DNA of 64,000 nucleotides from a virus: IMG/VR virus record IMGVR_UViG_3300037467_000284, positions 1 to 64,000 of that record; one strand, 5' to 3'. This document shows, piece after piece, positions 1-64,000 of this stretch. Each line of letters starts with the position of its first letter. The stretch's first letter is position 1. The translations under genes were made by a program, and so were the position numbers. Under the pieces are notes generated by a model. The model was not told where the DNA came from. It did not search any database and worked only from the letters and a program-made list of their open reading frames with translations.

Positions 1-183
1 AGCAACCCGTAATGCTTCGTTTCGGGGACGGAACACCTGCGCCAAGGCTCTGCAACGCTAAGCCTATCGAGATATGGATCAACCTCCTTTCGGAATTTGA
101 AACAGTGGCGACTACTCTAATTCTGCAACTAGCGGTACGAGCTTTCGCTCTTTTCTAGCTGCTTTATCTCTTACGTACTGCGT

Positions 184-212
184 ATTCTACACTACGTAGG
201 CTTACTTGTCAA
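184..212 (-). promoter_or_regulatory. sigma70-type promoter, leftward (transcribes out of the left window edge)
   Basis: Minus strand reads TTGACA (212-207), 17 nt, TAGAAT (189-184). The spacer ends in ACGTAGTG, as in other promoters of this window. Confidence 0.45.
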
Positions 213-222
213 GTTTTGATGC

Positions 223-783
223 TTACGCATCCGTTTTTGCTTCTTCACCGACAATTTTACCAAACCATTCGAGGTTGTCAACGTGGTTATTGGCGGGATT
301 ATCGTCCTTGTGCCGTACGTTGCGATGGCGGTTCGGATTAGGTAGGAACGTTAGAGCGATGAGGCGATGCACCGAGATACCGTTCGAGATGAACAGGTAA
401 CGTTTCTTCGAGTGCGGATTGGTTTTGGACTCCGTAGGCTTCAGCCACTTGTCGTGACTATGCGACCACACTCGTCCATCCCGTGTTACTGACCACTTCC
501 CGCCGTAGCCCTTGACCAAGACAGCTCCGGATGCCTCGTACTCTGCGATGCGGGCTGCTCGTGCTGCTTTCTCGGCCTCGACAGCCTCCACTACGTCCTT
601 TCCTACCTTCTCTATGCGTTTATCACGCTTGAGCGTCTTACGGACTTGGCGAAGCTGCTCTACGATGTCCGTACGCCCGTTTGCGGTGTACGTCTTGATC
701 GCAATGTGAAGAGCTTGGCGAGAGATGCCTTTAGCTCGTTCTACTGCTTCGTCCAAGGTCAAATCTTTCCAGCTCTTAGCCAT
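223..783 (-). CDS. HNH homing endonuclease
   Basis: 186-aa ORF with a GAGGA RBS before the ATG at 783. The C-terminal half carries VHRLIALTFLPNP...VRHKDDNPANNHVDNLEW, the HNH_3-type motif of phage homing endonucleases. Confidence 0.8.
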   Translation of the reverse strand: MAKSWKDLTLDEAVERAKGISRQALHIAIKTYTANGRTDIVEQLRQVRKTLKRDKRIEKVGKDVVEAVEAEKAARAARIAEYEASGAVLVKGYGGKWSVTRDGRVWSHSHDKWLKPTESKTNPHSKKRYLFISNGISVHRLIALTFLPNPNRHRNVRHKDDNPANNHVDNLEWFGKIVGEEAKTDA

Positions 784-951
784 CTATTCGTTCCTCGGTT
801 GTTTTAGTAAATGCCAGCCTAATTTCCTTGTTAGCCAGCTTCAGGCGGTAGGCAGGGCGAAGATCGGCTACTACGCAGCAGCCGCACCTAAGCACCTTGT
901 AACGCTTACCTCTCAATTTTGCTTGTCCTGCTGCCCAGTGCGAGCGCATGG

Positions 952-1284
952 TCACACCGACTGAATCGTGTTCATGTCTAGCCTTGGAGCGCTCGTCGCC
1001 TTCCCAGCGTCGGGGACGAGTGGGCGAGAGGGGCCACTAGCCTTCATCTCTGCGATCTGACGTTTCAGATCGTCGTCGTTGATTGCCTCGCTTACTCCGA
1101 TCTTGTAGTCGATCAGTTTGGCTGCACACTTCAGTCGCTCCTTCAACGGAGCATCCGCATCGTTCATCGTGGTAGCTAGCAGATCAACCGCCTCGGGCGT
1201 AACCTTGTCTAGCTGCTTCAACAGGTCATCGAGTTCGTGCTTTCGCTTCACGAACATCTTCCCCGGCGTTAGCGCTACTGCCAT
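952..1284 (-). CDS. hypothetical helical protein (function not assignable)
   Basis: The ORF track gives 952-1317 with a GTG start. I prefer the ATG at 1284, preceded by AGGAG (1298-1294), because the -10 of promoter 1309-1337 overlaps the longer form. Confidence 0.55.
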   Translation of the reverse strand: MAVALTPGKMFVKRKHELDDLLKQLDKVTPEAVDLLATTMNDADAPLKERLKCAAKLIDYKIGVSEAINDDDLKRQIAEMKASGPSRPLVPDAGKATSAPRLDMNTIQSV

Positions 1285-1308
1285 TCTTGTGTACTCCTGA
1301 AAATTCAT

Positions 1309-1337
1309 AGTGTACACTACGTACCTTCATTTGTCAA
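1309..1337 (-). promoter_or_regulatory. sigma70-type promoter, leftward
   Basis: Minus strand reads TTGACA (1337-1332), 17 nt, TACACT (1314-1309). It is followed by AGGAG and the ATG at 1284. Confidence 0.6.
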
Positions 1338-1421
1338 CTTTACGCAACAGTACATTATATATTTCTTATATAATACTTTACTTATATATTTTATAGTAGT
1401 ACTCTTAATTACTTATTGACT

Positions 1422-1440
1422 CCCCTCCTTACCGGAGGGG
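1422..1440. other. GC-rich hairpin inside an AT-rich control region
   Basis: CCCCTCC-TTACC-GGAGGGG is embedded in TTATATA-rich DNA between divergent promoters. There is no clear U-tract on either strand. Confidence 0.5.
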
Positions 1441-1498
1441 GTCTATAATTTATATATTCTATAGTACTCCCTCACTCGCTAGCGCTCGTTCGGTCGTT

Positions 1499-1527
1499 AT
1501 GTTACACTACGTTCTTTCGTTTGTCAA
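1499..1527 (-). promoter_or_regulatory. sigma70-type promoter, leftward (upstream member of a tandem pair)
   Basis: Minus strand reads TTGACA (1527-1522), 17 nt, TAACAT (1504-1499). The spacer ends in ACGTAGTG. It transcribes the ORF-free AT-rich segment 1490-1340. Confidence 0.5.
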
Positions 1528-1554
1528 CTTTAGAGCGTAAGCAACAAAGAAGTG

Positions 1555-1583
1555 TTGACAGAAGTCTCTTGACCTTGTACAAT
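1555..1583 (+). promoter_or_regulatory. sigma70-type promoter, rightward
   Basis: TTGACA (1555-1560), 17 nt, TACAAT (1578-1583), 30 nt upstream of the ATG at 1613. Confidence 0.65.
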
Positions 1584-1612
1584 GTGTATATTCTAAAGAA
1601 TAGGAGTAGTAA

Positions 1613-1858
1613 ATGAACTTCAGACCTAAGCAGTACTACGTAACTAAGCGGAATGAAGCCGCTGTAGAAGCAGCGGACAATACGCTCAATGTCTACTTTC
1701 GCAAGAACCTCACGGAGCTTGGTCACATCAAGGTAGGCAACTGTGCTTCGCACAAGGAAGCAATCTTGGCCGTCAAGGAGGCTCTGGTAGCCGAAGGCGA
1801 TGGCTTGCACAACAAGGCCGTTCTGGTCGCAATCAAAGGAGGAAAAATTGCAAACTGA
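1613..1858 (+). CDS. hypothetical protein
   Basis: 81 aa with an AGGAG RBS. It is the first gene after promoter 1555-1583. Confidence 0.6.
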   Translation: MNFRPKQYYVTKRNEAAVEAADNTLNVYFRKNLTELGHIKVGNCASHKEAILAVKEALVAEGDGLHNKAVLVAIKGGKIAN

Positions 1859-2138
1859 ATTTTTTGATATCGTGGAACACAATCTTGCTTCTTTCGCAAA
1901 AGAACTGGAGAGCAAGCTGCTCGACGGTTGGCAAATAAGCAAGACCAATCCGGGAGATGTCGTAGGGTTTTACGGTGGCACGTTCACTATCTCCCTCTTC
2001 CGCAATTACGAGACTGTTCAGCGGCTCCGCAGTCGAGTTGAAGGCGTTCAAGAAGCCCCGAAACTCTCCCGTGGAGAGAGCCTTGCGAGGGCACGAGCTG
2101 CAAAAGCTGACAAGAAATCAACGGGAAAAGCTGCTTGA
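1848..2138 (+). CDS. hypothetical protein
   Basis: TTG start 5 nt after AAGGAGG (1836-1842). It overlaps the end of the previous gene. The ORF-track form 1800-2138 has no RBS. Confidence 0.45.
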   Translation: MQTEFFDIVEHNLASFAKELESKLLDGWQISKTNPGDVVGFYGGTFTISLFRNYETVQRLRSRVEGVQEAPKLSRGESLARARAAKADKKSTGKAA

Positions 2139-2267
2139 CTCGCAATTGGTGCGAGGAAACAACACTTTCAGATAATCACGTTCAGTTTTTGTTCGCAAAC
2201 ACGCATAATGCTGATCAGCGGCAACACGCCGCAGAACGAACTGACAATACCAAGGAGAAATTTTCGT

Positions 2268-2648
2268 ATGAGCACCACTGCCCTGTCTATGCTGCGTCAC
2301 CACCTGAAGTCGAACCTGTTCCACATCAACTTCCTGCAAGACGAAATTCGTGCAGCTACGTGGGAAATTACGCAGTTCTACAACGCTAACAATCCGGAGG
2401 GGGCTTACTACGAAGAGCGCGACCGTGCCAAGCTGCGTAAGCAACTTGCCAAGCTGGTAGATATGCAGAAACGTATCAAGGTAGAAATCGCTGCCATCTT
2501 CCGTAACGAGCGTATCCAGCGCAAGTACGTAAAGGTGTTTGGCAAGCTGCCGCAGCAGCAGATCGCTACTTCGCACGAGCAAGAAGCGATGCTCGACCAA
2601 CTGTTGAAAGAAAAGTCGGCTTCGGAAGCTCTCGCAATCAGCGAGTAA
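2268..2648 (+). CDS. hypothetical protein (coiled-coil-like)
   Basis: ATG at 2268 preceded by AAGGAG. The longer track ORF from 2208 lacks an RBS. Confidence 0.55.
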   Translation: MSTTALSMLRHHLKSNLFHINFLQDEIRAATWEITQFYNANNPEGAYYEERDRAKLRKQLAKLVDMQKRIKVEIAAIFRNERIQRKYVKVFGKLPQQQIATSHEQEAMLDQLLKEKSASEALAISE

Positions 2649-2655
2649 AAAGTAC

Positions 2656-2684
2656 TTGACCGTCTGCATTTTGTACGGCACAAT
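2656..2684 (+). promoter_or_regulatory. sigma70-type promoter
   Basis: TTGACC (2656-2661), 17 nt, CACAAT (2679-2684), upstream of the recombinase gene. Confidence 0.5.
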
Positions 2685-2716
2685 CCTCCTATCGAACTCA
2701 TCCGGCAGGAGGCAAT

Positions 2717-3385
2717 GTGAAAAAGATCATCGGCTACACCCGCGTATCGACCAAAGAGCAGGGCAAGACCCGGAACGGTCTTGAAGCGCAGGCGGAAGCT
2801 ATTCGGCTGTTCTGCCAGTACAACGGTTACGAATTGATCGAGATTGCTGAGGAAGTGCAATCCGGTGCTGACGATGATCGTCCTGTCCTCGCTGCCGTGA
2901 CAAAGCGTGCCAAAATGCTTGGAGCATTTGTGGTCGTGAACAAGCTAGATCGTTTGTCGCGTAGTGCCATCTTCATCCTGAACTACGTTCAGCAAAACTC
3001 AAAGTTCATCGTGACGATGCTTGGCGAGGACGTTGACCCGTTCATGCTGCACATATACGCGGGTTTGGCCGAGAAAGAGCGGCTGATGATTTCCGACCGG
3101 ACCCGCGCTGGTCTTCAGGCCAAGAAAGCCCGTGGCGAGGCTCTAGGGGCGTCCAAAGACGTTCTTGCGAGGGCTACGACCAACTCGCACATCACGATCA
3201 AGGCCAACGCTGACGCTTTCGCTGAACGCCTGAAGCCGATGATTAGCCGGATGCTCGCAGCCGGGATGTCGTATCGGGCCATCGCAGAAGAATTAAACAG
3301 CACTGGGACCAAGACAGTCCGGGGCGGCAACTGGCACGCCAGTTCCGTGAGCAATCTCGTTGAACGTTTGGCTACGGAGGCTTAA
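2717..3385 (+). CDS. serine recombinase (resolvase/invertase family)
   Basis: GTG start after GGAGG. The N-terminus MKKIIGYTRVSTKEQ is the catalytic-serine motif of resolvases. The C-terminus has an HTH-like segment, GMSYRAIAEELN. Confidence 0.8.
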   Translation: MKKIIGYTRVSTKEQGKTRNGLEAQAEAIRLFCQYNGYELIEIAEEVQSGADDDRPVLAAVTKRAKMLGAFVVVNKLDRLSRSAIFILNYVQQNSKFIVTMLGEDVDPFMLHIYAGLAEKERLMISDRTRAGLQAKKARGEALGASKDVLARATTNSHITIKANADAFAERLKPMISRMLAAGMSYRAIAEELNSTGTKTVRGGNWHASSVSNLVERLATEA

Positions 3386-3616
3386 ATGTGGTTTGGAACA
3401 TATTGCCTTGACCTATACTGCGACAATAGCGGTCCCGCAAGGGATGGGGCGACAATGGAGAACTATGACGGCATCCATGCCTTCCAAGAGTTCCCAAAGC
3501 AATACACGGGGGAGCACGGGTCTGCTTGCCGTGCTCAGGCCCGTAAGGACGGGTGGATCATACGTGGCGACGGTTCGGCTATCTGTCCTAAGTGCAGCGG
3601 CAAAACACGGAAGTAA
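3386..3616 (+). CDS. hypothetical protein with C-terminal zinc-ribbon-like motif
   Basis: 76 aa with its ATG directly after the recombinase stop. The protein ends in ...CPKCSGKTRK. Confidence 0.5.
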   Translation: MWFGTYCLDLYCDNSGPARDGATMENYDGIHAFQEFPKQYTGEHGSACRAQARKDGWIIRGDGSAICPKCSGKTRK

Positions 3617-3662
3617 AGTTCGCCGGGAGTGTCCCGGCTCTTTAACCAAAAGGAGAAGAAAA

Positions 3663-4214
3663 ATGAGTGAAATTGACATGATCATCATCGCAGGCGCGGC
3701 AGGTTTCGCGTTGGCTGCACACGCGGGCCAGAAACGCAAATATACTGGCGAGGACTATTACCATCACCCGAAGCGTGTGTGCGAGACTCTTGAGGCTCAC
3801 GGTCACAAAGATGTCGAAACTCTGGTTGCGGGCCTCCTACACGATGTCGTAGAGGACACGCACGTTACGCAAGAACAGATAATCGAGTATTTCGGCAACG
3901 ATGTTGCGGTTCTCGTGGGCTGGTTGACGAAGACTGGATGGGACGCACCGGCTCCTGCTCGTGCAGAGCGCAAAGCGTTCGAAGTGGCACGCCTGAAGGA
4001 TGCACCGTCCAAGGTAAAGACGATCAAGCTGGCGGATCGGTTGGATAACCTGCCGTCCGTGATCGAGCACGATCCGAAATTCGCTCCCGTCATCGTTGCG
4101 GAGACGCGTGAGCTGCTGGACGGAGCCCTCGTCGGCGGTTGCCCGAAGCTCTGGGCGAAGGTAGACGCGATTGTACGCGAATTTCAATCGAAACAGCTTG
4201 ACAAGGTAGCGTAA
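3663..4214 (+). CDS. RelA/SpoT-type HD-domain small alarmone hydrolase ((p)ppGpp/(p)ppApp hydrolase-like)
   Basis: ATG at 3663 after AAGGAG. HAGQKRKYTGEDYYHHP...AGLLHDVVEDT matches the SpoT/Mesh1 hydrolase HD signature. The 183-aa single-domain protein has no synthetase part. Confidence 0.75.
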   Translation: MSEIDMIIIAGAAGFALAAHAGQKRKYTGEDYYHHPKRVCETLEAHGHKDVETLVAGLLHDVVEDTHVTQEQIIEYFGNDVAVLVGWLTKTGWDAPAPARAERKAFEVARLKDAPSKVKTIKLADRLDNLPSVIEHDPKFAPVIVAETRELLDGALVGGCPKLWAKVDAIVREFQSKQLDKVA

Positions 4215-4227
4215 GTAGTACTACAAT
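4198..4227 (+). promoter_or_regulatory. sigma70-type promoter
   Basis: TTGACA (4198-4203), 18 nt, TACAAT (4222-4227), inside the 3' end of the HD gene and 30 nt before the rtcB start. Confidence 0.6.
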
Positions 4228-4256
4228 CCTACCTGTCAACTAACTAAGGAGAACAT

Positions 4257-5504
4257 ATGCAAGAACGTACCACTGCGAAGATGGTTATCCCTTCGGAAAA
4301 CGGCTCCCGTCCCATCAAGGTTTGGACGACCGATGTCGAAGACGAAGCCATGACGCAACTCAAGAACCTCTCCCGCCTGCCCTTCATTGCGAAGGAAGGT
4401 GTAGCCTGTATGCCGGATGTCCACGCGGGCAAGGGTAGCACCGTAGGAACCGTTATCGCCACGGATAAGGCGATCATCCCGGCTGCGGTAGGTGTGGACA
4501 TTGGTTGCGGCATGGTGGCTACCCGCCTGTCGCTGAAGGCGCACCAGTTGCCGGATTCCCTAGCACGGATTCGTTCGGAAATCGAACGTGTCGTACCGAT
4601 GGGTACTGGCGGCAACCACACTGCCAAGACCGGCCTGATGAACGAGAACGGCTCTCGTATGGGTCCGTACGGATGGCTGGTCCACTCGCTGCGTAACAAC
4701 GATGCGGTGTCGAAAGTCTTCGGTGGGGACGCTGGTAAAGCTGGCGAAAAGGCGTGGAGCCAAGTCGGTACTCTGGGATCGGGGAACCACTTCATCGAAA
4801 TCTGTATCGACCAGAACGACGATGTGTGGGTAATGCTGCACTCCGGTTCCCGTGGCATCGGCAACATGATCGGTCAGTACTACATCGACAAGGGTAAGGA
4901 ACTGATGGAGCAGTTTCACATTACGCTACCTGATGGCGACCTCGCCTACCTGCCGCAAGGGACCGACCTGTTCGAAGACTACGTAGCTGCCGTCCAGTGG
5001 GCGCAGGACTACGCGATGGAAAATCGCAAGTGGATGCTGAAAGCAGTGCTCGATGTGCTTCGCCGTGAGATTCCGGTAACGTTCGGTATCACGGAAGAGG
5101 CAATCAACTGCCACCACAACTACGTAGTACAGGAGAACCATTTTGGAAAGAACCTGTGGATCACTCGCAAAGGCGCTATCCGTGCCCGTGAAGGCGATCT
5201 GGGCATCATTCCGGGCTCGATGGGAGCAAAGAGCTACATCGTACGCGGGAAAGGCAACAAAGAGTCCTACTGCTCGTGCTCGCACGGGGCGGGGCGTAAG
5301 ATGTCACGGTCGAAGGCCCGTCAGATGTTCACTGTCGCTGACCTGAAGGCACAAACGCAGGGCGTAGAGTGCCGTAAGGACGATGCAGTACTTGACGAGA
5401 TTCCGGGCTCGTACAAAGACATTGACGTAGTGATGGAAAACCAGAAGTCTTTGGTTGAAGTTGTACATACGCTACGCGCTGTTCTTTGCTGCAAGGGTGC
5501 GTGA
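4257..5504 (+). CDS. rtcB: RtcB-family RNA 3'-phosphate ligase
   Basis: 415 aa with an AAGGAG RBS. GSGNHFIE, HSGSRGIGN, CHHNY and CSHGAGR motifs are characteristic of RtcB. Confidence 0.9.
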   Translation: MQERTTAKMVIPSENGSRPIKVWTTDVEDEAMTQLKNLSRLPFIAKEGVACMPDVHAGKGSTVGTVIATDKAIIPAAVGVDIGCGMVATRLSLKAHQLPDSLARIRSEIERVVPMGTGGNHTAKTGLMNENGSRMGPYGWLVHSLRNNDAVSKVFGGDAGKAGEKAWSQVGTLGSGNHFIEICIDQNDDVWVMLHSGSRGIGNMIGQYYIDKGKELMEQFHITLPDGDLAYLPQGTDLFEDYVAAVQWAQDYAMENRKWMLKAVLDVLRREIPVTFGITEEAINCHHNYVVQENHFGKNLWITRKGAIRAREGDLGIIPGSMGAKSYIVRGKGNKESYCSCSHGAGRKMSRSKARQMFTVADLKAQTQGVECRKDDAVLDEIPGSYKDIDVVMENQKSLVEVVHTLRAVLCCKGA

Positions 5505-5740
5505 TGAAAGCCGCCACCATAATAGCGTGGGCTGCGATCATTGGTCTCTTCGCCGGGGTCATCTACGGCCTTAACATGAACGCTGTCCGGGCTGCGGAGC
5601 AGAAGGAGAGGATTCAGGCATTCTCTGCTAAGTTCCACTGCCAGCCGGAAGGCTACGTAGCAACGCGGAACGAGCCAGTCCGTACCTACCGCTGCGACAA
5701 CGGTTTGTTTGTCGCTAACGACATGAAGGACACCAAATGA
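5504..5740 (+). CDS. small membrane protein
   Basis: ATG overlaps the rtcB stop (TGATG). It has an N-terminal hydrophobic helix. Confidence 0.55.
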   Translation: MKAATIIAWAAIIGLFAGVIYGLNMNAVRAAEQKERIQAFSAKFHCQPEGYVATRNEPVRTYRCDNGLFVANDMKDTK

Positions 5741-5946
5741 TGATTGCCCCAGTAGCAGCGGTGATTGTTGCGAACAACGCAGCTACCCGCAGGTACGGTT
5801 ACGGACGCGTTGCTGCTGGCAAGGCCAACATGGTCGGTGGAGCTGGGACCGACCCAGACAACATCGGCTGGTCGATTGTCTTTGGCCTGCTTGCTGGCTT
5901 CGCTATTGTAGCGGTAATCTTCGTAGCAGCAGCTTTGACGAAATAA
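5737..5946 (+). CDS. small membrane protein
   Basis: 69 aa with an ATGA overlap with the upstream gene. It has two hydrophobic segments. Confidence 0.55.
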   Translation: MMIAPVAAVIVANNAATRRYGYGRVAAGKANMVGGAGTDPDNIGWSIVFGLLAGFAIVAVIFVAAALTK

Positions 5947-5957
5947 GGAGGGGAGGT

Positions 5958-6215
5958 ATGGTGTCAATCGAGTACAAAGGAACGTTCGCTGCTAAGGGTA
6001 GCGAACTGTACAAAGCCATTACGGAGAAACGCCCAGACGATGCTAAACGCATCTATGCGGAGACGACATCTCGTATGTACGCTCTGCTGAATAAGCTGGC
6101 TGTCCCTCGTGCCATCTTCGAGCTAGACAAGGAAGGGAAGGCTACGGGCAAATGGCATATCGAGTCGGCTGACGCCTCCTACGACAACAACGGACGCTTC
6201 AAGGAGAAGAAATGA
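5958..6215 (+). CDS. hypothetical protein
   Basis: 85 aa with a GGAGGGGAGG RBS. Confidence 0.6.
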   Translation: MVSIEYKGTFAAKGSELYKAITEKRPDDAKRIYAETTSRMYALLNKLAVPRAIFELDKEGKATGKWHIESADASYDNNGRFKEKK

Positions 6216-6535
6216 AATACGAGCTAGGACAAAAGCTGGAAATCCATAGCCTACCTAATATTGCCGAGCTTCCTAGCTTGAATGGTAGCATTGTCTTCGT
6301 AAAGTCCCTTCCGGGAACCCATGCCGTCTTCACCGGGGCTTACGGAGTGCTTACGAAGGAAGGCAAGATCGAGTGGGTTGCAGAACGCTACCTTCGTCCT
6401 TACCCCCCAGAACTACCGAATGGACGCGGAGACACCGACAATAAGAGTACGTGGGAAGAGTTTCGTAAGGCTACCAACCTGTCTACGGAACAGATGGACC
6501 GTATTCGTGGCTTGAACTCCAACCCGGACTACTGA
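6212..6535 (+). CDS. hypothetical protein
   Basis: 107 aa with an ATGA overlap with the previous gene. Confidence 0.6.
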   Translation: MKYELGQKLEIHSLPNIAELPSLNGSIVFVKSLPGTHAVFTGAYGVLTKEGKIEWVAERYLRPYPPELPNGRGDTDNKSTWEEFRKATNLSTEQMDRIRGLNSNPDY

Positions 6536-6536
6536 C

Positions 6537-6737
6537 ATGGTAGAACGAGAGGAATACAACTACGAAGCACACAATTTCAGCCTTCGTATTGGAGGAAAGC
6601 AATACTGCGTCAAGTGTGGCCTGTTCGGCCTGAACAATGCGTTCTCCGACTGGGCTGTGCGGATGGGATGTAATCACCGGGATCATCCCTCCTACGCTAA
6701 CAAGCGTTACGACACTACCAAACTGCCCGGATTTTAA
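6537..6737 (+). CDS. hypothetical Cys-containing small protein
   Basis: 66 aa starting 1 nt after the previous stop. It contains CVKC...C..H. Confidence 0.5.
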   Translation: MVEREEYNYEAHNFSLRIGGKQYCVKCGLFGLNNAFSDWAVRMGCNHRDHPSYANKRYDTTKLPGF

Positions 6738-6753
6738 CCAAGGAGGGAAACAA

Positions 6754-7083
6754 GTGAAGATCAAATGGGATACTAGCAGCAGTATTTACGAAGTAATGAA
6801 GGGAAGCAGAGGGGATTTCGTGTCCCTGCTCGTGCTGGATCGTGGAGACTCTGGGGTAAAAGAGGCGGGATACGTCTACAAAGACTACTGCGGGAAAGCC
6901 GATCTTGATGCATGGATTGACTCCGGGAGTGTCATTGTTCTGGACGTTCTGGACGAACAGAAGAATGAATCTGCTCCCGAATTCCTCAAAGTGGGCGTGG
7001 ACAGCTCTGAACTGGAGAAAGCCCTTACTATGGCGAAGGAACTGGAAGCAACGTTGCTCCGAATCAAGAGCATGTTCGCATGA
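6754..7083 (+). CDS. hypothetical protein
   Basis: GTG at 6754 preceded by AAGGAGGG. The track ORF from 6637 overlaps the previous gene and has no RBS. Confidence 0.5.
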   Translation: MKIKWDTSSSIYEVMKGSRGDFVSLLVLDRGDSGVKEAGYVYKDYCGKADLDAWIDSGSVIVLDVLDEQKNESAPEFLKVGVDSSELEKALTMAKELEATLLRIKSMFA

Positions 7084-7177
7084 CATAGCTCAATGACAAC
7101 TTATGTTGTCGATGTACTATGTGTTCATGGCATCCCGTTCATTGCGTCCGGGAGCCAAGAAAGGAGGCCGTCAACCT

Positions 7178-7264
7178 GTGAGCCGTATAATCGCTGTTGG
7201 CAGTGCAATCTCGCTTCTCCTGCTGCTTGGCGTGCTGGCTGCTGCAATCCGGTACGCTTCGTAG
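7178..7264 (+). CDS. possible 28-aa hydrophobic peptide
   Basis: GTG start 8 nt after AAGGAGG. Product MSRIIAVGSAISLLLLLGVLAAAIRYAS. Below the ORF-track cutoff and found manually. Confidence 0.3.
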   Translation: MSRIIAVGSAISLLLLLGVLAAAIRYAS

Positions 7265-7312
7265 GACGCTAGCTGTCGCTGTCTCGCAAACACCTCATCT
7301 CGCGTCAACACA

Positions 7313-7340
7313 AGCCCCGCTTCGGCGGGGCTTTCCTTCC
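7313..7340 (+). terminator. rho-independent terminator
   Basis: AGCCCCGC-TTCG-GCGGGGCT followed by TTTCCTTCC. It closes the rightward 1613-7264 cassette. Confidence 0.7.
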
Positions 7341-7359
7341 TTCCCTGTTGAGGCCCATC

Positions 7360-7509
7360 ATGCGCTGGCTATTTGAATTCCTCTGCATTTTCATCCGGGC
7401 CTGCTTGTACACCGCCATCGTTCTGACAGCGGTGGTATTGATATTCTCCCTCATCTTCGCAGTGCTTTGCCCTCACTTCAACATTCTGGACCCCCATTCC
7501 TGCCGCTAG
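7360..7509 (+). CDS. possible 49-aa membrane protein
   Basis: ATG 6 nt after GAGG. The product is hydrophobic. Its stop overlaps the stop of the convergent gene 7506-7778. Found manually. Confidence 0.4.
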   Translation: MRWLFEFLCIFIRACLYTAIVLTAVVLIFSLIFAVLCPHFNILDPHSCR

Positions 7510-7778
7510 GCATTATCGTTCACGCTCTCTACAGTGACAGGCGGAGGCCACGGGGACTCCCTCACTAGCCACATACCTCTTTCCGGATCGAGGTGATACG
7601 CACGGCAAAGCGCTGCCTTGGCGTCTCGTTCGTTACGTCCCCACAGCCTCCCCATCCACCGGGCATTCAGGAAAATATCGTAATGCTTGCCCGGATAGCT
7701 CGTCATTCCTATCCCTCTCGCCATGTCTCCGGCCGCTAGACGGAGCCAGCGGGAGAAATCATCCTCTTGCGTTTCCAT
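7506..7778 (-). CDS. hypothetical protein
   Basis: 90 aa with an AGGGG RBS-like element 6 nt upstream. Confidence 0.5.
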   Translation of the reverse strand: METQEDDFSRWLRLAAGDMARGIGMTSYPGKHYDIFLNARWMGRLWGRNERDAKAALCRAYHLDPERGMWLVRESPWPPPVTVESVNDNA

Positions 7779-7963
7779 TTCAGCCCCTATAAATCAAGAT
7801 AACCCCTTGATTTTAAAAATAAAATTTAAAATTTGCCTATGGCAGCACATTATATCGCCAATGGCGAAATATATCTTGCACCAAAACAGCAGAGTTTGAA
7901 CCGAATTGTCTATGAGAAAGGGCATCCAGGAATGCTCATCTTGAGCAAGAGCGAGGGGTGACT

Positions 7964-8125
7964 TTAACTCCGGAGAATTGCCGCCTTAGCTGCGGTTTCA
8001 AGAGCCACTTTAAGCTCTTTAAGGTCAATAGGATCAGCGTTAAGGAACTCTTCAACGTAAGCCTTGAGAACCTCGACGGAATCTAGATGATCTTCGACAT
8101 TAAAGGGGAGCGTTTCGCCTGCCAT
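7964..8125 (-). CDS. small protein resembling the N-terminal part of COG3636/HigA-like antidote proteins (no HTH part)
   Basis: ATG at 8125 preceded by AGGAGG. FNVEDHLDSVEVLKAYVEEFLNADP...ALETAAKA resembles the F..a.yLDs.E.i.aYL motif of that family. Only 53 aa. The similarity is from memory. Confidence 0.45.
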   Translation of the reverse strand: MAGETLPFNVEDHLDSVEVLKAYVEEFLNADPIDLKELKVALETAAKAAILRS

Positions 8126-8569
8126 GTTGCCTCCTAAAATAAAAATTTTGAGAATGGGCAGCATACCACATTTCCTCGGGTAGCGAGAGGGTTGCTTAAC
8201 GGCCCTTACCTGCCTGAAACATGCCTCTCTGGCTTGCCAGAAATATCCATAGGGCCATTTCTCAGGAGAGATGAGGGAACATACCGGGACAGGCCCAGTG
8301 GGCTCAGAAGGCCGCTATTCGGCTCCTATAGCCTGTGTACAAATTGCTGACGTTCGTTACCATTGTGTACAGCGTCTATACCAGTGTGGATAACATAAGC
8401 TAGACCATAGGCCGAGAAAGCCTCTAGGACCGCATAGGAGAGGCTACAAGGCCCGAACATTGACCTGTCTATGGTTTGACTAGGCCATAGGCCAGAATGA
8501 TCCTGTAGAGCCTCTGGCTCTGGCTGAGCTAGGACACGGACAAATGTCCGTACAGTGCAACAAATGTTT

Positions 8570-8601
8570 GTTTCACGTGAAACACAAGCGCCACAGGCGC
8601 A
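8570..8601 (+). repeat. 32-bp perfect direct repeat, copy 1
   Basis: GTTTCACGTGAAACACAAGCGCCACAGGCGCA. It contains the 14-bp palindrome GTTTCACGTGAAAC and the hairpin GCGCC-ACA-GGCGC. Confidence 0.9.
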
Positions 8602-8689
8602 GAATTCCTGCTAAGAAAGAAGAGTTAAAGAACGTTCGACGGCTTAACCAGCCGCCCCCGATCTGTTTGTAGACACATAACTTTTGAAC

Positions 8690-8721
8690 GTTTCACGTGA
8701 AACACAAGCGCCACAGGCGCA
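8690..8721 (+). repeat. 32-bp perfect direct repeat, copy 2
   Basis: Identical to 8570-8601 and exactly 120 bp downstream. Confidence 0.9.
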
Positions 8722-8954
8722 TTAACATCAAGGGCCATAGGCCCATAACAATCCGCCCGCCTCTGTTATCAGACATAGGGATATGACCATACTGAGCCAT
8801 TGGCTCAGGTGATCAGGTGATATAACGCCATAGGCGATGCCATATAACGTGCCATAGGCACAAAGCCGTTTCAGCCGTTGGCTATATAGCCTTATTCTTT
8901 GCCATAGGCAACTAACATTGTCAATTTTAGAATGTTTCCTCTAGTGCAAAATGG

Positions 8955-8983
8955 TTGACTTTTGGCAAGGTGTATGCTACCCT
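8955..8983 (+). promoter_or_regulatory. candidate sigma70-type promoter inside the hairpin tract
   Basis: TTGACT (8955-8960), 17 nt, TACCCT (8978-8983), the same -10 as promoter 32390-32418. It would transcribe hairpins 8993-9195 toward the hairpin at 9500-9517. Confidence 0.35.
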
Positions 8984-9490
8984 AACCCACGAGTGCCATA
9001 GCACGAGTGGTAATAGAAAGCAAGTACTATTTAGTTATATAGTGCCGTAGGCACAAAACATATGTTATGAGCCTATGGCTCTATACGTATGGTCCCGTAG
9101 GGACAGAGGAACGACTCCCGTATAGGGGAGTCGATAGGGGGAGAGGGATTTGATAGGCCATAGGCCAAGTAGATAGTGTTATGTGCCTATGGCACTAGAG
9201 GGACTGGAGAGACGTTCCACCGGGCAGGATGGCGGGACAATCCTAAAGGGATAATCATGCATTCAGTATGCACGTTTGAATAGAGGCGTTTAGAGCCGTT
9301 TATTTTGATGAGTTGGTATGAGGGTAGCCTAGCACTTGCGTTCGTGCCTTTGTAGCGCCTCTGGTGCGGTCTGAGAGGCATTGGCACATATTCCGCTAGC
9401 CCTGCTATCCAAGGGTATGCCAAAGGACAGGCTATTCCCTGTGTTACTTGAGGACTACTTTAGTAATACTTGAGTTGTCAAGTATTGCAT

Positions 9491-9520
9491 AAATAAAAAG
9501 GCCCGAATTAACGGGCCTTT
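9491..9520 (-). terminator. rho-independent terminator ending the AT-rich leftward operon
   Basis: GGCCCG-AATTAA-CGGGCC (9500-9517). On the minus strand it is followed by TTTTTATTTAT. It lies just after the stop of gene 9523-9756. Confidence 0.75.
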
Positions 9521-9522
9521 GC

Positions 9523-9756
9523 CTATCCACCTTTCGACCATCTGCCGCGTGATTTGTCGTCATACGCTGCTATCAATTCCCTCATTTCCCATATTCCCCA
9601 TGCTTGAGGGAATTCTATCAATTCGACAATTGCGCCTGTAGGGCTGAAAGAGGCGAATTGATAAACTGGCGTGTCCCTGTTGTCGATAGCGTAAATCTGT
9701 GCGCTCACAGCTCCGCTACCACTGTAATTCATCAGCCGTTGCACCAAGCGAGACAT
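9523..9756 (-). CDS. hypothetical protein
   Basis: 77 aa with an AGGAA RBS. It is the last gene of the leftward operon. Confidence 0.6.
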   Translation of the reverse strand: MSRLVQRLMNYSGSGAVSAQIYAIDNRDTPVYQFASFSPTGAIVELIEFPQAWGIWEMRELIAAYDDKSRGRWSKGG

Positions 9757-9771
9757 TTCATTTTCCTTTCG

Positions 9772-9927
9772 CTATGCATCAGGGTGTTTTGAATTCAGAA
9801 CGTCAAGAGCCAGCCGCATAAACCGCGCAGCATGTTCTACTGTCATGCCATTATGCTCTGCCCATTTCTCGATGGTGAGGTAGTTATTGACGTAATCGAG
9901 ATACGCCTTAATCAGAATGTCGCGCAT
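9772..9927 (-). CDS. hypothetical protein (51 aa)
   Basis: Found manually in the gap between track ORFs. Product MRDILIKAYLDYVNNYLTIEKWAEHNGMTVEHAARFMRLALDVLNSKHPDA. Tightly spaced with its neighbours. Confidence 0.45.
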   Translation of the reverse strand: MRDILIKAYLDYVNNYLTIEKWAEHNGMTVEHAARFMRLALDVLNSKHPDA

Positions 9928-9932
9928 GATGT

Positions 9933-10175
9933 TTAATCCTCTAACTCGTATTCATAAAGTGAAAACGGCAATGCTTCGCCATTGTCAGCCCGTTTCAAAT
10001 CGTACAGAGGCATATTGCCCATAGTTTCATCGTAGCCGGGATGAAAACCGTTCGGCTTACCTTTGGCGAAGAATTCAGCCGCTGGCATGTATTTGGTGGC
10101 TTTGGACGTTACGATTAATTCGACATCACGCCACTGTTCGCCGTAGTTTTGTATTGCGTCTTCTGTCATTTTCAT
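9933..10175 (-). CDS. hypothetical protein
   Basis: 80 aa. Its start overlaps the stop of the upstream gene (ATGA). Confidence 0.6.
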   Translation of the reverse strand: MKMTEDAIQNYGEQWRDVELIVTSKATKYMPAAEFFAKGKPNGFHPGYDETMGNMPLYDLKRADNGEALPFSLYEYELED

Positions 10176-10375
10176 TACTTGCCCCTTTCGGCTAGTTTAT
10201 TTGCGATGGTTTGTAATGCAATATGGTCCGTGTCGTTTTGATTCCCGTTCCTGTAGCGCCTCAAACAAGCTTTGTCATCGATTGACAGGGACGCCAGCTT
10301 TTCAGCATCGAGAATGGCACTCATATAAAACGCTTTGCCGAGTGCGATGTTTTCGAGTTTCTTTGAGAGTTTCAT
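10175..10375 (-). CDS. hypothetical protein
   Basis: 66 aa with a GGGGCAATAATG-type RBS context. Confidence 0.55.
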   Translation of the reverse strand: MKLSKKLENIALGKAFYMSAILDAEKLASLSIDDKACLRRYRNGNQNDTDHIALQTIANKLAERGK

Positions 10376-10390
10376 TATTGCCCCAGTCTT

Positions 10391-10561
10391 TTAGCGGCTG
10401 GCCGGAATTCCGGCTTTACGTGCTTTAGTAATTGCGATCTGTGCGGCACGGTAGGATTTAAAGCGCTTGCCGTGGAAATGCCCGGTGTCGTCCGTTACAT
10501 AGCATTCCGACTTGTTGCAATAGCCGTTGATATACATGCCGTTATAGTAATGCGTGAACAT
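10391..10561 (-). CDS. hypothetical protein (56 aa)
   Basis: Found manually. AAGGAA RBS. Product MFTHYYNGMYINGYCNKSECYVTDDTGHFHGKRFKSYRAAQIAITKARKAGIPASR. Confidence 0.45.
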   Translation of the reverse strand: MFTHYYNGMYINGYCNKSECYVTDDTGHFHGKRFKSYRAAQIAITKARKAGIPASR

Positions 10562-10597
10562 AGTTTGTTCCTTTGGTCAGTGGTTAGAACATCTGTT

Positions 10598-10620
10598 AAT
10601 GCCCTACTTGGTAAGGCATT
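10598..10620 (-). repeat. intercistronic stem-loop family, copy 1
   Basis: Plus strand AATGCC-11 nt-GGCATT followed by GGCTG. It lies between the stop at 10631 and the start at 10561. Confidence 0.7.
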
Positions 10621-10630
10621 GGCTGAGGCT

Positions 10631-10969
10631 CTATTTACGCGGGTACAGGTCGAATGATCCTAGCAATTTATCCTCTCGTCCAAGCTTTGCGATTTCTTCG
10701 CATTGCTCGAATGAATACAGGGCGGATTCGTCGCCGTTTGGCGATATAACGCGGAAGTGCTGGCCGACTTCGATAATCTTGTAATCGTCATGGTTGGCGA
10801 ACAAATCCCTGCCAGCATTGATTGCCGCATTGCCTTGATTGCGGTTTTTCAAGTTGAGCATTGCCGTTATGTTGCCGTCGCCATACTCGCCACTTGCATA
10901 AAGCCGGAATGCCTCCCGGCATACGGATTCGCCATACTTGGCAATTGCCCGTTTCGTGTTTTGGTTCAT
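10631..10969 (-). CDS. hypothetical protein
   Basis: 112 aa with an RBS present. Confidence 0.6.
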   Translation of the reverse strand: MNQNTKRAIAKYGESVCREAFRLYASGEYGDGNITAMLNLKNRNQGNAAINAGRDLFANHDDYKIIEVGQHFRVISPNGDESALYSFEQCEEIAKLGREDKLLGSFDLYPRK

Positions 10970-10972
10970 TTC

Positions 10973-11302
10973 TTATTTCCTTTTCTTTTCAAGTAGCATC
11001 GTTGCCCCGAATTTAATTACCGTATCTTCAGGGTTCCATTCGTAATGCGGTTTGCTGATGACACCATTAATCGAGCGCGATTGCGAATAGTAAAGTTGAT
11101 CCGTCTCGGCGTCCAACACTTCCGCATATGTTGCCCCGTATTTGTTGATTTGCAGATTGCGCATGACGTTTAAGCCAGCTTCGAACAAATCACTTCCGTG
11201 ATTCGTTTTGACAATCTCACCGTTAAACACGTAACGAGTTTTAAGCTTGACTGGTGCATCTTTGGACCGACCAGAGTTCATTACGATTTTCTTGACTTGC
11301 AT
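10973..11302 (-). CDS. hypothetical protein
   Basis: 109 aa with an AAGGGGAAA RBS. Confidence 0.6.
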   Translation of the reverse strand: MQVKKIVMNSGRSKDAPVKLKTRYVFNGEIVKTNHGSDLFEAGLNVMRNLQINKYGATYAEVLDAETDQLYYSQSRSINGVISKPHYEWNPEDTVIKFGATMLLEKKRK

Positions 11303-11346
11303 CTATATTTCCCCTTGGATGATTTGAATAACTCGGCTAAGCCGTC

Positions 11347-11374
11347 AATGAGCACTCGTTATTGAATGCTCATT
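11347..11374 (-). repeat. intercistronic stem-loop family, copy 2
   Basis: Plus strand AATGAGCA-12 nt-TGCTCATT followed by AGCTG. It lies between the stop at 11381 and the start at 11302. Confidence 0.7.
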
Positions 11375-11380
11375 AGCTGG

Positions 11381-11758
11381 TTAGCGTTCCCGCGTTTCCC
11401 ACGCATTACGGGCCAATGGCTCGATATTATTGGCTTTGCAGTTTGCGGAATATGTTGCATATTCCAAGTCAACGAAATCGCCAATTGACCGCGTGAATAC
11501 ATTTGTTCGCAGTGCGTGCAAATACGCTGGCAACAACTCTTGTTCAGTTGCCGTGAGAGTCCAAAGCAGTGATAAGGGCGTTGAACCGTTGTGTTTGAAG
11601 AATTGCCACGCAACGTATCCACGCCTAGCGCATTCGTCATAAGCCGTTTCCAAATGCGCTGCATTGTCGGCATTAGGGTTTAGTTCGAGCTGGGCACGTT
11701 CCCCGGTGGCTGCGGTATATTCGCCTTTTGATGAGCGATTGAAGAATTGAGCATACAT
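11381..11758 (-). CDS. hypothetical protein
   Basis: 125 aa with an RBS present. Confidence 0.6.
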   Translation of the reverse strand: MYAQFFNRSSKGEYTAATGERAQLELNPNADNAAHLETAYDECARRGYVAWQFFKHNGSTPLSLLWTLTATEQELLPAYLHALRTNVFTRSIGDFVDLEYATYSANCKANNIEPLARNAWETRER

Positions 11759-11773
11759 TTTGATTTTTCCTTT

Positions 11774-11980
11774 TCAGAGTGGTACATAACGCTTTGCTGC
11801 CCTACGTGCGCCACTATAGCTTTTCCACGTCCTTACGTCGCCTCCTGTGGTGCGCAAATAGCCGTATTGCGTGCCGATGACGATATATTCATATTCATCA
11901 GCTTTAACGCGAAACTTAGCCACAGTGGGCGACTTAGGCTCTCGGCAACGTGAGTCAATACCATTCTCAAAGACAATCAT
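11774..11980 (-). CDS. hypothetical protein
   Basis: 68 aa with a GGAGGAACAA RBS. Confidence 0.55.
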   Translation of the reverse strand: MIVFENGIDSRCREPKSPTVAKFRVKADEYEYIVIGTQYGYLRTTGGDVRTWKSYSGARRAAKRYVPL

Positions 11981-12009
11981 TTGTTCCTCCGTTTAAAAGT
12001 TAATCCGTT

Positions 12010-12035
12010 AATGCCCACCTTTAATAATGGGCATT
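12010..12035 (-). repeat. intercistronic stem-loop family, copy 3
   Basis: Plus strand AATGCCCA-10 nt-TGGGCATT followed by GGCTG. It lies between the stop at 12048 and the start at 11980. Confidence 0.7.
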
Positions 12036-12047
12036 GGCTGATTAGCT

Positions 12048-12542
12048 TCAATTGTTATAGAAGTAATGCCCATTCGATTCGAAAAACGAATGGCTCAAAT
12101 CCCCGTTCCAATAGTGCTCCCAATCGATATAAGCAAACATTGGGTGACTTTCCTCAATCAAGCCAGTCTCTATTGCCCACTCTTCCGCAAAGTCTTTGCC
12201 GGAGTCGTATTTGCCTCTGTAATTGTCGCGTGCTGTTGCGAAATCACATTCACCGCAATTGGCAATATACGCTGCCCACATTTCCCGGTCATCTTCCTCC
12301 AATGCGGCAAGCTCAAAAGCTTTTTCGTTAATCGATGATTCGCTGATCAGAGCGTCCGGAATGTCTTCCCAATCTTGGAACATGAATTCAGGGTCAGATT
12401 CGTCCGCGTGAATTTCACGGCATTTTTCGTAGAATTCGTCTTTATCGTTGAAGTCTTCCAAATCAAGCCACTCACCTTTCAAGCTGCCTGAATTGTATTT
12501 GGCATAAGTGCCAACATAAACACGCATAGTGTCATTCGCCAT
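12048..12542 (-). CDS. ardA: ArdA-family anti-restriction protein
   Basis: 164 aa and very acidic. RVYVGTYAKYNSGSLKGEWLDLEDF... and the C-terminal ...AYIDWEHYWNGDLSHSFFESNGHYF match the ArdA (type I R-M inhibitor, DNA mimic) pattern. Confidence 0.8.
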   Translation of the reverse strand: MANDTMRVYVGTYAKYNSGSLKGEWLDLEDFNDKDEFYEKCREIHADESDPEFMFQDWEDIPDALISESSINEKAFELAALEEDDREMWAAYIANCGECDFATARDNYRGKYDSGKDFAEEWAIETGLIEESHPMFAYIDWEHYWNGDLSHSFFESNGHYFYNN

Positions 12543-12556
12543 TTTAAATCCCCTTG

Positions 12557-12862
12557 TTAGCTGAAGTATTGCCCGATGATGACGGAATCAAACGAGTCAT
12601 CAGCCCATTTCAACAAGATGCCGGAAAATGCGGAATCACTGTAATAGCCGTTCCACCCTTTGAACCATTCCGTTTCTGGACATTGCATAAATTCCCCGAT
12701 GTCGTAAAGCTGGCCCTTGAAACGGAAGAACTGCCGGTTATCGTTTCCGGAATCGATTGCCTGCCAGTTGATGTAATCGAATTCCTTACGTTCTTTTTCG
12801 GTTAGCTGGTATGCGTCAATAACTAGGCGCGGCACATTATTAGTGCGGACAGTGATAGCCAT
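12557..12862 (-). CDS. hypothetical protein
   Basis: 101 aa. Its start overlaps the upstream stop (ATGA-type). Confidence 0.6.
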   Translation of the reverse strand: MAITVRTNNVPRLVIDAYQLTEKERKEFDYINWQAIDSGNDNRQFFRFKGQLYDIGEFMQCPETEWFKGWNGYYSDSAFSGILLKWADDSFDSVIIGQYFS

Positions 12863-13185
12863 TATTGCCCCTTAGTGAATTTAAATTCGTGTTTGATTAC
12901 CTGTTTTATTTCGATGCCGTAATGCGTCAAAAACGCCCCGTATGCACTAGCTAGCTTTTGCCATGCATCCGCATCATCCGGGATACCAAGCAACTCTAAA
13001 CGCTTGTCTATCGCCTTCTCGTAACATCGGGGCATATCTTCAGGATTCGCACCAATATCTGTTTGTTCGCCATTACCAGTGACACGGATAATGTACGAAT
13101 TGGCGTTTTGAGCGTGTTTCTTGAAGTAGATGCCATATGGCGCACCACTGGCACGCAAAAGCTTAACCTGAGTTGTTTTAGTCAT
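12862..13185 (-). CDS. hypothetical protein
   Basis: ATG at 13185 preceded by AAGGA. The longer track ORF to 13290 runs through the intercistronic hairpin. Confidence 0.55.
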   Translation of the reverse strand: MTKTTQVKLLRASGAPYGIYFKKHAQNANSYIIRVTGNGEQTDIGANPEDMPRCYEKAIDKRLELLGIPDDADAWQKLASAYGAFLTHYGIEIKQVIKHEFKFTKGQ

Positions 13186-13214
13186 ACCTGTGCATCCTTC
13201 TAAGTAAATCCGAC

Positions 13215-13237
13215 AATGCCTAGACCAGCTAGGCATT
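13215..13237 (-). repeat. intercistronic stem-loop family, copy 4
   Basis: Plus strand AATGCCTAG-5 nt-CTAGGCATT followed by AGCTG. It lies between the stop at 13244 and the start at 13185. Confidence 0.7.
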
Positions 13238-13243
13238 AGCTGA

Positions 13244-13573
13244 TTAACTCTCAGCGTAGCTCTTAACAGCCCATTCGATATACGGGGCAACCCCTAAGCC
13301 GTGCAAGCCGTATCCGATGGCATCGCCAATGTATGCGATGCATTCGCTTTCGGCGTGACCAAGCCACTTTGAGATGACCACGCCGGTAACGGCTACTATG
13401 GTTCCAGTGGCGAGCCTGTAATAAAGCGGATGATCGTGACCGAACATCAGATTGCACAACGGATGCATGATATTCAGCCTGATCAGGACACGCTTGATAA
13501 CGCCCGGCTTTTTGGCATGGATAGTTGCCAGCTTGTTTTTGCCTTTCAATGGTGCGTTCGTGTGGCGAAACAT
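13244..13573 (-). CDS. hypothetical membrane protein
   Basis: 109 aa with hydrophobic central segments and an RBS present. Confidence 0.55.
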   Translation of the reverse strand: MFRHTNAPLKGKNKLATIHAKKPGVIKRVLIRLNIMHPLCNLMFGHDHPLYYRLATGTIVAVTGVVISKWLGHAESECIAYIGDAIGYGLHGLGVAPYIEWAVKSYAES

Positions 13574-13608
13574 TTTTATTATTCCCCTTGGTAATTTTGG
13601 TTTAGGTT

Positions 13609-14022
13609 TTATACAAAAACTTCGATTGCGGGCACAACATCCTCATGTGCAACAGCTCCGGCCAGAATTGCATCACGTTCGCGTTTCGCAATGAACGCTT
13701 TGCGAGTGATGCCGAGACTTACAGGCACGCTATCAGGACCATATACGGCGATGTTTGCTGGCGCATCCCATTCAAAGCCAACCGTTGCGATATACGGTGC
13801 ATCCGGGTCAACATCGGCTTTTGCGGCAGCGTAGCTATCGTACAAGTCGCCGGGATGGGCATTCAGCGTTCCCGGCTTGCCGGTGCGATGATAATAGCCC
13901 TGCTCGTAAATGTTCATGTAGCTAATGCGCTTTGCTTTAGCTGGAGTGCCAAACACGCGAACGGCAGCGAAGAGGCGCGCGAACAGATTACGGATGATGA
14001 TTGCTTTGATAAAGTTTTTCAT
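13609..14022 (-). CDS. hypothetical protein with N-terminal signal/anchor-like segment
   Basis: 137 aa. The N-terminus MKNFIKAIIIRNLFARLFAAVRVFG is hydrophobic. Confidence 0.55.
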   Translation of the reverse strand: MKNFIKAIIIRNLFARLFAAVRVFGTPAKAKRISYMNIYEQGYYHRTGKPGTLNAHPGDLYDSYAAAKADVDPDAPYIATVGFEWDAPANIAVYGPDSVPVSLGITRKAFIAKRERDAILAGAVAHEDVVPAIEVFV

Positions 14023-14047
14023 TTTTATTCCTCTTGGTATTAGTTAT

Positions 14048-14497
14048 TTATTGGATGAAGGTGTCAATACTGAATTTGCCGCTACCTGAAAAAACGCTAA
14101 CGAATAGCAATGCCATCAAAAGAATCTCAGGCAAGAAAAGCCAATTCGTTGCCCGGTCAAGCGTGTTGAAATTGCTTCGGGCATTTACCTTACGCGGGCC
14201 AGTCGTCACTGTGGCGACTATACAAACGATTATCAGCACGGCAGCGTGGAACGCAGTGAGAAAACCAATTGCATAGGCTAATCCACCGAAGCATTCCCAA
14301 AAAGCTACCCACCAGCAAAAGAAACTCACGAACGGAATTTGACATCCCGTTAAGCTGGCTATCAGGTTTTTATGTCCCTGATTTGTGAACAGCTTATTGA
14401 ATCCGGACATTGCGAAAAATACGCCAACAATAAAACGCGGGATGAAAAGCGCAATGTCATTTGCCGGAATCCCTTGCGTGACAAGCAAAAGCAACAT
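14048..14497 (-). CDS. DoxX-like integral membrane protein
   Basis: ATG at 14497 after GGAGG. It has four hydrophobic helices. IPRFIVGVFFAMSGFNKLF resembles the DoxX N-terminal motif. The family call is from memory. Confidence 0.5.
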   Translation of the reverse strand: MLLLLVTQGIPANDIALFIPRFIVGVFFAMSGFNKLFTNQGHKNLIASLTGCQIPFVSFFCWWVAFWECFGGLAYAIGFLTAFHAAVLIIVCIVATVTTGPRKVNARSNFNTLDRATNWLFLPEILLMALLFVSVFSGSGKFSIDTFIQ

Positions 14498-14501
14498 TTG
14501 T

Positions 14502-15053
14502 CTATGCCTCCATAGGCTCACGGATGAGGCGCAGAACGGCGAATTGCGTCTCAGTGTCGAAACGGGCAATGTATGCCGGTAATTGGGAAACAACCCACTC
14601 CAATTGATTTTCCGGGAATTGCCCGTTATTGCCTTTTGCATACAGGCTTTGCCCAATGGTGTCGGCGTACATGAGCAATGCTTCAAGCGATGTTTGCCCG
14701 AAAAATTCTTGCACTTCCCGCACGTGGATTGCACCAATGGCGATTTCCTCAGCCGTGCTAAACCCTTTGTTCAGGACGCAGTGCAAAACATCGTGCCAGA
14801 AACGAAATGCCCAGTTTGCACCAGCATTCGTGTAAATCGTGTTTTCACTTGCACCACGCCACACAGGCAGCGCGTGCCCGGTGGATTTGGACGCGTTCCA
14901 AGCCGTTTTAAGCTCGTTGAAATCATCCGGAGCTGCCGCTACATCAATGTAGCCAAAGCCGATTTTCTTTGCGATTTCGTCAGCTTTGCGGATGGCGAAT
15001 TGAGACAGGTTAATGCGTGCGGCTTCGATGTTTCGGATATGGGCAAAAGTCAT
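14502..15053 (-). CDS. hypothetical protein
   Basis: 183 aa with an RBS present. Confidence 0.6.
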   Translation of the reverse strand: MTFAHIRNIEAARINLSQFAIRKADEIAKKIGFGYIDVAAAPDDFNELKTAWNASKSTGHALPVWRGASENTIYTNAGANWAFRFWHDVLHCVLNKGFSTAEEIAIGAIHVREVQEFFGQTSLEALLMYADTIGQSLYAKGNNGQFPENQLEWVVSQLPAYIARFDTETQFAVLRLIREPMEA

Positions 15054-15112
15054 TTTTATTGTTCCAATCTTGTTTAGGTTTTAGTCTCATCAGCGCACGC
15101 ATTACGTGCGGA

Positions 15113-15134
15113 CAAAAGACCGGCTAGGCCGGTC
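15113..15134 (-). terminator. internal terminator/attenuator hairpin in the leftward operon
   Basis: GACCGGC-TAG-GCCGGTC. On the minus strand it is followed by TTTTG. A second hairpin, CGCACG-CATTA-CGTGCG, lies just downstream. Confidence 0.5.
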
Positions 15135-15149
15135 CATTGTTTCGACTTG

Positions 15150-15404
15150 TTACGGATTGCGGAAACCCTCATGGTTTTCCTTTTCCATTTCTTCCAGCGT
15201 TTGAATCTTTGGCGCGAATTCCACTTTTTCACCGCACAATGAATAATGCGTCACGCTGATTTCGAATCCTTCAGACTTTGGAAACCGTTTAACGAAGTCT
15301 TCATAAACGGTTTTCATTGCATCACGCGTGGCTTGATTGAAACTACGCTCATGCGTGGCAAAGTAGTGTTTTCCGTGTTTTGAGACGTTGATTTCGTAGT
15401 ACAT
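15150..15404 (-). CDS. hypothetical protein
   Basis: ATG at 15404 preceded by AAGGGGAAA. The longer track form has no RBS. Confidence 0.55.
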   Translation of the reverse strand: MYYEINVSKHGKHYFATHERSFNQATRDAMKTVYEDFVKRFPKSEGFEISVTHYSLCGEKVEFAPKIQTLEEMEKENHEGFRNP

Positions 15405-15478
15405 GATTATTTCCCCTTGCGAATGATTTTGGAAAGAGCGGCACGGAAAGCGGCACGCTGTTGTTTTACAGACATTTA

Positions 15479-15673
15479 TTAATCCCCTTTTTGATATAAA
15501 ACCCAAATGCCAAACATTACCATCAGCAAAAAGATAATGTCAGTTGCGGCGCAGATGTACAGCAAATCACTTTGCACTTTGCCGTAGAAACCTATGCCGA
15601 TTGCCCCGTTAAAAACAATTCCAACAATCGAAAACAAAATCGTCAGAATTGCCAAGAAATTTTTTACTTTCAT
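15479..15673 (-). CDS. small membrane protein
   Basis: 64 aa with two hydrophobic helices. Confidence 0.55.
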   Translation of the reverse strand: MKVKNFLAILTILFSIVGIVFNGAIGIGFYGKVQSDLLYICAATDIIFLLMVMFGIWVLYQKGD

Positions 15674-15785
15674 TTAGTCCCCTTAGAAATAGGCTTTGAT
15701 CATCACGTAGATATCGATTCCAGCAAAAAGAACCGCAATGCCGAGCATGTAATACCCGGCTTTGCGCTCTTCCCTGTCCCTGATT

Positions 15786-16490
15786 TCACGCTTGAGATAT
15801 TCGCTTTGCATTTGCGGCTTCATAGATAAGATGAATATCGGAATTAAAATCTACGAAAGCATCAGTGTTGAACCGGGAACCGAATTTTCCGTCAAGCATA
15901 GAGATAATGCCGGTGTCGCCATCGTCATCGTACCTTGGATATGGCGTATCTAACACTTCAGCCGAGAAATCAGAAATCTTGCGAAAGATAATCGGGTTTC
16001 CGATGAATTGAAAAACGCGGTCAACAGCCAGCAAGCCGAAAACAGTTCGCTTAGGGCCAATGCACTGTTCAGCATTCGGCAAAGCTACATCAGTAAGCCA
16101 CGAACTATAGGCCGCCTGAGCAACACGGTTATTGTCATAGTCCGTGATGAAATAGCCGTCAATGTCCGCTTGAATCATCAGTTCATTATTGATGATGTAA
16201 TAGTCGAGAAATTCCGCATTCATCTTTTCGATGATGGCATACAAAGCTTCGTCGCACAGGCCCAATACCTTGATTACAGCATCGGTAGTGGGCATGATGC
16301 CCGCTGGAAGGGGCACGACATCGTAAACATCAGCTGTTGCCTTGTGATATTTACGGCACGAATCGTTACACTGTTTGGCCGATTCCATTGCTTCAGCCAT
16401 CGTCGCGTAAGAGTCATAGCAAGTGCCTCCTTCAACTTCGCATAGTTCGCCAGTTTCGATTACGCGAACGGCATAGAAAGTATGTTTCAT
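15786..16490 (-). CDS. hypothetical protein
   Basis: 234 aa, the largest gene of the AT-rich operon. RBS present. Confidence 0.65.
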   Translation of the reverse strand: MKHTFYAVRVIETGELCEVEGGTCYDSYATMAEAMESAKQCNDSCRKYHKATADVYDVVPLPAGIMPTTDAVIKVLGLCDEALYAIIEKMNAEFLDYYIINNELMIQADIDGYFITDYDNNRVAQAAYSSWLTDVALPNAEQCIGPKRTVFGLLAVDRVFQFIGNPIIFRKISDFSAEVLDTPYPRYDDDGDTGIISMLDGKFGSRFNTDAFVDFNSDIHLIYEAANAKRISQA

Positions 16491-16532
16491 TATTATTTCC
16501 CTTGTTAGGTGAATTAAAACATCGCATGTAAT

Positions 16533-16556
16533 AGCGCATTACCGAAGCAATACGCT
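16533..16556 (-). repeat. intercistronic stem-loop family, copy 5 (divergent)
   Basis: AGCGCATT-8 nt-AATACGCT. The single C/A mismatch on the plus strand is a G.U pair on the coding (minus) strand. Confidence 0.5.
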
Positions 16557-16572
16557 ATAGCCTGAAATGTCT

Positions 16573-16839
16573 TTATTGCGGATCGTACTCTTCCAACATT
16601 TGTGGTTCCCCGTGCGCAGTTGGAAACGCGATTTGCCCGAACTCATTGACATAAGAGTCTTTGTGTACGGCATATAAGCGCCACGGACCGGAGATTTTGC
16701 CACCAGCGTTTTTAACTTGCCGTTTTGCCTCTTGCACCGTTGCCCCCTTGCCCCAGTGATTCGGAACAGTGATTAAGAAAATAAAATCAGGTGTCAGAAT
16801 GTTGTGCTTATTGTTCGGAATCGTTTTTGGTTTAATCAT
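16573..16839 (-). CDS. hypothetical protein (first gene of the AT-rich leftward operon)
   Basis: 88 aa with a GGAGGGTAACAAAATG RBS. Confidence 0.6.
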   Translation of the reverse strand: MIKPKTIPNNKHNILTPDFIFLITVPNHWGKGATVQEAKRQVKNAGGKISGPWRLYAVHKDSYVNEFGQIAFPTAHGEPQMLEEYDPQ

Positions 16840-17326
16840 TTTGTTACCCTCCTAAGAAATCACTAAAGTGAACACAAAATCATGCCTCCTGAACATGCCT
16901 AGATATATGTTCGGTTTAGCTCAGTCGGCATTGTTTTGCGCCTTATGGGCACATTCTTTTTTCCGTCATTCTTGACGTTTAATCACTCCCCGTCTCGCGT
17001 ACCATCCCGGTAGGCTATCGGATCAAAGCTTTCTTACTCGTATGCCGTGCCAAGAGGATTTAGGACCGAAGTCATGTCTACACTTGAACACTCAACTTAT
17101 CCGCTACACGCTGCCATCCCGGCAGTGCCACACTACTAAACTACTAAAACATACAACAGACCACAGAATACCAAACGGCTTAGGTATGTGCAATACCTAA
17201 ATCAAAATATTTCCACACGAATCGCAAAGCTGTTGCCTAACGACAAATTGCGCACGCGTAACACGCGAATAGCACGGGCCATGTAGCCGAGTCAAGCAAT
17301 TTCGGACGTAGTGTTGCTTTCCTATC

Positions 17327-18110
17327 TTATCCACAGGTTAGCAGCGTATCTAGCACTACTTATCCACATGCTCTAAAACGCGTTAAACGGGCCTGTAAGG
17401 CGTCCGGGAAGTCGGATGAACCCGTTTTCATCCGGTGTCCTGCGTGCCGTGGCAGTGCCTCAAAACGCGTTTAAACGGCATTGTCGAAAAGCAATTTTCT
17501 GTGGATAAGCTGTGGATTACACGTTTTTAACACTTTCAACATGAGTTTTTACATGGCATTTCGTCAGTCATCAAGCCGAACTCTGCCCGGACGGTAGGAC
17601 GCCACAACGGAAAACATCAGTAAAATCAATCACTTGAGTCTTATATAAGAGTTGGAAAATTCATCTATATGAATCGGTGGCACTCTTATATAAGACCTAA
17701 GACCACTCTTATATAAGACTAGGGAAAATGTAAAACACGGATTCATATAGATGACTAGATGAGTTAGTGGTATGGCTTTTGCCTTAGCAAGTAGCGTGCC
17801 AGCTACCACTACTTTGCCTGCTAGCTAGCCTGTCTTTGCTTTGTAGGTATGGTTCATAACCTTTTGTCATACCTTGTTTCCTGCTACGCTGGAACATCTG
17901 GGAATTTATACAGGATGGAACGAACGAAACATTAGGTTCTTACAAGCAATGTAATCACGGCTAGCTATTGCTATGCGATAGCTTATAAGCCGTGCTTATG
18001 CCTAGCTTTAGCTTGTGGATAACATGCATTGCTAGCAACTTTCCTAAAGGTTGTCCACAGGGACAGGGCTGTTTGCGCCTTTTGGCAGGGTTTTCCACAG
18101 CTTGTTCACA
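17327..18110. promoter_or_regulatory. DnaA-box cluster (oriC-like or DnaA-titrating region)
   Basis: Perfect TTATCCACA at 17327-17335 and 17360-17368. Perfect TGTGGATAA at 17500-17508 and 18014-18022. One-mismatch boxes at 17511-17519, 18051-18059 and 18091-18099. A two-mismatch box at 18102-18110. Confidence 0.7.
17638..17754. repeat. iteron-like 15-bp repeats plus a flanking 15-bp inverted repeat, AT-rich
   Basis: ACTCTTATATAAGAC at 17682-17696 and 17705-17719, with an inverted copy at 17638-17652. TTCATCTATATGAATC (17660-17675) pairs with GATTCATATAGATGA (17740-17754). Confidence 0.8.
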
Positions 18111-18270
18111 GATTTGCTGCTTTCAAGCAACGCCTTGCAATATTGGCAAGGAGTGGGCAGGATGTTAGCGCTAGCAGGAAAAGCAGCTCAGGGAAGGCTA
18201 GCAGCTAGAGACGCTTGGAAGGCTCCTAAACCTTCTGACTAAGATGGGGCGAGATAGGCTGGAACCACGC

Positions 18271-18341
18271 TAAGAAAGAAGTAGAAAATTCCCCACTCCC
18301 TGTCGAAATTCTGACTTCTGATTTCCAGATAGGATTTCGAG
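18271..18341 (+). repeat. long direct repeat, copy 1
   Basis: 18271-18309 is identical to 23629-23667 (39 of 39). The next 32 nt match 19 of 32 without gaps by manual alignment. Confidence 0.9.
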
Positions 18342-18349
18342 ACAAGCCC

Positions 18350-18379
18350 AAAAAGAAAAGCCCCGCACGAAGGCGGGGC
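18350..18379 (-). terminator. rho-independent terminator of the 22924-18407 leftward block
   Basis: GCCCCGC-ACGAAG-GCGGGGC. On the minus strand it is followed by TTTTCTTTTT. It lies 28 nt after the stop of gene 18407-18784. Confidence 0.75.
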
Positions 18380-18406
18380 CGGGACGCGTTTGGAAATTTT
18401 TACGTT

Positions 18407-18784
18407 TCAAAATCCTTTCCACTGGAAGTGAATGGTATTAACGTACTGCCATTCAATCGCCCCAGTAAGCCCAATTAGCACAATCTGCGCAATGGCCCAG
18501 CCGGTCGAGACATCTTTGAATAGGTAGTACAGCATGCTACCGGATGCCACTACCAGCAGCAGGCAGTAGAAGGCGATAAGAATCCACGGGACGTTCTGCG
18601 TAGCAACCTCAGCGGAAAGTACGAGCACTACAGCGGATGGGACAAACAGCACGGTTGCGAACGTCGAACCCAAGATGCGGAGGACTGATTCGATGGCGAA
18701 AGCCTTGGTTTTCTCATAGCACATGAGAGCCCCAAGGCCAGCGACAACAAGCCATAAGATCAAACTGTCAGTGGCGGTTGGCAT
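18407..18784 (-). CDS. integral membrane protein
   Basis: 125 aa with about four hydrophobic helices. Confidence 0.6.
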   Translation of the reverse strand: MPTATDSLILWLVVAGLGALMCYEKTKAFAIESVLRILGSTFATVLFVPSAVVLVLSAEVATQNVPWILIAFYCLLLVVASGSMLYYLFKDVSTGWAIAQIVLIGLTGAIEWQYVNTIHFQWKGF

Positions 18785-18794
18785 GGTAGGCTCC

Positions 18795-19406
18795 TTAGAC
18801 GTACTTCTCAGCGTTAAAGGCTTCCATGAACGCGTTAAAGCCGTCCGGGTCGCCTACGGTGTAGTTCCAGTCCGCTACCACTTCGCTGCCATCGTCCGCG
18901 TTGCCGAACACGAAGCGAATGTAGTGTTGGCCGAAACCTTCTTTAAAGACGTACAAGGTGCAGTCGTCTAGATTGAACATGACTTCCATTGCCTGCTTCG
19001 TGAAGTCGCCCTTGTTCAGTAGGATTTGGGTCAATTCTTCGCCGTCATCGATGTCCACCAACTTGAATCCGGCTTGCTGAAGCTCGGTAAGCAGGGCGTA
19101 GACAACTTTACGCTCGTTCTTGGCCCGGATGTGCATCGGCTCGTTCTTCCAGAGCACCTTATCGATGTCCAGAGCCGGGAAGCCGTTCTCTGCTACGCTG
19201 GTGTCAACACCTCTGCATTCAAGCAGGTAGCGTACGAAGGCAGCTTCTAGCTTAGCTGCCCTGTCGTCCATCTGGAGCGTGATGTTCGATTGCTTGGCCC
19301 GGAATTGCATGTCTTCGAAGGCATGGTCGATGATTGCCTGTTCTTCCTGCGTCAGAACAGTGGAACGCTTGTTGAGGAAATCGCGGTCTGCGGCTGATAG
19401 GGTCAT
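18795..19406 (-). CDS. hypothetical protein
   Basis: ATG at 19406 after AAGGAG. It abuts the stop of the upstream gene at 19408. The longer track ORF overlaps that gene. Confidence 0.6.
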   Translation of the reverse strand: MTLSAADRDFLNKRSTVLTQEEQAIIDHAFEDMQFRAKQSNITLQMDDRAAKLEAAFVRYLLECRGVDTSVAENGFPALDIDKVLWKNEPMHIRAKNERKVVYALLTELQQAGFKLVDIDDGEELTQILLNKGDFTKQAMEVMFNLDDCTLYVFKEGFGQHYIRFVFGNADDGSEVVADWNYTVGDPDGFNAFMEAFNAEKYV

Positions 19407-19407
19407 T

Positions 19408-19674
19408 TCACTTCTCCTTTGGTTGCTTGGTTGCTTGGTTGATTGCTGCTTTGATTTCATCGTGCATTCGATGAGCCTTGGACGGGGCAATAGCGTACTT
19501 GCGGACGGTGGATTCCAGATACAGCAAGTCACTGCCCGGATAGGTTGTTGCGAAGTAGGACGCCCCTTTCGTCTTACGACCGTCCGGGTACTTTACAAGC
19601 CATACTGTTCGGTCGGATAACTTGGAATGCAGGGTGACAGTGGGGACAGGCCGTGGCTGAGTTGCGTAAGTCAT
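19408..19674 (-). CDS. hypothetical protein
   Basis: 88 aa. Its start overlaps the upstream stop (ATGA). Confidence 0.55.
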   Translation of the reverse strand: MTYATQPRPVPTVTLHSKLSDRTVWLVKYPDGRKTKGASYFATTYPGSDLLYLESTVRKYAIAPSKAHRMHDEIKAAINQATKQPKEK

Positions 19675-19940
19675 GACTGCGCCTTCCTGATCACGAGCTT
19701 GTCGATCTTCACGCTGGAACCATCTTCAGCGAATACGATGTCTTTGAAGTAGGCACTAGCTTTCTTGAACCACTCCTTGTCATTCTCGTACTTCACTTCT
19801 AGCCGCACAGAAGTAGCCTGCATCTTGACGCGGAGTGTTCCACCAGCGAATTCCCGTTGGAAGTGTCCCCAACGATCTTGCTTGTAGCCAGCCAACGGGA
19901 GGAAATCATGGAGGCGTTGCTCATTGGATATCTTGCCCAT
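19671..19940 (-). CDS. hypothetical protein
   Basis: ATG at 19940 after GGAGG. It abuts the stop at 19942. Confidence 0.55.
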   Translation of the reverse strand: MGKISNEQRLHDFLPLAGYKQDRWGHFQREFAGGTLRVKMQATSVRLEVKYENDKEWFKKASAYFKDIVFAEDGSSVKIDKLVIRKAQS

Positions 19941-19941
19941 G

Positions 19942-20124
19942 TCATGACCTCCGCAGTACGGTAGTGTACACGGTGACGGTTTGCCCACTGTAGGTCTGGG
20001 CAAGGTTGGCTTTAGCAGTGTTATACTCCTGCTCGTTATCGAACGTCACAACCTGCGAGGTCAGTGAGGAAGCGTTGCTCTCGCTGTACGGGTGCTCGTG
20101 GACAGTGATAAGGACAGTCAGCAT
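19942..20124 (-). CDS. hypothetical protein
   Basis: 60 aa with an AAGGAGC RBS. Confidence 0.5.
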   Translation of the reverse strand: MLTVLITVHEHPYSESNASSLTSQVVTFDNEQEYNTAKANLAQTYSGQTVTVYTTVLRRS

Positions 20125-20170
20125 TTCAAGCTCCTTTTGGTTGATGGAGAGTGCTACAACATCAGCCTAT

Positions 20171-20202
20171 CACAAACGACAACGCCCCGCAAGAGCGAGG
20201 CG
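20171..20202 (-). terminator. possible internal terminator
   Basis: The minus strand folds CGCCTCGC-TCTT-GCGGGGCG (one G.U pair), followed by TTGTCGTTTGTG. Confidence 0.4.
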
Positions 20203-20225
20203 CATAGTGTGGTAAGAACGTAGCA

Positions 20226-20630
20226 CTACTTACGGATAGGCTCACGAACAGTGGGCTTCTCTTCGGCCTCCACTCGCTGTATGCTGTCTCTTTCCCAACT
20301 CGGGCCGGAAAACACAGGACGAGACTTAAACTCAACAGCCGTGATTTGCCAATTGTGGGCCAACAAAGATGCAATGTGCTGGCGGCGCTTAGGGAACAGA
20401 ACAAGCAGTTCAGCAAAGGCAGCTTGCTTAGCCTCCCGTACTTGTTCAGCTACTTCCGTGGCAGATGCCATAGCCTCATTGCCTGACCAGTACTCTCCCA
20501 GTCCTCCATCATCGGTCTGCCAAGCACCGGGGCCGTCCGGGGCGTCCTCGATCAACTTAACCGCGTGAGTGTAGTGGCGTCCATTGGCGTTGATGCCAAT
20601 GATTGCGTAAGCGTTAGGTTGAGTTTTCAT
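20226..20630 (-). CDS. hypothetical protein
   Basis: 134 aa. Its start overlaps the upstream stop. Confidence 0.6.
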   Translation of the reverse strand: MKTQPNAYAIIGINANGRHYTHAVKLIEDAPDGPGAWQTDDGGLGEYWSGNEAMASATEVAEQVREAKQAAFAELLVLFPKRRQHIASLLAHNWQITAVEFKSRPVFSGPSWERDSIQRVEAEEKPTVREPIRK

Positions 20631-21031
20631 TATTCTTCCTCGTCCGGGATTGCTTCAACGGCAGCACGGGCCTTAGCTACCATTTCCTCGTACTTCTGCA
20701 CATGCGCCAGTAGCTCTTGCTTAGTGGCGTACCGGGAGACCGGAAGAAGGGACGGCTCGTTCAGGGCACGGACTTGAACCAGTGCGTCACGCTCGGCGTT
20801 ATGACGGCGAGCAGCGGCGACATCGAATTCCAGCCATCCACCGTGACCGAAGCCATTCCCGTTAGCGGCGAAGCGTTTCTCAGTGCCAGCATCGGTAGTC
20901 ACCGTTATCTGCCCAGATGGGCTTACCTTAGTGATTTTTCCGAAGACGTAGTACCCGAACGTGCGGCTGTTGATTGCCACTTCATTACCTATCGGCTCGC
21001 CGTGTTTCAGCCTATACTCATGGATGTTCAT
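20630..21031 (-). CDS. hypothetical protein
   Basis: ATG at 21031 (MNIHEYRLKHGE...) after AAGGGG. The longer track ORF overlaps two upstream genes. Confidence 0.55.
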   Translation of the reverse strand: MNIHEYRLKHGEPIGNEVAINSRTFGYYVFGKITKVSPSGQITVTTDAGTEKRFAANGNGFGHGGWLEFDVAAARRHNAERDALVQVRALNEPSLLPVSRYATKQELLAHVQKYEEMVAKARAAVEAIPDEEE

Positions 21032-21044
21032 CGCTACATACCCC

Positions 21045-21203
21045 TTATTGGAAGTTATCCCACTGGCGTTTGGTGTCCATGCGTTCCCACTGCTTGCCAC
21101 GCTTCGCCTGCTGGACAGGCTCTTGCTGTTCCCCACGCGGAGGGCGTGCGTTGCGTTCCTTGCGTGCAGTGCTCTTGCTCTCAAAATTGCTATTGCCTTG
21201 CAT
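21045..21203 (-). CDS. small basic protein (52 aa)
   Basis: Found manually. GGGAGA RBS. It fills the gap between 21243 and 21031 exactly. Confidence 0.4.
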   Translation of the reverse strand: MQGNSNFESKSTARKERNARPPRGEQQEPVQQAKRGKQWERMDTKRQWDNFQ

Positions 21204-21242
21204 GATGCGATATTCTCCCTAGTTGTTGGTGTTTGTTGCTGC

Positions 21243-21788
21243 TTATACTGCGAAAGCCTTGTCACGCAGCTTTTCGGCTTTGCGTTGCTTCCGGGTGACG
21301 GCCACGCGGGTGTTCGACCACACTTTGTTGCTGTAGCCTTTGACACGGATAGCCTTGCCATCTTCACGCCCGGTGAAACGGCCTTCCAGCTTGTTACGGC
21401 TCTCGTAGAGCTTCACATGCACACCGAAGGGCCAGTTGGTAGCCGGATGCGAGTAGCTAGCAGGCTGGGATTCTGCTGCGAAATCTTCGGCTGCGATTCC
21501 AGCACTATCCGCCAACGATTCTTCTTTCGAGTCGAACAGGAGAGGCACGCTTGCCTTGTCGGTGTCGTCGCTGGTTGCTGCTTTCGGGGCGGGAATGGAG
21601 CCGTTAATAGGCTCTTTCCCGGTGGCCTGCAAGTGCTTGGTGATTGCGCCCTTGGCGTTGCCCAGCGTTGCGTAGCCGTCAATGTTAAACTTCGTGTCAT
21701 TCTCGGTGCTCTGCACGAAGAAGCGGTCGGACGAGTTGGCGATGCCGCACAGGATGGTGAAGCCTTTGTATTCAACGGTTTTCTGCAT
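21243..21788 (-). CDS. hypothetical protein
   Basis: 181 aa with a GGAGAG RBS. Confidence 0.6.
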   Translation of the reverse strand: MQKTVEYKGFTILCGIANSSDRFFVQSTENDTKFNIDGYATLGNAKGAITKHLQATGKEPINGSIPAPKAATSDDTDKASVPLLFDSKEESLADSAGIAAEDFAAESQPASYSHPATNWPFGVHVKLYESRNKLEGRFTGREDGKAIRVKGYSNKVWSNTRVAVTRKQRKAEKLRDKAFAV

Positions 21789-22069
21789 TTCAGCTCTCCA
21801 GAGAGGAAGTTGGTTTCGGTTTATTTCTGCTACGTAAGTAGCTAGCTAGTGCTACGTATTATGCCGAGCAAATTATGAACGTGCAAGCACATTTTGAACG
21901 TCATGGGAAGTGTTGCGAGGACGCCACACGCGAAGACCAAGCGTTGCGTTGAGGCGGTAGTAGGCGGGGAGGACGTAGAGGACGAAGCTAGTCATAATGC
22001 TGTCGGGACAGGGTGAGTTGATAGAGTGGACATCCTACCATATTTCCCCTGTCCCGCAGCGCGGGAAGC

Positions 22070-22924
22070 TTATTTAGTCGGTGCTGGAGCCTTTTGGAAG
22101 CGTCCCCCAGTTCCGCGCTGCTTGCCTCCGGTGGGAGCCTTCGCGGCTGGCTGCTGTTGTGCCGGTGCTATGGGCTGTGCCCCGGCTTGTTCCAGATGTT
22201 GCGCAAACTGCGCCACGGGGTCAGCGCTGGCTTTCACTGCTTGCAGCATCGCCTTACTCTTTGCAACTGCGTCTGCTGCCTCTTGCTTGATGGCTTTTTC
22301 GAACTCAACCGTCAGTTCAGCGATGGCTTTCTGCGCCGCGTCACGATCTGTGGTAGCCTTCTGAACTTCCGCGTCGAGCAGCGCGATGTGCTGCTGTTGT
22401 GCCATGATGAACTTGTTGAGAGTTTCGATGCGACGGAACAAGCCAACACTGGGCAGTTCGCCAGCTACATCGGCAGGCAGCTCAGGCTTTACAGGAGCCT
22501 GCGGAATCGGGGCCAGCGTCTCGCCCGGTTGCGGCAAGTTGCCTTGTGCAGCGGGAGGGGCTGGCTGATGCTCGATAGCCTTGGCTGCGCTCTTGCGGGG
22601 CGTTGCCGGGGCAGGAGCGGACACCAGTGCGCCCGGAGCGGAAGACGCCAAGATATTCGGCAAGTGACGGGGCGTGCGCGGGAGACGCTGACGGATACGC
22701 AACACTTGATCGTTCCTGTTAGTCGCCTGCTTGAAGCGTTCCATCAGTACCTTCTCGTCTGCTGCGGACAGAGGGGCGGTCATGTGGTAGTAGTCCAGCG
22801 GCACGTATTTCGGATTGCCGTGGCCGTCCCATGCCTGAATCTGGTTCCCGTTGATTGTGTCAGACAGGAAGACAACAGCAGCATTTTTGGCGCGGTCGAA
22901 GCGGCAGAGGATGTCAGTAGCCAT
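22070..22924 (-). CDS. hypothetical protein with Pro/Ala-rich linker and C-terminal coiled coil
   Basis: 284 aa with an AAGGAG RBS. It is the first gene of the leftward block. Confidence 0.65.
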   Translation of the reverse strand: MATDILCRFDRAKNAAVVFLSDTINGNQIQAWDGHGNPKYVPLDYYHMTAPLSAADEKVLMERFKQATNRNDQVLRIRQRLPRTPRHLPNILASSAPGALVSAPAPATPRKSAAKAIEHQPAPPAAQGNLPQPGETLAPIPQAPVKPELPADVAGELPSVGLFRRIETLNKFIMAQQQHIALLDAEVQKATTDRDAAQKAIAELTVEFEKAIKQEAADAVAKSKAMLQAVKASADPVAQFAQHLEQAGAQPIAPAQQQPAAKAPTGGKQRGTGGRFQKAPAPTK

Positions 22925-23628
22925 TTTGATACTCCTTAGTAGAGGGAAGATTTAAGTCGGTGCTTGCGTTGCTTTCGTCCTTTGGTTCGTATGCATCGCG
23001 GACAATTCCAATGGTAGCGAAATCTGCGGACAGTTCAAGCAGAAATTCAATCGTGCGCAGAGTGTTTTGAGATGTTTTGAGATTACGCAAGGATTTTCGT
23101 GGTGAATAAACAACATAACCGGAAAAATTTTCTTACAGGCTTTGTAAGTTGCCAGTGCTGCGTTCTGTTTGCTTTTCGGAAAGTCAGAATTCTCTTACAA
23201 AACAGGGAGTTACGTAGGAAAGAACGAAGCAATACATAGCTATCTACCGCGATGCAGCAATAGGTTAGAAGCTATTTAACTGTAAGTCTGTCCAGTATTT
23301 TCCTTGTCGTACGCCCAATTTTCAGGTAAAATGAGAAGTGGGTGGGAGATTGCCCGTTATTCAGGATCGCTGTTTTCTGCCTAAAATTTACTCAAATTTG
23401 AAGGAGCCGTAAGCCTTCTGGGCCGCTGCATTGTCCAGAGCGAACAGGAACGTACCAACGTAGCGAGAAGACAACAGACAGGGTAGAAAGTGCTCCCTAG
23501 CAACCTTCGAGGGGCTGTGGCAACTTTCAGCCCTAGCGAAGAAAGTAGGGTTGCGTTACATGCCAAGGTAAGACGCGGAGAACGTTTTGCTGTTCCTTGC
23601 TGTGCAGGAGAACAACTGACCCTTCACA

Positions 23629-23699
23629 TAAGAAAGAAGTAGAAAATTCCCCACTCCCTGTCGAAATCTCAGCACATGATTTCTAAGTAGGATTCCGGG
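23629..23699 (+). repeat. long direct repeat, copy 2
   Basis: See 18271-18341. It lies 5358 bp from copy 1 in the same orientation. Confidence 0.9.
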
Positions 23700-23732
23700 A
23701 AAATGTTTTTGTAAGAACGTAGCACTACCTGC

Positions 23733-23761
23733 TTGACAAACGAAATTTCTGCGTGCAGAAT
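23733..23761 (+). promoter_or_regulatory. sigma70-type promoter, start of the long rightward module
   Basis: TTGACA (23733-23738), 17 nt, CAGAAT (23756-23761). Confidence 0.6.
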
Positions 23762-23798
23762 GCGTACCACTACCAACCACTCAACCAAGGAGAAAACA

Positions 23799-24509
23799 AT
23801 GAACACTACCATCCCGGCATCGAACATCACGGCAGTGGGAGTTTTGAACGAAGCTCTCCACGTTCTTTGGGACGGCATCGACCAGAATGAATACTTTGAC
23901 GACACGAAAGAGAAGTTCGGTTGCCACACTATCACCCGTGGCTTCCTAAAGCTATCCGGTGAAGTGTACAACGCACATTCGGCAGTCTTCTGGAAGAAGT
24001 TCAATGCCGCAGAGCGGGAGCCTATCGTGCAAGAGTTGCATAAGGAAATCAGCAAGTACATTGGCTTCTTCGCACTGGCATCTACTTTCTTGGAACGCCA
24101 GCTTGGTAGATATCCATCCGACGAGGAAGCGCAAACTTTCCGTAAGAAGATGCTGGAGGATATTCTCGCTAAGTATGAAGCGAAGGCCACGGATACTACG
24201 GCTGTAGCGCTACTGAAGTCCGCACTTGAAAACCATCTCGCAGAGGATACGGATCACGAAGGCAAGACGGTGTACGCTTGCCATGCCGTTGCATGGGCTG
24301 CATGCGATCTGCTCGGAATCCGATTGTTTGAATTGCATCCCACCGTTCAGGTACTCAAGGACGACATCAAGCAGTACATCAAAGGCTATAAGAGCGTTGA
24401 AGACTACTTCGCAGCGGAGGGCATCAAAGAGGATACGTACGAGTTCCGTCAGCGTATGTTGAAAGAGCTTATTGAACGCTACCAAGCAAAGCTGGAGAGA
24501 GCCAACTAG
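23799..24509 (+). CDS. hypothetical protein with internal duplication
   Basis: ATG at 23799 after AAGGAG. The two halves both end in a ...TFRKKMLEDILAKYEAK / ...EFRQRMLKELIERYQAK motif. Confidence 0.6.
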   Translation: MNTTIPASNITAVGVLNEALHVLWDGIDQNEYFDDTKEKFGCHTITRGFLKLSGEVYNAHSAVFWKKFNAAEREPIVQELHKEISKYIGFFALASTFLERQLGRYPSDEEAQTFRKKMLEDILAKYEAKATDTTAVALLKSALENHLAEDTDHEGKTVYACHAVAWAACDLLGIRLFELHPTVQVLKDDIKQYIKGYKSVEDYFAAEGIKEDTYEFRQRMLKELIERYQAKLERAN

Positions 24510-24526
24510 GCACTAAGGAGAGAACA

Positions 24527-24820
24527 ATGGGTAAAAAGAACAATCCGGAACTGATTGAGGAAATTGAGCGCATCAAACGCCGGGTGGAAGCAGCAGGGAC
24601 GCGCTGGAACGAGTTCGTGTGCGTTGCTGCTGGGCGAGGTAAGTACGGCGACATGATCCGTAGAATGGTTCGTCGCCACATCGGCCAGCACAGTTCGATG
24701 GGCTGCTTCCTCAATGAACAGAGCGTGCGCGACCCGTGGAGCGCTCGTGTCAGCAACAAGTACCGTCTACTGATGCTGGATAATATGATCGACTGGGTAC
24801 GAAAGGGGAACTACCAGTGA
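24527..24820 (+). CDS. hypothetical protein
   Basis: 97 aa with an AAGGAG RBS. Confidence 0.6.
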   Translation: MGKKNNPELIEEIERIKRRVEAAGTRWNEFVCVAAGRGKYGDMIRRMVRRHIGQHSSMGCFLNEQSVRDPWSARVSNKYRLLMLDNMIDWVRKGNYQ

Positions 24821-26181
24821 ACAACCTGTACGAAATCATCAAGAGCCTGCAAGCGGCTCCGGGCAGCATTGCCAAGCAAGCCATTTTGGACGCCAACAAG
24901 GACAACGAGCTGTTCAAGGCGTACATGAAGGCTGTGTATGATGTCGGTATCAACTACTACCAAAAGAAGCTGCCGAAGGGCTGCGATGCTTTCGGCAGCA
25001 CGAAAGAGTTCGAACAACTCGACATCGACATGATGATGGAACTGGCTGAACGCAAGTACACAGGACACGAAGCCCTCGCACGACTGCATGGCCATGCGTC
25101 CGCAGTGAGCGGCGAGACGCGGGAACTACTTCAGTACATGCTGGACCGCAAGATCGGTGCGTCCGTGGGCGATACGATGGTGCTGAAGACATGGCCTGAC
25201 TTGTACTTTATACCACCGTACCAAAGGTGTAGTTTGCTGGACAAGAAGGCCCGTGAGCGCTTTGGCAAGCTGAAACGGTTCTATGTCCAAACCAAGGCAG
25301 ACGGCTCGTTTGCGTACGTTGTGAAGCGTCTGGATGGCACGGTCGATGTCATCACTCGACAGGGTAGCAAGTATCCGCAATGGTTTGCTGAATACATGGC
25401 CGAAGGTATGGAACCCGGCACGGTGCTTGTTGGCGAACTACTTGTGTCGGAGGCTGACGGCCAATGGAAACTGAAGGATTTGGAACGTAAAACTGCCAAT
25501 GGGCTTCTGAACAGCGCTTTGAAAGATGGAGACAAGTTTGATCTGAAGCGGTACACCGTTCGCATGGAAGCATGGGATTTGCTGACGCAGAAAGAGTTTG
25601 AAGCTGGTAAGTCCTCACGCAAGTACGAAGATCGTTTGGGATGGCTACAAAGCTACACTGCATCCAGCAATCGGCCTCGCGTGTACATGATCTATACGCG
25701 GGAAGTCGGCTCATTGGAACAGGCATTTGCTGTCTACCAAGAGCACTTGCAACGTGGATTGGAAGGCTGCATCATCAAAGACCCGGCCGCGCTGTGGAAG
25801 GATGGTACGTCCCGTGATATGGTTAAACTCAAAATCAAGTTCGAAGTGGAGATGCTTTGTACTGGTATATACGAAGGGACCGGAAAGTACGCTGGCATGA
25901 TGGGAGGGGGCTACTTCACTAGCAAGGACGGAGGCATCAAGAACGAAGCAGGCTCAGGGTTCACTGACAAGCAGCGAGAGGACTTCTGGAAAAACCCGGA
26001 ACTGATTGTTGACCAAGTGTGCGCTCTGGAAGCCAACGACATCACTCAATCGAAGGTGGAAGGTAGTATTCCGTCCCTATCGTTGCCAATCTTCTGTGAG
26101 GTACGGTACGATAAGAAAAGTAAAGGGGCAGACACAACTGAGCACATCTATGCACAGTTGGAAGCTGCGAAGGGAGGCTGA
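24817..26181 (+). CDS. ATP-dependent DNA ligase
   Basis: GTG start overlapping the upstream stop. It has the nucleotidyl-transferase KxDG motif (VQTKADGSFAYV). Size and position resemble a T7-like ligase. Confidence 0.8.
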   Translation: MNNLYEIIKSLQAAPGSIAKQAILDANKDNELFKAYMKAVYDVGINYYQKKLPKGCDAFGSTKEFEQLDIDMMMELAERKYTGHEALARLHGHASAVSGETRELLQYMLDRKIGASVGDTMVLKTWPDLYFIPPYQRCSLLDKKARERFGKLKRFYVQTKADGSFAYVVKRLDGTVDVITRQGSKYPQWFAEYMAEGMEPGTVLVGELLVSEADGQWKLKDLERKTANGLLNSALKDGDKFDLKRYTVRMEAWDLLTQKEFEAGKSSRKYEDRLGWLQSYTASSNRPRVYMIYTREVGSLEQAFAVYQEHLQRGLEGCIIKDPAALWKDGTSRDMVKLKIKFEVEMLCTGIYEGTGKYAGMMGGGYFTSKDGGIKNEAGSGFTDKQREDFWKNPELIVDQVCALEANDITQSKVEGSIPSLSLPIFCEVRYDKKSKGADTTEHIYAQLEAAKGG

Positions 26182-26759
26182 TGATAGTCGAAGATTTTAA
26201 GCACATCGGAAGGTGGGTTAAGTACAAGGGAACCTACCCTGACAAGGTTCAAACCCGTGCTGCGTCAACTTGGTACGGGATGAAGAAGCGGGTAAGGGAC
26301 GCTAAAAAGCGACCTACTTACGAGGGATGTACAATCTCTGCTGACTTCCTAGATTTTCAGATTTTCGCTGAGTGGTGTCAACACCAAGTAGGCTACGGTA
26401 ATGCGGGGTGGGAGTTAGACAAGGACTTGCTAGTACGAGGGAACAAGATGTACTCCCCTGCAACTTGCGTGTTCGTGCCGCCGGAGATTAACGTAGCTCT
26501 AACTAAGGCTGACAAGTCTCGCGGGAGTAGCCCTATCGGAGTGTCGTACAAAAAGTCTCACAGCAAGTACGTTGCACAAGTCGGTATCGGGGCGGTCCAG
26601 AAACATTTAGGGCTATTCGACACAGAGGATGAAGCATTCGCTGCGTACAAGGTAGCGAAAGAGCAATTCCTTCAAGAGCTTGCAGAGCAATATAAAGGGC
26701 AAATTGACGACCGTGCGTACTTAGCACTACTGCGTTACGAAGTCAGCCGTGAAGACTAA
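26181..26759 (+). CDS. AP2-domain DNA-binding protein, homing-endonuclease-like
   Basis: ATG overlaps the ligase stop. IGVSYKKSHSKYVAQV...HLGLFDTEDEAFAAYKVAKE is an AP2 domain. No HNH catalytic motif was recognised. Confidence 0.6.
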   Translation: MIVEDFKHIGRWVKYKGTYPDKVQTRAASTWYGMKKRVRDAKKRPTYEGCTISADFLDFQIFAEWCQHQVGYGNAGWELDKDLLVRGNKMYSPATCVFVPPEINVALTKADKSRGSSPIGVSYKKSHSKYVAQVGIGAVQKHLGLFDTEDEAFAAYKVAKEQFLQELAEQYKGQIDDRAYLALLRYEVSRED

Positions 26760-26762
26760 CGC

Positions 26763-26791
26763 TTGACAAACCAAGAAGTAGGGAGTAAGAT
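26763..26791 (+). promoter_or_regulatory. sigma70-type promoter
   Basis: TTGACA, 17 nt, TAAGAT. Confidence 0.6.
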
Positions 26792-26830
26792 ACTGCTTCC
26801 TACTAAATAACCAACAAGGAGAAGAACAAT

Positions 26831-27997
26831 ATGAGCAATCGCAAACTGGCATCGATTCGTCGCATCAAGCAACTGCTGCCCATCTCCGGGGCCGATAAAA
26901 TCGAACTGGCCTTGGTCGATGGCTGGCAAGTCGTCGTGAAGAAGGGTGAGTTCAAAGAAAATGAACTCGCTGTGTACTTCGAAATCGACAGCTTTATCCC
27001 GAACAGCATCGCTCCGTTCCTAACGAAAGAAGGTTATCCACCGAAGGAATTCAACGGTGTGAAGGGTGAGCGTCTGAAGACCGTCAAGCTGCGCAAAACA
27101 CTGTCGCAAGGTCTGCTGCTACCTGTGTCGAACTTCCCGTTCATGGCAGGAGAAATTGAAGATGGCGTAGTCTGCGAGGGCTACGACTTGACCGACGAAC
27201 TGCGCGTCCAGAAATGGGAAGCCCCGGAAGAGAAGGCTACCAACAACGGCCCAATGGCTTCCAAGACCCGTTCGTTCCCGTACTTCATCCGCAAGACGGA
27301 TCAGGAGCGAGCGCAGAACTATGGCAAGTTGATCGAACAGAACCTCGACACGGAATTCGAAGTGACCGTGAAAAAGGATGGTAGCTCGATCACTGTGTTC
27401 CGTGTGAACCCGGACAGCGAGTACTACGAGGATGCGAAACGTATGGTGCATGGTAAGCCGTCCCTGTGGCAGCGTATCAAGGCGTTCTTCCAGCGGAAGT
27501 ATGACGAGCCTGTGTACGGCATCTGCTCCCGTAACGTCCTGCTGCCATTCGAAGGCGAAAGCAACTTCCATAAGGCTGCTGCTAAGCTTCTGCCGCACAT
27601 GAAGGTGTACAACGAAGGCTCAGTTGCTATCCAAGCCGAACTGGTAGCCCCTGATATTCAGGGCAACTACGAGAAAGTAGATGGCGTTGAAGTACACATT
27701 TTCGATGTGTTCAACATCGATAAGCAGGAATACATGGTCCCGCGTGACCGTATCAACTTCCTTGGCGTGATGTTCTCGCCCGACAAGGTTCCGCACGCTA
27801 CCATAGTAGACCGTGGTACGCTGCGTAACATCCTTCAACTGAAGGACGGCGAAGATGCCGTAGCGAAGCTGCTAACGTACGCTTCGGGTGAGGGTGACAA
27901 TCCGGGCGTCATGCGTGAAGGTGTTGTCTTCAAGGCAATGGACAAGGACTTCTCGTTCAAGGTGGTATCGAACGAGTACTTGCTAAAGAAGGGCTGA
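26831..27997 (+). CDS. ATP-dependent RNA ligase (DRB0094/Rnl5-like family)
   Basis: N-terminal OB-like segment LASIRRIKQLLPISGADKIELALVDGWQVVVKKGEF and the KxDG motif (VTVKKDGSSITVF). The family assignment is from memory. Confidence 0.7.
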   Translation: MSNRKLASIRRIKQLLPISGADKIELALVDGWQVVVKKGEFKENELAVYFEIDSFIPNSIAPFLTKEGYPPKEFNGVKGERLKTVKLRKTLSQGLLLPVSNFPFMAGEIEDGVVCEGYDLTDELRVQKWEAPEEKATNNGPMASKTRSFPYFIRKTDQERAQNYGKLIEQNLDTEFEVTVKKDGSSITVFRVNPDSEYYEDAKRMVHGKPSLWQRIKAFFQRKYDEPVYGICSRNVLLPFEGESNFHKAAAKLLPHMKVYNEGSVAIQAELVAPDIQGNYEKVDGVEVHIFDVFNIDKQEYMVPRDRINFLGVMFSPDKVPHATIVDRGTLRNILQLKDGEDAVAKLLTYASGEGDNPGVMREGVVFKAMDKDFSFKVVSNEYLLKKG

Positions 27998-28461
27998 TGC
28001 TGCGCGTACTGCTCGCTATCTTGCTAGCTATCGTATGCTCGCCTCTTGCAAGTCCGCAGAAGGTGAGGTACACTTCTGATCCTAAACCGAAAGCATATCA
28101 GTGTTTAGCTTGGGTGGTGCATGACGAAAGCCGGGGAGAGCCGCTGAGGGGTAGCAGGGCAGTGTTGGATGCTGTCCTAAAGCGTATGAAGGACTCTGGG
28201 AAGGCTGCATGTGAGGTTATTGCAGAACCTTCTCAGTTTTCTGGGTTCTACCCGGAAGCTCCGTACGATGTTAGTAAGGAAGCGTTACAACGATTCGTAG
28301 CTGTTGCCAAGATGAAGCCAGTTACGGTAGAATGCAAATACTTCCATGCTGTGTACGTTCATCCGGCATGGGCAAACAAAATGACCAAGTGCTTTCAAGT
28401 TGGGAAGCACATCTTTTACAAGGAGAAGAAACATGCAAGCAGAAAACCTCGTCGCAGGTAA
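27997..28461 (+). CDS. SleB-like cell-wall hydrolase with signal peptide
   Basis: N-terminal hydrophobic leader. ...AWVVHDESRGEPLRGSRAVLDAVLKRM...PSQFSGF resembles the Hydrolase_2/SleB family. Confidence 0.6.
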   Translation: MLRVLLAILLAIVCSPLASPQKVRYTSDPKPKAYQCLAWVVHDESRGEPLRGSRAVLDAVLKRMKDSGKAACEVIAEPSQFSGFYPEAPYDVSKEALQRFVAVAKMKPVTVECKYFHAVYVHPAWANKMTKCFQVGKHIFYKEKKHASRKPRRR

Positions 28462-28789
28462 GCAGTACTGGTACGATGGCAAAGAAACCGATGGCATGGA
28501 CTGGCTATTGCCGAACTCCGTCGTCACTGTCCTCAGTCTGGACGGTTCGCAGACACCGCCTGCACGTGGTATCGCCCATCACGCGGGTGTCGGCGGGACT
28601 CGCTGTGCAGAAGGCGCAGTGATTGATGGCTTTGTGCGCGCGAAATGCCTGCATGAACTGCCGGTGGAAGCCCCGGCAGCGCCCGTTGATTACCACGTAA
28701 GCGTCAATCCGAACAGCACTACCATCGTCATCCAGAAGCGCCTGTCGATTGAGGAAGTGCAGGCTGTAATCAAGGCAGCGGGGGCTTGA
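28433..28789 (+). CDS. hypothetical protein
   Basis: ATG at 28433 after AAGGAG. It overlaps the 3' end of the previous gene. Confidence 0.55.
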   Translation: MQAENLVAGKQYWYDGKETDGMDWLLPNSVVTVLSLDGSQTPPARGIAHHAGVGGTRCAEGAVIDGFVRAKCLHELPVEAPAAPVDYHVSVNPNSTTIVIQKRLSIEEVQAVIKAAGA

Positions 28790-29112
28790 TGGGGCTCTCC
28801 GACAAGCTCCAAGGGATTCACTTCTTCCAGTTCTCAGAAGGTAGCTACTCTGACTACCAAGTAGGGGGAGCCTATGCCTGTGACCACGAAGTAAAGCAGG
28901 AAGAATGGGCTGCGCACTACGGAGCATTTGTGGCTACTCGTCAAGCCAAGCAGGAAGAGATGGTAACTGCCCGCTACGAGAATCTGGAGGTTTACCGTAT
29001 CCAGTGGAAGAAGTTTCGGGAGTGGTGCGAGGCTCAACCAAACCCGGAAACAACTTTTGTAGAGAAACATAACATGGTAGCTATCGAAGTTACCGAATGT
29101 TGGAGGGATTGA
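28786..29112 (+). CDS. hypothetical protein
   Basis: 108 aa with an ATGA overlap. Confidence 0.6.
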   Translation: MMGLSDKLQGIHFFQFSEGSYSDYQVGGAYACDHEVKQEEWAAHYGAFVATRQAKQEEMVTARYENLEVYRIQWKKFREWCEAQPNPETTFVEKHNMVAIEVTECWRD

Positions 29113-29114
29113 AA

Positions 29115-30221
29115 ATGGTAACAATCGAAGGTAAGTGCGGCATCAAGGCTACCATCCTCGCTGACAGCATCAGCAAAGCTGGCGTTCGGTTCCTTACGTA
29201 CGAAATTGAGTATCCTCGGCTGATTCTGGCCGAGCTAAATACTCACAAGATGCTGTCGAAGAACAGCTTCAGCAGCCGTGCCGTACCATTCGACAAGATG
29301 GTGCAGCAACTTTATGGCAAGCCTGTCCGCTTCGGCGCGAACCAAGGCGGTATGCAGGACAAGGGCGAAGACTACGACGCGAAGGTGCTCATTCCGGGCT
29401 ACCTGTACGTAGCGTTCTCTGAATACCTGTACCAGTACCATCCGGGGCCATCCATCGAAGATTTGATGGATGAAGGTAAGCTTGTCGTTGAAGCATCTAC
29501 TGCATGGGAGTTCCACAAATTCCTGAGCATTGGGCTCGCTGGTGCTATCAACGATGCGAAGTACCACAAGCAAGTGTACAACCGGCTGACGGAAGCACAC
29601 CAGATAATGAAGACGGTGCTGAGTGGTACGGAGGTAGAAAACTTCTTCTGGTTGCGTGACCACAAAGCTGCTGATCCTACGCTGGCCGAACTGGCTCGTG
29701 TAATGAACGAGGCACGTAAGGCTTCTACGCCTCAACTGTTGCAAGCCGGTGAGTGGCATTTGCCGTACGTGGACTGGATTCGTGATGTCAACGGGAAGCA
29801 GCAGTTCTACATCCGAGCCGAGGAACCGGCAACGATGGAAGGAATGGGCCTTGCTACGCCACTGACAATTGAGCAAGCAATCAAGGTTTCGTGTGCTCGC
29901 TGCGCTGCTGTCTCCTACCGTAACGAAGGCTACGGACTGGAAAAGAGCATCGAAGTGTACGACCGTCTGGTAGGGGACGACAGGAAGCACGCAAGCGCAT
30001 TCGAACATCAGGCTACGCCTGTCCGCGAGTGGGGCTACTATCCGCACTCCAACCCGGAATACAACAATAAGGTGCAGTACAACCATCCGTGGATTCCGTA
30101 CACTTGGGAAGAGGGCATCACCCACGTTGACCGTAAGGGCAAGCTGTGGAGCGGGAACCTTCGGGGCTGGAAGCAATACAGGAAACTCATTCCGGGGGAG
30201 AACTATACAGGTGAAAACTGA
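29115..30221 (+). CDS. ThyX-like flavin-dependent thymidylate synthase family protein (non-canonical motif)
   Basis: ATG at 29115 after GGAGGG. It has the ThyX-type layout, but the signature reads THK-x7-S (ELNTHKMLSKNSFSS) instead of RHR-x7-S. Confidence 0.6.
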   Translation: MVTIEGKCGIKATILADSISKAGVRFLTYEIEYPRLILAELNTHKMLSKNSFSSRAVPFDKMVQQLYGKPVRFGANQGGMQDKGEDYDAKVLIPGYLYVAFSEYLYQYHPGPSIEDLMDEGKLVVEASTAWEFHKFLSIGLAGAINDAKYHKQVYNRLTEAHQIMKTVLSGTEVENFFWLRDHKAADPTLAELARVMNEARKASTPQLLQAGEWHLPYVDWIRDVNGKQQFYIRAEEPATMEGMGLATPLTIEQAIKVSCARCAAVSYRNEGYGLEKSIEVYDRLVGDDRKHASAFEHQATPVREWGYYPHSNPEYNNKVQYNHPWIPYTWEEGITHVDRKGKLWSGNLRGWKQYRKLIPGENYTGEN

Positions 30222-30648
30222 TAACGAACTGGTAGCGATGGCGTTGGAGATGGCAGCAGAAGACAAGAACGCAATAATCATGTTCGTGTTGCCTACCTAC
30301 GCTGAAGCAAGGCACTTCTTGTCTCTGGCAAAGCAGAGTCCCGCTATAGGTGAAGGAGTGGTACAGCTACAATGTCTACAAGTGGATTTTCCTAGCGGTG
30401 GCCGTGTCTTGTTCCGAAGCCTATCGTTTGACAGTCGGAACGCTTGGGGAGGCTATCAGTATAGCCATGCGTTCGTGCCAAGACGTATCGGCAGCGAGTG
30501 CGAGGATGTAGTTAGATCGAAGTTGAGATACAGATACCCGGTATCCCGTGCTCCAATTGTGCCGAGCGGAATTTATCGGCCTTGGTACGTTGAGAGGAAT
30601 CACTACTACGGACAAGAAGGGAAGCATGGAAAACAAGTGGGATATTGA
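30211..30648 (+). CDS. hypothetical protein
   Basis: GTG at 30211 after GGGGGAG, or the ATG at 30238. It overlaps the ThyX-like stop and the primase start. Confidence 0.45.
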   Translation: MKTDNELVAMALEMAAEDKNAIIMFVLPTYAEARHFLSLAKQSPAIGEGVVQLQCLQVDFPSGGRVLFRSLSFDSRNAWGGYQYSHAFVPRRIGSECEDVVRSKLRYRYPVSRAPIVPSGIYRPWYVERNHYYGQEGKHGKQVGY

Positions 30649-32386
30649 CCTGAGCTACCCACACAACTGCCAGTGTCCTCGCTGTGCCCGTAACGGGAAA
30701 GACACGGCGAAGGACAACTTGCAAGTGTATGGGGAGGGTAAAGGTGCGTATTGCCACGCGTGCGAGTTCACTATCCTATCGGACGAAGAGAAGGAAGCGC
30801 GAGGCATTACGGACGACGACGAAGAGGAAGAAGTGAGCACAAAAGAACCTATCACAACTGAAGAAAATGAACAAATTAAGAGCTATACTGGTACAAAATC
30901 GAAGGGCTGGCGGGGAATCAAGGACGAGACTAATCGTGCCTACGGGGTTCGTTATTCCTACGACGAAGAAACCGGAGAACCGGACAAACAGTACGTACCA
31001 ACTACCCTCGGCTATGAACTGGTGGGATACAAAACCCGTGGATTCCCCAAGGATTTCTCCGAGCCTATCGGTGTAGTCGGAAAGGACTGCGATCTAATCG
31101 GCCAGTTCCGCTACAAGAATGGTGGGCGTGTTGTGCTCATCGTCGGCGGGGAAGTGGATATGCTCTCGGCTGAGCAGATGCTAGGAGAGTACCAAGAGTC
31201 GAAAGGCTACGACCGTGTTGCCGTTGTCACCCCATCGACAGGTGAGGGCGGTAGCGTCAAGCAGATTCAAGCCCAGTACGAATGGTTCAATAAGTTTGAC
31301 CGGATCATTATCGGACTGGACAACGATGATGCTGGCGAGAAGGCGATGCACAAGTATGCCAAGGTGCTACCTAAAGGGAAGGTGTACGTAGCCAAGTGGT
31401 CGAAGAAAGACCCGAATTTGATGCTGACTTCTGGCATGGAGAAGCAGTTTATCAACGACTACTTCAAGGCCAAGCCGTACACGCCTGACGGTATCGTGGG
31501 CTCCGGGTCGCTGGCTGACAAGATCAGGCAAGCTGCTGCTATGCTGAAGATTCCGCTGCCTCTGTTCATGCACAGGTTGCAGGATATGATGGCTGGCGGT
31601 ATTCCGCTGAAGGTCATTATCAATCTCGGCTCCGCATCCGGGACAGGTAAATCTACGATTGTCGATGAGTGTACGTACTTCTGGATTTTCAACAGTCCGT
31701 ACAAACCGGGTATCGTGACGCTGGAGAGCGATTCAGGGCAGTATGGTACGAAGCTACTGAGCAGGCACGTTGGGCGTAAGATCGACCTGATCCCTGCGGT
31801 GGAAGAGAAGTTGGCGTATCTTGATTCGGACTACGTACGGCAGAAGGAACACGAACTGTACTTCAAGGAAGACGGTACGGAACGCTTCTATCTTATCGAG
31901 GACCGCGACGGTGGCCTTGAGTCGATGAAGGCCAAGATCGAGGAACTGATCATCTCGTGCGGATGTCAACTCATCATTCTGGACCCGTTGCAGGACATTC
32001 TGGACGGCATGACGAACGAAGAGCAGGCAGTGTTCCTTAAATGGATGAAGGGCATGATCAAGTCGCACGACGTCACCTTCATCAACGTCAACCACGTTCG
32101 TAAGAGCGGTGGAGGTCAGAAGGCTAATAGTACAGGTGCAGACCTCTTCGAAGAGGATATGCAGGGCAGTTCGTCTATCTTCAAGTCCGGCGCATGTAAC
32201 CTGCTGTTTACTCGTAACAAGGAAGCTGAAGACGAAATCGAGCGCAACACGACTCGAATGAAGGCCAGTAAGATTCGTTGGACAGGTAAGACCGGCGTAG
32301 CAGGCGAGTACTACTACGATAACCCGACTCACACCATGTACGACAAGGAAGACTGGATGAGTAAAAATGGCGTCAAGGACTTTTGA
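30626..32386 (+). CDS. bifunctional primase-helicase (T7 gp4-like)
   Basis: Zn finger CQCPRC...CHAC, TOPRIM (LIVGGEVDMLS...IGLDNDDAGEKA) and a DnaB-like Walker A (GSASGTGKST). ATG at 30626. Confidence 0.85.
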   Translation: MENKWDIDLSYPHNCQCPRCARNGKDTAKDNLQVYGEGKGAYCHACEFTILSDEEKEARGITDDDEEEEVSTKEPITTEENEQIKSYTGTKSKGWRGIKDETNRAYGVRYSYDEETGEPDKQYVPTTLGYELVGYKTRGFPKDFSEPIGVVGKDCDLIGQFRYKNGGRVVLIVGGEVDMLSAEQMLGEYQESKGYDRVAVVTPSTGEGGSVKQIQAQYEWFNKFDRIIIGLDNDDAGEKAMHKYAKVLPKGKVYVAKWSKKDPNLMLTSGMEKQFINDYFKAKPYTPDGIVGSGSLADKIRQAAAMLKIPLPLFMHRLQDMMAGGIPLKVIINLGSASGTGKSTIVDECTYFWIFNSPYKPGIVTLESDSGQYGTKLLSRHVGRKIDLIPAVEEKLAYLDSDYVRQKEHELYFKEDGTERFYLIEDRDGGLESMKAKIEELIISCGCQLIILDPLQDILDGMTNEEQAVFLKWMKGMIKSHDVTFINVNHVRKSGGGQKANSTGADLFEEDMQGSSSIFKSGACNLLFTRNKEAEDEIERNTTRMKASKIRWTGKTGVAGEYYYDNPTHTMYDKEDWMSKNGVKDF

Positions 32387-32389
32387 CGC

Positions 32390-32418
32390 TTGACATTGGA
32401 ACGTACGTAGCTTACCCT
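32390..32418 (+). promoter_or_regulatory. sigma70-type promoter
   Basis: TTGACA, 17 nt, TACCCT. Confidence 0.55.
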
Positions 32419-32450
32419 ACGTACTTCCTAACCAACTAAAGGAGAAAACA

Positions 32451-32783
32451 ATGAGGAAATCTATGATCGTAGCAACCGCAGCACTGGCAGCAGCTATTGC
32501 AGCAACCGACGCTTCGGCTATCGCTGTCGCTGCACATGCCGTGGCTGTATCGGCTCATCCGGTGTCGGTAGCCCACGTAGCGCCTGCTGCTCATGTGGCA
32601 GCTCCCGCTGCGCATGTCACTATCGTTGAACCTGTCCGCGTTGCCCCTGCCCCTGTGGCAGTAAAGCCTGCTGTGGCTCCTGTACGACCTGTGATCGTCG
32701 CTCCTGTGCGTCCTGTCGTCGCAACGCCAGCCAGCAAGGTCTACTGCGAAAATCGCCCATACCGTTCGGACTGCAACAAATAA
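32451..32783 (+). CDS. secreted Ala/Val/Pro-rich low-complexity protein
   Basis: Signal-peptide-like N-terminus (MRKSMIVATAALAAAIAATDASA). The body is AHV/PVR-type repeats and the end is Cys-containing. AAGGAG RBS. Confidence 0.55.
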   Translation: MRKSMIVATAALAAAIAATDASAIAVAAHAVAVSAHPVSVAHVAPAAHVAAPAAHVTIVEPVRVAPAPVAVKPAVAPVRPVIVAPVRPVVATPASKVYCENRPYRSDCNK

Positions 32784-32792
32784 GGAGAAAAC

Positions 32793-33929
32793 ATGAGCAA
32801 AGCAACTAGCGAGATTACCCGCCGATTCGTGAATGTGTGGGTTCGCACGCAAGGAACTGACACTGCGGAACTAGAGAAGGCGTTCTTCGTTATGGGATTC
32901 CGCTGGCAGGGGAGCAAGAGGGGGGAGCCCCGCGAGCTTCGCACTCAAGAAAGGCCATCTTACATTCGCACTGAAGACAATTATAGCCTGTACTGGGCGA
33001 GTTGCCCCGGTGCTCGTCCGGAAGACTACGGCTACGATGCAAAGGAAGTGTCTCGTGACGAGGTGCTTGCAGCTGCTGAAGAAGTACGCAAGATCAAGCG
33101 TGCAGAAAGCAAGGCTTCCAAGAAGCGTCGTGCGCAGCGTAGATGGGATGCTACGGCTACCAAGCGTACTACGGAAGTGTGCCCGGTGCGTGAAAACGTT
33201 GTGATCGCTGTGAAACTCAATAACGGCACCGTTGTCACGAAACGTTCAGGCTGGTTCGATTGGGCTACGCGGCATTTAGACCAGAGAGGCAGCAACATCG
33301 CCAGCTACAAAGTGCTGGTTCCGAACAAGCACAAGCCGGAGCCCGTTGAATCAAGTGTAGTGCCACTGGAGTCGATGGTGCAAGCTGTTGCTTGGGATTT
33401 GGGCAAGGGTGTCGCCACTCCGGTACACGACGCTGTTCTCGATACGGACGGCAGCGTGGTAGCGACAGGCGAGTTCGTGAAGCCAGCACTCGACACGACC
33501 GGGCCGCTCGGCACGAATCCGAAGAAACAATATGGTGTGCAGTCGATCCCGTTGAGCTGCTGGAGTAGCTTGGCATCAGCCTACGGCTCTCTGGCCTTCT
33601 ACAACGGAGCGCTGAAGTATGGTAAGGCTAACTACGCAAACACCCCAGTGGAAGCCTCTATCTACATCGATGGAGCTATGCGCCATCTTGCTGCATGGGC
33701 TGCTGGCGAAGAGTTCGATCCGGCGGACGGTGTGCCGAATCTTGGTGGTGTACTAGCGAACATTGCTATCCTACTGGAAGCACGAGCCGCTAATATGCTG
33801 ATTGACGACCGTGCAAAACAGTCAGGCTACCTGAAGGAGCGCGACGAACTGAAAAAGATCGTGAAGCACCTGAACGAACTGCACGCTGGCAAGAATCCGA
33901 AGCACTATACGTTAGAGAAGAAGGAGTAA
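32793..33929 (+). CDS. protein with C-terminal DUF5664-type dATP/dGTP diphosphohydrolase-like domain
   Basis: The C-terminal ...YGVQSIPLSCWSSLASAYGSLAFYNGALKYGKANY...AMRHLAAWAAGEEFDPADGVPNLGG matches my recollection of that domain. The N-terminal roughly 230 aa are unassigned. Confidence 0.55.
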   Translation: MSKATSEITRRFVNVWVRTQGTDTAELEKAFFVMGFRWQGSKRGEPRELRTQERPSYIRTEDNYSLYWASCPGARPEDYGYDAKEVSRDEVLAAAEEVRKIKRAESKASKKRRAQRRWDATATKRTTEVCPVRENVVIAVKLNNGTVVTKRSGWFDWATRHLDQRGSNIASYKVLVPNKHKPEPVESSVVPLESMVQAVAWDLGKGVATPVHDAVLDTDGSVVATGEFVKPALDTTGPLGTNPKKQYGVQSIPLSCWSSLASAYGSLAFYNGALKYGKANYANTPVEASIYIDGAMRHLAAWAAGEEFDPADGVPNLGGVLANIAILLEARAANMLIDDRAKQSGYLKERDELKKIVKHLNELHAGKNPKHYTLEKKE

Positions 33930-33932
33930 GCG

Positions 33933-34187
33933 ATGCTCTACCTGCTTGCTTTCCTCACAAGCTTCTTGAATATCGGGCTCCGGTCGTTTCAGCAACTCAA
34001 TGTGATGTACCGTAAGTACTGGTGGATTCTTCCTACCAGCATGTGCATGGCAGCGTGTGAAGCGCTGATCCTGTTGTCGTATGTGCATAGCGGCTGGGGG
34101 TGGATCGTAGCAGCTATCGGCTTGGGTGGAGGGCTTGGTAGCATCACCAGTACGTATCTCCACGGAAAACTTACCAAGAAAGGGTAA
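33933..34187 (+). CDS. small membrane protein
   Basis: 84 aa with three hydrophobic helices. Confidence 0.55.
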   Translation: MLYLLAFLTSFLNIGLRSFQQLNVMYRKYWWILPTSMCMAACEALILLSYVHSGWGWIVAAIGLGGGLGSITSTYLHGKLTKKG

Positions 34188-34189
34188 CT

Positions 34190-34297
34190 ATGATCTTATT
34201 CATGCTGCTGATTATTGCTCTGGCGTTGATTGATTCCGAACTGGCAGGGCTCGCACTGTTCCTCGGTGTAATTTGGCTGCTCTTCGGCTACTGCTGA
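34190..34297 (+). CDS. possible 35-aa membrane peptide
   Basis: Found manually. Product MILFMLLIIALALIDSELAGLALFLGVIWLLFGYC. It ends just before terminator 34301. Confidence 0.35.
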   Translation: MILFMLLIIALALIDSELAGLALFLGVIWLLFGYC

Positions 34298-34300
34298 TTG

Positions 34301-34332
34301 AAAAGCCGCCCTTCGGGGCGGCTTTTTCTTTT
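34301..34332 (+). terminator. rho-independent terminator
   Basis: AAAAGCCGCCC-TTCG-GGGCGGCTTTT followed by TCTTTT. Confidence 0.8.
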
Positions 34333-34342
34333 AGTGAGAGCG

Positions 34343-34371
34343 TTGACTTAGCTACGAAGGTAGTGTAAGAT
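34343..34371 (+). promoter_or_regulatory. sigma70-type promoter
   Basis: TTGACT, 17 nt, TAAGAT. Confidence 0.6.
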
Positions 34372-34398
34372 ACGTTCATTACTAACCAAGGAGAACAA

Positions 34399-36126
34399 AT
34401 GACCCCAACCGAACAACAACTGACCTGCATCGCGGCAGCAGTGCAATACGCTGTCCTCAAGATCGAGGCTGGTGCAGGCTCAGGTAAGACCAGCACGCTG
34501 AAGCTAGTTGCTGAAGCTGTCCCTGAGCCGTCGCTGTACGTAGCATTCAATAAAGTAACTGCCACTGAGGCAGCAGAGAAGTTCCCGGCGCACGTTACCT
34601 GCAAGACCACTCACAGCATTGCCTACTCCAAGTTTGGCCGTAGCTTGCAAGACAAGCTGACCCGCCCGAAAGGTGGCTACGTCAATGTGGCCTTCACCGG
34701 CACGGAGATTGCCCGGTATTACAAGGTCGGGGCTATCATGGACATGGAACTCGGCACGCTGGCAACCACGGAGAATGCAGTTGGCCTGTTCGTACGTCAA
34801 ACGGTGGAACGTTTCGAGCAATCGGCAGACGCGGAAATCAACGAGTTCCACTTGCCCCGGTTCGACATGCAGAAGACTCTGCAAGCTGACCCTTCCGCTG
34901 CTGCTTATGTCCTTCGCCTTGCGAAGAAGCTTTGGCAAGATCGCATCGACCCGAAGAGCCCTGTACTGGCAAGCCACGACACCTACTTGAAGCTGTTCCA
35001 ACTCAGCAAGCCGAATCTTGGCTTCAAGGTGGTGTATCTGGACGAGGCACAAGACAGCACTCCTTGCGTGCTGGACATCGTGATGTCGCAAGCCAATCAC
35101 GGAGCCAAGATCGTCCTTGTCGGGGATCGTCGCCAAGCTATCTACGGCTGGCGTGGTGCTATCAACGCAATGCAGCGTGTCGAAGGCCACAGCACTATCC
35201 TCTCGAAGAGCTTCCGCTTCGGCCAAGGCGTTGCTGACGTAGCGACTGCTGTCCTGCAAGGGACGATGAAGCTGACGGGCCGGGAAGACATGCCATCCGT
35301 GATTGGCCGTGGGGTGGTGGACCGTACGAAGCCGTATATGTACTTGTTCCGTACTAACTCTGGGCTCCTGTATTCGGCTGTAGCAGCTATTTCGAAAGGC
35401 GAGAACATCCGTCTTGAAATCGATGTGAAAGACTTCCTGCGTCTGCTGGAGTCGGCATGGGCTTTGTCGAAGAACGACATGCGCAACGTGAAGCACGAGA
35501 ACATCCTTCCGTATCCAACTTGGCGAGAGTACAAGGAAGAAGCGGAGAAGATGGCAGGTGAGATGAAGCGCATTGTCAGCATCATCGATGGAGGGGACTA
35601 TTTCCGCTTCGTACGTACGTTGGAGGGCTTTAGCAACCCGACTAACGCACCTATCGTGTACACCACAGCGCACAAAGCGAAGGGTCGTGAGCATGACCAA
35701 GTGCTTCTGGCAGACGACTTCCCAAGCCACTATGACGGCGGGGAGTGGGTGGGCTTGAACGAGATGGAACAGAACCTTCTGTACGTCGCTGTAACCCGTG
35801 CTATGCGTGTATTAGAGACGAACGACTCTGTGCAGGAAGCGCTCGATTATTACCACAACAAGGAGGCTGATCCGCTTGAGGCGGAACACGCAGCTTACGC
35901 TGGGAGGTACGAAGATTTCGACCACGAAGAAGACATCGCCCGGCTGGAGCACTACCAGCTTAACGGGAATGCTCCTATGCTGATGCCATCACTCGGAGCT
36001 GTCGGTAAGTTGAATGGAGAGATGGCTGTCGAAGCCCTTCACCGTGGCATGGAAGAGGACGAATGGCGTCGAACACGGAGAGATGAGGGTTATAGCGAAG
36101 TAGAGATTGATAACCTACCGTTTTAA
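34399..36126 (+). CDS. UvrD/PcrA-like SF1 DNA helicase
   Basis: Walker A (AGAGSGKTS), Walker B (VYLDEAQD) and C-terminal TAHKAKGREHD...LYVAVTRA motifs. Confidence 0.8.
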   Translation: MTPTEQQLTCIAAAVQYAVLKIEAGAGSGKTSTLKLVAEAVPEPSLYVAFNKVTATEAAEKFPAHVTCKTTHSIAYSKFGRSLQDKLTRPKGGYVNVAFTGTEIARYYKVGAIMDMELGTLATTENAVGLFVRQTVERFEQSADAEINEFHLPRFDMQKTLQADPSAAAYVLRLAKKLWQDRIDPKSPVLASHDTYLKLFQLSKPNLGFKVVYLDEAQDSTPCVLDIVMSQANHGAKIVLVGDRRQAIYGWRGAINAMQRVEGHSTILSKSFRFGQGVADVATAVLQGTMKLTGREDMPSVIGRGVVDRTKPYMYLFRTNSGLLYSAVAAISKGENIRLEIDVKDFLRLLESAWALSKNDMRNVKHENILPYPTWREYKEEAEKMAGEMKRIVSIIDGGDYFRFVRTLEGFSNPTNAPIVYTTAHKAKGREHDQVLLADDFPSHYDGGEWVGLNEMEQNLLYVAVTRAMRVLETNDSVQEALDYYHNKEADPLEAEHAAYAGRYEDFDHEEDIARLEHYQLNGNAPMLMPSLGAVGKLNGEMAVEALHRGMEEDEWRRTRRDEGYSEVEIDNLPF

Positions 36127-36135
36127 AGGACAGAG

Positions 36136-36366
36136 ATGACTGATGCAGAACTAGCAGCGCACTACAAAGCGCAACGTGACAAACTTCTGGCGTTCGCCCA
36201 GAACGCACCTGTAGCCTCTGGCGTATGCTGCTGCGGGGATGATATGGGGGAGCACAGTAGTGCCTACGATTATGGGCACAGCCCAGTCGATCAGTGGGAC
36301 TGGAGCCTTCAGTGCTGGGAGAAGGAGTTTGATGAATTTGATAAGCAAGTAGGAAAGGAGACGTAG
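36136..36366 (+). CDS. hypothetical protein
   Basis: 76 aa with an AAAGGA RBS. Confidence 0.55.
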   Translation: MTDAELAAHYKAQRDKLLAFAQNAPVASGVCCCGDDMGEHSSAYDYGHSPVDQWDWSLQCWEKEFDEFDKQVGKET

Positions 36367-38883
36367 ATGGAACTAAGTGTTGTCTGGGACTCGGAGGCGA
36401 AGAACCTGCTGAATTCCGAGTCCATTGATTACACAGCCTCTCCGTATTGCCTTAAAGACCCAGAGTTCGTACACTGCGTTGGTTTCGTTGATGTGAACTC
36501 AGACGACGAATGGTTGTTCACTCCTGAGCAAGTAAGACGGGGTGAGCACATCGACTTCATCATGGAGCACGTTGTAGAAATGATCGGCCATAACACGATC
36601 AACTACGACCATCTCCTGATGAAGTTGAGTGCTGGCCTGCATTACGAAATCGGTATCAAGAGCCTCGGCACTGTAGATACCATTACGTACAAGGGACGGA
36701 CCAAGGAAGTCAAGATCACTGATACACTCGTGATGTCCAAGACGCTCAACCCTGACCGTCCGCAGCATAGCATTGAGTACTTCGGTAGCATTTTGGGTCT
36801 TGAAAAGATCAACTGGCGAGCGAAGGCTGTGGAGCTTGGGCTGATTGAAGCTGACGCTCCAAAAGGGTCAGAATTCAGGAAATGGCACCCAGAGATGGGC
36901 GTCTACATGATGCGGGACTGCCACGTTAATAAGCGTGTGTACCGTTGGCTGAAGAAGGAATGGGGAGACTGGGACTGGGATGATGCTTACGAACTAGAGA
37001 AGGCTGTAGCGGAAATCATCACGCGACAGGAGCACAGGGGATTCGCATTCAACTCGGCCAAGGCTGTAGAGAACGTTCGGTTCCTTGATGCCAAGATGGA
37101 AGAACTGCGGCAGAAGGTCGAGCCGCTGATTCCTCCTAAACCGTTGACGAAGACGCGTCTTGCCGACATGACGCCTACTGCCAAGCAATTTAAGAAGAAT
37201 GGGGAGCCCACAACGCACATCCTGAACTTCGCTAAGAAGCACGGCGGAGAGTTTGTAGAGGTAGATGGTGTATGGACTGCGGACCTATACGGTAAGACGC
37301 ATACGCTTCCGATGGAGCCTGAACCAATTGTCACGGAGGAACCGGCAAAGCTGGACGATACACTGCACATCAAGCAGTGGCTTGTCTCGATGGGCTGGAA
37401 TCCAACCCAGTACAAGGAACGTGATCTGACGGTAGACAGCAAGAAGAAGAAGCTTAGCTTGGACAAGTTCAACGAAGCTGTTAGGAAGTGGGTAGACCAG
37501 ACCTTCGATAGCCCGTTCAAAGCGGACAGGCTTGAAGAGTTGGAGTACTCTCCACGGGTTAGCAAGCAGTATGTGCTGCACAAGATGCTCGCTACAGACC
37601 ACATGAAACGTCCGTTGAAGGTTTATACGAACCCCACGCTGACAATCGGCATGGAGAAGGAGATTGACCCGGAGTTGGAGAAGCTGTCCGAGAAGTTCCC
37701 CTATGCAAAGGAGATTTCGCACTACCTGACGTACAAGCATCGACGTAACAGTATCTTGGGCGGAGGGATCGACCCGGACGACGAGGACGACATTCAGAAG
37801 GGCTGGATGTCCGTGGATAGGCTTAGTGTGGACGGACGTATTCCTACGCCTGCGGATACGTGTGGAGCAGCTACGAGCCGTTTCAAGCACCGATTGGTGG
37901 CTAACATTCCGCGTGTCACTTCGATGTATGGTGTGGAGATGCGGGAGTTGTTCGGAGTAGACGAGTACTTCTACCAGATGGGCTATGACTTCGACTCACT
38001 AGAGGCGAAAGTTGAGGCCCATTACACCTACCGCTATCCCGGTGGACCGGAGTATGGTGTCAGCCTCACCGCTGAGAAGCCGAATGACTGCCACTCTGTA
38101 CTGGCGCTGAAGATTACGGACATTCTTGGCCGTGAGTTTCCTCGCTCGACAGCTAAGAACGTGAAGTACGGTTGCTCGTACAATGCGCAGATTCCCCGTA
38201 TCGCTAAGACCGTGGGCTGTAGCATCGAAGAGGCAACCATTATCTTCAATGCGTTCTGGGAGCAGGCTTTCCCGCTGAAGGCTCTGAAGGAAAAGATGCA
38301 AGCGTACTGGGAGACGACAGGGCAGAAGAAGTTCTTGCAAGGTATCGATGGACGTAAGCTGCCAATCCGGGCGAAAGGTAACGTGATCAACACTGCGTTC
38401 CAAAGCTGCGGTGTTATCTGTGCCAAGCGTGCGATGGTGCTGCATGACCGCTACCTGAAGGAAGAGGGACTGTCTGTTGACTTCTTCTCGGATGACTGGA
38501 AGGCTAAGTTGGAAGCGAAGGAGCAGTTTGCACAGCAACTCATCGCCTACCACGACGAAGCCCAGTGCGAAGTGACGAAGAGCAGCGTTACCTTCAAGCT
38601 CTTCAAATTCGAAGGCCCGTACGAGGTTAAGAATGCGAAAGGTAAGATGGAACTGTCTGAGAACGCGGAGGCTGCTAAACGGGCTGCAAAGGCGTTTAAA
38701 GACGCGCAGACGGACAAGGTATGGTCTGATATCGGCCACACAGACAAATGCTTCTACGTGGCTTATAACCGTGCTGGAGAGCTTGCTACGAAGGCTGTCA
38801 CTGAAGCTGGTAAGTACTACAAGCTGAAAGTGGAACTGACTGCTGGCTACATGATCGGTACGAACTGGGCTACGTGTCACTAA
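36367..38883 (+). CDS. family A DNA polymerase (T7 gp5-like)
   Basis: 838 aa. Motif A GYDFDSLEAKV, motif B RSTAKNVKYGCSYNAQ and motif C AYHDEAQCEV. The N-terminal region is 3'-5' exo-like. Confidence 0.85.
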   Translation: MELSVVWDSEAKNLLNSESIDYTASPYCLKDPEFVHCVGFVDVNSDDEWLFTPEQVRRGEHIDFIMEHVVEMIGHNTINYDHLLMKLSAGLHYEIGIKSLGTVDTITYKGRTKEVKITDTLVMSKTLNPDRPQHSIEYFGSILGLEKINWRAKAVELGLIEADAPKGSEFRKWHPEMGVYMMRDCHVNKRVYRWLKKEWGDWDWDDAYELEKAVAEIITRQEHRGFAFNSAKAVENVRFLDAKMEELRQKVEPLIPPKPLTKTRLADMTPTAKQFKKNGEPTTHILNFAKKHGGEFVEVDGVWTADLYGKTHTLPMEPEPIVTEEPAKLDDTLHIKQWLVSMGWNPTQYKERDLTVDSKKKKLSLDKFNEAVRKWVDQTFDSPFKADRLEELEYSPRVSKQYVLHKMLATDHMKRPLKVYTNPTLTIGMEKEIDPELEKLSEKFPYAKEISHYLTYKHRRNSILGGGIDPDDEDDIQKGWMSVDRLSVDGRIPTPADTCGAATSRFKHRLVANIPRVTSMYGVEMRELFGVDEYFYQMGYDFDSLEAKVEAHYTYRYPGGPEYGVSLTAEKPNDCHSVLALKITDILGREFPRSTAKNVKYGCSYNAQIPRIAKTVGCSIEEATIIFNAFWEQAFPLKALKEKMQAYWETTGQKKFLQGIDGRKLPIRAKGNVINTAFQSCGVICAKRAMVLHDRYLKEEGLSVDFFSDDWKAKLEAKEQFAQQLIAYHDEAQCEVTKSSVTFKLFKFEGPYEVKNAKGKMELSENAEAAKRAAKAFKDAQTDKVWSDIGHTDKCFYVAYNRAGELATKAVTEAGKYYKLKVELTAGYMIGTNWATCH

Positions 38884-39038
38884 TGGACAGCCATGTACAG
38901 GAGCAGATTGAAGTTCTTAGACGAATAGCCGAACGAGGACTCAATCTGGCTCATAAAATCGACACAAGGTTCGTAGACATTTTCCAGCACATGCTGGACG
39001 AGATTGAACGGACAAAGAAGGAGGAAGTATGTTTGTAA
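38883..39038 (+). CDS. hypothetical protein (51 aa)
   Basis: Found manually. Its ATG overlaps the polymerase stop (TAATG). Confidence 0.4.
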   Translation: MDSHVQEQIEVLRRIAERGLNLAHKIDTRFVDIFQHMLDEIERTKKEEVCL

Positions 39039-39175
39039 ATGAAGAGTACTACGAGGGCAAGCGTGCCTATCGAGAGGGCTACGGCCACGACGAGAACCCG
39101 TATCAAGAGGGTACACCAGAGCACAACGATTGGACTGATGGATGGGAAGACGCTGAAGGCGAAGCATCGATGTAA
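39029..39175 (+). CDS. Rmf/CrpP-like small protein
   Basis: Found manually. AAGGAGGAAG RBS. KRAYREGYGHDENPYQEGTPEHNDWTDGWEDA fits the AY..GY....NPY.......W..GW pattern of the Rmf/CrpP family. Confidence 0.5.
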   Translation: MFVNEEYYEGKRAYREGYGHDENPYQEGTPEHNDWTDGWEDAEGEASM

Positions 39176-39182
39176 ATAACTG

Positions 39183-39211
39183 TTGACAAGCAGGTAGGAA
39201 GCTAATACTAT
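39183..39211 (+). promoter_or_regulatory. sigma70-type promoter
   Basis: TTGACA, 17 nt, TACTAT. Confidence 0.6.
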
Positions 39212-39244
39212 CTGTCTTGTCGTAACCTACAAAGGAGGAATCAA

Positions 39245-39421
39245 ATGTTTGGAATGCTTGAAAAGCTGGCTAAGGCCACGGTAGCAGCCGTTGTCGAAAC
39301 CCCTATCGCTCTCGTCGCAGACACGCTGACGTTGGGTGGCGCTCTCACCGACACGAAGGAGCCGTACACTGTTACCGCTCTGGACAAGGTGGTGAAGAAC
39401 GTACAGGAGGCTACGGAATAA
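39245..39421 (+). CDS. hypothetical protein (58 aa)
   Basis: Found manually. AAAGGAGGAA RBS. Its stop overlaps the next start (TAATG). Confidence 0.5.
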   Translation: MFGMLEKLAKATVAAVVETPIALVADTLTLGGALTDTKEPYTVTALDKVVKNVQEATE

Positions 39422-39672
39422 TGGGTCAAGCTAAACAAAGGGGCACCCTCGAACAACGTATCGAGCAATCCCGCCAGAAGTGGGACGCAGGCATCGAAGC
39501 CCAGAAGAAGGAGATTGCCGATCTGGATGCACTGGAAAAGCGTCAACTGGAAGCAATGGGCCGCTTCGTTGATACCCAAGTGATGCCCCGTCTGCGTACG
39601 AGTCCGCTCGTTCGTATCGACTATTCGGGTATCGAACTGAAGACGCTGGCTAACGGGCTAAATAAAGCTTGA
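39421..39672 (+). CDS. hypothetical protein
   Basis: 83 aa and coiled-coil-like. Confidence 0.55.
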   Translation: MGQAKQRGTLEQRIEQSRQKWDAGIEAQKKEIADLDALEKRQLEAMGRFVDTQVMPRLRTSPLVRIDYSGIELKTLANGLNKA

Positions 39673-39698
39673 CAATCTAAGAAGGTAGGTATTATTAT
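39669..39698 (+). promoter_or_regulatory. sigma70-type promoter
   Basis: TTGACA, 18 nt, TATTAT. Confidence 0.55.
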
Positions 39699-39727
39699 GT
39701 GCCTATCTACTCAACCAAGGAGAACGA

Positions 39728-39895
39728 ATGCGGATACTGATCTGTGGAATCGTCTTGCTAGCTGTCGGATTGGCTTTGAGCCCCTTTAATCCGAAGCTGG
39801 GCCAAGACGATTCAGAAGGATTCCTACCTTTGAGTGTAATACTCACTGGGGCTGGATTGTTCCTGACCTTAACTGCTCTAGCACCAACCATTTAA
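39728..39895 (+). CDS. small two-helix membrane protein (55 aa)
   Basis: Found manually with an AAGGAG RBS. Confidence 0.5.
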   Translation: MRILICGIVLLAVGLALSPFNPKLGQDDSEGFLPLSVILTGAGLFLTLTALAPTI

Positions 39896-39911
39896 CCAAA
39901 GGAGAATACAT

Positions 39912-40946
39912 ATGAAGAAACTGTTTGCAACCATCCTGCTGTCACTGGCTGCTGTGACAGCAATGGCATCACCCCGTCCCTCGGACATCGAAGATGCTTT
40001 GGCAGCACGGGACTACCAATCGGCCAAGTCGATGACGCAGGAAGTGCTGCGTGAGCATCCGGACAGCGCGAAAGCTCACCTGTTCAACGCTTACGTGCTG
40101 CTGAAGGCTGACAACGACCGCTCCGGGGCCGCTGCTGAACTGAAAACTGCCCGGATGCTGGACAAGAACCACAAGGTACAGAACTCGGCCCTGTTCGGTC
40201 GCACCACGGCGGAGTTGGAACGTAGCACTCCTGTCACTCCAGTGCAGCGTGTGGCACCGAAGCCGTACGTAGCCCCGGCTCCTGTCGTGTACAGCCAGCC
40301 GTATGTGCAGGAACAACCGGGTAGCTCGTTTCTGGTGAAGCTGTTGAAGTTCCTGTTCTGGACTTCGCTCATCGGCATCATCGTCTACTTCGTGTACAAG
40401 CTGTTTTTCAAGCGTAAAGAAGTGGTGGTTAGCTGCACTGGTCACACGTACACTGCGCCGCAACGTGCAACGATGGACGACGCCCTGTACACCAGCGTTT
40501 CCCGGCCAGCTTACGAAACTGCTGAACAACGCAGCTATCCGGCTACCCCGCATCCGGTGTACCGTGATACGGTGTACCGTGCCCCGGCTGTGCAGCCTGT
40601 CGTTCAAGCAGTTCCGAGCACTACTGTGGTGCATACGGACAACGGCATGAACAACATGATGACTGGCATGATGCTGAACGAGATGATGCACCACAGCCAC
40701 GAGCACGGTCACAGTTCTCACCGGGACACCTACGTAGAGCGTGATACGTATGTCGAACGTGCTCCCGCTTACGAGCCTCAACGTTACGAAGCACCATCCC
40801 GTAGTAGCACTGACTATGAAACATCGCGTGCTTCGTACTCGTCGGGCAGCGGTAACAACTGGGGCACGAAATCGAATGACAGTGGCTGGGACGACAGCGA
40901 TAGCGACACATCGACTGACACGCCGAGTGGAGGCTGGGACGACTGA
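39912..40946 (+). CDS. exported TPR-like protein with a membrane anchor and a Tyr/Thr/Asp-rich tail
   Basis: Signal peptide MKKLFATILLSLAAVTAMA, a central TM segment (FLFWTSLIGIIVYFVYKLFF) and a duplicated DTYVER unit. Confidence 0.6.
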   Translation: MKKLFATILLSLAAVTAMASPRPSDIEDALAARDYQSAKSMTQEVLREHPDSAKAHLFNAYVLLKADNDRSGAAAELKTARMLDKNHKVQNSALFGRTTAELERSTPVTPVQRVAPKPYVAPAPVVYSQPYVQEQPGSSFLVKLLKFLFWTSLIGIIVYFVYKLFFKRKEVVVSCTGHTYTAPQRATMDDALYTSVSRPAYETAEQRSYPATPHPVYRDTVYRAPAVQPVVQAVPSTTVVHTDNGMNNMMTGMMLNEMMHHSHEHGHSSHRDTYVERDTYVERAPAYEPQRYEAPSRSSTDYETSRASYSSGSGNNWGTKSNDSGWDDSDSDTSTDTPSGGWDD

Positions 40947-41323
40947 TGCGCAATAAGCCTACCAAGGCAATGCGCAAAGCTACCAAACCAGCAAAGGCCA
41001 AGGACTATCAAAAGATGGTCTTGGCAGCTAGTGAGGTAGTGATGCGTACGAGGAATGGTAGCTATGAGAATAGAAACCATTCTGGACTACCAGAATACGT
41101 TGTGATAGAATTCCCATACTTCGTGAAGTTCCAAAAGGGCTTCCCGAAGGGGATGCTGATCGAGAAGAAAGCTACTAGCAACGTACACCAGATTAACGCG
41201 GTAAAGTTGCTTGACTGGCTCTACGAGAACGGACACAGTAAGTACAGTGCTAAACAGCTAGTGCAACGTACTAAAGACTACGAACGATTGGAAGCTTCCA
41301 TTGCTCGTATGTTTGAAGACTAA
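40946..41323 (+). CDS. hypothetical basic protein
   Basis: 125 aa with an ATGA-type overlap. Confidence 0.55.
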   Translation: MRNKPTKAMRKATKPAKAKDYQKMVLAASEVVMRTRNGSYENRNHSGLPEYVVIEFPYFVKFQKGFPKGMLIEKKATSNVHQINAVKLLDWLYENGHSKYSAKQLVQRTKDYERLEASIARMFED

Positions 41324-41338
41324 TCAAAAGGAGAAAAC

Positions 41339-41605
41339 ATGAGTCTGAGTAAATTTTCTAGCCATGCTGAGTACATGGCATCCATCACTCCCGGCAAACC
41401 GGCTGCTACTGCCGATAAGCCTGTCGTGAAGTACAAGGCTACGCCAGTCACGAACCCCGAGGTCGGTAACTCCACTGCGGTCATCCCACTGGATCACCCG
41501 GCTGAGTACCTGAACGGTCGTGTGGCTACCACTTCCTACATCGTCGCTGTCGGCCAGAATGGCAGCTTCGAGACCCGTAACACCCGCTACGAACTGGCAG
41601 AGTAA
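41339..41605 (+). CDS. hypothetical protein
   Basis: 88 aa with an AAGGAG RBS. Confidence 0.6.
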   Translation: MSLSKFSSHAEYMASITPGKPAATADKPVVKYKATPVTNPEVGNSTAVIPLDHPAEYLNGRVATTSYIVAVGQNGSFETRNTRYELAE

Positions 41606-41611
41606 AAACAC

Positions 41612-41640
41612 TTGACAAGTAGTGCTACGTAGTGTAAGAT
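41612..41640 (+). promoter_or_regulatory. sigma70-type promoter
   Basis: TTGACA, 17 nt, TAAGAT. Confidence 0.6.
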
Positions 41641-41693
41641 AGCGGTTCTGGAGCAATTCAGACCGCAACCAATCAAACCTTGAAGGAGGGAAA

Positions 41694-41789
41694 ATGAGTC
41701 ACTGGTACTGCAACCCTTTCTTTTGGGGCGGGGTGGTGCAACAAGTAATATGGTGGGTGTGGATAATCTCTACCATTCGACGTAAGTAG
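41694..41789 (+). CDS. possible 31-aa Trp-rich hydrophobic peptide
   Basis: Found manually with a GAAGGAGGG RBS. Confidence 0.35.
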   Translation: MSHWYCNPFFWGGVVQQVIWWVWIISTIRRK

Positions 41790-41815
41790 TAATCAACCAA
41801 GTAAAGGAGAAAACA

Positions 41816-41974
41816 ATGCAACGTAAGGAATTCATGACCCCGGCTCAAACCCGTGCCATCGGCAATGCCCCTCGTACCCACGAGAACTGTATTCGTCTAC
41901 TGAAGGAAGCCAAGCTGGCTCCTGTGGCTCGTCCGGGTAAGACTGCCAAAGACGCCTACAACAAAGGGCGGTAA
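41816..41974 (+). CDS. hypothetical protein (52 aa)
   Basis: Found manually with an AAAGGAG RBS. Confidence 0.45.
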   Translation: MQRKEFMTPAQTRAIGNAPRTHENCIRLLKEAKLAPVARPGKTAKDAYNKGR

Positions 41975-41984
41975 TAAAACAAAC

Positions 41985-42061
41985 GGGTCGTTAGCTCAGT
42001 GGACAGAGCATCGGTGTTCTAGGCCGATTGGTCGAGGGTTCGAATCCTTCACGACTCACCA
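41985..42061 (+). tRNA. tRNA-Arg (anticodon UCU), CCA encoded
   Basis: Manual cloverleaf:
- acceptor GGGTCGT/ACGACTC;
- D arm GCTC-AGTGGACA-GAGC;
- anticodon stem TCGGT/GCCGA with loop GTTCTAG;
- T arm GAGGG-TTCGAAT-CCTTC;
- discriminator A followed by CCA. Confidence 0.8.
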
Positions 42062-42078
42062 ACAATAGGAGAAACTGT

Positions 42079-42360
42079 ATGTTCGTTGTAAATTTGACTT
42101 TGGGCATCCTGTGTACAATCTTCAAAGGTTTCGTACTGGCTGCGCTGTTCAACTGGTTCGTCGCCCCTGAACTCGGCTTCGCAATCAACACTGGTGTCGG
42201 TATCATCCTGATGATCCTAGCCAATCTGGCAACCTTCGATCCTCGCGTGGTAGTGGAGAAGGCAGGAAACCAATACGAACGCTTCGGTGAGACTGTTGCA
42301 ACCGCTGTCGTTTTCGGACTAGCCTTCGTCCTCGGCTGGCTCCTGCATCTGGTAGCGTAA
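42079..42360 (+). CDS. membrane protein
   Basis: ATG at 42079 after AGGAG. The track ORF from 42028 would start inside the tRNA. It has three hydrophobic helices. Confidence 0.55.
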   Translation: MFVVNLTLGILCTIFKGFVLAALFNWFVAPELGFAINTGVGIILMILANLATFDPRVVVEKAGNQYERFGETVATAVVFGLAFVLGWLLHLVA

Positions 42361-42369
42361 GGGGGAACA

Positions 42370-42588
42370 ATGTCACTGACACGTAAAGAAGCAATCGCTG
42401 CTGCTAAAAAGGCAGCAGAAAACTTCCCTGAGCAGTACACGAAGGTGGACGGTTTTGAACCGCACGAGTGGGTTATTCAAGCCGTCATCGAAGCTTCTAC
42501 GGATGCCCGCAAGGAGGGGTACGACGAGGGGTACAACGAAGGCTACGACGAGGGCTACGAAGACGGCTCCTACGAGGGCGGAGTGTAA
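42370..42588 (+). CDS. hypothetical protein with (EGYD)n tail
   Basis: 72 aa. The C-terminus KEGYDEGYNEGYDEGYEDGSYEGG is a tandem tetrapeptide repeat. Confidence 0.55.
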   Translation: MSLTRKEAIAAAKKAAENFPEQYTKVDGFEPHEWVIQAVIEASTDARKEGYDEGYNEGYDEGYEDGSYEGGV

Positions 42589-42724
42589 GGCTCTAGGAGA
42601 CGAAATGCCGTAAGTGTCTCGCTATGCGCTCACCCCGGTGGGCGTCTCTAAACAAAACGGCTATTGCGTAAGACCGAAAGGCTACGGGGCAACATAGGTT
42701 GCTATTAACTAAGGAGTATTACAA

Positions 42725-43681
42725 TTGGGTCTGAAACCAAAATCGAGCGGTAAAGGTGGTAATGGCGGTAACTACGAACAGCGTAACTTCCCGGTTCCGA
42801 AAGCTGGTGCTCGCCGTGCTCGCGTCTCGCTGATCGCTGACCTCGGCACGCAAGAGCGTGAGCCGAGCTACATTGGACCGGACGGCAAACTGTGTAAGCC
42901 GGATGCGGAAGGTGCTGTCCGTAAGGATAACAAGCCAGCACATCAGATCGCCATTTTCGCTGACCTCGTGAACGATGTCGTAGACTATGGCGGTGAAATC
43001 GGTAAAGCGCAGTACCGCCTGCTGCTGAACAAGAGCTTCAAAGGTGACGTTCAGGGTATCAACTTCTACCCTACCCCGCCAGTGGACAACAAGGGCAACA
43101 TTATCGAAGGTAAGAAGTGGGCGTACCATCCTCAGTCGATGCTGACAAAGCTTGGTGACGCTATCGGTCTGGAGAACTTCGGTGTACAGGACGAGACGGA
43201 CGATGTGGAACTCCTACTGAATGGGCAGTTCATCGCTGAAGTGGATGTGAAGGAAACCAACTCCGGTAAGCAGGACAAGGACGGTAACGACATCATCTAC
43301 AAGAACGTCAACTTCAAGAAGCCAGCCAAGGTTCCGCCTGAGATGAAGGAAGATGCGGACGGCAACGAAGTCGAAGTGGTCCCTACCTTCGCCAAACTGC
43401 AACAAACTCCGATGATTATCGGCTTCGACAACGTGGACGAAGACAACGTTAAGTTCCTGCGTGCTGATATTCGCAAGAAGATCAAGGCGTCGGCTGAGTA
43501 CCACAAAGAAGAAGGTGCTCGGATGAAGGCAGCAATCGAAGCGTACGAAGCGAAACTCGGTATCAAGGATGATAGCGCTGACGAAAAACCGGCTAAACCG
43601 GCCACTCCGAGGCCATCGAAACCTGCCAAACCGAAGGCTCCGGTGCAGCAAGACGACATGGACGACGATATTCCATTTTGA
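42725..43681 (+). CDS. single-stranded DNA-binding protein (phage type)
   Basis: TTG start 8 nt after AAGGAG. The acidic C-terminal tail ends in DDMDDDIPF, the SSB protein-interaction tip. The gene sits in the replication module. Confidence 0.6.
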   Translation: MGLKPKSSGKGGNGGNYEQRNFPVPKAGARRARVSLIADLGTQEREPSYIGPDGKLCKPDAEGAVRKDNKPAHQIAIFADLVNDVVDYGGEIGKAQYRLLLNKSFKGDVQGINFYPTPPVDNKGNIIEGKKWAYHPQSMLTKLGDAIGLENFGVQDETDDVELLLNGQFIAEVDVKETNSGKQDKDGNDIIYKNVNFKKPAKVPPEMKEDADGNEVEVVPTFAKLQQTPMIIGFDNVDEDNVKFLRADIRKKIKASAEYHKEEGARMKAAIEAYEAKLGIKDDSADEKPAKPATPRPSKPAKPKAPVQQDDMDDDIPF

Positions 43682-43706
43682 CGGAATAGGTAGTTAGCAC
43701 TATATG
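43678..43706 (+). promoter_or_regulatory. candidate promoter overlapping the 5' arm of a terminator
   Basis: TTGACG (43678-43683), 17 nt, TATATG (43701-43706). The spacer contains the AGGTAGT motif. Confidence 0.35.
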
Positions 43707-43743
43707 ACCCGTAATCCGAAAGGGTTGCGGGTCTTTTCTTTTG
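43706..43743 (+). terminator. rho-independent terminator after the SSB gene
   Basis: GACCCGTAA-10 nt-TTGCGGGTC (one G.U pair) followed by TTTTCTTTT. Confidence 0.7.
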
Positions 43744-43754
43744 GGGAGGATTAA

Positions 43755-44753
43755 ATGAGCATGGAACCAAAAAGGCCTGATCTTGTGGTCATCGATGGCG
43801 ATATAATTGCCTACCGTGCTTCAGCAGCGAACGAGAAACGCTTTGTAAGATGCGTACACAAAGAGACAGCGGAGGAAGTAGAATTCGATACGCTGACCAA
43901 GTTTCGGGAATGGGCAGGGGATACCAAGGACGACTACGAAGTGACGCCGGGGCAAAAATCCGGGCCACTGGAAAATGCTTTTCACATCCTGAACCACATG
44001 ATCCAAAACATCACAAAGGCATGTGGAACGGAGAGCTACCACATCGTAGTAAGCGGAGACGATAACTTCAGGCTTCAGCTACCACTGCCTACGCAGTACA
44101 AGGATAGCCGGAAAGAGAGCATGAGGCCGCTTCAACTTAAGGACTGCAAGAAGTATTTGATCAACAGTCACAATGCAGAAGTGAGCGTAGGCGTTGAAGC
44201 GGACGATGTACTGGTTGCGTATGCTACAGCCGGGAACATCCAAGCTTCCATCGATAAGGACGCCAATCATGGCCCGTTCTGGCTGTACAATTGGGACACC
44301 ATGACGGAGCCTGAGTACATCGGAGGCTTCGGAGAGCTTATCGAGATTGTGAAGGAGACAGCTCGTAAAACGGCTGCTGGCAAGCCGGTCTACACCCGCG
44401 ACATCAAGGGCAAGGGACGTATCTGGTTGTACTACCAAATGCTGTTCGGTGATCCTGTTGATGCGTACAAGCCTTGTGAGCTGGCAAAAGTGAAGTTTGG
44501 TGAGATTGGTGCGTATGAACTGCTACATCGATGCAAGACCGACAAGGAAGCATTGGAGGCAGTAGCTAAGCAGTACCAAATCTGGTATCCGGAGCCGATC
44601 ACGTATCGTGCTTGGGATGGCTCGCTACAGGAAAACAAGTCATGGCTGGACATCTGGCAAATGTATGCCGATTGCGCATTCATGAAACGCTTCGAAGGGG
44701 ACCGATTTGACGTACGTAAGGTGCTGAAGAAGCAGGGGATTATCGATGCGTAA
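43755..44753 (+). CDS. 5'-3' exonuclease (T7 gp6-like, PIN/FEN fold)
   Basis: N-terminal DLVVIDGDIIAYRA and later VVSGDDNFR...GVEADDVL acidic clusters. It sits next to the SSB and polymerase genes. Confidence 0.6.
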   Translation: MSMEPKRPDLVVIDGDIIAYRASAANEKRFVRCVHKETAEEVEFDTLTKFREWAGDTKDDYEVTPGQKSGPLENAFHILNHMIQNITKACGTESYHIVVSGDDNFRLQLPLPTQYKDSRKESMRPLQLKDCKKYLINSHNAEVSVGVEADDVLVAYATAGNIQASIDKDANHGPFWLYNWDTMTEPEYIGGFGELIEIVKETARKTAAGKPVYTRDIKGKGRIWLYYQMLFGDPVDAYKPCELAKVKFGEIGAYELLHRCKTDKEALEAVAKQYQIWYPEPITYRAWDGSLQENKSWLDIWQMYADCAFMKRFEGDRFDVRKVLKKQGIIDA

Positions 44754-44851
44754 GCGTAAGGCAAAGCTGTATGCCAGCAAGTACTACCGACCTTTCGATG
44801 TCTGGCTTAGAAGCCTTACGCGTGGCATCAATGCTTACGTAAGGAGTCTGC

Positions 44852-45394
44852 ATGGCTAAGAAGGAAGCCCCTAAGACCCGCTGTGGCGGGACGATGACGG
44901 AATCCCAGTACCTAGCGTGGATTCGTTCTGCTCTTCGTTCTAAGTGGCTTCGATGGCAACCCCGTAACGACTGCCTAGCAGCCGCTAGACGGCCTTACAA
45001 GGGTCCGAACGCACGGCAGAAGTGGGAGTACCAGTGTGCGATTTGCAAGGAGTGGTTCGTATCGAAAGAGATGGAGGTTGACCATTATCCGCACGATGCT
45101 GGCTCCATCCTGTCAGTTGAGGACATCGGCCCCTTCGTGGGACGCCTGTACTGCGAGACTGACAATCTCCGGGCAGTGTGCAAGCCTTGCCACAAGATAC
45201 ACACGTACGCCAAGAGCGAAGGGTTGACGTTCGAAGAGGCGAAGCTAGTTAAGAAGGTACTGGAGCTTACCAAGCAACCTACGAAAAAAGTTCTTGAGTT
45301 CCTTGCACAGCATGGGTACAATGGTGACTCTGTAAGTAACGCGACTAAGCGTAAGGAGTTGGTCACGAAAATTTTGAAGGAGAGACATGAGTAA
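44852..45394 (+). CDS. HNH endonuclease
   Basis: CAIC...VDHYPHD...NLRAVCKPCHKIH is an HNH/zinc-finger motif. Confidence 0.75.
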   Translation: MAKKEAPKTRCGGTMTESQYLAWIRSALRSKWLRWQPRNDCLAAARRPYKGPNARQKWEYQCAICKEWFVSKEMEVDHYPHDAGSILSVEDIGPFVGRLYCETDNLRAVCKPCHKIHTYAKSEGLTFEEAKLVKKVLELTKQPTKKVLEFLAQHGYNGDSVSNATKRKELVTKILKERHE

Positions 45395-46223
45395 TGTTGA
45401 ATGGACAACCCTAGCTGTCAAGCTGGATGAAACGGGGATGAGTTGGCGAGACATCGCGGACATGCTGAAAAAACCGAAGAGCACTGTCAGCGACTATCTT
45501 CGTGGCTACCATAAGGAGCTGTCGAAGGCTGGAGGGGACGATATGTTCGATACTGAGCGTGTCCTGTTCATCTCGGACCTGCACATCCCGTACCATCACG
45601 AAAAGGCTTTCATCTTCTTGGAAGGGCTGAAGAAGCGCTACGACCCTACGCTTGTTGTGAACGTAGGTGATGAGCTGGACAAGCACGCGATGAGCTATCA
45701 CGACCATGACCCGGACCTTCCGAGTGCCGGGGATGAGTTGGAGCGTTCGCTGCCGCATGTGAGGGAGCTTGAGAGCATCTTCCCGGACATGGAGTTGGTG
45801 GAATCAAATCACGGCAGTCTCCATCTCCGTAAAGCGAAGACGCACGGGTTCTCGAAGCGCTACATTCGCAGCTATAACGAGATTCTAGAAGTGGGCTCGG
45901 GATGGAGGTGGCACAACGATCTGACGTTGGACATGAGCAAGTGGGGAGTTCCGGATGTGTATGTGCATCATGGAAAGACCAAGCGGGCAATCATGACCAG
46001 CAAGGCTTATTCGATGTCTCACGTATGCGGGCACTACCATGAATCGTTCGGTATCGAATACTGGGCGAATCCGAAGGGGCTGTATTTCGGGATGAACATT
46101 GGTTGCCTTATCGATGATAAGAAGCTAGCATTCGCTTACAATAAGATCAATCCGCACCGTCCGATCATCGGGACCGGGCTGATTATCGAAGGCGTCCCGG
46201 TCTTGGAAGCAATGCCACTGTAA
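45387..46223 (+). CDS. calcineurin-like metallophosphoesterase with N-terminal HTH
   Basis: The HTH is MSWRDIADMLKKPKSTVSDYL. Phosphoesterase motifs: ISDLHIPYHH, NVGDELD and ESNHG. Confidence 0.7.
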   Translation: MSNVEWTTLAVKLDETGMSWRDIADMLKKPKSTVSDYLRGYHKELSKAGGDDMFDTERVLFISDLHIPYHHEKAFIFLEGLKKRYDPTLVVNVGDELDKHAMSYHDHDPDLPSAGDELERSLPHVRELESIFPDMELVESNHGSLHLRKAKTHGFSKRYIRSYNEILEVGSGWRWHNDLTLDMSKWGVPDVYVHHGKTKRAIMTSKAYSMSHVCGHYHESFGIEYWANPKGLYFGMNIGCLIDDKKLAFAYNKINPHRPIIGTGLIIEGVPVLEAMPL

Positions 46224-46249
46224 AATAACACAACCAAAGGAGAATAAAC

Positions 46250-46483
46250 ATGAGCATTTTTGACGTACGCACTGACACTGCCCCGAATATCACTCAGTTG
46301 AAGTTTGGGGATTTCAACAGCAAAACGGCTACCGCACAATACATCGAGCGGTACAAAGGGGCAGTGGGCGGGATCAAGGTCGTTGACGACTACGACGAGT
46401 TCGTTGTTGTCAGTGACAAAGCCCACGCGGAAAATCTCATCAAAGCCCTTGAGACAGCTATCGAACTGGGTTGGGTGGAATGA
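46250..46483 (+). CDS. hypothetical protein
   Basis: 77 aa with an AAAGGAG RBS. Confidence 0.6.
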   Translation: MSIFDVRTDTAPNITQLKFGDFNSKTATAQYIERYKGAVGGIKVVDDYDEFVVVSDKAHAENLIKALETAIELGWVE

Positions 46484-46797
46484 CAAATCTGACCTTCAAT
46501 GAGGTCTTTCTGGAACAGCTAGGTATCGATCTTGGCATTATGCTCGTCCTTGTATCGGATGGTCGTATCATGTTCGAACGTACCATTACGTTCGTTCCTA
46601 CGTATGACTATTCGAAGGATGGTGTGACGGCCAGTTTCGATGCCGACAGCTTCGGCCTGAAAGAACCTGACGGCGACTTCCAACCGTTCAATTACGGAGT
46701 GGCCTATCAGTATAAAGAGATTCCAACACTGAAAAAGTGGCTGGTGCAACAAAACATGCAATTCAACGTAATCAAGGAGCACACAAATGAGTATTAA
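46480..46797 (+). CDS. hypothetical protein
   Basis: ATG at 46480 overlapping the upstream stop (ATGA). The track lists a TTG at 46471. Confidence 0.55.
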   Translation: MTNLTFNEVFLEQLGIDLGIMLVLVSDGRIMFERTITFVPTYDYSKDGVTASFDADSFGLKEPDGDFQPFNYGVAYQYKEIPTLKKWLVQQNMQFNVIKEHTNEY

Positions 46798-47161
46798 GCA
46801 CGACATCAACGCAGCCGTAGACGCATGCCACAAAGCCTCGACGAACGCTGGGTGGTGGACTGACAAAGAAGGCAACCATCTTACGCTCAATCCGTTCGCC
46901 TTTTCCAACAAGATCGCACTGGTTCACAGCGAACTGTCGGAGGCTCTGGAAGCAGACCGTAAAGACATGATGGACGACAAGCTGCCACAGTTTCACGGGC
47001 GTGCTACGGAGCTAGCAGACGCATGTATCCGTATCTTCGATCTGGCTGGAGCCTACAACATTCCTCTCGGGGATGCAATCGAAGCGAAGATGGCGTTCAA
47101 CGCTGTCCGACCGGATCACAAGAAAGAAGCTCGGGAAGCAGTAGGCGGTAAGTCGTACTAA
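46787..47161 (+). CDS. MazG-like all-alpha nucleoside triphosphate pyrophosphohydrolase
   Basis: 124 aa. ...ALVHSELSEALEADRK...ELADACIRIFDLAG is the EExxE/D-type MazG motif pattern. Confidence 0.65.
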   Translation: MSIKHDINAAVDACHKASTNAGWWTDKEGNHLTLNPFAFSNKIALVHSELSEALEADRKDMMDDKLPQFHGRATELADACIRIFDLAGAYNIPLGDAIEAKMAFNAVRPDHKKEAREAVGGKSY

Positions 47162-47173
47162 GAAGGAGGTAGC

Positions 47174-47725
47174 ATGAAAACAATTAGCACCACTGATCTT
47201 CAACTCATTCCTGAGTTGTCGCATCTTCGAATGATCGATTTCATTCATCCACGTAACGATGCACTGATTGCCCCGTATCTGAAGGTGCTAGGGTACGATC
47301 TTGACTACCCAATCGAGTACGTCGCTTCCCAGCATCGAAACCTTCAAGGGAAGGTGGTAATCGCGTATCAGATTGTTGGTGAGGTTGATATCAATTCCAA
47401 CTTCCTTAATAGCTCGTTTGCTACTTCGGAAGACCGCATCATCGCTGCTGGCTACAAAGACCTTAGCTTGGCTAACCAAATGTCACGCTCCCTGTCCACA
47501 AACCGGGAGTACGATAGCGGGGTAGTGGAAGGCTTCCCGGCAGAGCTGACAAATCCGGACGAGGCAGATATTCTGGAGCAAATTGGAGTGCTTGAACACC
47601 TTCTGCAACAAGTGAGGCCGAACATGCGTCACGAGGATGGCAGTCTTAAAACTCTGGCAGAGTACCACGCCCCTCCGGTGGAGCCTGTCAAGAAGGAACG
47701 GCGTCGTAAGAAGCTTGCAAGCTAA
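47174..47725 (+). CDS. hypothetical protein
   Basis: 183 aa with an AAGGAGG RBS. Confidence 0.6.
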   Translation: MKTISTTDLQLIPELSHLRMIDFIHPRNDALIAPYLKVLGYDLDYPIEYVASQHRNLQGKVVIAYQIVGEVDINSNFLNSSFATSEDRIIAAGYKDLSLANQMSRSLSTNREYDSGVVEGFPAELTNPDEADILEQIGVLEHLLQQVRPNMRHEDGSLKTLAEYHAPPVEPVKKERRRKKLAS

Positions 47726-47743
47726 CGCTTCGTATGGTATAAT
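47715..47743 (+). promoter_or_regulatory. near-consensus extended -10 promoter
   Basis: TTGCAA (47715-47720), 17 nt, TATAAT (47738-47743), with TGg immediately upstream of the -10. Confidence 0.5.
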
Positions 47744-47754
47744 ATCCGTCCGCA

Positions 47755-47780
47755 AGGGGCTTCGTGCCCCTTTTTGTTTT
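47755..47780 (+). terminator. rho-independent terminator
   Basis: AGGGGC-TTCG(T)-GCCCCT followed by TTTTGTTTT. Confidence 0.7.
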
Positions 47781-47807
47781 ACAGAATAACCCGACAGTAA
47801 TAAGGAA

Positions 47808-49676
47808 TTGAAATTGGACATCTCGCAACAAATCCTCAGTGACGTAGTAGTGTTTAACAAGTATAGTAAATACATCCCGAAGCTTGAGCGCCGGGAAACA
47901 TGGGAAGAAATCTGTGATCGCAATATGGCGATGCACATTGCCAAGTATCCGGCTCTGGCTGACGAAATCGAAAACGTTTTCAATACGTACGTGAAAACTA
48001 AGAAAGTGCTCCCTTCGATGCGTTCGATGCAATTCGGTGGGCGTCCTATCGAAATCAACAACACACGTATGTTCAACTGCTGCTGCCTGCCTATCGACAG
48101 CTACATCTCGTTCAGTGAAACGATGTTCCTGTTGCTTGGTGGCTCAGGCGTTGGCTATAGCGTCCAGAAACACCATGTCGAGCAGCTTCCGGCAGTCGTA
48201 GGCCCGAAGGCTAAGAAGCGACGCTACCTTGTAGGAGATAGCATCGAGGGCTGGGCAGATGCAGTGAAGGTGCTGTTCCGTGCCTACTTCGAGAACAAGG
48301 CTGATCCGGATTTTGACTACCGGGACATCCGTGAAAAAGGAGCATTGCTTGTCACTGCTGGTGGTAAGGCTCCGGGACCGGACCCGTTGCGTATCTGCCT
48401 TGAGCATGTCCGTGTCATCCTAAACAACGCTCGTGGACGTAAGCTTACCCCGCTGGAGTGCCATGACATCCAGTGCCACATTGCGGATGCTGTCCTATCT
48501 GGCGGCATTCGTCGTGCTGCTATGATTGCATTCTTCAGTCCAGATGACATCGACATGATTACGTGCAAGAGCGGTGCATGGTGGGAACTGAACCCGCAAC
48601 GTGGCCGAGCTAACAACAGCGTTGTACTGGTACGTGGCACGATTGACGAAGCAACGTTCAAGGCAATCTGGAAGCGTGTCGAAGAATCGAATGCCGGGGA
48701 ACCGGGAGTGTACTGGACGAATGACCGGAACATCCTGAGCAACCCGTGTGTGGAAGCAACGTTGCTTATGTACTCGTTCTGTAACCTCACCACGGTTAAC
48801 GGTGACGATGTTGACACTCAGGAGGAACTGAACGCTCGTGCTCGTGCTGCTACGTTTATTGGAACGTTGCAAGCTGGCTACACCAACTTCCACTACCTGC
48901 GTGAAGTGTGGAAGGAAGTGACGGAAGATGACGCCCTAATCGGCGTGTCGATCACTGGCATTGGTTCTGGTAAGATTCTCAAGCTGAACCTTGAGCAAGC
49001 TGCTTTCGAAGTGGTGCGTGAGAACGCCCGTGTTGCTGGCATCATCGGCATCAAGACGGCTGCTCGTACGTCGCTGAACAAGCCAGAAGGTACTGCGTCC
49101 ATCGTTGTCGGTTCGGCTTCCGGTATTCATGCTTGGCATGCTCCGTACTACCTGCGTCGTATGCGTGTCGGTAAGAACGAAGCACTATACCACTACATGA
49201 TCAAGAAGTTCCCTCTGCTAGTTGAAGATTGCCACTTCAAGCCTCACTTGGAAGCGGTGATGACCTTCCCGCAGAAAGCTCCAGAGGGTTCGATCCTGCG
49301 TACGGAGAGCTTCATGGATTTGTTGGAGCGTGTACGTCGCTTCAACCAAGAATGGATCGCACCGGGCCACAACCGTGGCGTACAGAAGCATAACGTAAGC
49401 TGCACCATCAGCCTGAAAGCTGACGAGTGGGAAGCTTGCGGACAGTGGATGTGGGACCACAGGGACGAATACAACGGTATCAGCGTTCTCCCGTACGATG
49501 GTGGCACTTACGTTCAGGCACCATTCCAAGATTGCACCAAAGAAGAGTACGAAGGGCTGATGGCATACATCGAAGCACAGGGCTCGTTCGATCTTCGACA
49601 AGTGAACGAGGAAGAGGATTCTACTAACCATACTGGCGAGTTGGCCTGTGCTGGCGGAGCCTGTGAGGTAAGGTAA
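47808..49676 (+). CDS. ribonucleotide reductase, single large subunit (probably class II, B12-dependent)
   Basis: TTG start (47808 or 47814) after AAGGAA. It has the catalytic SNPCVEA motif and a C-terminal Cys pair (CAGGAC). No beta subunit is present in the window. The class is inferred. Confidence 0.7.
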   Translation: MKLDISQQILSDVVVFNKYSKYIPKLERRETWEEICDRNMAMHIAKYPALADEIENVFNTYVKTKKVLPSMRSMQFGGRPIEINNTRMFNCCCLPIDSYISFSETMFLLLGGSGVGYSVQKHHVEQLPAVVGPKAKKRRYLVGDSIEGWADAVKVLFRAYFENKADPDFDYRDIREKGALLVTAGGKAPGPDPLRICLEHVRVILNNARGRKLTPLECHDIQCHIADAVLSGGIRRAAMIAFFSPDDIDMITCKSGAWWELNPQRGRANNSVVLVRGTIDEATFKAIWKRVEESNAGEPGVYWTNDRNILSNPCVEATLLMYSFCNLTTVNGDDVDTQEELNARARAATFIGTLQAGYTNFHYLREVWKEVTEDDALIGVSITGIGSGKILKLNLEQAAFEVVRENARVAGIIGIKTAARTSLNKPEGTASIVVGSASGIHAWHAPYYLRRMRVGKNEALYHYMIKKFPLLVEDCHFKPHLEAVMTFPQKAPEGSILRTESFMDLLERVRRFNQEWIAPGHNRGVQKHNVSCTISLKADEWEACGQWMWDHRDEYNGISVLPYDGGTYVQAPFQDCTKEEYEGLMAYIEAQGSFDLRQVNEEEDSTNHTGELACAGGACEVR

Positions 49677-49852
49677 TGGCAAGAGAGACGGTGGACTTGA
49701 GTTGGAATGACCAGTTCCCGCCTCTCAACCTATACAACCATCCTAGCTACGGCGTGGTGGATGTGTGGGCGGAGGCCGTGAAACTGGGAACCATCCCTGT
49801 GCCTGACCACATCCGGCAGGCTATTCTTTTTGGAAAGGACAACAATGAGTAA
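49676..49852 (+). CDS. hypothetical protein (58 aa)
   Basis: Found manually. Its ATG overlaps the RNR stop (TAATG). Confidence 0.45.
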   Translation: MARETVDLSWNDQFPPLNLYNHPSYGVVDVWAEAVKLGTIPVPDHIRQAILFGKDNNE

Positions 49853-50102
49853 TTTGGTAGTGTACTCTACAAACAACTGCCCCGGTTGTAAGGCAGTAGT
49901 GCAGGAGTTGGAACGCCGGAACATCCGGCATGAAGTGGTGAAGATTGACGAGGACGCGGAGGCGATGACTTGGTTTAAGTTCCAAGGCCATCGTACGGTT
50001 CCCAAGGTCTACACCCGCGACGGTACGTGCCTTGCTGGCAGTCTGATGGAACTGCTGAAGCTTCCGCCTGCTGTTCTGGAGCCGTTTAAAAATAACGCTT
50101 GA
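49845..50102 (+). CDS. glutaredoxin/NrdH-like redoxin
   Basis: ATG at 49845. It has a CPGC active site (YSTNNCPGCKAV) and a TVPKVY motif. It is adjacent to the RNR gene. Confidence 0.75.
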   Translation: MSNLVVYSTNNCPGCKAVVQELERRNIRHEVVKIDEDAEAMTWFKFQGHRTVPKVYTRDGTCLAGSLMELLKLPPAVLEPFKNNA

Positions 50103-50127
50103 CAGCTACCAAGCACTAGCTTACTAT
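50099..50127 (+). promoter_or_regulatory. sigma70-type promoter
   Basis: TTGACA, 17 nt, TACTAT. Confidence 0.6.
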
Positions 50128-50158
50128 GTAGCCATACCAACCAACAAGGAGAACAAAC

Positions 50159-50593
50159 ATGAGCAATACCAAGCAAGCAAGAACTGGCGACATCATCCGT
50201 GCCGTGAGCGGCAACTTCGACATCACTCAAGGCAAGCTGTACTACGCCTACGATGTTCAACGGGAGCCAAAAGTTCATGTCAAATTCTACGACGACAAAG
50301 GCAACAAGCGTGCGTTCTGGCATGTGTCTGAGTACGAAATCGTTGGGAACCTTAACGATGTCGCCATCACTCCGAAACCGGGCCTGAAGGACATCAAGGG
50401 CAACGTAGTGCAGGAGGGCGACACCGTTGCTTACGCATTTACCAACGGGCACAACTCGGCAGAACTCGAACTGTTCGAAGTGCAGAAGATCGTCAACGAT
50501 GGCATCGCGGTAGGCCGTAGCCTCAAATCGGACATCGCGTACAATCTCGGCGTGTTCGAGCAGCGTGCGATCAAGGTAGCTAACGCTGCATAA
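50159..50593 (+). CDS. hypothetical protein
   Basis: 144 aa with an AAGGAG RBS. Confidence 0.6.
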   Translation: MSNTKQARTGDIIRAVSGNFDITQGKLYYAYDVQREPKVHVKFYDDKGNKRAFWHVSEYEIVGNLNDVAITPKPGLKDIKGNVVQEGDTVAYAFTNGHNSAELELFEVQKIVNDGIAVGRSLKSDIAYNLGVFEQRAIKVANAA

Positions 50594-50600
50594 ATACTAA

Positions 50601-50638
50601 GGCTGGAGTAGCTACGGCTGCTCTGGCCTTTTTCTTTT
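50601..50638 (+). terminator. rho-independent terminator
   Basis: GGCTGGAGTAGC-TACG-GCTGCTCTGGCC (with G.U pairs) followed by TTTTTCTTTT. Confidence 0.7.
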
Positions 50639-50644
50639 GGAGAT

Positions 50645-50836
50645 ATGATGAACCAGTGCGACGGATGCAGGGCGGGGCACGAAGTTATTAACAAATACGG
50701 GGCGAGAGCGCACGTAGATGCTACAGGCTACATGTACATGGCCTGCCAGTCACATCGCTACTTGCCACAAGAAGAGACACCAGAACAACGTGCTAAGCGA
50801 GAGCTTGGCTTTCCAATTGAAGGGATCGAACCATGA
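50645..50836 (+). CDS. hypothetical Cys-rich small protein
   Basis: 63 aa containing CDGC...C. Confidence 0.5.
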   Translation: MMNQCDGCRAGHEVINKYGARAHVDATGYMYMACQSHRYLPQEETPEQRAKRELGFPIEGIEP

Positions 50837-51123
50837 ACGCTTACCAACGTCGCAAACAACGTCGCTCTCGTGCTGTCCTCGTCTTCGACACTGAGGCATG
50901 GTGGAACAATCTTCGCAAGAAGGTTATGAGGTCGGTGCGTCCAAGCCTATCTGTTACGGGACGTAGCGAAGGTAGCGTTCTCTACCCGTTCGACTACCCT
51001 TACAGCAGGCGTATCAATGTGCTGAAAGCTCGACCTCTGTGCGATAACAGCACGTTGGTGTTCTCTCCTGACGGACTGGAAGATTTCTCTGGCTTGGAAA
51101 AGCGAATCGCGCTCAACTTGTAA
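50833..51123 (+). CDS. hypothetical protein
   Basis: 96 aa with an ATGA overlap. Confidence 0.55.
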   Translation: MNAYQRRKQRRSRAVLVFDTEAWWNNLRKKVMRSVRPSLSVTGRSEGSVLYPFDYPYSRRINVLKARPLCDNSTLVFSPDGLEDFSGLEKRIALNL

Positions 51124-51134
51124 AGGACTAACGA

Positions 51135-51626
51135 ATGAAACTCATCATCGCTGGAAGTAGATCGATCAAGGACTACAACGTTACACGGCAGGCTATCATC
51201 GAAAGTGGCCTGTGGCATACATACGGCAAGAAGATCGTGGTGGTATCTGGGGAAGCTGAAGGCCCGGACAAGCACGGACTGATATTCTCAGAGAAGGCCG
51301 GATTGAAGAAGCCTATCAAGAAGCCTGCTAAGTGGGACGACATTAAGGCTCCGGGAGCAGTGGTACGCTACCGCAGAGATGGAAAGCCATACAATGTGCT
51401 CGCTGGCTACTGGCGTAACGAAGAGATGGCTCAGATTGCGGATGCGGCCCTGATTGTATGGGACGGGCGTAGCACTGGAAGCTTGGACATGCTGCACCGG
51501 ATGGTAGCGCATGGGAAGAGCGACAGCACTTACTTGTTTCCGCTCCGTATCGATGCTGATGCGCTCGACCGCCTGCAAGATAAGTGCCACATTATTTTTC
51601 CAAACAGCTTGACACAGGATAAGTAG
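51135..51626 (+). CDS. DUF2493 / YpsA-related SLOG-family protein
   Basis: MKLIIAGSRS...VVVSGEAEGPDKHG...WRNEEMAQIADAALIVWDGRSTGSLDML follows the SLOG (Rossmannoid nucleotide-binding) layout. The family call is from memory. Confidence 0.6.
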   Translation: MKLIIAGSRSIKDYNVTRQAIIESGLWHTYGKKIVVVSGEAEGPDKHGLIFSEKAGLKKPIKKPAKWDDIKAPGAVVRYRRDGKPYNVLAGYWRNEEMAQIADAALIVWDGRSTGSLDMLHRMVAHGKSDSTYLFPLRIDADALDRLQDKCHIIFPNSLTQDK

Positions 51627-51637
51627 TACTAGATAAT
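51609..51637 (+). promoter_or_regulatory. sigma70-type promoter
   Basis: TTGACA, 17 nt, GATAAT. Confidence 0.6.
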
Positions 51638-51669
51638 AACTCCATCGCAACCAACCGGAAAACTTAAAT

Positions 51670-52083
51670 ATGCAAACCTTCTACCGTATCGAGCACAAAG
51701 AGACTGGGGCAGGGATGTACCACCAAGGTAACAACGGCACCCCTAACTTCTACGACATACTGCGGGAAACCGAGTCGAACCTGTTCGATGACCACCATCC
51801 ATCGCCATACAACGACTCCAAACTTCTTGATAGTTTCGAAGCAAAGGGCGTAGCTGCTGACGAGGTAGTGTACGTAGGATCGAAGTACTCGTACGGCTTC
51901 TGTTCGGTGGAGCAATTGCGTTCGTGGGTGTACAACGACGAATGGCTTCGTAAGCTGGACGAATCTGAATACGTGCTTGCCGTCGTTGAGTCGGACGACT
52001 ACTTTGAGGGCAACACTCAGGGGATATTCGTCAAGCCGGAAGAGTACAAGAAGGTAAGCATCAAAGAATTTTTCAACCTGTAA
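51670..52083 (+). CDS. hypothetical protein
   Basis: 137 aa. Confidence 0.55.
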   Translation: MQTFYRIEHKETGAGMYHQGNNGTPNFYDILRETESNLFDDHHPSPYNDSKLLDSFEAKGVAADEVVYVGSKYSYGFCSVEQLRSWVYNDEWLRKLDESEYVLAVVESDDYFEGNTQGIFVKPEEYKKVSIKEFFNL

Positions 52084-52105
52084 CAAGAAAACAAGGAGAA
52101 ACGAA

Positions 52106-52459
52106 ATGGAACAATTCAATCTAGCTGCAAACCTGCGTGCTGCTAAAGCCCTGATCGACACCCCGGCCAAGTGGACTCAAAGCGTTCTGGCCCGTGACAG
52201 CATGGCTCGCCAAGTGGGCATCGAAGACCGCAACGCTACCTGCTTCTGTTCGATGGGGGCGCTCTTGCGCCATTGCCGTGACAAGGAGCTTCCCGGTGAG
52301 GCTAGAAAAACCATCTCAGAGGCTCTGGACAATGTAGCGGAACTCACGGCGGGGGATGATAGCACAAATATTGTGATTTACAACGATGAGCACACCCACG
52401 CCGAGGTTATGGCCGTATGGGATAAGGCAATCGAACTGGCAGAGAAAGAAAGTGCTTGA
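52106..52459 (+). CDS. hypothetical protein
   Basis: 117 aa with an AAGGAG RBS. Confidence 0.6.
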   Translation: MEQFNLAANLRAAKALIDTPAKWTQSVLARDSMARQVGIEDRNATCFCSMGALLRHCRDKELPGEARKTISEALDNVAELTAGDDSTNIVIYNDEHTHAEVMAVWDKAIELAEKESA

Positions 52460-52826
52460 TCCGGACGTAGTGGCAGAGCTACGTTCTGAAGTACAAAGCA
52501 ATAAACGTAGCACTCGCTGCCAATGTGATGTAGAATGGGGCAAGTGCCCCGGACCTCAAGCGTGTCCGTTTTCTGGATACGGTGAAACCTGCCCGTACTC
52601 GGGCTTTGAACAAGGAGAAAAAGAAATGCTGAAAATCGAAGATTTGACAGTAGGTACTAAAGTAGTGGACTCAATGTTTCCGTTGGATGTCGGCTCCGTC
52701 ATCGCCAACGATGGCACCGAAGTTGTGGTTAAATTCGAGGACCATCAGCACCACTACAGCCACAACGTCCAAGGTGACGAACGTATCAAGGGAGCGGACA
52801 ACCTTCGCCACTTGGAACTAGCCTGA
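52452..52826 (+). CDS. hypothetical Cys-rich protein
   Basis: GTG at 52452 overlapping the upstream stop. An alternative strong-RBS ATG lies at 52626 in the same frame. Confidence 0.45.
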   Translation: MLDPDVVAELRSEVQSNKRSTRCQCDVEWGKCPGPQACPFSGYGETCPYSGFEQGEKEMLKIEDLTVGTKVVDSMFPLDVGSVIANDGTEVVVKFEDHQHHYSHNVQGDERIKGADNLRHLELA

Positions 52827-52840
52827 AAAAAGGAGACGAC

Positions 52841-53065
52841 ATGAAAGCTGTCATTAAGAGCCGTAACCAACGTGAAGGTAAATTTGTTCCGGGCTGGTGC
52901 TACAACCCGGCATTCAAGAGGACAGACGCTGGGAAGGTGTTTCCGAAGAAGCGTGCTGGTGCTCACTACGAGCTTCGGAAAGTGATTGGCTATACCGACA
53001 TCGTTGGAAATTTCATTCCCGGCCTCACTTACTTCCGTACCTACCGCGAAGGAGCATTCGAATGA
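52841..53065 (+). CDS. hypothetical protein
   Basis: 74 aa with an AAGGAG RBS. Confidence 0.55.
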   Translation: MKAVIKSRNQREGKFVPGWCYNPAFKRTDAGKVFPKKRAGAHYELRKVIGYTDIVGNFIPGLTYFRTYREGAFE

Positions 53066-53901
53066 GCTTGCGCATCGATGACAAGGAACTGTCGTTCACC
53101 AAGACGACCTTCCCCGGTGGCGAGTCGTGCATCCGTGTGGAAGTGGCAGGGGATGAACTCCCGAAGGGCATCGCAATTCAACTGGACTTCGAATCGAACT
53201 CTGACTTGTTTGATCTGGCCCTGCTGGTTGATGCCATTCGTCGCGTGTACGATGAGCGTATCACTCCGCGTGCTCCGATCATGCTGTTCCTTCCGTATGC
53301 ACCGTACGCTCGTCAGGACCGTGTGTGCAACGAAGGCGAAAGCCTGAGTATCAAGGTTGTGGCTGATTTCATCAACGCCCTGAACTTCGAAAGCGTGTGC
53401 ATCGTTGACCCTCACTCGGACGTTACCTCAGCGTTGTTTAATAACGTAGTGGTTATTCCGCAGGAAACGTTCGCTTCTTGCATGTTCCAAGGGTTGAAAC
53501 GTTCGAACACTATCATCGTTGCTCCGGATGCTGGTGCATCGAAGAAGGCTCGGAAGTTTGCACAAGCTGGCGGGTTCGCTGGCCTACTCCAAGCTGAGAA
53601 GGTGCGCGATCTATCAACGGGTAAGATTCTGAAGACGAAGATCAACGTCGATGAACTCGGACCTCCAGACGTTGACTACCTAATCGTAGATGACATCTGC
53701 GACGGTGGGCGTACTTTCACGGAACTGGCTAAGGTGCTGCGTCCGACTACTATCGGAAAGATCATGCTGTTCGTAACGCACGGTATCTTCTCGGCAGGCA
53801 CAGAAGTGTTTGACAACCTTATCGATGAAGTGTACACTGCTAATCCTGTCGGGGCCACTGGCAAGGCAGCAGTGGAATCTGGTAAGGTGAAACGTATCTA
53901 A
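53062..53901 (+). CDS. ribose-phosphate pyrophosphokinase (Prs) homologue; candidate ADPR-pyrophosphate synthetase (Adps-type)
   Basis: ATG at 53062 (ATGA overlap). FPGGES, YAPYARQDR and VDDICDGGRTF motifs match the Prs family. 279 aa. Confidence 0.75.
   Translation: MSLRIDDKELSFTKTTFPGGESCIRVEVAGDELPKGIAIQLDFESNSDLFDLALLVDAIRRVYDERITPRAPIMLFLPYAPYARQDRVCNEGESLSIKVVADFINALNFESVCIVDPHSDVTSALFNNVVVIPQETFASCMFQGLKRSNTIIVAPDAGASKKARKFAQAGGFAGLLQAEKVRDLSTGKILKTKINVDELGPPDVDYLIVDDICDGGRTFTELAKVLRPTTIGKIMLFVTHGIFSAGTEVFDNLIDEVYTANPVGATGKAAVESGKVKRI
53810..53838 (+). promoter_or_regulatory. candidate internal sigma70-type promoter
   Basis: TTGACA, 17 nt, TACACT, inside the 3' end of the Prs-like gene. 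Confidence 0.4.
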
Positions 53902-53941
53902 CGCTATGTAAGTAGCACTCATTAACTAAGGAGAAAAGAAA

Positions 53942-54157
53942 ATGGCAGCACATAAAATCGGAACCAAAGTCGTGTTCAGTAACGGAGAAGCCCTTCACGA
54001 TGTCACCAACGGCAAGGAATACACCATCGCTGGTATTGATTGGGATGGCGATGAGTACTTCATCGATGATGCTGGTGAGCGCAACTACGCGGCTGCATCT
54101 GGCGACTCTCGTTTGGGTGAAGGCGATGGAGTCTACACTATCGTAACCGAGCAATAA
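53942..54157 (+). CDS. hypothetical protein
   Basis: 71 aa with an AAGGAG RBS. Confidence 0.55.
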   Translation: MAAHKIGTKVVFSNGEALHDVTNGKEYTIAGIDWDGDEYFIDDAGERNYAAASGDSRLGEGDGVYTIVTEQ

Positions 54158-54168
54158 GGAGAATGAAA

Positions 54169-54426
54169 ATGCAAGTTCAAGTTTTTGACCAACCGGCGCA
54201 AGATGTCCTACGTGTTAAGCTTGTTCCGAACGACAACAGGGGGGATGTCAAAGGTGGCGTAACTGTTGTAGCCGTGGACGCGGACGGTACGGAAATCCTC
54301 GCCGGGAAAATCGTAACGATCAACGAAAACGGCGTGTACATCTGGCCTTATCTTGCTAAAAGTGTTGACCTCCCACGAGACGACAACAAGCAGGCCGTCA
54401 AACTGATTCGCACCGCCAACTACTAA
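54169..54426 (+). CDS. hypothetical protein
   Basis: The second ATG (54169) has a 7-nt spacing from AAGGAG. The track start at 54163 is only 1 nt from the RBS. Confidence 0.55.
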   Translation: MQVQVFDQPAQDVLRVKLVPNDNRGDVKGGVTVVAVDADGTEILAGKIVTINENGVYIWPYLAKSVDLPRDDNKQAVKLIRTANY

Positions 54427-54435
54427 GGAGAGCAT

Positions 54436-56061
54436 ATGCAAATCAAACCGCATCTGATTCTGGACTCGTACAAACTGGGCCACATCGATCAATACCCGGA
54501 AGGCACTGAGTACGTGTACTCCAACCTTACCGCTCGTTCCGCTGCTCACGCCAAGATGGGCAAGCTGTATGACAACAAGGTGGTGTTCGTCGGCCTGCAA
54601 GGCTTCGTGAAAGAGTTCCTGATCGAAGCGTGGAACGAGTACTTCTTCAAGCGCCCGAAGGACGAAGTGGTGGCTGAGTACAAACGTCGCTGCGACAATT
54701 TCTTAGGGCCGGATGCAGTGAGGACGGATCACATCGCAGCTCTGCACGATCTTGGCTACCTGCCTATCGTCATCAAGGCTCTGCCTGAAGGATCGCGTGT
54801 GGACATCAAGGTTCCATTCTTGACCATCAAGAACACGCTTCCGCAGTTCTACTGGCTGACGAACTATCTGGAAACCGTCCTGTCGGATGAGCTGTGGCAG
54901 CAGATCACGATTGCTACCATTACGTACGAGTACCGTCGCATCCTGAACAAATACGTGGAACTCACGGGAAGCTCGCCAGAGTTTGCCGACTGGCAGATTC
55001 ACGATTTCTCGATGCGTGGCATGGTGGGCTGGCATGGTGCTGCTAAGGGCGGGGCTGCTCACCTGTTCGTGTCCCGTGGCACTGATACGCTGCCTGCTAT
55101 CGACTATCTGGAACAGTACTACGGTGCTGACGTTACGAAGGAACTGGTTGCTGGCTCCGTTCCTGCTACGGAACACTCCGTCATGTGCATGGGGGGTAAA
55201 GCCGACGAGATTGGCACGTTCCGTCGCTTGATCAAGGATGTGTACCCGTCCGGTATCGTGTCCATCGTCTCGGATACGTGGGACTTCTGGCTAGTGATTA
55301 CCCAGTACACCCGTGTTCTGAAGGACGACATCCTTAACCGTACGCCGAATGCTCTGGGACAGGCGAAGGTAGTTTTCCGCCCTGACTCCGGCGATCCGGT
55401 GAAGATCATCACTGGCCTCCGTGCTATCGACTTCGATCTGCTGGACGAAGACAATTACTACAACTACGATGTGGTTATCAAGGACGGCAAGTACTACGAG
55501 TTCGAACAGGAACGTTGTGGCGATGTCTGCAATTGCATGTTGGATACGCAGCTTGGCCGGGAAGTGCCGGAGCACGAGGTCAAAGGTGCTGTGGAATGCC
55601 TCTGGGACATCTTCGGTGGCGACGTAACGGCGAAGGGCTACAAGACCCTGAACCAACGTGTCGGCCTGATCTACGGTGACAGCATTACGCTGCAACGTGC
55701 AGAAGACATCCTGCAACGCCTGATGGACAAGGGCTTCAGTGCTGGCAACATCGTGTTCGGCGTCGGCTCGTACACCTACCAGTACATCACCCGTGATACC
55801 TTCGGTATGGCCGTAAAAGCGACCTACGGCGTTGTGAACGGTGAAGCTCGTAACATCCAGAAAGACCCGAAGACCGGTGACGGCATGAAGAAGTCTGCTA
55901 CTGGCTTGCTTCGTGTCGAGAAGGAGGGCGACAAGTTTGTACTGTACGATCAGCAGACCGAAGACGAAGCAGACCAAGGCGAACTTCAGATTGTGTTCTC
56001 GAACGGTGTTCTTGTTCGTAACACTACCTTCGCTGAAATCGTGGAACGCCTTAAGCAATAA
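54436..56061 (+). CDS. nicotinamide phosphoribosyltransferase (NAMPT) homologue; candidate nicotinamide ADPR-transferase (Namat-type)
   Basis: 541 aa. The N-terminus ILDSYKLGH, the FRPDSGDP motif and the overall length match the NAMPT/NadV family. Confidence 0.8.
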   Translation: MQIKPHLILDSYKLGHIDQYPEGTEYVYSNLTARSAAHAKMGKLYDNKVVFVGLQGFVKEFLIEAWNEYFFKRPKDEVVAEYKRRCDNFLGPDAVRTDHIAALHDLGYLPIVIKALPEGSRVDIKVPFLTIKNTLPQFYWLTNYLETVLSDELWQQITIATITYEYRRILNKYVELTGSSPEFADWQIHDFSMRGMVGWHGAAKGGAAHLFVSRGTDTLPAIDYLEQYYGADVTKELVAGSVPATEHSVMCMGGKADEIGTFRRLIKDVYPSGIVSIVSDTWDFWLVITQYTRVLKDDILNRTPNALGQAKVVFRPDSGDPVKIITGLRAIDFDLLDEDNYYNYDVVIKDGKYYEFEQERCGDVCNCMLDTQLGREVPEHEVKGAVECLWDIFGGDVTAKGYKTLNQRVGLIYGDSITLQRAEDILQRLMDKGFSAGNIVFGVGSYTYQYITRDTFGMAVKATYGVVNGEARNIQKDPKTGDGMKKSATGLLRVEKEGDKFVLYDQQTEDEADQGELQIVFSNGVLVRNTTFAEIVERLKQ

Positions 56062-56089
56062 GCCGCTACGCAGCTAAGAAAGGAGTGCT

Positions 56090-56374
56090 ATGACGCTTGA
56101 TAGATTCGGTGAGGAAGTGCATACTGGCGATGTTGTCGTGTATGCGGACACCAACGTAAGCGGCAATAGCATCTCACTGGATGTGTACCTCGTGACTCAA
56201 CTGATCGATGTCCATACCTGCAAAGGTCAGTTGATGAACGGGGAGTGGGCAGGAGAAGAGTTCTACCTAGAGAACACAACCAGTAGATGTGCGTTTCTGT
56301 ACGAATCAAGTCCAGAGATGGACGAAGATGAAGAAGAGGAAGACAGCCTTCCTGAACAACCAACCCTCAATTAA
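56090..56374 (+). CDS. hypothetical acidic protein
   Basis: 94 aa with the C-terminal tail DEDEEEEDS. Confidence 0.55.
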   Translation: MTLDRFGEEVHTGDVVVYADTNVSGNSISLDVYLVTQLIDVHTCKGQLMNGEWAGEEFYLENTTSRCAFLYESSPEMDEDEEEEDSLPEQPTLN

Positions 56375-56383
56375 GGAGAAAGT

Positions 56384-57811
56384 ATGAATCATCAAAAGAA
56401 TTATGTCGGCTTTGCAAACGATCACTCGTCCTCGATGTACGATATCGCATCGGCTGCGATCCGTGACTACAACAACAACATCGCTGCGATTACTGGTGCT
56501 GCATCCCGTGAAACGCTGGATACCATCGTAACGGTTGTTGGCTTCGGCACTACCGTGGAACGCCAGCTTGTCAACTCCAATCCGCACGTTCTGAAACCTG
56601 TCGCCAACTGGAAAGCCGCAGGCTGGACTGCGCTGTACGATGGCATCGGCGAAGTCATTGAACTGTTCAAGACCATGCCGGACTACGACAACCCGAACGT
56701 CTCGTTCCTTGTGCTTGCTACCACGGACGGGGAAGAGAATGTGTCGAAGCGTTGGAGTGCTGCTTCGCTGGCTGCTGAAATTCGCAAGCTGCAAGCAACT
56801 GGCCGCTGGACGTTCGTTCTGCGTGTACCGGAAGGGACTGCCCACCGTGTAGCTAACCTCGGAATCCCGGCTGGCAACGTGCAAGAATGGGATACCACGG
56901 CTGCTGGCATGGAGAAATCCACCGTGGCTACTACCCAAGCGTTCGACCAGTTCTACGCTGCTCGTGCTGCCGGTGTGCGTTCGTCCAACGTGTTCTACAC
57001 TAGCACTGCTGCTGTTGACACTTCGAAGCTGGCTGACATCAGCAAAGAGACTTCGCTGTACCAAGTCGGGGCTGACCAGAACGGTATCCAGATCAAAGAC
57101 TTCATCTTGACGAAGCGTATGGAGTACTTGATTGGTGGCGCGTTCTACCAACTCACCAAGACGGAGCCGCGTGTGTCGCCTACCAAGCTGATCCTGATCC
57201 GTGAGAAGGCTACCGGCAAGGTGTACGCAGGTAAGGACGCACGTACGATGCTTGGACTCGATACGGTGAACAACGCTCGCGTGCATCCGAATCACGGTGG
57301 CGGTGGCTATGACATCTTCATCCAATCGGAGTCGGTGAATCGTAAGCTGGTGGCTAACACTGGCGTGCTGTATTGGCCTGCTGCCGGTCGTAAGCTGACC
57401 CAAGCCGATCTGGACAAATACTCAAGCCAGAAGAATGCCCCGGCTGTGCCTGTCCTGCCTGATGCTCCTGCTACTGGCCGTCCGACTCCGAACCCGGCTT
57501 CGGTGACGACCCAGAAGGCAGTGGCTCCGGGCCAAGCGAAGGTAGGTACGCCGCTTACGTACAACCCGAACACGCACGATCTGAAGGTTACTCCGAACGG
57601 CCAACTTGCAGCGATGCCGAAGGGTGGCAAGCCGCAGCCGATCCTGCCGAAAGACGGCGGTCGTGTCCGCTTCCACGCTGCTCCGGGGAACGCAGTGTTC
57701 TACAAGACGCGTGAACTGGCTCGTGCTCAGGCTCTCGTACAAGGCAAGAAGTCGTACGATGCTGGCCCGACTGCCCCGAAAGGCTTACGCTTCTACGTAG
57801 CAGCAGCGTGA
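56384..57811 (+). CDS. von Willebrand factor A (vWA) domain protein
   Basis: MIDAS-type DxSxS motif (ANDHSSSM) and ATTDGEEN in the N-terminal roughly 200 aa. The C-terminal roughly 270 aa are unassigned and Pro-rich. Confidence 0.65.
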   Translation: MNHQKNYVGFANDHSSSMYDIASAAIRDYNNNIAAITGAASRETLDTIVTVVGFGTTVERQLVNSNPHVLKPVANWKAAGWTALYDGIGEVIELFKTMPDYDNPNVSFLVLATTDGEENVSKRWSAASLAAEIRKLQATGRWTFVLRVPEGTAHRVANLGIPAGNVQEWDTTAAGMEKSTVATTQAFDQFYAARAAGVRSSNVFYTSTAAVDTSKLADISKETSLYQVGADQNGIQIKDFILTKRMEYLIGGAFYQLTKTEPRVSPTKLILIREKATGKVYAGKDARTMLGLDTVNNARVHPNHGGGGYDIFIQSESVNRKLVANTGVLYWPAAGRKLTQADLDKYSSQKNAPAVPVLPDAPATGRPTPNPASVTTQKAVAPGQAKVGTPLTYNPNTHDLKVTPNGQLAAMPKGGKPQPILPKDGGRVRFHAAPGNAVFYKTRELARAQALVQGKKSYDAGPTAPKGLRFYVAAA

Positions 57812-57818
57812 TTAACGC

Positions 57819-57848
57819 TTGACGCAAGCAGATAGGTAGTGCTACAAT
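57819..57848 (+). promoter_or_regulatory. sigma70-type promoter
   Basis: TTGACG, 18 nt, TACAAT. Confidence 0.55.
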
Positions 57849-57889
57849 GCTGCCTATCTGCTAACAACCAACAAGGAAGGTAATAAGGA

Positions 57890-58366
57890 ATGGCTCTGAA
57901 GATTGAATCCGGGGATGTGTTCAACGAACTGGCAGCAATGCAAGAAAAGCGGAAGGGTGTGATCTTCGTACACGGCTGCAACGCTCAAGGCGTGATGGGA
58001 AGTGGCATCGCATCATTGGTGAAGAAATTGTACCCTCATGCGTACGAAGCGTACAAAGCGGAGCATCGTGACTTCGGGCTTGTTTTGGGGGATGTTGTTT
58101 GGGCGAAACCTAACGGCGGATACGTTTACGTAGGTAACGCTATTACCCAGAAGAATTATGGGCGGGATGGCAAACTGTATGTGGACTACAACGCAGTGGT
58201 GGTCGCACTTGAGCACGTAGCTGCTGAGGCACGTAGCGCTAAATTGCCGGTCTTCCTGCCGATGATTGGTGGCGGACTTGGTGGAGGTGACAAGAAGCGT
58301 CTGACTGCTATCTTCCAAGCTGTATTCCATGATGTCGATGCAACGCTGTTCTTGAAGGAGGAATGA
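57890..58366 (+). CDS. macrodomain (ADP-ribose binding/hydrolase) protein
   Basis: IFVHGCNAQGVMGSGIASLV...LPMIGGGLGGGD is the macrodomain glycine-rich ADPR-binding pattern. 158 aa. Confidence 0.75.
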   Translation: MALKIESGDVFNELAAMQEKRKGVIFVHGCNAQGVMGSGIASLVKKLYPHAYEAYKAEHRDFGLVLGDVVWAKPNGGYVYVGNAITQKNYGRDGKLYVDYNAVVVALEHVAAEARSAKLPVFLPMIGGGLGGGDKKRLTAIFQAVFHDVDATLFLKEE

Positions 58367-58881
58367 TGTTTGGAATGAAATTACTGAGCAAGTTGTTTCT
58401 CGAAGACAAGCCTCATCCAAAAGGCGATGAACTGTATGGCTGCTACGAAGGACTTCTGGTAGCGGAGGAAGCTTCAGATTCAGAGCCTCCGAAAAAGGAC
58501 ATCGGTGAGCCAGTGTTATCACTTGCGAAATCGATTCTGGAGACAGAAGACTGGGAGTTGAGACACGACTTAACGCCCTACCCTGGAATGAACTGGTTTT
58601 CACTTGTAAAAGGAAACTTAACTGTGGCATTTAAAACGTCGGGGGAGGTAAAGTTTACAGATCGTGTGGTAGGAGTCGTGCGTACGACTATTACAACTTG
58701 CCTAGCTAGTTGGATGACGCAAGACGAACAGGTGTACATGGCCGAAGTCTTCCGCGAATGGCAGCGGCTGGAAGAGAAGAGGGCAGAGGAACGTAGAATC
58801 TCTGCAAATGTTGCAACAAGGGAGCGCTTCATGCGTGAATTGGTTGATCATCGTGGTCAACTTGAATTGGAACTTAACTGA
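58363..58881 (+). CDS. hypothetical protein
   Basis: 172 aa with an ATGA overlap. Confidence 0.6.
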   Translation: MMFGMKLLSKLFLEDKPHPKGDELYGCYEGLLVAEEASDSEPPKKDIGEPVLSLAKSILETEDWELRHDLTPYPGMNWFSLVKGNLTVAFKTSGEVKFTDRVVGVVRTTITTCLASWMTQDEQVYMAEVFREWQRLEEKRAEERRISANVATRERFMRELVDHRGQLELELN

Positions 58882-58896
58882 AAGGAGAGAATTAAA

Positions 58897-59073
58897 ATGG
58901 CATACGTACTTACAATGATTGCACTTTGGGTCGTAGTAGCTGCTAGCTGGATCGCCAACATCGTTAAGCTCGTGTCGATGCTCGGTGGGGACATTACGCT
59001 GCTAGCTGTCCTGCGCATTATCGGCATCTTTGCTCCACCGCTGGGCTGCGTACTCGGCTTCGTTTCAAACTGA
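58897..59073 (+). CDS. small two-helix membrane protein (58 aa)
   Basis: Found manually with an AAAGGAGAG RBS. Confidence 0.5.
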   Translation: MAYVLTMIALWVVVAASWIANIVKLVSMLGGDITLLAVLRIIGIFAPPLGCVLGFVSN

Positions 59074-59106
59074 TGTACATCTACAACTAACTTAAAGGAG
59101 AAACAA

Positions 59107-59382
59107 ATGAACACTATCGAGAAAAAAGAACCGTCCTTCTTCGGCTCCATCGGTAGCTTCTTCGGCAAAGCCGAGCAGGCTGTTGTCCTGAAGGTCGATC
59201 ATGTGATGCAGACCTTCCACAACACCATCGCCAGCTTGGAACTGGTAGCAGAGACGCACGTACTGGAAGCTGCTGAACATGCCCGTGTTATCGAGCAACG
59301 TGCTGCTGCTAAGCTAGCTGCTGAAGCCGAAGCGTTGCGTGCAACCGGCATCGCCCAGAAGATGAAGGAGCTGATCAAATGA
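59107..59382 (+). CDS. hypothetical protein
   Basis: 91 aa with an AAAGGAG RBS. Confidence 0.6.
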   Translation: MNTIEKKEPSFFGSIGSFFGKAEQAVVLKVDHVMQTFHNTIASLELVAETHVLEAAEHARVIEQRAAAKLAAEAEALRATGIAQKMKELIK

Positions 59383-59621
59383 AGGTTGCATCGGAGCCGA
59401 TCAAGTTTCAGCCGGTTACGCTTACCTTGGAGTCCGAAGGAGAACTTCGGTTCCTCCGCGACGTTCTTGGGGGCGCAACCGGCACTCTCGAAGAGGCTTA
59501 CGGAATTACTTCGCCGCAAACGTTGTACTACGCCTACCTCGCTGCTGACAGGCTGTGTAAGGAGCGTGGCCTGACGAACAAGGAAGTAGCGAACATCAAT
59601 TTAGTAGTGAAGGAGCAATAA
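59379..59621 (+). CDS. hypothetical protein
   Basis: 80 aa with an ATGA overlap. Confidence 0.55.
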   Translation: MKVASEPIKFQPVTLTLESEGELRFLRDVLGGATGTLEEAYGITSPQTLYYAYLAADRLCKERGLTNKEVANINLVVKEQ

Positions 59622-60022
59622 TGGCAGCACTCGTAGAATACAGCCGAGAAATCGGTCCTCTGGTTCGCCAGATCGAAACCAAGAAGCAAATCCTGAAAGA
59701 CTTCAAGACCACTGACGAGAAGGCTATCGAGTTGGCCCAGAATGTCGCTGATGGACAGGCCGAACTGAAGAAGTACGTTGCTGAGCAGAACAAGGAACTG
59801 CTCGATGAAATCAAGGCACTGGAAGGCGAGCTAAAGCAAGCAGTACAAGCTGCGGCCCGTTCTACCAAGGACACCGACCGTCCGTTCACTGTCGGAGAAC
59901 TGAAGCCCTACTTCAAGGCTCGTAATAAGCCTCACGAAATGGGCAAGCCGTCTCCTGTCAAGAAGGTCATCGTGAAGGGTGATACGTTCGAAGAACTGGA
60001 AACCAAAATCGGGAAGGACTAA
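59621..60022 (+). CDS. hypothetical coiled-coil protein
   Basis: 133 aa with a GAAGGAG RBS. Confidence 0.6.
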   Translation: MAALVEYSREIGPLVRQIETKKQILKDFKTTDEKAIELAQNVADGQAELKKYVAEQNKELLDEIKALEGELKQAVQAAARSTKDTDRPFTVGELKPYFKARNKPHEMGKPSPVKKVIVKGDTFEELETKIGKD

Positions 60023-60023
60023 T

Positions 60024-60185
60024 ATGTTCTGGATTATCCCTCTAATCATTACCATCGTTGCTTTAGTTTGGTCGGTAATCGAAGCTAGCGATACATACGG
60101 GCTTGCCATCTGGATTATCGGTATCCCGGCTACTCTGCTTAGCTGGCTGATCTATTTCGCCTTGAGGGCTTGGGGCGTAATGTGA
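60024..60185 (+). CDS. small two-helix membrane protein
   Basis: ATG at 60024 (MFWIIPLIITIVALVW...). Confidence 0.5.
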   Translation: MFWIIPLIITIVALVWSVIEASDTYGLAIWIIGIPATLLSWLIYFALRAWGVM

Positions 60186-60436
60186 AGTGGCTCCGTGTTG
60201 TTGAACGGGGTAATCGTCAAATCCTGCTGACGACAGAAAAGGAATCTGAAACGGGCGGCTACCTAGTCATCATCGAAACACACTTTCAAGGTGATCAGTT
60301 CGTATCGCTAGCGATTGAAGGTTTCGAATCCCGACCTTCAGCCTACGCCGGTATGATGGGCCTATCTGACGATGAGATAATGGCGAACATTACCAACGTC
60401 CTAGACGCTCTTTCTGACACTGGAGATAGCGAGTAA
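60182..60436 (+). CDS. hypothetical protein
   Basis: GTG at 60182 overlapping the upstream stop. The track lists a TTG at 60170. Confidence 0.45.
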   Translation: MKWLRVVERGNRQILLTTEKESETGGYLVIIETHFQGDQFVSLAIEGFESRPSAYAGMMGLSDDEIMANITNVLDALSDTGDSE

Positions 60437-60474
60437 TAAAAAAGGAGGGAGGACCGCAATAGTCCTTCCCTCCC
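60437..60474. terminator. hairpin terminator at the convergence point of the rightward and leftward modules
   Basis: AAAAAA-GGAGGGAGGAC-7 nt-GTCCTTCCCTCC. The U-tract is present on the minus-strand transcript only. Confidence 0.7.
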
Positions 60475-60496
60475 AACGCCCTACCACAGAGCAACC

Positions 60497-61057
60497 TTAC
60501 TTTTTCACAACATCAGCTGGGACAGACTGAGCCAGTAGCTTCGTCTTCTCAGCGCTCCCTGAAGTGCTACCAAAGTAGTATGTCACCGTAGCAATCCATG
60601 CTGTACCCAACGATCCCAACATAATGTTGAGGATATCCCTACTCTCGGCTGGCACTCTCGCTAGCATCAGGAACACTAGAACTCCGAAAAACCCTGCTGT
60701 GATTGAGTATGCAAGGTTACGGGGAGTCTTGTCCTTCACTTCCATTTCTCGCTTACGAGCTGAGTCCCGGTCACTAGTAGCTAGTGCTTCCAGCTTTTCG
60801 ATGCTGTCAAACCCCAGCTTTGCCATATTCTCAGCATGCTCTGCATCAGCCTTCTTCAAGGCCAGCAGTTGATCCGCATTAGCCCCGCTTAGAGCCGCTG
60901 TAAGGGCCGTTTGCCTGTCACTGGTACTTCCATCCCCACTCAGGCCGAAAACGCTTTCTAGGGCCGTTATAGCCGTTGAGGCAAGGGGTCCACCAATGGT
61001 GGCTGCGATTGTAGGGGCCAACGTAGTCAGCATTCCCTTTACACTATTCCAATCCAT
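60497..61057 (-). CDS. holin (3TM, DUF3154/GTA-holin-like)
   Basis: 186 aa. It has an N-terminal Gly/Ala-rich hydrophobic region, a central charged helix and C-terminal TM helices. It lies directly downstream of the endolysin. The family call is from memory. Confidence 0.55.
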   Translation of the reverse strand: MDWNSVKGMLTTLAPTIAATIGGPLASTAITALESVFGLSGDGSTSDRQTALTAALSGANADQLLALKKADAEHAENMAKLGFDSIEKLEALATSDRDSARKREMEVKDKTPRNLAYSITAGFFGVLVFLMLARVPAESRDILNIMLGSLGTAWIATVTYYFGSTSGSAEKTKLLAQSVPADVVKK

Positions 61058-61058
61058 A

Positions 61059-61616
61059 TCAATCTCCCTTTACTTTCACCCGGTTTAGGAACCATCCGAA
61101 CAAGAAGGCTTCTTGAGACGGCTTAGCCTTAGCCAGTTCGATGTACCGGCTACCTTGCATCACATTGAGCATACGGAGCAACACAAGCTCTCCGTCCTTG
61201 CCCCGTTTGAGCATGTAGGCTCCTAGCGCATTCAACGTAGCTGGGCCAATCGCCTTATCTTCCGGGATATCTTTGTAGTCCACTTCCTGTCGATTCAGAA
61301 GATTCAGACAGGATTGTAGGATGCCTTCAGCGAAGGACACTCCGCAGTTCACTCCTGTGTCAGTCAATTCCGCAGCCACTTCCGGGGACAGCATTGCTAC
61401 CTTGTCGAACTTCGGTTCGAAGTAGTAGCGGTTCATATAAACTTGACGGGCGAAGCTTTCAGGCATGTCTTTCATCGCTCCATTGTAGCCGTTCTTTCGT
61501 GCTACAACTTCAGTGATGCCATACTTGGTAGCTCCGCCTGCGTCATTTTCGTCATTTACGTATCCACCCTCTGCTTTGAGGATGTCGTCAATGATCTTAT
61601 CAACGACATTATCCAT
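61059..61616 (-). CDS. endolysin, GH108 N-acetylmuramidase with PG-binding domain
   Basis: ILKAEGGYVNDENDAGGATKYGIT is the GH108 signature. The C-terminal half resembles PG_binding_3. Confidence 0.8.
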   Translation of the reverse strand: MDNVVDKIIDDILKAEGGYVNDENDAGGATKYGITEVVARKNGYNGAMKDMPESFARQVYMNRYYFEPKFDKVAMLSPEVAAELTDTGVNCGVSFAEGILQSCLNLLNRQEVDYKDIPEDKAIGPATLNALGAYMLKRGKDGELVLLRMLNVMQGSRYIELAKAKPSQEAFLFGWFLNRVKVKGD

Positions 61617-61619
61617 GTC

Positions 61620-61964
61620 TTACTCCTTACGCAACGCTTCAAACATGATCCTGATTTGTGTCAGGATGTTGGTTTCAGTGGTACGGATTTGCTCGCCAAG
61701 TCGTTCAGCCATTTGCTGCATCTCCCTGTCGTGCCTTGACTCAAGCTTATTAATCATCTTTTCGCCGTCCTCTTTCACAGCATTCAACTCCTGTGCCCAA
61801 CGGGCTTCGGCCTCTTGTAGCCTGTCATTGTCAGCTTTTCCTCTGATTTGTTCTGCCTGTTCCTTAGCTTCATTTCGTACCATGCTCCAAATAATGCCGC
61901 TAAGCGATGCAATAATCGTCACTGCACCCGTCAGTACCCATACCAATGTTTCTACATTCGGCAT
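61620..61964 (-). CDS. membrane-anchored coiled-coil protein (possible lysis accessory or i-spanin-like)
   Basis: One N-terminal TM helix, then a charged coiled coil. It sits in the lysis cluster. No lipoprotein partner was found. Confidence 0.45.
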   Translation of the reverse strand: MPNVETLVWVLTGAVTIIASLSGIIWSMVRNEAKEQAEQIRGKADNDRLQEAEARWAQELNAVKEDGEKMINKLESRHDREMQQMAERLGEQIRTTETNILTQIRIMFEALRKE

Positions 61965-61991
61965 TTTTATTTACCCTTCTCTCTAGTGGTG

Positions 61992-62480
61992 TTACGGCTT
62001 CAATGCCATCAGCATCGTTCCGGTGATGTGTCCTGCGTCTTCGCGGAAGGCATCTCTACCAGCTTTGGCTAGCGCAGCAGCAGCCAGTTCAAAACAGAAC
62101 CATTTATCCGGTTCCATCCATTCCCTGTCTGGAGCTAGTGATAGGCCCAAAGCCCCCCACCAGTCGTAAGGTAGTCCAACTTGAGTACGAGCCCAAGCCA
62201 GTCCTGCTTCTGCGTCTGGTACGTAGAAATCAATCTCTTCGACAACAGTTAGCCCTTTAAGAGCTACGTCCTTGTGAGCACGACGAACGCCATGCTCCAT
62301 TGATGCTTCGATAAAATAGTCACCGTCCTTAATAAGACAGTGCGATACGGATGCTACGTGGAAGCGAGTCTTAGGTAGCCCCCATCGGATCAAATACGAT
62401 CCGGGGTTCCATTCGCGCTTCGTGAATACTACGGTAATCGAATCGGCACTGTTAGCCTTATCGACGGTGATCTTATCCAT
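61992..62480 (-). CDS. permuted papain-fold (NlpC/P60 or YiiX-like) peptidase
   Basis: His-containing SVSHCLI motif upstream of the WFCFELAAAAL Cys motif, a permuted order. Confidence 0.5.
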   Translation of the reverse strand: MDKITVDKANSADSITVVFTKREWNPGSYLIRWGLPKTRFHVASVSHCLIKDGDYFIEASMEHGVRRAHKDVALKGLTVVEEIDFYVPDAEAGLAWARTQVGLPYDWWGALGLSLAPDREWMEPDKWFCFELAAAALAKAGRDAFREDAGHITGTMLMALKP

Positions 62481-62554
62481 GCTATATTTCCCTACTTATT
62501 ATTTAGCTTTAGCTTATTGTTGGCTTAGAGGGTTTACCCTAAAGGGGTTTCCCT

Positions 62555-62953
62555 TTAAAGGGTAGCAGCTAGGATGAATAGGTTGTCCACTTCGCTTTCT
62601 GTCATTCCGAGAGCGGAGCCCATCATTTTAGTAATGGGACGATCCCTTTCTACAGCGCTTGAGTAGTCCCATTCAATTTGGGCTTCCTCTTTTTGTGGGC
62701 TTGGCATAGAAGCAATCGCTGCATCTACGCTTCCCAGTTTCCCGGCTTGTAATAGTGCTAGGCGAGCTTGTCGCATGGTCACTGAGCTAGGTACTGCTGG
62801 GACAGGGGCAGGGTCATCTACCACCTCTTCCTCTACTCCCATAGCAGCCCGGTTATCTGCATCATAAAACCAACCCACCGGATACTGAACATCGCCAATA
62901 ATATGAGTGCGGTTGATATCGAACGGCTCTCCGTTAAGTGTGTATTGAATCAT
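62555..62953 (-). CDS. DUF4376-like tail-fibre-associated protein
   Basis: The C-terminus ...MRQARLALLQAGKLGSVDAAIASMPSPQKEEAQIEWDYSSAVERDRP... matches the pattern seen in tail fibre assembly and accessory proteins. Confidence 0.55.
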   Translation of the reverse strand: MIQYTLNGEPFDINRTHIIGDVQYPVGWFYDADNRAAMGVEEEVVDDPAPVPAVPSSVTMRQARLALLQAGKLGSVDAAIASMPSPQKEEAQIEWDYSSAVERDRPITKMMGSALGMTESEVDNLFILAATL

Positions 62954-62962
62954 TTTGCTCCT

Positions 62963-63997
62963 TTAAAAGAACGCAGCGAAGTTTGGCAGCGCCTTGAAGA
63001 ATGTGATGTTGCTATTGTTACCAAGGTCGGTAGAAGCGCGAGCAATGAACGTGCTAGCTGGCGAGCCGTTGATGTCTTTAATCGAGCAGTAATCCATGTA
63101 TGCCGCCCCGCCACCAGTCTTGGTCAGCGTAGTTTTAAAACCGGCACTAGCTGACTTAACCGTGATGCCGTTTCCGAAAACCCCGTTAAACGCGAAGGAA
63201 CCAGCGGTGAACCCGCCAGAGCCGGGGAAACTCACCACACTGCCTGCGGCGACAGTCAGGCTAGAGTAAGAGCCACCGGCGAGGAAGACGCCTCCAGTGC
63301 CTGTGCCTGTAATTTGAAGCGATGTGTTCCCTGCCGTGCCGGAGGCATAAGAATCAAGTGTCTTACTTGTAGCACTGGTGTCTGTAACTTGTACAGTGCA
63401 GCCCGGTGAACTGCTGGTTGTGAAAGACGTACCATCATAAAGAGTTCCCGTCCCTGTAAACGTCCATGTACCAGTTCCCATCAAAACACGGACTGTTGCA
63501 TTACTGCCTGCTGCCCAAGGGTTAGTCAGTTTACCCAGCGTTACATTCTTGTTGTTGCAATTGAGGTCAAATGGCGCGTTAGTCACACCATCCGAATAGT
63601 ACACATCCTGCAATACGACACTCCCAGTCACCACAATGTCCGACGCAAGAGATACGGTATTCCCAACATTCAACTGACCAATAGAGACACCTGAAGCAGT
63701 GAGTGTGGTAATGGTCGGATCAATGCTAGACGACTTAGCCAGCGTGAGCGTGGCAACACTAGCCGTCCCCGTAAGGTTGCAAGCATTGTTTGCCAATGCT
63801 GTTACAGACAGTGTGCTTGTGAACGTCATCGCTGCTGCGCCGGTCGTGTTGATCGAACTGCACGGGCCTGCTACGATAGAGCGGGCCGCTCCAGAGTTAG
63901 CGTCAAAAATAACGTCAGAGCCTACGACCGGATAGTTGCCGTTAGACGGCCCACCAGATGTATTAGACCATCCCCCAACTGTATTCCAGTTTGTCAT
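62963..63997 (-). CDS. tail fibre / tailspike-like protein
   Basis: 344 aa. It is Ser/Thr/Gly/Asn-rich with repetitive beta-strand-like segments (TGTGTWTFTGTGT). It sits in the tail and lysis module. Confidence 0.6.
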   Translation of the reverse strand: MTNWNTVGGWSNTSGGPSNGNYPVVGSDVIFDANSGAARSIVAGPCSSINTTGAAAMTFTSTLSVTALANNACNLTGTASVATLTLAKSSSIDPTITTLTASGVSIGQLNVGNTVSLASDIVVTGSVVLQDVYYSDGVTNAPFDLNCNNKNVTLGKLTNPWAAGSNATVRVLMGTGTWTFTGTGTLYDGTSFTTSSSPGCTVQVTDTSATSKTLDSYASGTAGNTSLQITGTGTGGVFLAGGSYSSLTVAAGSVVSFPGSGGFTAGSFAFNGVFGNGITVKSASAGFKTTLTKTGGGAAYMDYCSIKDINGSPASTFIARASTDLGNNSNITFFKALPNFAAFF

Positions 63998-64000
63998 GGA

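Follow-up and report, generated by a model that had tools for sequence, protein, structure and literature searches.

Gene content and composition of the block

Positions 9523 to 16839 of the window (the whole 64,000-nucleotide stretch analysed, from IMG/VR record IMGVR_UViG_3300037467_000284) hold a single tight leftward array of 20 minus-strand genes, as found both in the ORF listing and in independent gene calls for two public contigs of 100% identity. The count rises to 21 with one doubtful 46-aa ORF. The proteins measure 51–234 aa, and 15 of 21 fall within 50–130 aa. Neighbouring genes overlap by up to 38 nt or are separated by up to 96 nt, a Shine-Dalgarno-like purine-rich motif precedes the ATG of most genes, and no strong internal terminator was found within the block. 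The uninterrupted small-gene array of the preliminary description was thus confirmed. The source is an uncultured virulent phage of ~92 kb, found in metagenomes only and distantly related to the PAK_P1/KPP10-type myoviruses. Its window encodes a virulent-type gene set (RtcB, DNA and RNA ligases, primase-helicase, UvrD, Pol A, RNR, PRPP synthetase and NAMPT), and its Pol A is 47–51% identical to those of PAK_P1/KPP10-like and Aeromonas phages. Three metagenomic phages of ~91 kb (L004, L005 and L013) were compared as relatives. The genes, in order of transcription, are as follows.

16573–16839, minus strand: gene 1, 88 aa, basic; homologue in the relatives not found
15786–16490, minus strand: gene 2, two-module protein of 234 aa, very acidic (charge -17, pI 4.4)
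15683–15823, minus strand: doubtful ORF, 46 aa, one hydrophobic helix, 38-nt overlap with gene 2; absent from the output of the independent gene caller
15479–15673, minus strand: gene 3, 64-aa membrane protein with two hydrophobic helices
15150–15404, minus strand: gene 4, 84 aa, member of phrog_18878 (unknown function); L013 has a homologue
14502–15053, minus strand: gene 5, 183 aa, all-helical; present in L004, L005 and L013
14048–14497, minus strand: gene 6, 149 aa, DoxX-family membrane protein (assignment by sequence)
13609–14022, minus strand: gene 7, 137 aa; neither the relatives nor PDB sequences gave a homologue
13244–13573, minus strand: gene 8, 109 aa, basic; kept in L004, L005 and L013 (47–53%)
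12862–13185, minus strand: gene 9, 107 aa; kept in L004 and L005 (62–69%); start of ORF 12862–13290 moved to 13185 on the Logan gene call and homologue length
12557–12862, minus strand: gene 10, 101 aa, beta-rich, phrog_1845; directly upstream of ArdA
12048–12542, minus strand: gene 11, ArdA by sequence, 164 aa, charge -28, pI 4.1
11774–11980, minus strand: gene 12, 68 aa, basic
11381–11758, minus strand: gene 13, 125 aa; L013 has a homologue (46%)
10973–11302, minus strand: gene 14, 109 aa; homologues in L004 and L005 82% identical
10631–10969, minus strand: gene 15, 112 aa; homologue in the relatives not found
10391–10561, minus strand: gene 16, 56 aa, basic
10175–10375, minus strand: gene 17, 66 aa, basic
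9933–10175, minus strand: gene 18, acidic protein of 80 aa (charge -7) that matches phrog_34111 weakly
9772–9927, minus strand: gene 19, 51 aa, phrog_26669; 69% identity in L004
9523–9756, minus strand: gene 20, 77 aa, final gene of the block

The GC content of the block was 46.2%, compared with a mean of 52.2% (sd 0.6, minimum 50.9) in 156 other 7.3-kb windows, and its GC3 was 0.52 against 0.63 for comparison, so the block is AT-richer, as had been described. Depletion of restriction-type palindromes in the block was no greater than in the rest of the genome, a result that we counted against an early counter-defence reading.

The flanking non-coding tracts

The block is flanked at both ends by structured non-coding tracts, as the preliminary description had proposed.

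16850–18358, no strand assigned: upstream non-coding tract with a regulatory role, possibly serving as origin or anchor
18271–18309, minus strand: 39-nt perfect repeat, second copy at 23629–23667
17165–17193, minus strand: candidate sigma70-type promoter (TTGCAC, 17 nt, TGgTATTCT)
9497–9520, minus strand: intrinsic terminator, AAAGGCCCGTTAATTCGGGCCTTT then TTATTTAT, closing the block
7834–9367, no strand assigned: downstream non-coding tract with ~16 short GC-rich palindromes (GCC-NNN-GGC)

The window contains six perfect DnaA boxes (TTATCCACA), where 0.37 are expected, and four of them lie within 17327–18022. The upstream tract has three further boxes with one mismatch, and a tandem pair at 17500/17511 shows 11-bp phasing; tandem boxes 2 bp apart were found in all four genomes, with triplets in L004 and L005. 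A 16-nt site is present in three copies (17636–17651, 17681–17696 and 17704–17719), its arms being 90–100% complementary and its sequence approaching the palindrome ACTCTTATATAAGAGT. There are also two close variants of a motif conserved in L004 and L005 (consensus CCGTTTAAACGCGTTTTAAGG). The elements of this tract recur at the equivalent position in L004, L005 and partly L013. The 39-nt repeat is the core of an ~80-nt element that heads each leftward transcription unit, and L004 and L005 likewise have two copies per genome; no RNA covariation was found for this element.

A simple consensus promoter scan of the upstream tract found none. The candidate at 17165–17193, which has a moderate score, is the predicted promoter of the block and is a prediction only; its -35 element sits within the conserved palindrome GGTATTGCNCATACC, and it is kept in position in L004 (5356) and L005 (5819) as TTGCGC-17-TAGAAT.

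At the other end, the terminator (9520 to 9497) is strong, with a 9-bp stem and a T-run directly after gene 20, and L004 has a terminator at the equivalent position (12725–12741). Most of the downstream palindromes are GCCTATGGC, with 12 of the 16 on the minus strand. Allowing one mismatch, GCCTATGGC occurs 25 times in the window against 11.8 expected, and 16 of the 25 lie in 7835–9193. This tract also contains a perfect 32-nt direct repeat, a DnaA box at 8385 and a small ORF (7964–8164), and equivalent arrays are present in L004, L005 and L013.

ArdA and the other recognisable families

Gene 11 matches PF07275 over its full length (E=1.9e-25; 90.7 bits, cutoff 27) and passed the sequence-level family tests. 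It is a genuine ArdA, as had been noticed earlier, and would inhibit type I restriction-modification enzymes by mimicking DNA. It shares with the family (Tn916 Orf18, PDB 2W82) the extreme acidity, the dimer-interface Y-I-D and the C-terminal hydrophobic-Phe motif, although its identity to Tn916 Orf18 is low and the sequence match reaches only E=2e-4. Identity is 44–48% to enterobacterial plasmid ArdAs and 70–73% in viral contigs. The 73% match comes from L003, which is at best a very distant relative (besides ArdA, one weak match of 27%). Because this value exceeds the backbone identity to the true relatives (51–55%), cassette exchange is favoured. In T7-like phages, ArdA lies 1.4–2.4 kb from the left genome end. 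Among the relatives, ArdA is found in two of the three and is absent from L013; we counted this absence against an early counter-defence reading.

The DoxX assignment of gene 6 is likewise genuine by sequence comparison (PF07681, E=5e-12; 46.6 bits, cutoff 23.6), and DoxX is indeed unusual for a phage (1 of 50,697 records). It is one of three or four small membrane proteins in the block. The structure prediction that had been suggested for the small proteins gave confident models for two families, gene 5 (pLDDT 91) and gene 10 (pLDDT 93), yet neither model had a match in the PDB. The fold of gene 5 matched only uncharacterised proteins, almost all from phages and mostly from podoviruses. In the gene 5 family, H87, D88, H91, E103, D131 and Q135 are invariant (FRFWHDxxH motif), which suggests a putative metal-dependent enzyme. 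In Bordetella phage BB8 the same family is represented by gene 3, which lies upstream of the RNA polymerase of that phage. The gene 10 family occurs in phages of 81–90 kb and in non-mobilizable Escherichia plasmids of ~108–112 kb. In gene 2, residues 1–132 and 147–225 each match separate small uncharacterised proteins; an ArdA-like assignment of gene 2 was rejected on comparison. Most genes of the block have no detectable relatives, and no match was found to defence-system models.

Gene turnover and the probable role of the block

The three relatives have the same locus order, namely the DnaA-box/palindrome tract, a low-GC small-gene block and a GCCNNNGGC palindrome array, but their block genes differ greatly, with ~6–8 genes in common. 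Gene 14 is conserved beyond the level of backbone proteins. Since the same locus, flanks and low GC accompany largely different genes, the locus is an ancestral hypervariable accessory locus and not an island acquired as a unit, so the horizontal acquisition proposed earlier was not borne out. The GC contrast, judged from these comparisons, belongs to the locus, with gene-by-gene turnover.

Phage early regions (T7 class I, the PAK_P3 array and the T5 first-step-transfer, or FST, region) are the best analogues of the block. RNA-seq of PAK_P3 and PAK_P4, Pseudomonas myoviruses (Nankokuvirus and Pakpunavirus) that are distant backbone kin (Pol A ~47%), identified an array of unique small ORFs as the early region, which is transcribed by the hijacked host polymerase and encodes the least conserved proteins (PMC5563952). 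Like the block, the PAK_P3 array is unidirectional, with dozens of small, unique, poorly conserved ORFs between two gene-free segments, of which the 3'-side one is rich in short GC palindromes. The analogy is partial: PAK_P3 lacks ArdA (in the 44–78 kb stretch compared), the DnaA-box cluster and the GC contrast, and protein homology between the two blocks was not found. For T7 class I, the likeness would lie in small genes read by the host polymerase, including a DNA-mimic protein against type I restriction (Ocr, gene 0.3). Several T7-like phages carry ArdA in place of Ocr at their left end, and the 183-aa family likewise has a left-end position; however, the phage studied here is much larger, and its block has no phage RNA polymerase or kinase.

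In this study, we consider it probable that the block is a hypervariable early accessory operon of this virulent phage, whose job is likely host take-over and counter-defence. Its early timing and first entry into the host are inferred by analogy. Host sigma70 RNA polymerase would initiate in the 1.5-kb tract (16.85–18.36 kb), probably near 17.19 kb, under the control of proteins that may bind the conserved palindromes and DnaA boxes. As read from the sequence, the leftward transcript can cross the 20 packed genes and end at the terminator. ArdA made early, as an acidic DNA-mimic dimer, would sequester type I enzymes before the unmodified genome is cut. The other ~19 small proteins, among them the putative metalloenzyme, the beta-rich 101-aa protein, the acidic two-module protein and the membrane proteins, may be interchangeable cassettes that each hit a host or defence target. 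The observed turnover would proceed by gene-by-gene cassette swaps with the early regions of other phages, which may keep the locus AT-richer than the backbone. A known anti-defence function is present in 1 of 20 genes, which we counted against this explanation. The observation of the preliminary description is therefore confirmed and its interpretation partly supported, the early or pre-early reading being the part that fits by analogy, and the block is a sensible though unsurprising place to seek new anti-defence proteins.

It is unlikely, in our opinion, that the block is instead a generic accessory ('moron'/hyperplastic) region unconnected with DNA entry or early timing, in which ArdA is a passenger among mixed genes, for example for superinfection exclusion by membrane proteins or for niche-specific functions. 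The small membrane proteins, including a DoxX almost unknown in phages, the many genes without relatives, the ordinary palindrome depletion and the dispensability of ArdA in L013 all agree with such a region. However, ArdA is useful only when made ahead of restriction, early regions already known from T7-like phages include two of the block families, experiments show early expression of the PAK_P3/PAK_P4 analogue (PMC5563952), and the block forms one transcription unit that is preceded by a complex and conserved regulatory tract.

Somewhat less likely still is a T5-like first-step-transfer module, in which the block, lying beside or within a terminal repeat, would enter first. The DnaA-box tract would serve as an injection stop signal or loop anchor, keeping the genome membrane-bound or looped until pre-early proteins including ArdA disarm the host. 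The T5 FST region is ~10 kb of small poorly conserved ORFs, with large palindrome-full untranslated repeats that are more conserved than the ORFs and carry pairs of DnaA boxes 3 bp apart (bioRxiv 10.1101/866236). The two loci share ~7–10 kb of small variable ORFs, untranslated repeat regions of 1.2–1.7 kb with conservation above the ORFs (here two conserved tracts of ~1.5 kb), consensus DnaA boxes that are clustered as tandem pairs with short spacing, and a tie to restriction insensitivity. In PAK_P3, moreover, the DTR termini predicted by PhageTerm (~63 kb) fall at the gene-free segment on the 3' side of the early array, and the two gene-free segments form the Hi-C loop tip at 3 min (PMC13510664). 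In contrast, no homologue of A1, A2, dmp or another FST protein was found, the phages are unrelated, and T5 pre-early genes run outwards from promoters in the centre of their region, whereas the block is unidirectional. The T5 region sits in a 10-kb terminal repeat; the L004 and L005 contigs end ~19 kb from the block, though these ends may be arbitrary. The DnaA-based injection stop in T5 is itself a hypothesis.

Capture of a plasmid or ICE leading-region island as a unit is very improbable and already largely refuted: ArdA is overwhelmingly a conjugative-plasmid gene (4,105 of 4,994 plasmid records), and the block shares with such islands (Samuel et al. 2024, PMC11541004) unidirectional genes, one known anti-defence gene amid many small uncharacterised ones and the logic of counter-defence expressed first, along with GC below the backbone, but the likeness claimed earlier proved superficial, as no oriT, SSB, PsiB, methyltransferase or toxin-antitoxin gene, no relaxase among the scanned ORFs and no nucleotide match to any plasmid were found, phage DNA enters double-stranded, relatives keep the locus with other gene sets, the plasmid ArdAs are the more distant ones, and the other populated families, including the 101-aa and 183-aa ones, are phage families.

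Anatomy and composition of the small-gene block

The block at 9523-16839 of the window contains 20 closely packed genes of 51-234 aa in our ORF reading, all on the minus strand (21 if a doubtful 46-aa ORF is counted). This reading agrees with independent gene calls on two short Logan contigs, which are 100% identical and are the sole other public copies, and these calls corrected one start (gene 12862-13185, 107 aa). The main features are as follows.

Features of the block and its flanks in the window
7834-9367: downstream non-coding tract with the palindrome array
8570-8601 and 8690-8721: perfect 32-nt direct repeat GTTTCACGTGAAACACAAGCGCCACAGGCGCA, copies 120 nt apart inside the palindrome array
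9520->9497: strong intrinsic terminator directly 3' of the last block gene
12048-12542 (-): ArdA, 164 aa
12557-12862 (-): 101-aa protein, just upstream of ArdA
14048-14497 (-): DoxX-like membrane protein
14502-15053 (-): 183-aa protein
15786-16490 (-): 234-aa protein
16850-18358: upstream non-coding tract with the DnaA-box cluster
18380->18359: terminator of the preceding leftward operon
18271-18309 and 23629-23667: perfect 39-nt direct repeat, core of an element of ~80 nt

A purine-rich Shine-Dalgarno-like motif precedes the ATG of most block genes, and the spacing between genes ranges from -38 to +96 nt, the largest gap being 96 nt. Because the preceding operon ends at its own terminator and another terminator closes the block, the predicted signals show the block to be a separate transcription unit, with 1.5 kb of non-coding DNA 5' of it. 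The GC content of the block was 46.2%, below that of every other 7.3-kb window (52.2 ± 0.6%, minimum 50.9%), and its GC3 was 0.52 versus 0.63. The neighbouring leftward operon at 18.3-23.9 kb has backbone composition; the AT-richness is genuine and confined to the block and the two tracts that flank it. The unidirectional, AT-richer small-gene operon of the preliminary description was thus confirmed. Nucleotide searches with the block against phage and plasmid collections gave no match, and neither did Rfam.

The ArdA assignment was also borne out. The protein scored 90.7 bits against PF07275 (cutoff 27), with residues 8-145 covering profile positions 1-137 of 155, and it matched phrog_2059 'anti-restriction protein' (E=2e-21). 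The solved ArdA is a three-domain monomer of ~165 aa, and residues 4-159 of our protein aligned with residues 2-159 of 2W82 chain A (Tn916 Orf18, 165 aa; E=2.4e-4). Its net charge of -28 and pI of 4.14 agree with the acidity expected of a DNA mimic. According to the structure paper, the essential residues of ArdA are the Tyr-Ile of the dimer interface and the C-terminal 'VF' motif (PMC2731889). The interface Y-I-D is kept here ('AYIDWEHY' opposite 'NYIDYQAY' of Orf18), and so is the hydrophobic-Phe motif (Y160-F161, corresponding to I160-F161 of Orf18). Profile, alignment, charge and motif residues together show that the gene belongs, by sequence, to the ArdA family.

The DoxX-like protein scored 46.6 bits against PF07681 (cutoff 23.6) and has at least three hydrophobic segments, which fits a multi-pass membrane topology. 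Because the NCBIfam HvfX model scored 34.8, below its cutoff of 80, we claim only superfamily membership. DoxX had been called unusual for a phage, and it is indeed rare, with one homologue in 50,697 records.

ArdA and the 234-aa protein have very similar translation-initiation regions, at 12540-12568 (CTAACAAGGGGAtttaaaATG) and 16488-16516 (CTAACAAGGGAAataataATG), perhaps a common signal for expressing these two products, the most acidic ones. A 66-aa ORF for an acidic product, preceded by a strong AGGAGG ribosome-binding site (7964-8164, minus strand), lies downstream of the block terminator, inside the otherwise non-coding palindrome tract; it gave no family match.

The locus in related phages

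Relatives were reached through ArdA (three viral contigs of 84-91 kb) and through the 183-aa protein (a fourth contig); a viral-contig scan with a backbone gene, the 245-aa neighbour, returned nothing. At least four more large contigs of ~90-kb relatives also turned up. The metagenomic contigs L004, L005 and L013 are related to the window in the strict sense: their backbone proteins share 40-55% identity with those of the window, and they define together with it a previously undescribed phage lineage of ~91 kb. Their common layout is given below.

Layout of the locus in L004, L005 and L013, in order
Preceding operon and its terminator: all three
Non-coding tract holding 3-7 perfect DnaA boxes, with tandem ones in 11-bp phase: all three; CTTATATAAG palindromes in this tract in L004 and L005
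Small-gene block, 5-8 GC points under its flanks: all three
Terminator: L004
Array of 11-14 GCCNNNGGC palindromes: all three
RtcB/HD genes in convergent orientation: by annotation in L013, deduced from the ORF positions in L004

The genes within this layout are largely different. Two genes, that of the 183-aa protein and that of the 109-aa protein at 13244, were the only ones detected in each of the three relatives. ArdA and the genes at 12862 and 10973 are present in L004 and L005, those at 9772, 11381 and 15150 occur in one relative each, and the remaining ~12 block genes have no counterpart in L004, L005 or L013. L004 and L005 share a backbone protein at 89% identity, yet their blocks differ. 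The 84-kb contig L003 (IMGVR_UViG_3300046522_000173), whose relationship to the window is very distant at best, has an ArdA 73% identical to ours and otherwise one weak match of 27%; this ArdA identity exceeds the backbone identity between the window and its true relatives. It indicates, on sequence grounds, that the ArdA lineage of the window and L003 moves between phage small-gene arrays. The L003 ArdA itself sits in a run of ~20 kb with more than 50 same-strand small ORFs.

Because the layout is common to the relatives, the blocks differ and the L003 ArdA is closer than the backbone, we conclude that the locus is ancestral and hypervariable and that its genes are probably exchanged cassette by cassette. 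Sequence comparison demonstrates the synteny of the locus, the turnover of its genes and the conservation of its flanking tracts, and low GC is a lasting trait of the locus. The proposal that the block was horizontally acquired as a unit is refuted, since the relatives have the same layout and the same low GC with largely other genes.

The block itself is what specialists expect of the early region of a virulent phage; less usual are the DnaA-box and palindrome tracts around it.

Conserved elements of the flanking tracts
DnaA-box cluster: window 16850-18358; L004 4246-5144; L005 4828-5609; L013 6403-6491
Palindrome array: window 7834-9367; L004 12833-14158; L005 13147-14297; L013 13081-13946
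Candidate sigma70-like promoter: window 17193, TTGCAC-17-TGgTATTCT; L004 and L005, TTGCGC-17-TAGAAT; -35 inside the conserved palindrome

The cluster of consensus DnaA boxes is kept in four related virulent-type phages, with tandem boxes at 11-bp phasing and 2-bp gaps, and with triplets in L004 and L005. An 11-bp phasing is the spacing at which cooperative DnaA oligomers form at oriC. Beside the cluster in the window, L004 and L005 lie a conserved CCGTTTAAACGCGTTTTAAGG motif and three copies of a 16-nt palindrome-like site; a spacing of 23 nt separates two of the copies in the window and all three in L004. The candidate promoter is the sole one positionally conserved across these three genomes. 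Judged from these sequences, possible roles of the DnaA cluster are those of an origin, of a regulated early promoter region and of a T5-iss-like element.

The palindrome array, present in all relatives, consists in the window of ~16 short GC-rich palindromes (GCC-NNN-GGC, mostly GCCTATGGC), 12 of the 16 on the minus strand. Each copy of the 32-nt repeat contains both a GTTTCACGTGAAAC palindrome and a GCGCC-nnn-GGCGC hairpin. By analogy, the array may mark a genome end or packaging site. The ~80-nt element occurs in two copies per genome, also in L004 and L005; both copies lie 5' of a leftward gene set, one window copy directly after the terminator at 18380-18359. GAAAT/ATTTC half-sites occur in it, and it probably binds a protein or acts as a promoter element. 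A structured RNA was rejected for this element, which showed no covariation and a weak folding energy.

Comparison with phage early regions and plasmid leading regions

The 30 non-block ORFs scanned with Pfam belong to phage replication, nucleotide metabolism and lysis. The window, part of a 91,808-bp JGI contig, encodes RtcB, an HD protein, DNA and RNA ligases, a primase-helicase, UvrD, Pol A, PRPP synthetase, NAMPT and lysis enzymes, and a ribonucleotide reductase-like protein gave a weak Pfam match. The phage has no close relative in culture: its primase-helicase is 55% identical to that of ~99-kb Pseudomonas syringae phages, and its Pol A shares 47-51% identity with those of Aeromonas phages and the PAK_P1/KPP10 group. 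From this gene content the window belongs to a virulent-type phage, and by analogy we regard the block as its hypervariable early accessory region; the ArdA in it is genuine, and its other genes make a useful set of candidate effectors.

Three phage early regions appear to be better analogues than plasmid leading regions. One is the T7-type class I region: phages 3MF5, Pasto and phTUNSm carry ArdA at a distance of 1.4-2.4 kb from their left end. RNA-seq studies of PAK_P3 and PAK_P4 have shown that an array of unique small ORFs forms the early region, transcribed by the hijacked host polymerase, and that the early proteins are the least conserved (PMC5563952). In PAK_P3, two gene-free segments enclose ~32 such unidirectional genes, in a backbone distantly related to ours, and the 3' segment is full of short GC palindromes resembling the downstream array of the window. 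The DTR termini of PAK_P3 were predicted by PhageTerm at ~63 kb, at the 3'-side gene-free segment, and Hi-C at 3 min placed the two segments at the tip of a loop isolating part of the early region (PMC13510664). The first-step-transfer (FST) region of T5 has small, poorly conserved ORFs, together with untranslated repeat regions of 1.2-1.7 kb that are better conserved than the ORFs and contain paired DnaA boxes 3 bp apart (bioRxiv 10.1101/866236); the window likewise has large conserved untranslated tracts with paired boxes, whose gaps are 2 bp. Searches for T5 A1, A2 and dmp by tblastn in both directions gave nothing better than E~0.01, and no homologue of T5 FST or PAK_P3 early proteins was found in the block; we therefore treat the T5 and PAK_P3 likenesses as functional analogies.

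We propose that the block is probably transcribed early by the host polymerase from the conserved sigma70-like candidate promoter and regulated through the three palindrome-like sites. ArdA would then block type I enzymes, and the other products would be cassettes for take-over or counter-defence. By analogy, a module for entry or looping, like that of T5 or PAK_P3, has a modest probability. One form of this idea, which we consider unlikely, is that the block and its two conserved tracts are a first-entry module evolved independently of T5, namely a terminus-adjacent pre-early array in which the DnaA-oligomer tract and the palindrome array pause entry or loop out the early region, in the manner of the PAK_P3 Hi-C loop, until ArdA and other products neutralise the defences. 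If true, host DnaA would be co-opted as a structural or timing factor in a virulent phage outside the T5 family, and new effectors of counter-defence or take-over would be found in the 183-aa putative metalloenzyme and the 101-aa beta protein. The bracketing tracts of this lineage may offer a second system for the unproven DnaA-based injection-stop model of T5 and for the unexplained early-region loop anchors of PAK_P3.

The block had been likened to a plasmid leading region. Studies have shown that leading-region islands lie next to oriT with genes on the T-strand, use Frpo/ssi single-strand promoters and are rich in SSB, PsiB, methyltransferase and toxin-antitoxin genes (Samuel et al., PMC11541004). 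In gene orientation and gene content, the features compared, only the placement of all genes on one strand and a known anti-defence gene (ArdA) match here. No relaxase or T4SS was found among the 30 non-block ORFs scanned (Pfam), no SSB, PsiA/PsiB, orphan methyltransferase or toxin-antitoxin protein among the block proteins (Pfam, PHROGs, NCBIfam), and no nucleotide match to any plasmid. ArdA is 44-48% identical to plasmid ArdAs versus 70-73% to those of viral contigs. The resemblance is one of logic, counter-defence first, and not of descent; the observation of the preliminary description holds, and its interpretation has support in part, without plasmid descent or acquisition as a unit.

A phage-plasmid was set aside because only a small serine resolvase, and no integrase, partition or Rep function, was found as a lysogeny or plasmid-maintenance candidate among the 51 ORFs scanned. 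This serine recombinase (Resolvase domain plus HTH; 2717-3385, plus strand), unexpected in a virulent-type phage, adjoins the HD and RtcB genes and is kept in L013 (18901-19593); it may act as a DNA invertase or as a multimer resolvase, or may hint at a plasmid-like state.

Uncharacterised proteins and further observations

Beside the bona fide ArdA, the block offers a short, well-delimited list of ~19 uncharacterised early-type proteins, three or four of them small membrane proteins, as reasonable candidates for anti-defence or host-takeover screens. Everything except ArdA and DoxX had been called unassignable. This holds for the profile searches (Pfam, PHROGs, NCBIfam), which added no function and only a few PHROG matches of unknown function; PADLOC gave no match, and PDB sequence searches with four of the proteins gave nothing or only spurious designed-protein matches. 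In the 183-aa protein, H87, D88, H91, E103, D131 and Q135 are invariant among 28 homologues, with an FRFWHDxxH motif; these residues look catalytic and suggest a putative metalloenzyme.

Structure prediction gave two confident models, of the 183-aa protein (AlphaFold pLDDT 91) and of the 101-aa protein (pLDDT 93), and fold searches of both against PDB returned nothing significant; both belong to widespread phage families. In the viral library, the 183-aa fold matched only uncharacterised proteins, almost all of phages and mostly of podoviruses (shl2, Percy, Scott, LKA1, AS12). Counted from the left end of Bordetella phage BB8, the family is gene three, 5' of the T7-type RNA polymerase; in T7-like phages this enzyme-like family lies right at the end that enters first. 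The 101-aa family occurs in phages of 81-90 kb and in non-mobilizable Escherichia plasmids of ~108-112 kb, and not in conjugative plasmids. The 234-aa protein is very acidic and has two modules, each found elsewhere as a separate small protein; it was rejected as a diverged ArdA, being not ArdA-like, and its matches to LRR and GAF repeat proteins were treated as spurious.

The genes of the HD-domain protein and RtcB (3360-5504, plus strand) converge on the palindrome array. Together with an RNA ligase (26831-27997, plus strand; PHA02142 OB-fold plus RNA_ligase), these two proteins look like a tRNA/RNA repair set of the anti-anticodon-nuclease kind, which, if true, would be a second counter-defence function.

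Extra depletion of palindromic restriction targets in the block, tested as a sign of first entry, was not seen, the depletion being genome-wide. GATC is ~3-fold depleted at ~9000-31000, a zone that takes in the two leftward operons and the first part of the rightward replication module (8 sites in the block versus 28 expected), and the same holds for L004 and L005. Because this depletion, although real, is regional (~9-31 kb) and absent in L013, we did not use it as evidence. CCWGG has two sites in the whole 64 kb, which suggests Dcm/EcoRII-type pressure and an enterobacterial-like host.

Follow-up and report, generated by a model that had tools for sequence, protein, structure and literature searches.

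A conserved non-coding module with DnaA boxes and an AT-rich palindrome array in a family of ~90-kb phages, tentatively read as a replication origin

Host DnaA is normally thought to be irrelevant to lytic phages with a replisome of their own, and we know of no need for it in such a phage. What, then, is the function of a gene-free stretch of about 1.4-1.5 kb in an uncultivated ~90-kb phage, in which consensus DnaA boxes are clustered around a block of repeats? The stretch separates two minus-strand gene blocks in the window, the 64-kb piece of DNA analysed here. Between 16840 and 18406, where the genes on both flanks lie on the minus strand, the longest ORF found by an ORF scan has 63 aa. The preliminary description had delimited an ORF-free element with AT-rich iterons at 16850-18270. 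The absence of longer ORFs and the core of this element are borne out, while its end is not, as the module continues to a terminator (Table 1). AT richness applies to the palindrome array (72% AT, the least stable 40-mer), not to the region as a whole (GC 0.44).

Table 1 Features of the gene-free module and its twin element, in window coordinates
Feature	Position	Strand	Description
Untranslated leader, ~320 nt	16840..17158	-	From predicted P_left start site to first gene of early cluster 2 (16839..16573)
P_left, predicted sigma-70-like promoter	17165..17212	-	-35 TTGCAC 17193..17188, 17-nt spacer, -10 TATTCT 17170..17165
GC-rich block GCGCACGCGTAACACGCG	17250..17267		Conserved island in alignment A2; relatives ...CGCGTAGCAAG
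Left DnaA cluster, forward pair	17327..17368	+	Perfect boxes 17327-17335 and 17360-17368; same pair in L007, L008, L009
AAAACGCGTT(T)AAACGG, two copies	17375-17391, 17462-17478		Flank hairpin 17413-17433
Left DnaA cluster, reverse pair	17500..17519	-	Perfect box 17500-17508 and one-mismatch box TAATCCACA at 17511, 2-bp gap
IHF-consensus match AATCAATCACTTG (WATCAANNNNTTR)	17624..17636	+	Ends two bases 5' of first palindrome (17639)
TCTTATATAAGA palindrome array	17639..17718		Copies at 17639, 17684, 17707, the last two 23 bp apart; least stable part
Inverted repeat TCATCTATATGAATCGGTG / CACGGATTCATATAGATGA	17661-17679 / 17736-17754		19 nt, 95% complementary; encloses last two palindromes
Conserved block GCAAGTAGCGTGCCAGCTACCACTAC	17787..17812		Alignment A2 and relatives
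Variable spacer	17820..18010		Lineage-specific short inverted repeats; insertion hot spot in relatives
Right DnaA cluster, conserved core	18014..18110		Perfect reverse box 18014-18022; forward boxes 18051 (+37) and 18091 (+40), one mismatch each, and 18102-18110 (+11), two mismatches
Twin element copy 1, ~75 bp	18271..18345	+	Core AAAATTCCCCA; 18271-18309 identical to 23629-23667
Intrinsic terminator of early cluster 1 (18407-22924)	18350..18380	-	8-bp stem with 7 GC pairs, then T-run
Twin element copy 2, then P_right	23629..23761	+	P_right TTGACA-17-CAGAAT at 23733-23761

Eight DnaA boxes lie on both sides of the palindrome array. Four of them are perfect copies of TTATCCACA within 700 bp, three have one mismatch and one, TTGTTCACA, has two. 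Perfect copies number six in the window as a whole, against 0.37 expected, and none of 100 shuffles reaches this number. The counts and coordinates of the boxes given earlier, their arrangement on both sides of an AT-rich repeat block and the expectation of less than one 9-mer per 64-kb window are all correct. Two close pairs, 17500/17511 and 18091/18102, are separated by gaps of 2 bp. The site arrays of oriC reportedly show the same 11-bp phasing and 2-bp gaps, and this match strengthens the reading of the module as an origin.

The same gene-free module is found in the same place in nine related ~90-kb metagenomic phages, whereas L013 and L014 have no comparable region. In L005-L010 and L124, all perfect boxes of the ~20-kb locus, four to seven per phage, fall within the homologous gene-free stretch, and reverse box pairs are located at the same place. 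The stretch holds four of the five perfect boxes of the locus in L123, and in L012 four boxes are kept with at most one mismatch. The boxes form invariant islands in an alignment with a mean column identity of 46%. Most conserved is the right-hand cluster, which is adjoined by the terminator and the twin element. Its motif TGTGGATAACnTG is invariant in all seven sequences, and its spacing is 37/40/11 in five phages (the window, L008, L009, L012 and L123) and 58/31/11 in three (L005, L006 and L124). In L012 and L123 the left half is replaced, without left boxes and palindromes.

The preliminary description had named conservation of the boxes in relatives as a check, and they are conserved. Since the module is kept in ten related phages, it is, as far as conservation can tell, functional. 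The strict positional conservation of the boxes in ten phages of this kind would make host DnaA, or another protein of equal specificity, part of their biology. Outside this group, megablast and blastn searches with the region against 50,697 phage records gave no match, an 88-aa neighbour protein is a singleton among 5.8 billion proteins, and searches of viral contigs with two small flanking proteins were unproductive. Aeromonas phiA047 and Pseudomonas PAK_P3, the best polymerase relatives, were rejected for comparison; neither is syntenic, and in PAK_P3 a search of 50-88 kb gave no boxes.

The left half of the module combines two forward and two reverse boxes around TTAAAACGCGTTTAAA with the IHF-consensus site and three to five copies of TCTTATATAAGA. 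In the window, the 15-mer ACTCTTATATAAGAC has, as noted before, two direct copies (17682 and 17705) and an inverted one (17638), and its core TCTTATATAAGA is a perfect 12-bp palindrome that is present three times here and elsewhere in the window only as a single one-mismatch copy at 1364. The repeats had been taken for iterons. They are real, but the copies are palindromes rather than directional iterons. Relatives carry three to five copies at a 23-bp period, except for L012 and L123, which have none. The array is the least stable 40-mer in six of seven phages (70-78% AT), and no separate 13-mer-type unwinding element was seen besides it. The inverted repeat around the 15-mers, first described as 15 bp long (17660 and 17740), extends to 19 nt and is found in alignment A2 in the window phage only. 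The strict IHF consensus, in contrast, is located at the same relative position in six phages (the window, L005, L006, L007, L009 and L124), where the putative site is part of the conserved block AAAATCAACAACTTrAG (A2). Further upstream, the duplicated AAAACGCGTT(T)AAACGG and the hairpin GGATGAA-n6-TTCATCC are present as described; the second AAAACGCGTT copy corresponds to the invariant motif CCCCTTAAAACGCGTTTAAAyGG of the phage family. A CtrA box was considered for TTAAAACGCGTTTAA and rejected, as the window copy reads TCAA and TTAA-N7-TTAA is absent from the window.

To judge from its sequence, the region from 16840 to 18406 is a conserved non-coding candidate platform for protein binding. 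Its best, still tentative reading is that of a replication origin to which host DnaA and IHF contribute. From the sites, their order, spacing and conservation, all read directly in the DNA, binding by DnaA and IHF, melting and initiation are predicted as follows. Host DnaA would occupy both box clusters, and the same-orientation boxes 11 bp apart would permit a DnaA oligomer to assemble, comparable to the low-affinity arrays of oriC. IHF would bend the DNA at its consensus site next to the palindromes. A dimeric protein would bind the AT-rich TCTTATATAAGA array, where the DNA is less stable than elsewhere in the region, and the array would melt. The gp4-type primase-helicase and the family-A polymerase of the phage would then take over. 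Opening of the origin in the manner of T7 would be unavailable, since the window proteins scanned include no RNA polymerase.

The origins of pSC101, P1 and RK2 are defined by DnaA boxes, an IHF site and repeats of ~22 bp. With iteron-type theta origins (pSC101 ori, P1 oriR, RK2 oriV, R6K gamma) the module shares boxes that flank an AT-rich stretch and adjoin the repeats (eight boxes, four perfect, and conserved in relatives) and an IHF-consensus site. Its repeats, three to five at a period of ~22-23 bp, are similar to iterons in number and spacing, but they are perfect 12-bp palindromes (23-bp period) rather than directional iterons and are absent from L012 and L123. The module also differs from these origins in that no rep gene is adjacent and in size, the element being three to five times larger. 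It also belongs to a lytic-type phage with a T7-like replisome, and its palindrome matches no plasmid iteron in PLSDB. Clusters of TTATCCACA, including same-orientation arrays with 2-bp gaps, and an IHF-consensus site are shared with oriC, datA and DARS. In contrast to oriC, the flanks are phage early genes without dnaA/dnaN/gidA synteny, and there is no GATC cluster; no DnaA-trio was recognised on inspection of the region. Three to four dyad-symmetric sites with a period of ~23-24 bp and a dimeric binding protein, which is proposed for the module, are also typical of lambda ori and OR/OL. However, lambda ori is located within the O gene and lacks DnaA boxes, and the lambda operators overlap promoters, whereas the array in the window overlaps none. 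The predicted origin of phage PseuGes_254 (PMC11512268) is an Ori-Finder prediction only and not comparable.

The origin-like architecture proposed in the preliminary description remains the best reading, with the IHF-consensus site and the 11-bp phased arrays added in its favour, and the T7-like replisome claimed there is indeed encoded among the window proteins. The failure to find an initiator gene, an indecisive skew and the two relatives without 'iterons' weaken it. None of 20 flanking or replication-module proteins contains a Rep-, O- or initiator-like domain. Pfam gave no match for the flanking early proteins, their PHROGs are all of unknown function, and the predicted structure of a conserved neighbour protein (pLDDT 85.7) matches no fold in the PDB. 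That no initiator gene was found among them counts against an origin, as do the lack of the array and the left boxes in L012 and L123 and the fact that DnaA has no known use for a phage with its own replisome. The lack of GATC between 17022 and 18757, unlike enterobacterial oriC, points in the same direction. The cumulative GC skew reaches its minimum at the module in three phages (the window, L005 and L007) and 1.5-2 kb away from it in L008 and L009, so that the skew tracks gene content as much as the module; being inconsistent among relatives, it was dropped as evidence for an origin. The lineage-specific repeats of the spacer and the exchangeable left half fit modules that co-vary with an initiator. 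In smaller array-bearing phages (L033, L034, L038 and MW202796), the array is located ~3 kb upstream of the primase-helicase and polymerase operon. A DNA-binding protein common to the array-bearing phages was sought, and the only families that the phage group of the window has in common with the other groups are the primase-helicase and the polymerase.

An unlikely alternative is that the module controls or insulates early transcription. A dimeric regulator of phage or host would use the palindromes as operators, spaced like those of lambda. The box clusters would be roadblocks or co-regulators, keeping clusters 1 and 2 apart and adjusting P_left to the DnaA state of the host. The module indeed lies between the terminator, which has equivalent hairpins in relatives, and P_left. 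A promoter of the adjacent early operon had been postulated for this region, and P_left fits this role. Because its score is below the threshold of a simple promoter scan, P_left was inferred from conservation: the block GGTATGCGCAATACC..CAAAATAATTT is almost invariant in all seven sequences (A2), and counterparts read TTGCGC-17-TAGAAT in L005 and TTGCAT-17-TAATAT in L009. The -35 element sits within the hairpin GGTATGTGCAATACC, with an A/T tract upstream. The operators of lambda OR are spaced at 23 bp, like the array, and DnaA-DNA complexes are said to be able to block RNA polymerase. In the small phages the array separates divergent early and late operons with strong promoters. In addition, pairs of TCTTATATAAGA occur operator-like in bacterial promoter regions: in three Bradyrhizobium species they precede a small RHH-like ORF and jetA, and they are also found ahead of tctBA and tctC, so the palindromes may, by analogy, be operators rather than initiator sites. 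No phage homolog of the RHH-like ORF was found.

The twin element lies 45-75 bp upstream of P_right, the predicted promoter of the ligase and replication operon, which also suits transcriptional control; GTAGCACTAC, a motif related to GCAAGTAGCGTGCCAGCTACCACTAC, is found directly 5' of the P_right -35 element. On the other hand, the array is ~450 bp away from P_left and the boxes are 130-330 bp upstream of it, too distant for an ordinary operator, and the simple scan found no other promoter in the region. About 1.1 kb with eight boxes is also far beyond the needs of a switch, and no regulator gene was found.

The main rival, likewise unlikely, is a role in DNA entry. The module would then belong with Repeat Region 3 of T5, the 'injection stop signal', and act in cis during entry or at a genome end. 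Membrane-associated DnaA or other host proteins would load on the entering module and make the DNA pause, or anchor it, once the first ~5 kb (early cluster 1) have entered, and the twin 75-bp elements could border a long terminal repeat. In T5, the region forms the inner border of the long terminal repeat, ~8% (7.9%) from the leading end; a genome end near 23.6 kb would put the present module ~6-7% from the end. The T5 iss region (AY587007, 9194-10409; Heusterspreute et al. 1987; Davison, bioRxiv 10.1101/866236) is an untranslated stretch of ~1.2 kb, far better conserved than the neighbouring ORFs, with DnaA and DnaA-like boxes in close pairs with 3-bp gaps; a role of these boxes is a hypothesis from the preprint, which tempers the comparison (Davison, bioRxiv 10.1101/866236). 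The replication origins of T5 were mapped outside Repeat Region 3 (Davison, bioRxiv 10.1101/866236), and as this is the most similar known region, their location counts against an origin here.

In both phages, early gene blocks are separated by 1.2-1.5 kb of untranslated, repeat-dense DNA that is much more strongly conserved than its surroundings and has the same order of parts: a AAACGCGTT motif, reverse box pairs, AT-rich palindromes (four in T5, three to five here) and lineage-specific short repeats. T5 has AAATTAAACGCGTTAG at the place that corresponds to the second AAAACGCGTT copy. A bridge is provided by MW202796, an uncultured 44-kb phage in GenBank, whose TAAATGAGAATGATTCTCATT and the T5 iss palindrome agree in 20 of 21 positions and whose GGGGATAAGT-type box pairs directly adjoin a TCTTATATAAGA array. 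The two modules differ in the gap of the box pairs (2 bp in the window, 3 bp in T5) and in the palindrome (TCTTATATAAGA versus TTAAATGAGAATCATT). Unlike in T5, the boxes of the window point both ways, with oriC-like arrays and the fixed reverse/+37/+40/+11 core. No DNA or protein homology between the window phage and T5 was found, and tblastn with T5 dmp, A1, A2, ORF2 and ORF11 against the window and ten related loci gave no match at E<1. The T5-like injection stop, listed last in the preliminary description, gains concrete support from the order of parts and the bridging phage; no dmp, A1 or A2 homolog was found.

The bracketing of early cluster 1 (4.5 kb), which ends in the terminator, by direct copies of the twin element 5.36 kb (~5.4 kb) apart would also suit DNA entry. 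Two direct copies are present in the window, L005, L007, L008, L009, L010 and L012, and only one was found in L006. Their distance is compatible with the border of a long terminal repeat and proves nothing. In other phage groups the array closely precedes terS/terL, and six of 14 whole small contigs start inside it, although such starts can be assembly breaks at tandem repeats. The ~90-kb contigs end at unrelated places, and physical termini could not be derived from contig ends, which are not consistent. A Logan contig break at 18300 was likewise rejected as a physical terminus, since the breaks are accounted for by the 39-bp repeat of the twin element.

The T5 parallel and MW202796 suggest one widespread class of phage non-coding elements built from sites for host factors. 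A broader version of the origin reading is possible but doubtful: a family of lytic-type phages that encode a T7-like replisome and lack an RNA polymerase would recruit DnaA and IHF to a modular, oriC-like origin and hand the opened DNA to a gp4-type primase-helicase, in a class of elements that includes the T5 iss region. If so, a 40-year-old puzzle would turn out to be a replication or organising centre loaded with host factors, not a passive stop signal. The core (reverse, +37, +40, +11) and the natural variants without left half are ready constructs for telling an origin from an entry pause or an insulator.

It is improbable that the module is a DnaA sink similar to datA or DARS, in which the clustered high-affinity boxes and the IHF site would withdraw host DnaA by titration, or inactivate it, while phage DNA accumulates, and so shut down host initiation. 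E. coli datA requires a box cluster and IHF, and the conservation of the boxes, seven to ten per genome copy, and of the IHF-consensus site would agree with this, but the palindrome array, the lineage-specific repeats, the 37/40/11 geometry and the twin element are left unexplained, and the gain for a lytic phage is not evident. Very improbable is a centromere-like or packaging site, to whose short repeats a partition protein or the small terminase subunit would bind for carrier-state segregation or the start of packaging: the spacer has 6-12 short inverted repeats, in groups B and C 480-730 bp separate the array from terS, terL and the portal gene downstream of it, and the window contains a serine recombinase (2717-3385) and host parS (one perfect and one one-mismatch copy, 8569 and 8689), yet the terminase genes are distant from the module in the phage group of the window, no ParA- or ParB-like gene was found among the proteins scanned, and parS, absent from the relatives, was discarded as part of the system.

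A structured non-coding RNA gene is not indicated, as the conserved islands appear to resemble protein sites (palindromes, boxes). Rfam gave only sub-threshold matches for the region, all on the terminator and none to a known RNA family, and no match for the leader. The leader contains no ORF, and an RBS (AGGAGGG) precedes the ATG at 16839; blocks of it are kept in relatives (A2, columns 200-560). Of the GC-rich block, CGCGTAGCAA is found in L005-L010 and L124. The spacer has GCTAGC at 17820, 17824 and 17960, with more copies at 18031, 18170 and 18197, among and beyond the right-hand boxes; six of the 25 copies in the window fall in 17820-18202. In L005-L007, units of the ATCGATAG type are found in place of GCTAGC, L123 has about a dozen units of the type GTTGC-N6-7-GCAAC, and L008 and L012 carry an inserted ORF at this position.

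Re-reading the window sequence confirmed every coordinate of the preliminary description, including its ORF-free region: within the gene-free, box-rich stretch 16840-18406 (the module) the longest ORF is 63 aa. Less than one copy of the perfect DnaA box TTATCCACA had been expected per window; the expectation is 0.37 per 64 kb, and the whole 64-kb window holds six copies, a number that none of 100 shuffles reached. The repeated "15-mer" is real, and its core proved to be a perfect 12-bp palindrome, TCTTATATAAGA. The inverted repeat bracketing the 15-mers, the duplicated AAAACGCGTT(T)AAACGG and the GGATGAA hairpin are likewise present.

Features of the module (listed from left to right) and of the remaining window
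Feature	Position	Strand	Remarks
Early cluster 2, start	16839	-	Downstream of module; good RBS
tRNA-like stretch	16913-16955	+	GGTTTAGCTCAGTCGG...
P_left, conserved sigma-70-like promoter	-35 17193..17188; -10 17170..17165	-	17-nt spacer
Perfect DnaA boxes	17327 (+), 17360 (+), 17500 (-), 18014 (-)		TTATCCACA
One-mismatch DnaA boxes	17511 (-), 18051 (+), 18091 (+)
Two-mismatch DnaA box	18102		TTGTTCACA
Left DnaA cluster			Two forward boxes, TTAAAACGCGTTTAAA motif, two reverse boxes (window)
Moderately AT-rich stretch			Between left DnaA cluster and IHF-consensus site
Predicted IHF site			Consensus match WATCAANNNNTTR; ends two bases before first palindrome
Palindrome array	17639, 17684, 17707		Three copies of TCTTATATAAGA in the window, 3-5 across the phages; spacing mostly 23 bp
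Variable spacer			Right of array; 300-1100 bp; short inverted repeats differing among lineages
Right DnaA cluster			One reverse box, then forward boxes at +37, +40, +11 bp
Twin element, module copy	from 18271		~75 bp (18271-18309 repeated exactly), core AAAATTCCCCA; about 100 bp beyond right DnaA cluster, terminator next
Intrinsic terminator	18380..18350	-	Strong; ends early cluster 1
Early cluster 1	22924..18407	-	Upstream of module
Serine recombinase	2717-3385	+	222 aa, Pfam Resolvase
RNA-repair and NAD-salvage genes	4257-5504, 26831-27997, 41985-42061, 53062-56061
Second ORF-free region	8160-9500		Repeat-dense
Edge DnaA box	8385	-	Left edge of second ORF-free region
parS copies	8569-8584, 8689-8704		Consensus TGTTTCACGTGAAACA; one perfect, one with 1 mismatch

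A DNA-ligase search gave 13 related viral contigs, mostly of 82-91 kb, and two further phages, L123 and L124, were added via homologs of a conserved neighbour protein; each is represented by a Logan contig of ~90 kb. Logan run SRR35147169 contains the phage itself, and the module region is 100% identical there. No DNA match to this region was obtained among 50,697 phage records, and no deposited phage has a DNA polymerase more than 51% identical to the one encoded here. According to the preliminary description, absence of the boxes from related phages would have told against the finding; they are in fact conserved. The relatives L005-L010 (ligase identity 63-69%) carry 4-7 perfect boxes per phage, all clustered within 0.7-1.3 kb in a gene-poor part of the genome that lies 4-6.5 kb upstream of the ligase; the ~21-kb loci have no other perfect box. 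In an alignment of seven module regions the mean column identity is 46%. Invariant islands are the hairpin with the promoter (GGTATGCGCAATACC..CAAAATAATTT), CGCGTAGCAAG, CCCCTTAAAACGCGTTTAAAyGG adjoining TGTGGATAAC, AAAATCAACAACTTrAGTCTTATATAAGAG, GCAAGTAGCGTGCCAGC, TGTGGATAACnTG, GTTGTCCACAG, the double box TTnTCCACAGsTTrTyCACA and CTAAGAA..AAAATTCCCCAGyCC..GAAAtTC. On sequence grounds, the module is dense with predicted protein-binding sites, whose sequences fit the host DnaA and IHF consensus, and is under purifying selection with a fixed box geometry. It is also modular. Two relatives, L012 and L123, lack the left boxes and the palindromes and retain P_left, the TTAAAACGCGTTTAAA motif or its surroundings, the right DnaA cluster and the twin element with the terminator. 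Since they keep the right half and drop the left, the right cluster is regarded as the core that the family conserves, with the left half as a replaceable module. The more distant relatives L013 and L014 have no comparable region.

Both genes flanking the module lie on the minus strand. The -35 element of P_left sits within the hairpin, with an A/T tract upstream, and the promoter should drive early cluster 2 via a ~320-nt leader. Antisense to this leader, a short stretch resembles the 5' part of a tRNA (acceptor and D arm), with no ARAGORN or Rfam call. In four relatives (L005, L006, L010 and L124) the left DnaA cluster consists of a reverse box, the TTAAAACGCGTTTAAA motif, a reverse box and a forward box. 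The strict IHF consensus is position-conserved in six phages, and in 6 of 7 no 40-mer is less stable than the palindrome array. In the window the spacer repeats read GCTAGC; L005-L007 have ATCGATAG-type repeats instead, and L123 carries GTTGC-N6-7-GCAAC-type units, roughly a dozen of them. The spacer is an insertion hot spot, for in two relatives (L008, 4560-5330; L012, 3210-3776, minus strand) it has gained a further ORF, about 188 aa long. The right-cluster spacing of the window is shared by L008, L009, L012 and L123; in L005, L006 and L124 it is +58, +31, +11 (plus a further +11). The module coincides with the GC boundary between early cluster 2 (9500-17000, GC 0.43-0.50) and cluster 1 (18400-23000), where GC is 0.51-0.59 as in the rest of the genome.

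Positions 18271-18309 of the twin element's module copy are identical to 23629-23667, a 39-bp perfect direct repeat with similarity extending over about 75 bp; Logan contigs break at 18280-18300 because of it. Two direct copies were detected in the window and in six relatives, but only one in L006. Such pairs bracket early cluster 1. The ligase and replication operon has P_right as its promoter, and copy 2 lies 45-75 bp upstream of it. Within a phage the copies are partly homogenised (identical run of 39 nt in the window, about 40 nt in L010).

The reading ranked first, and held tentatively, is that the module acts as a replication origin. Iteron origins look like this combination of DnaA-box arrays in phase, a predicted IHF site, a repeat array of 23-bp period with weak pairing, and lineage-specific repeats. 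The window encodes a gp4-type primase-helicase, a UvrD-like helicase and a family-A DNA polymerase, and no RNA polymerase was found among the window proteins scanned; a T7-type replisome without an RNA polymerase for transcriptional opening also argues for an origin. However, no initiator was found, the GC skew is ambiguous, the palindromes are operator-like, some relatives do without the left half, and the T5 origins have been mapped elsewhere.

A T5-type entry or terminal element is an unlikely alternative to which the order of parts points. Repeat Region 3 of phage T5 is a 1.2-kb untranslated stretch with conservation far above that of neighbouring ORFs (Davison, bioRxiv 10.1101/866236). 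It contains DnaA boxes paired 3 bp apart within inverted repeats that flank a bent 52-bp spacer, as well as palindromes and nine direct repeats, spans the inner border of the 10-kb terminal repeat, and was proposed by Davison to be an injection stop signal (iss) via membrane-bound DnaA (bioRxiv 10.1101/866236). Read from the sequence, T5 has AAATTAAACGCGTTAG, palindrome D, reverse box pairs, four AT-rich palindromic repeats and nine copies of TGTGCAAATCCGACA, the same order as in the module. No homology to T5 dmp, A1 or A2 was found in the ~90-kb phage family, and the genome ends of these phages were sought and could not be located.

Viral contigs were further scanned for two TCTTATATAAGA palindromes 8-16 bp apart, which gave 28 array loci (27 new) with a period of mostly 23 bp; at nine of them perfect DnaA boxes are found nearby, within about 50-350 bp of the array. 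In the uncultured phage of GenBank record MW202796 (L119, 43.8 kb) the array separates the early (replication) operon from the divergent late (terL) operon and lies beside TAAATGAGAATGATTCTCATT and GGGGATAAGT-type box pairs (5930-6075). Both are almost identical to elements of the T5 injection-stop region, namely its palindromes and DnaA-like boxes; TAAATGAGAATGATTCTCATT and one T5 iss palindrome agree in 20 of 21 bases (T5 locus L048, 9468-9637). The T5 palindromes, GAATCATTATCATTC, presumably resemble a Fur box. In three smaller phages (L033, L034 and L038) a primase-helicase and polymerase operon follows the array at a distance of about 3 kb. T5-like phages are already known to have DnaA-box-rich untranslated regions, and plasmids and P1 to have origins that combine DnaA boxes with iterons. 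New are the presence of such a module, with exactly conserved box geometry, in an unrelated uncultivated ~90-kb phage family, the TCTTATATAAGA array as a recurrent partner of DnaA boxes across several phage groups, and a sequence-level bridge between the module and the T5 region.

As unlikely as the T5-type element is the reading that the module controls and insulates early transcription. The TCTTATATAAGA palindrome may also be an ordinary operator, since pairs occur in promoter regions of bacterial genomes. In three Bradyrhizobium species a pair with 23-bp spacing (L095 6672-6706, L110 7273-7307, L114 6259-6293) precedes a small, conserved RHH-like ORF of 63-77 aa and jetA, with the Wadjet (jetA) operon following the ORF in L095; it is possibly the operator of this defence system. 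In a proteobacterial MAG another pair precedes tctBA and tctC. Plasmid iterons gave no match to the palindrome. That the module is a DnaA sink is very improbable. Last comes a centromere or packaging site, which is about as improbable; in array groups B and C, terS, terL and a portal gene lie 480-730 bp downstream of the array.

The second ORF-free region contains about a dozen near-palindromes GCC(A/T)T(A/T)GGC and variants, which are kept in the relatives L049, L050, L057 and L089; its edge box is kept in L057, L089 and L123. Its two copies of the chromosomal parS consensus sit within a 32-bp direct repeat, are reminiscent of the parS sites of phage phi29 and imply a host with ParABS; they are missing from the relatives. 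The window also encodes RtcB, an ATP-dependent DNA ligase, an RNA ligase, ribonucleotide reductase, ThyX, NAMPT with PRPP synthetase and one tRNA. The serine recombinase adjoins the RtcB region, is unexpected in a lytic-type genome and could be an invertase or multimer resolvase. The RNA-repair set (RtcB, RNA ligase, tRNA-Arg(TCT)) and the NAD-salvage genes (NAMPT with PRPP synthetase) suggest that the phage counters host defences that cleave tRNAs or deplete NAD.
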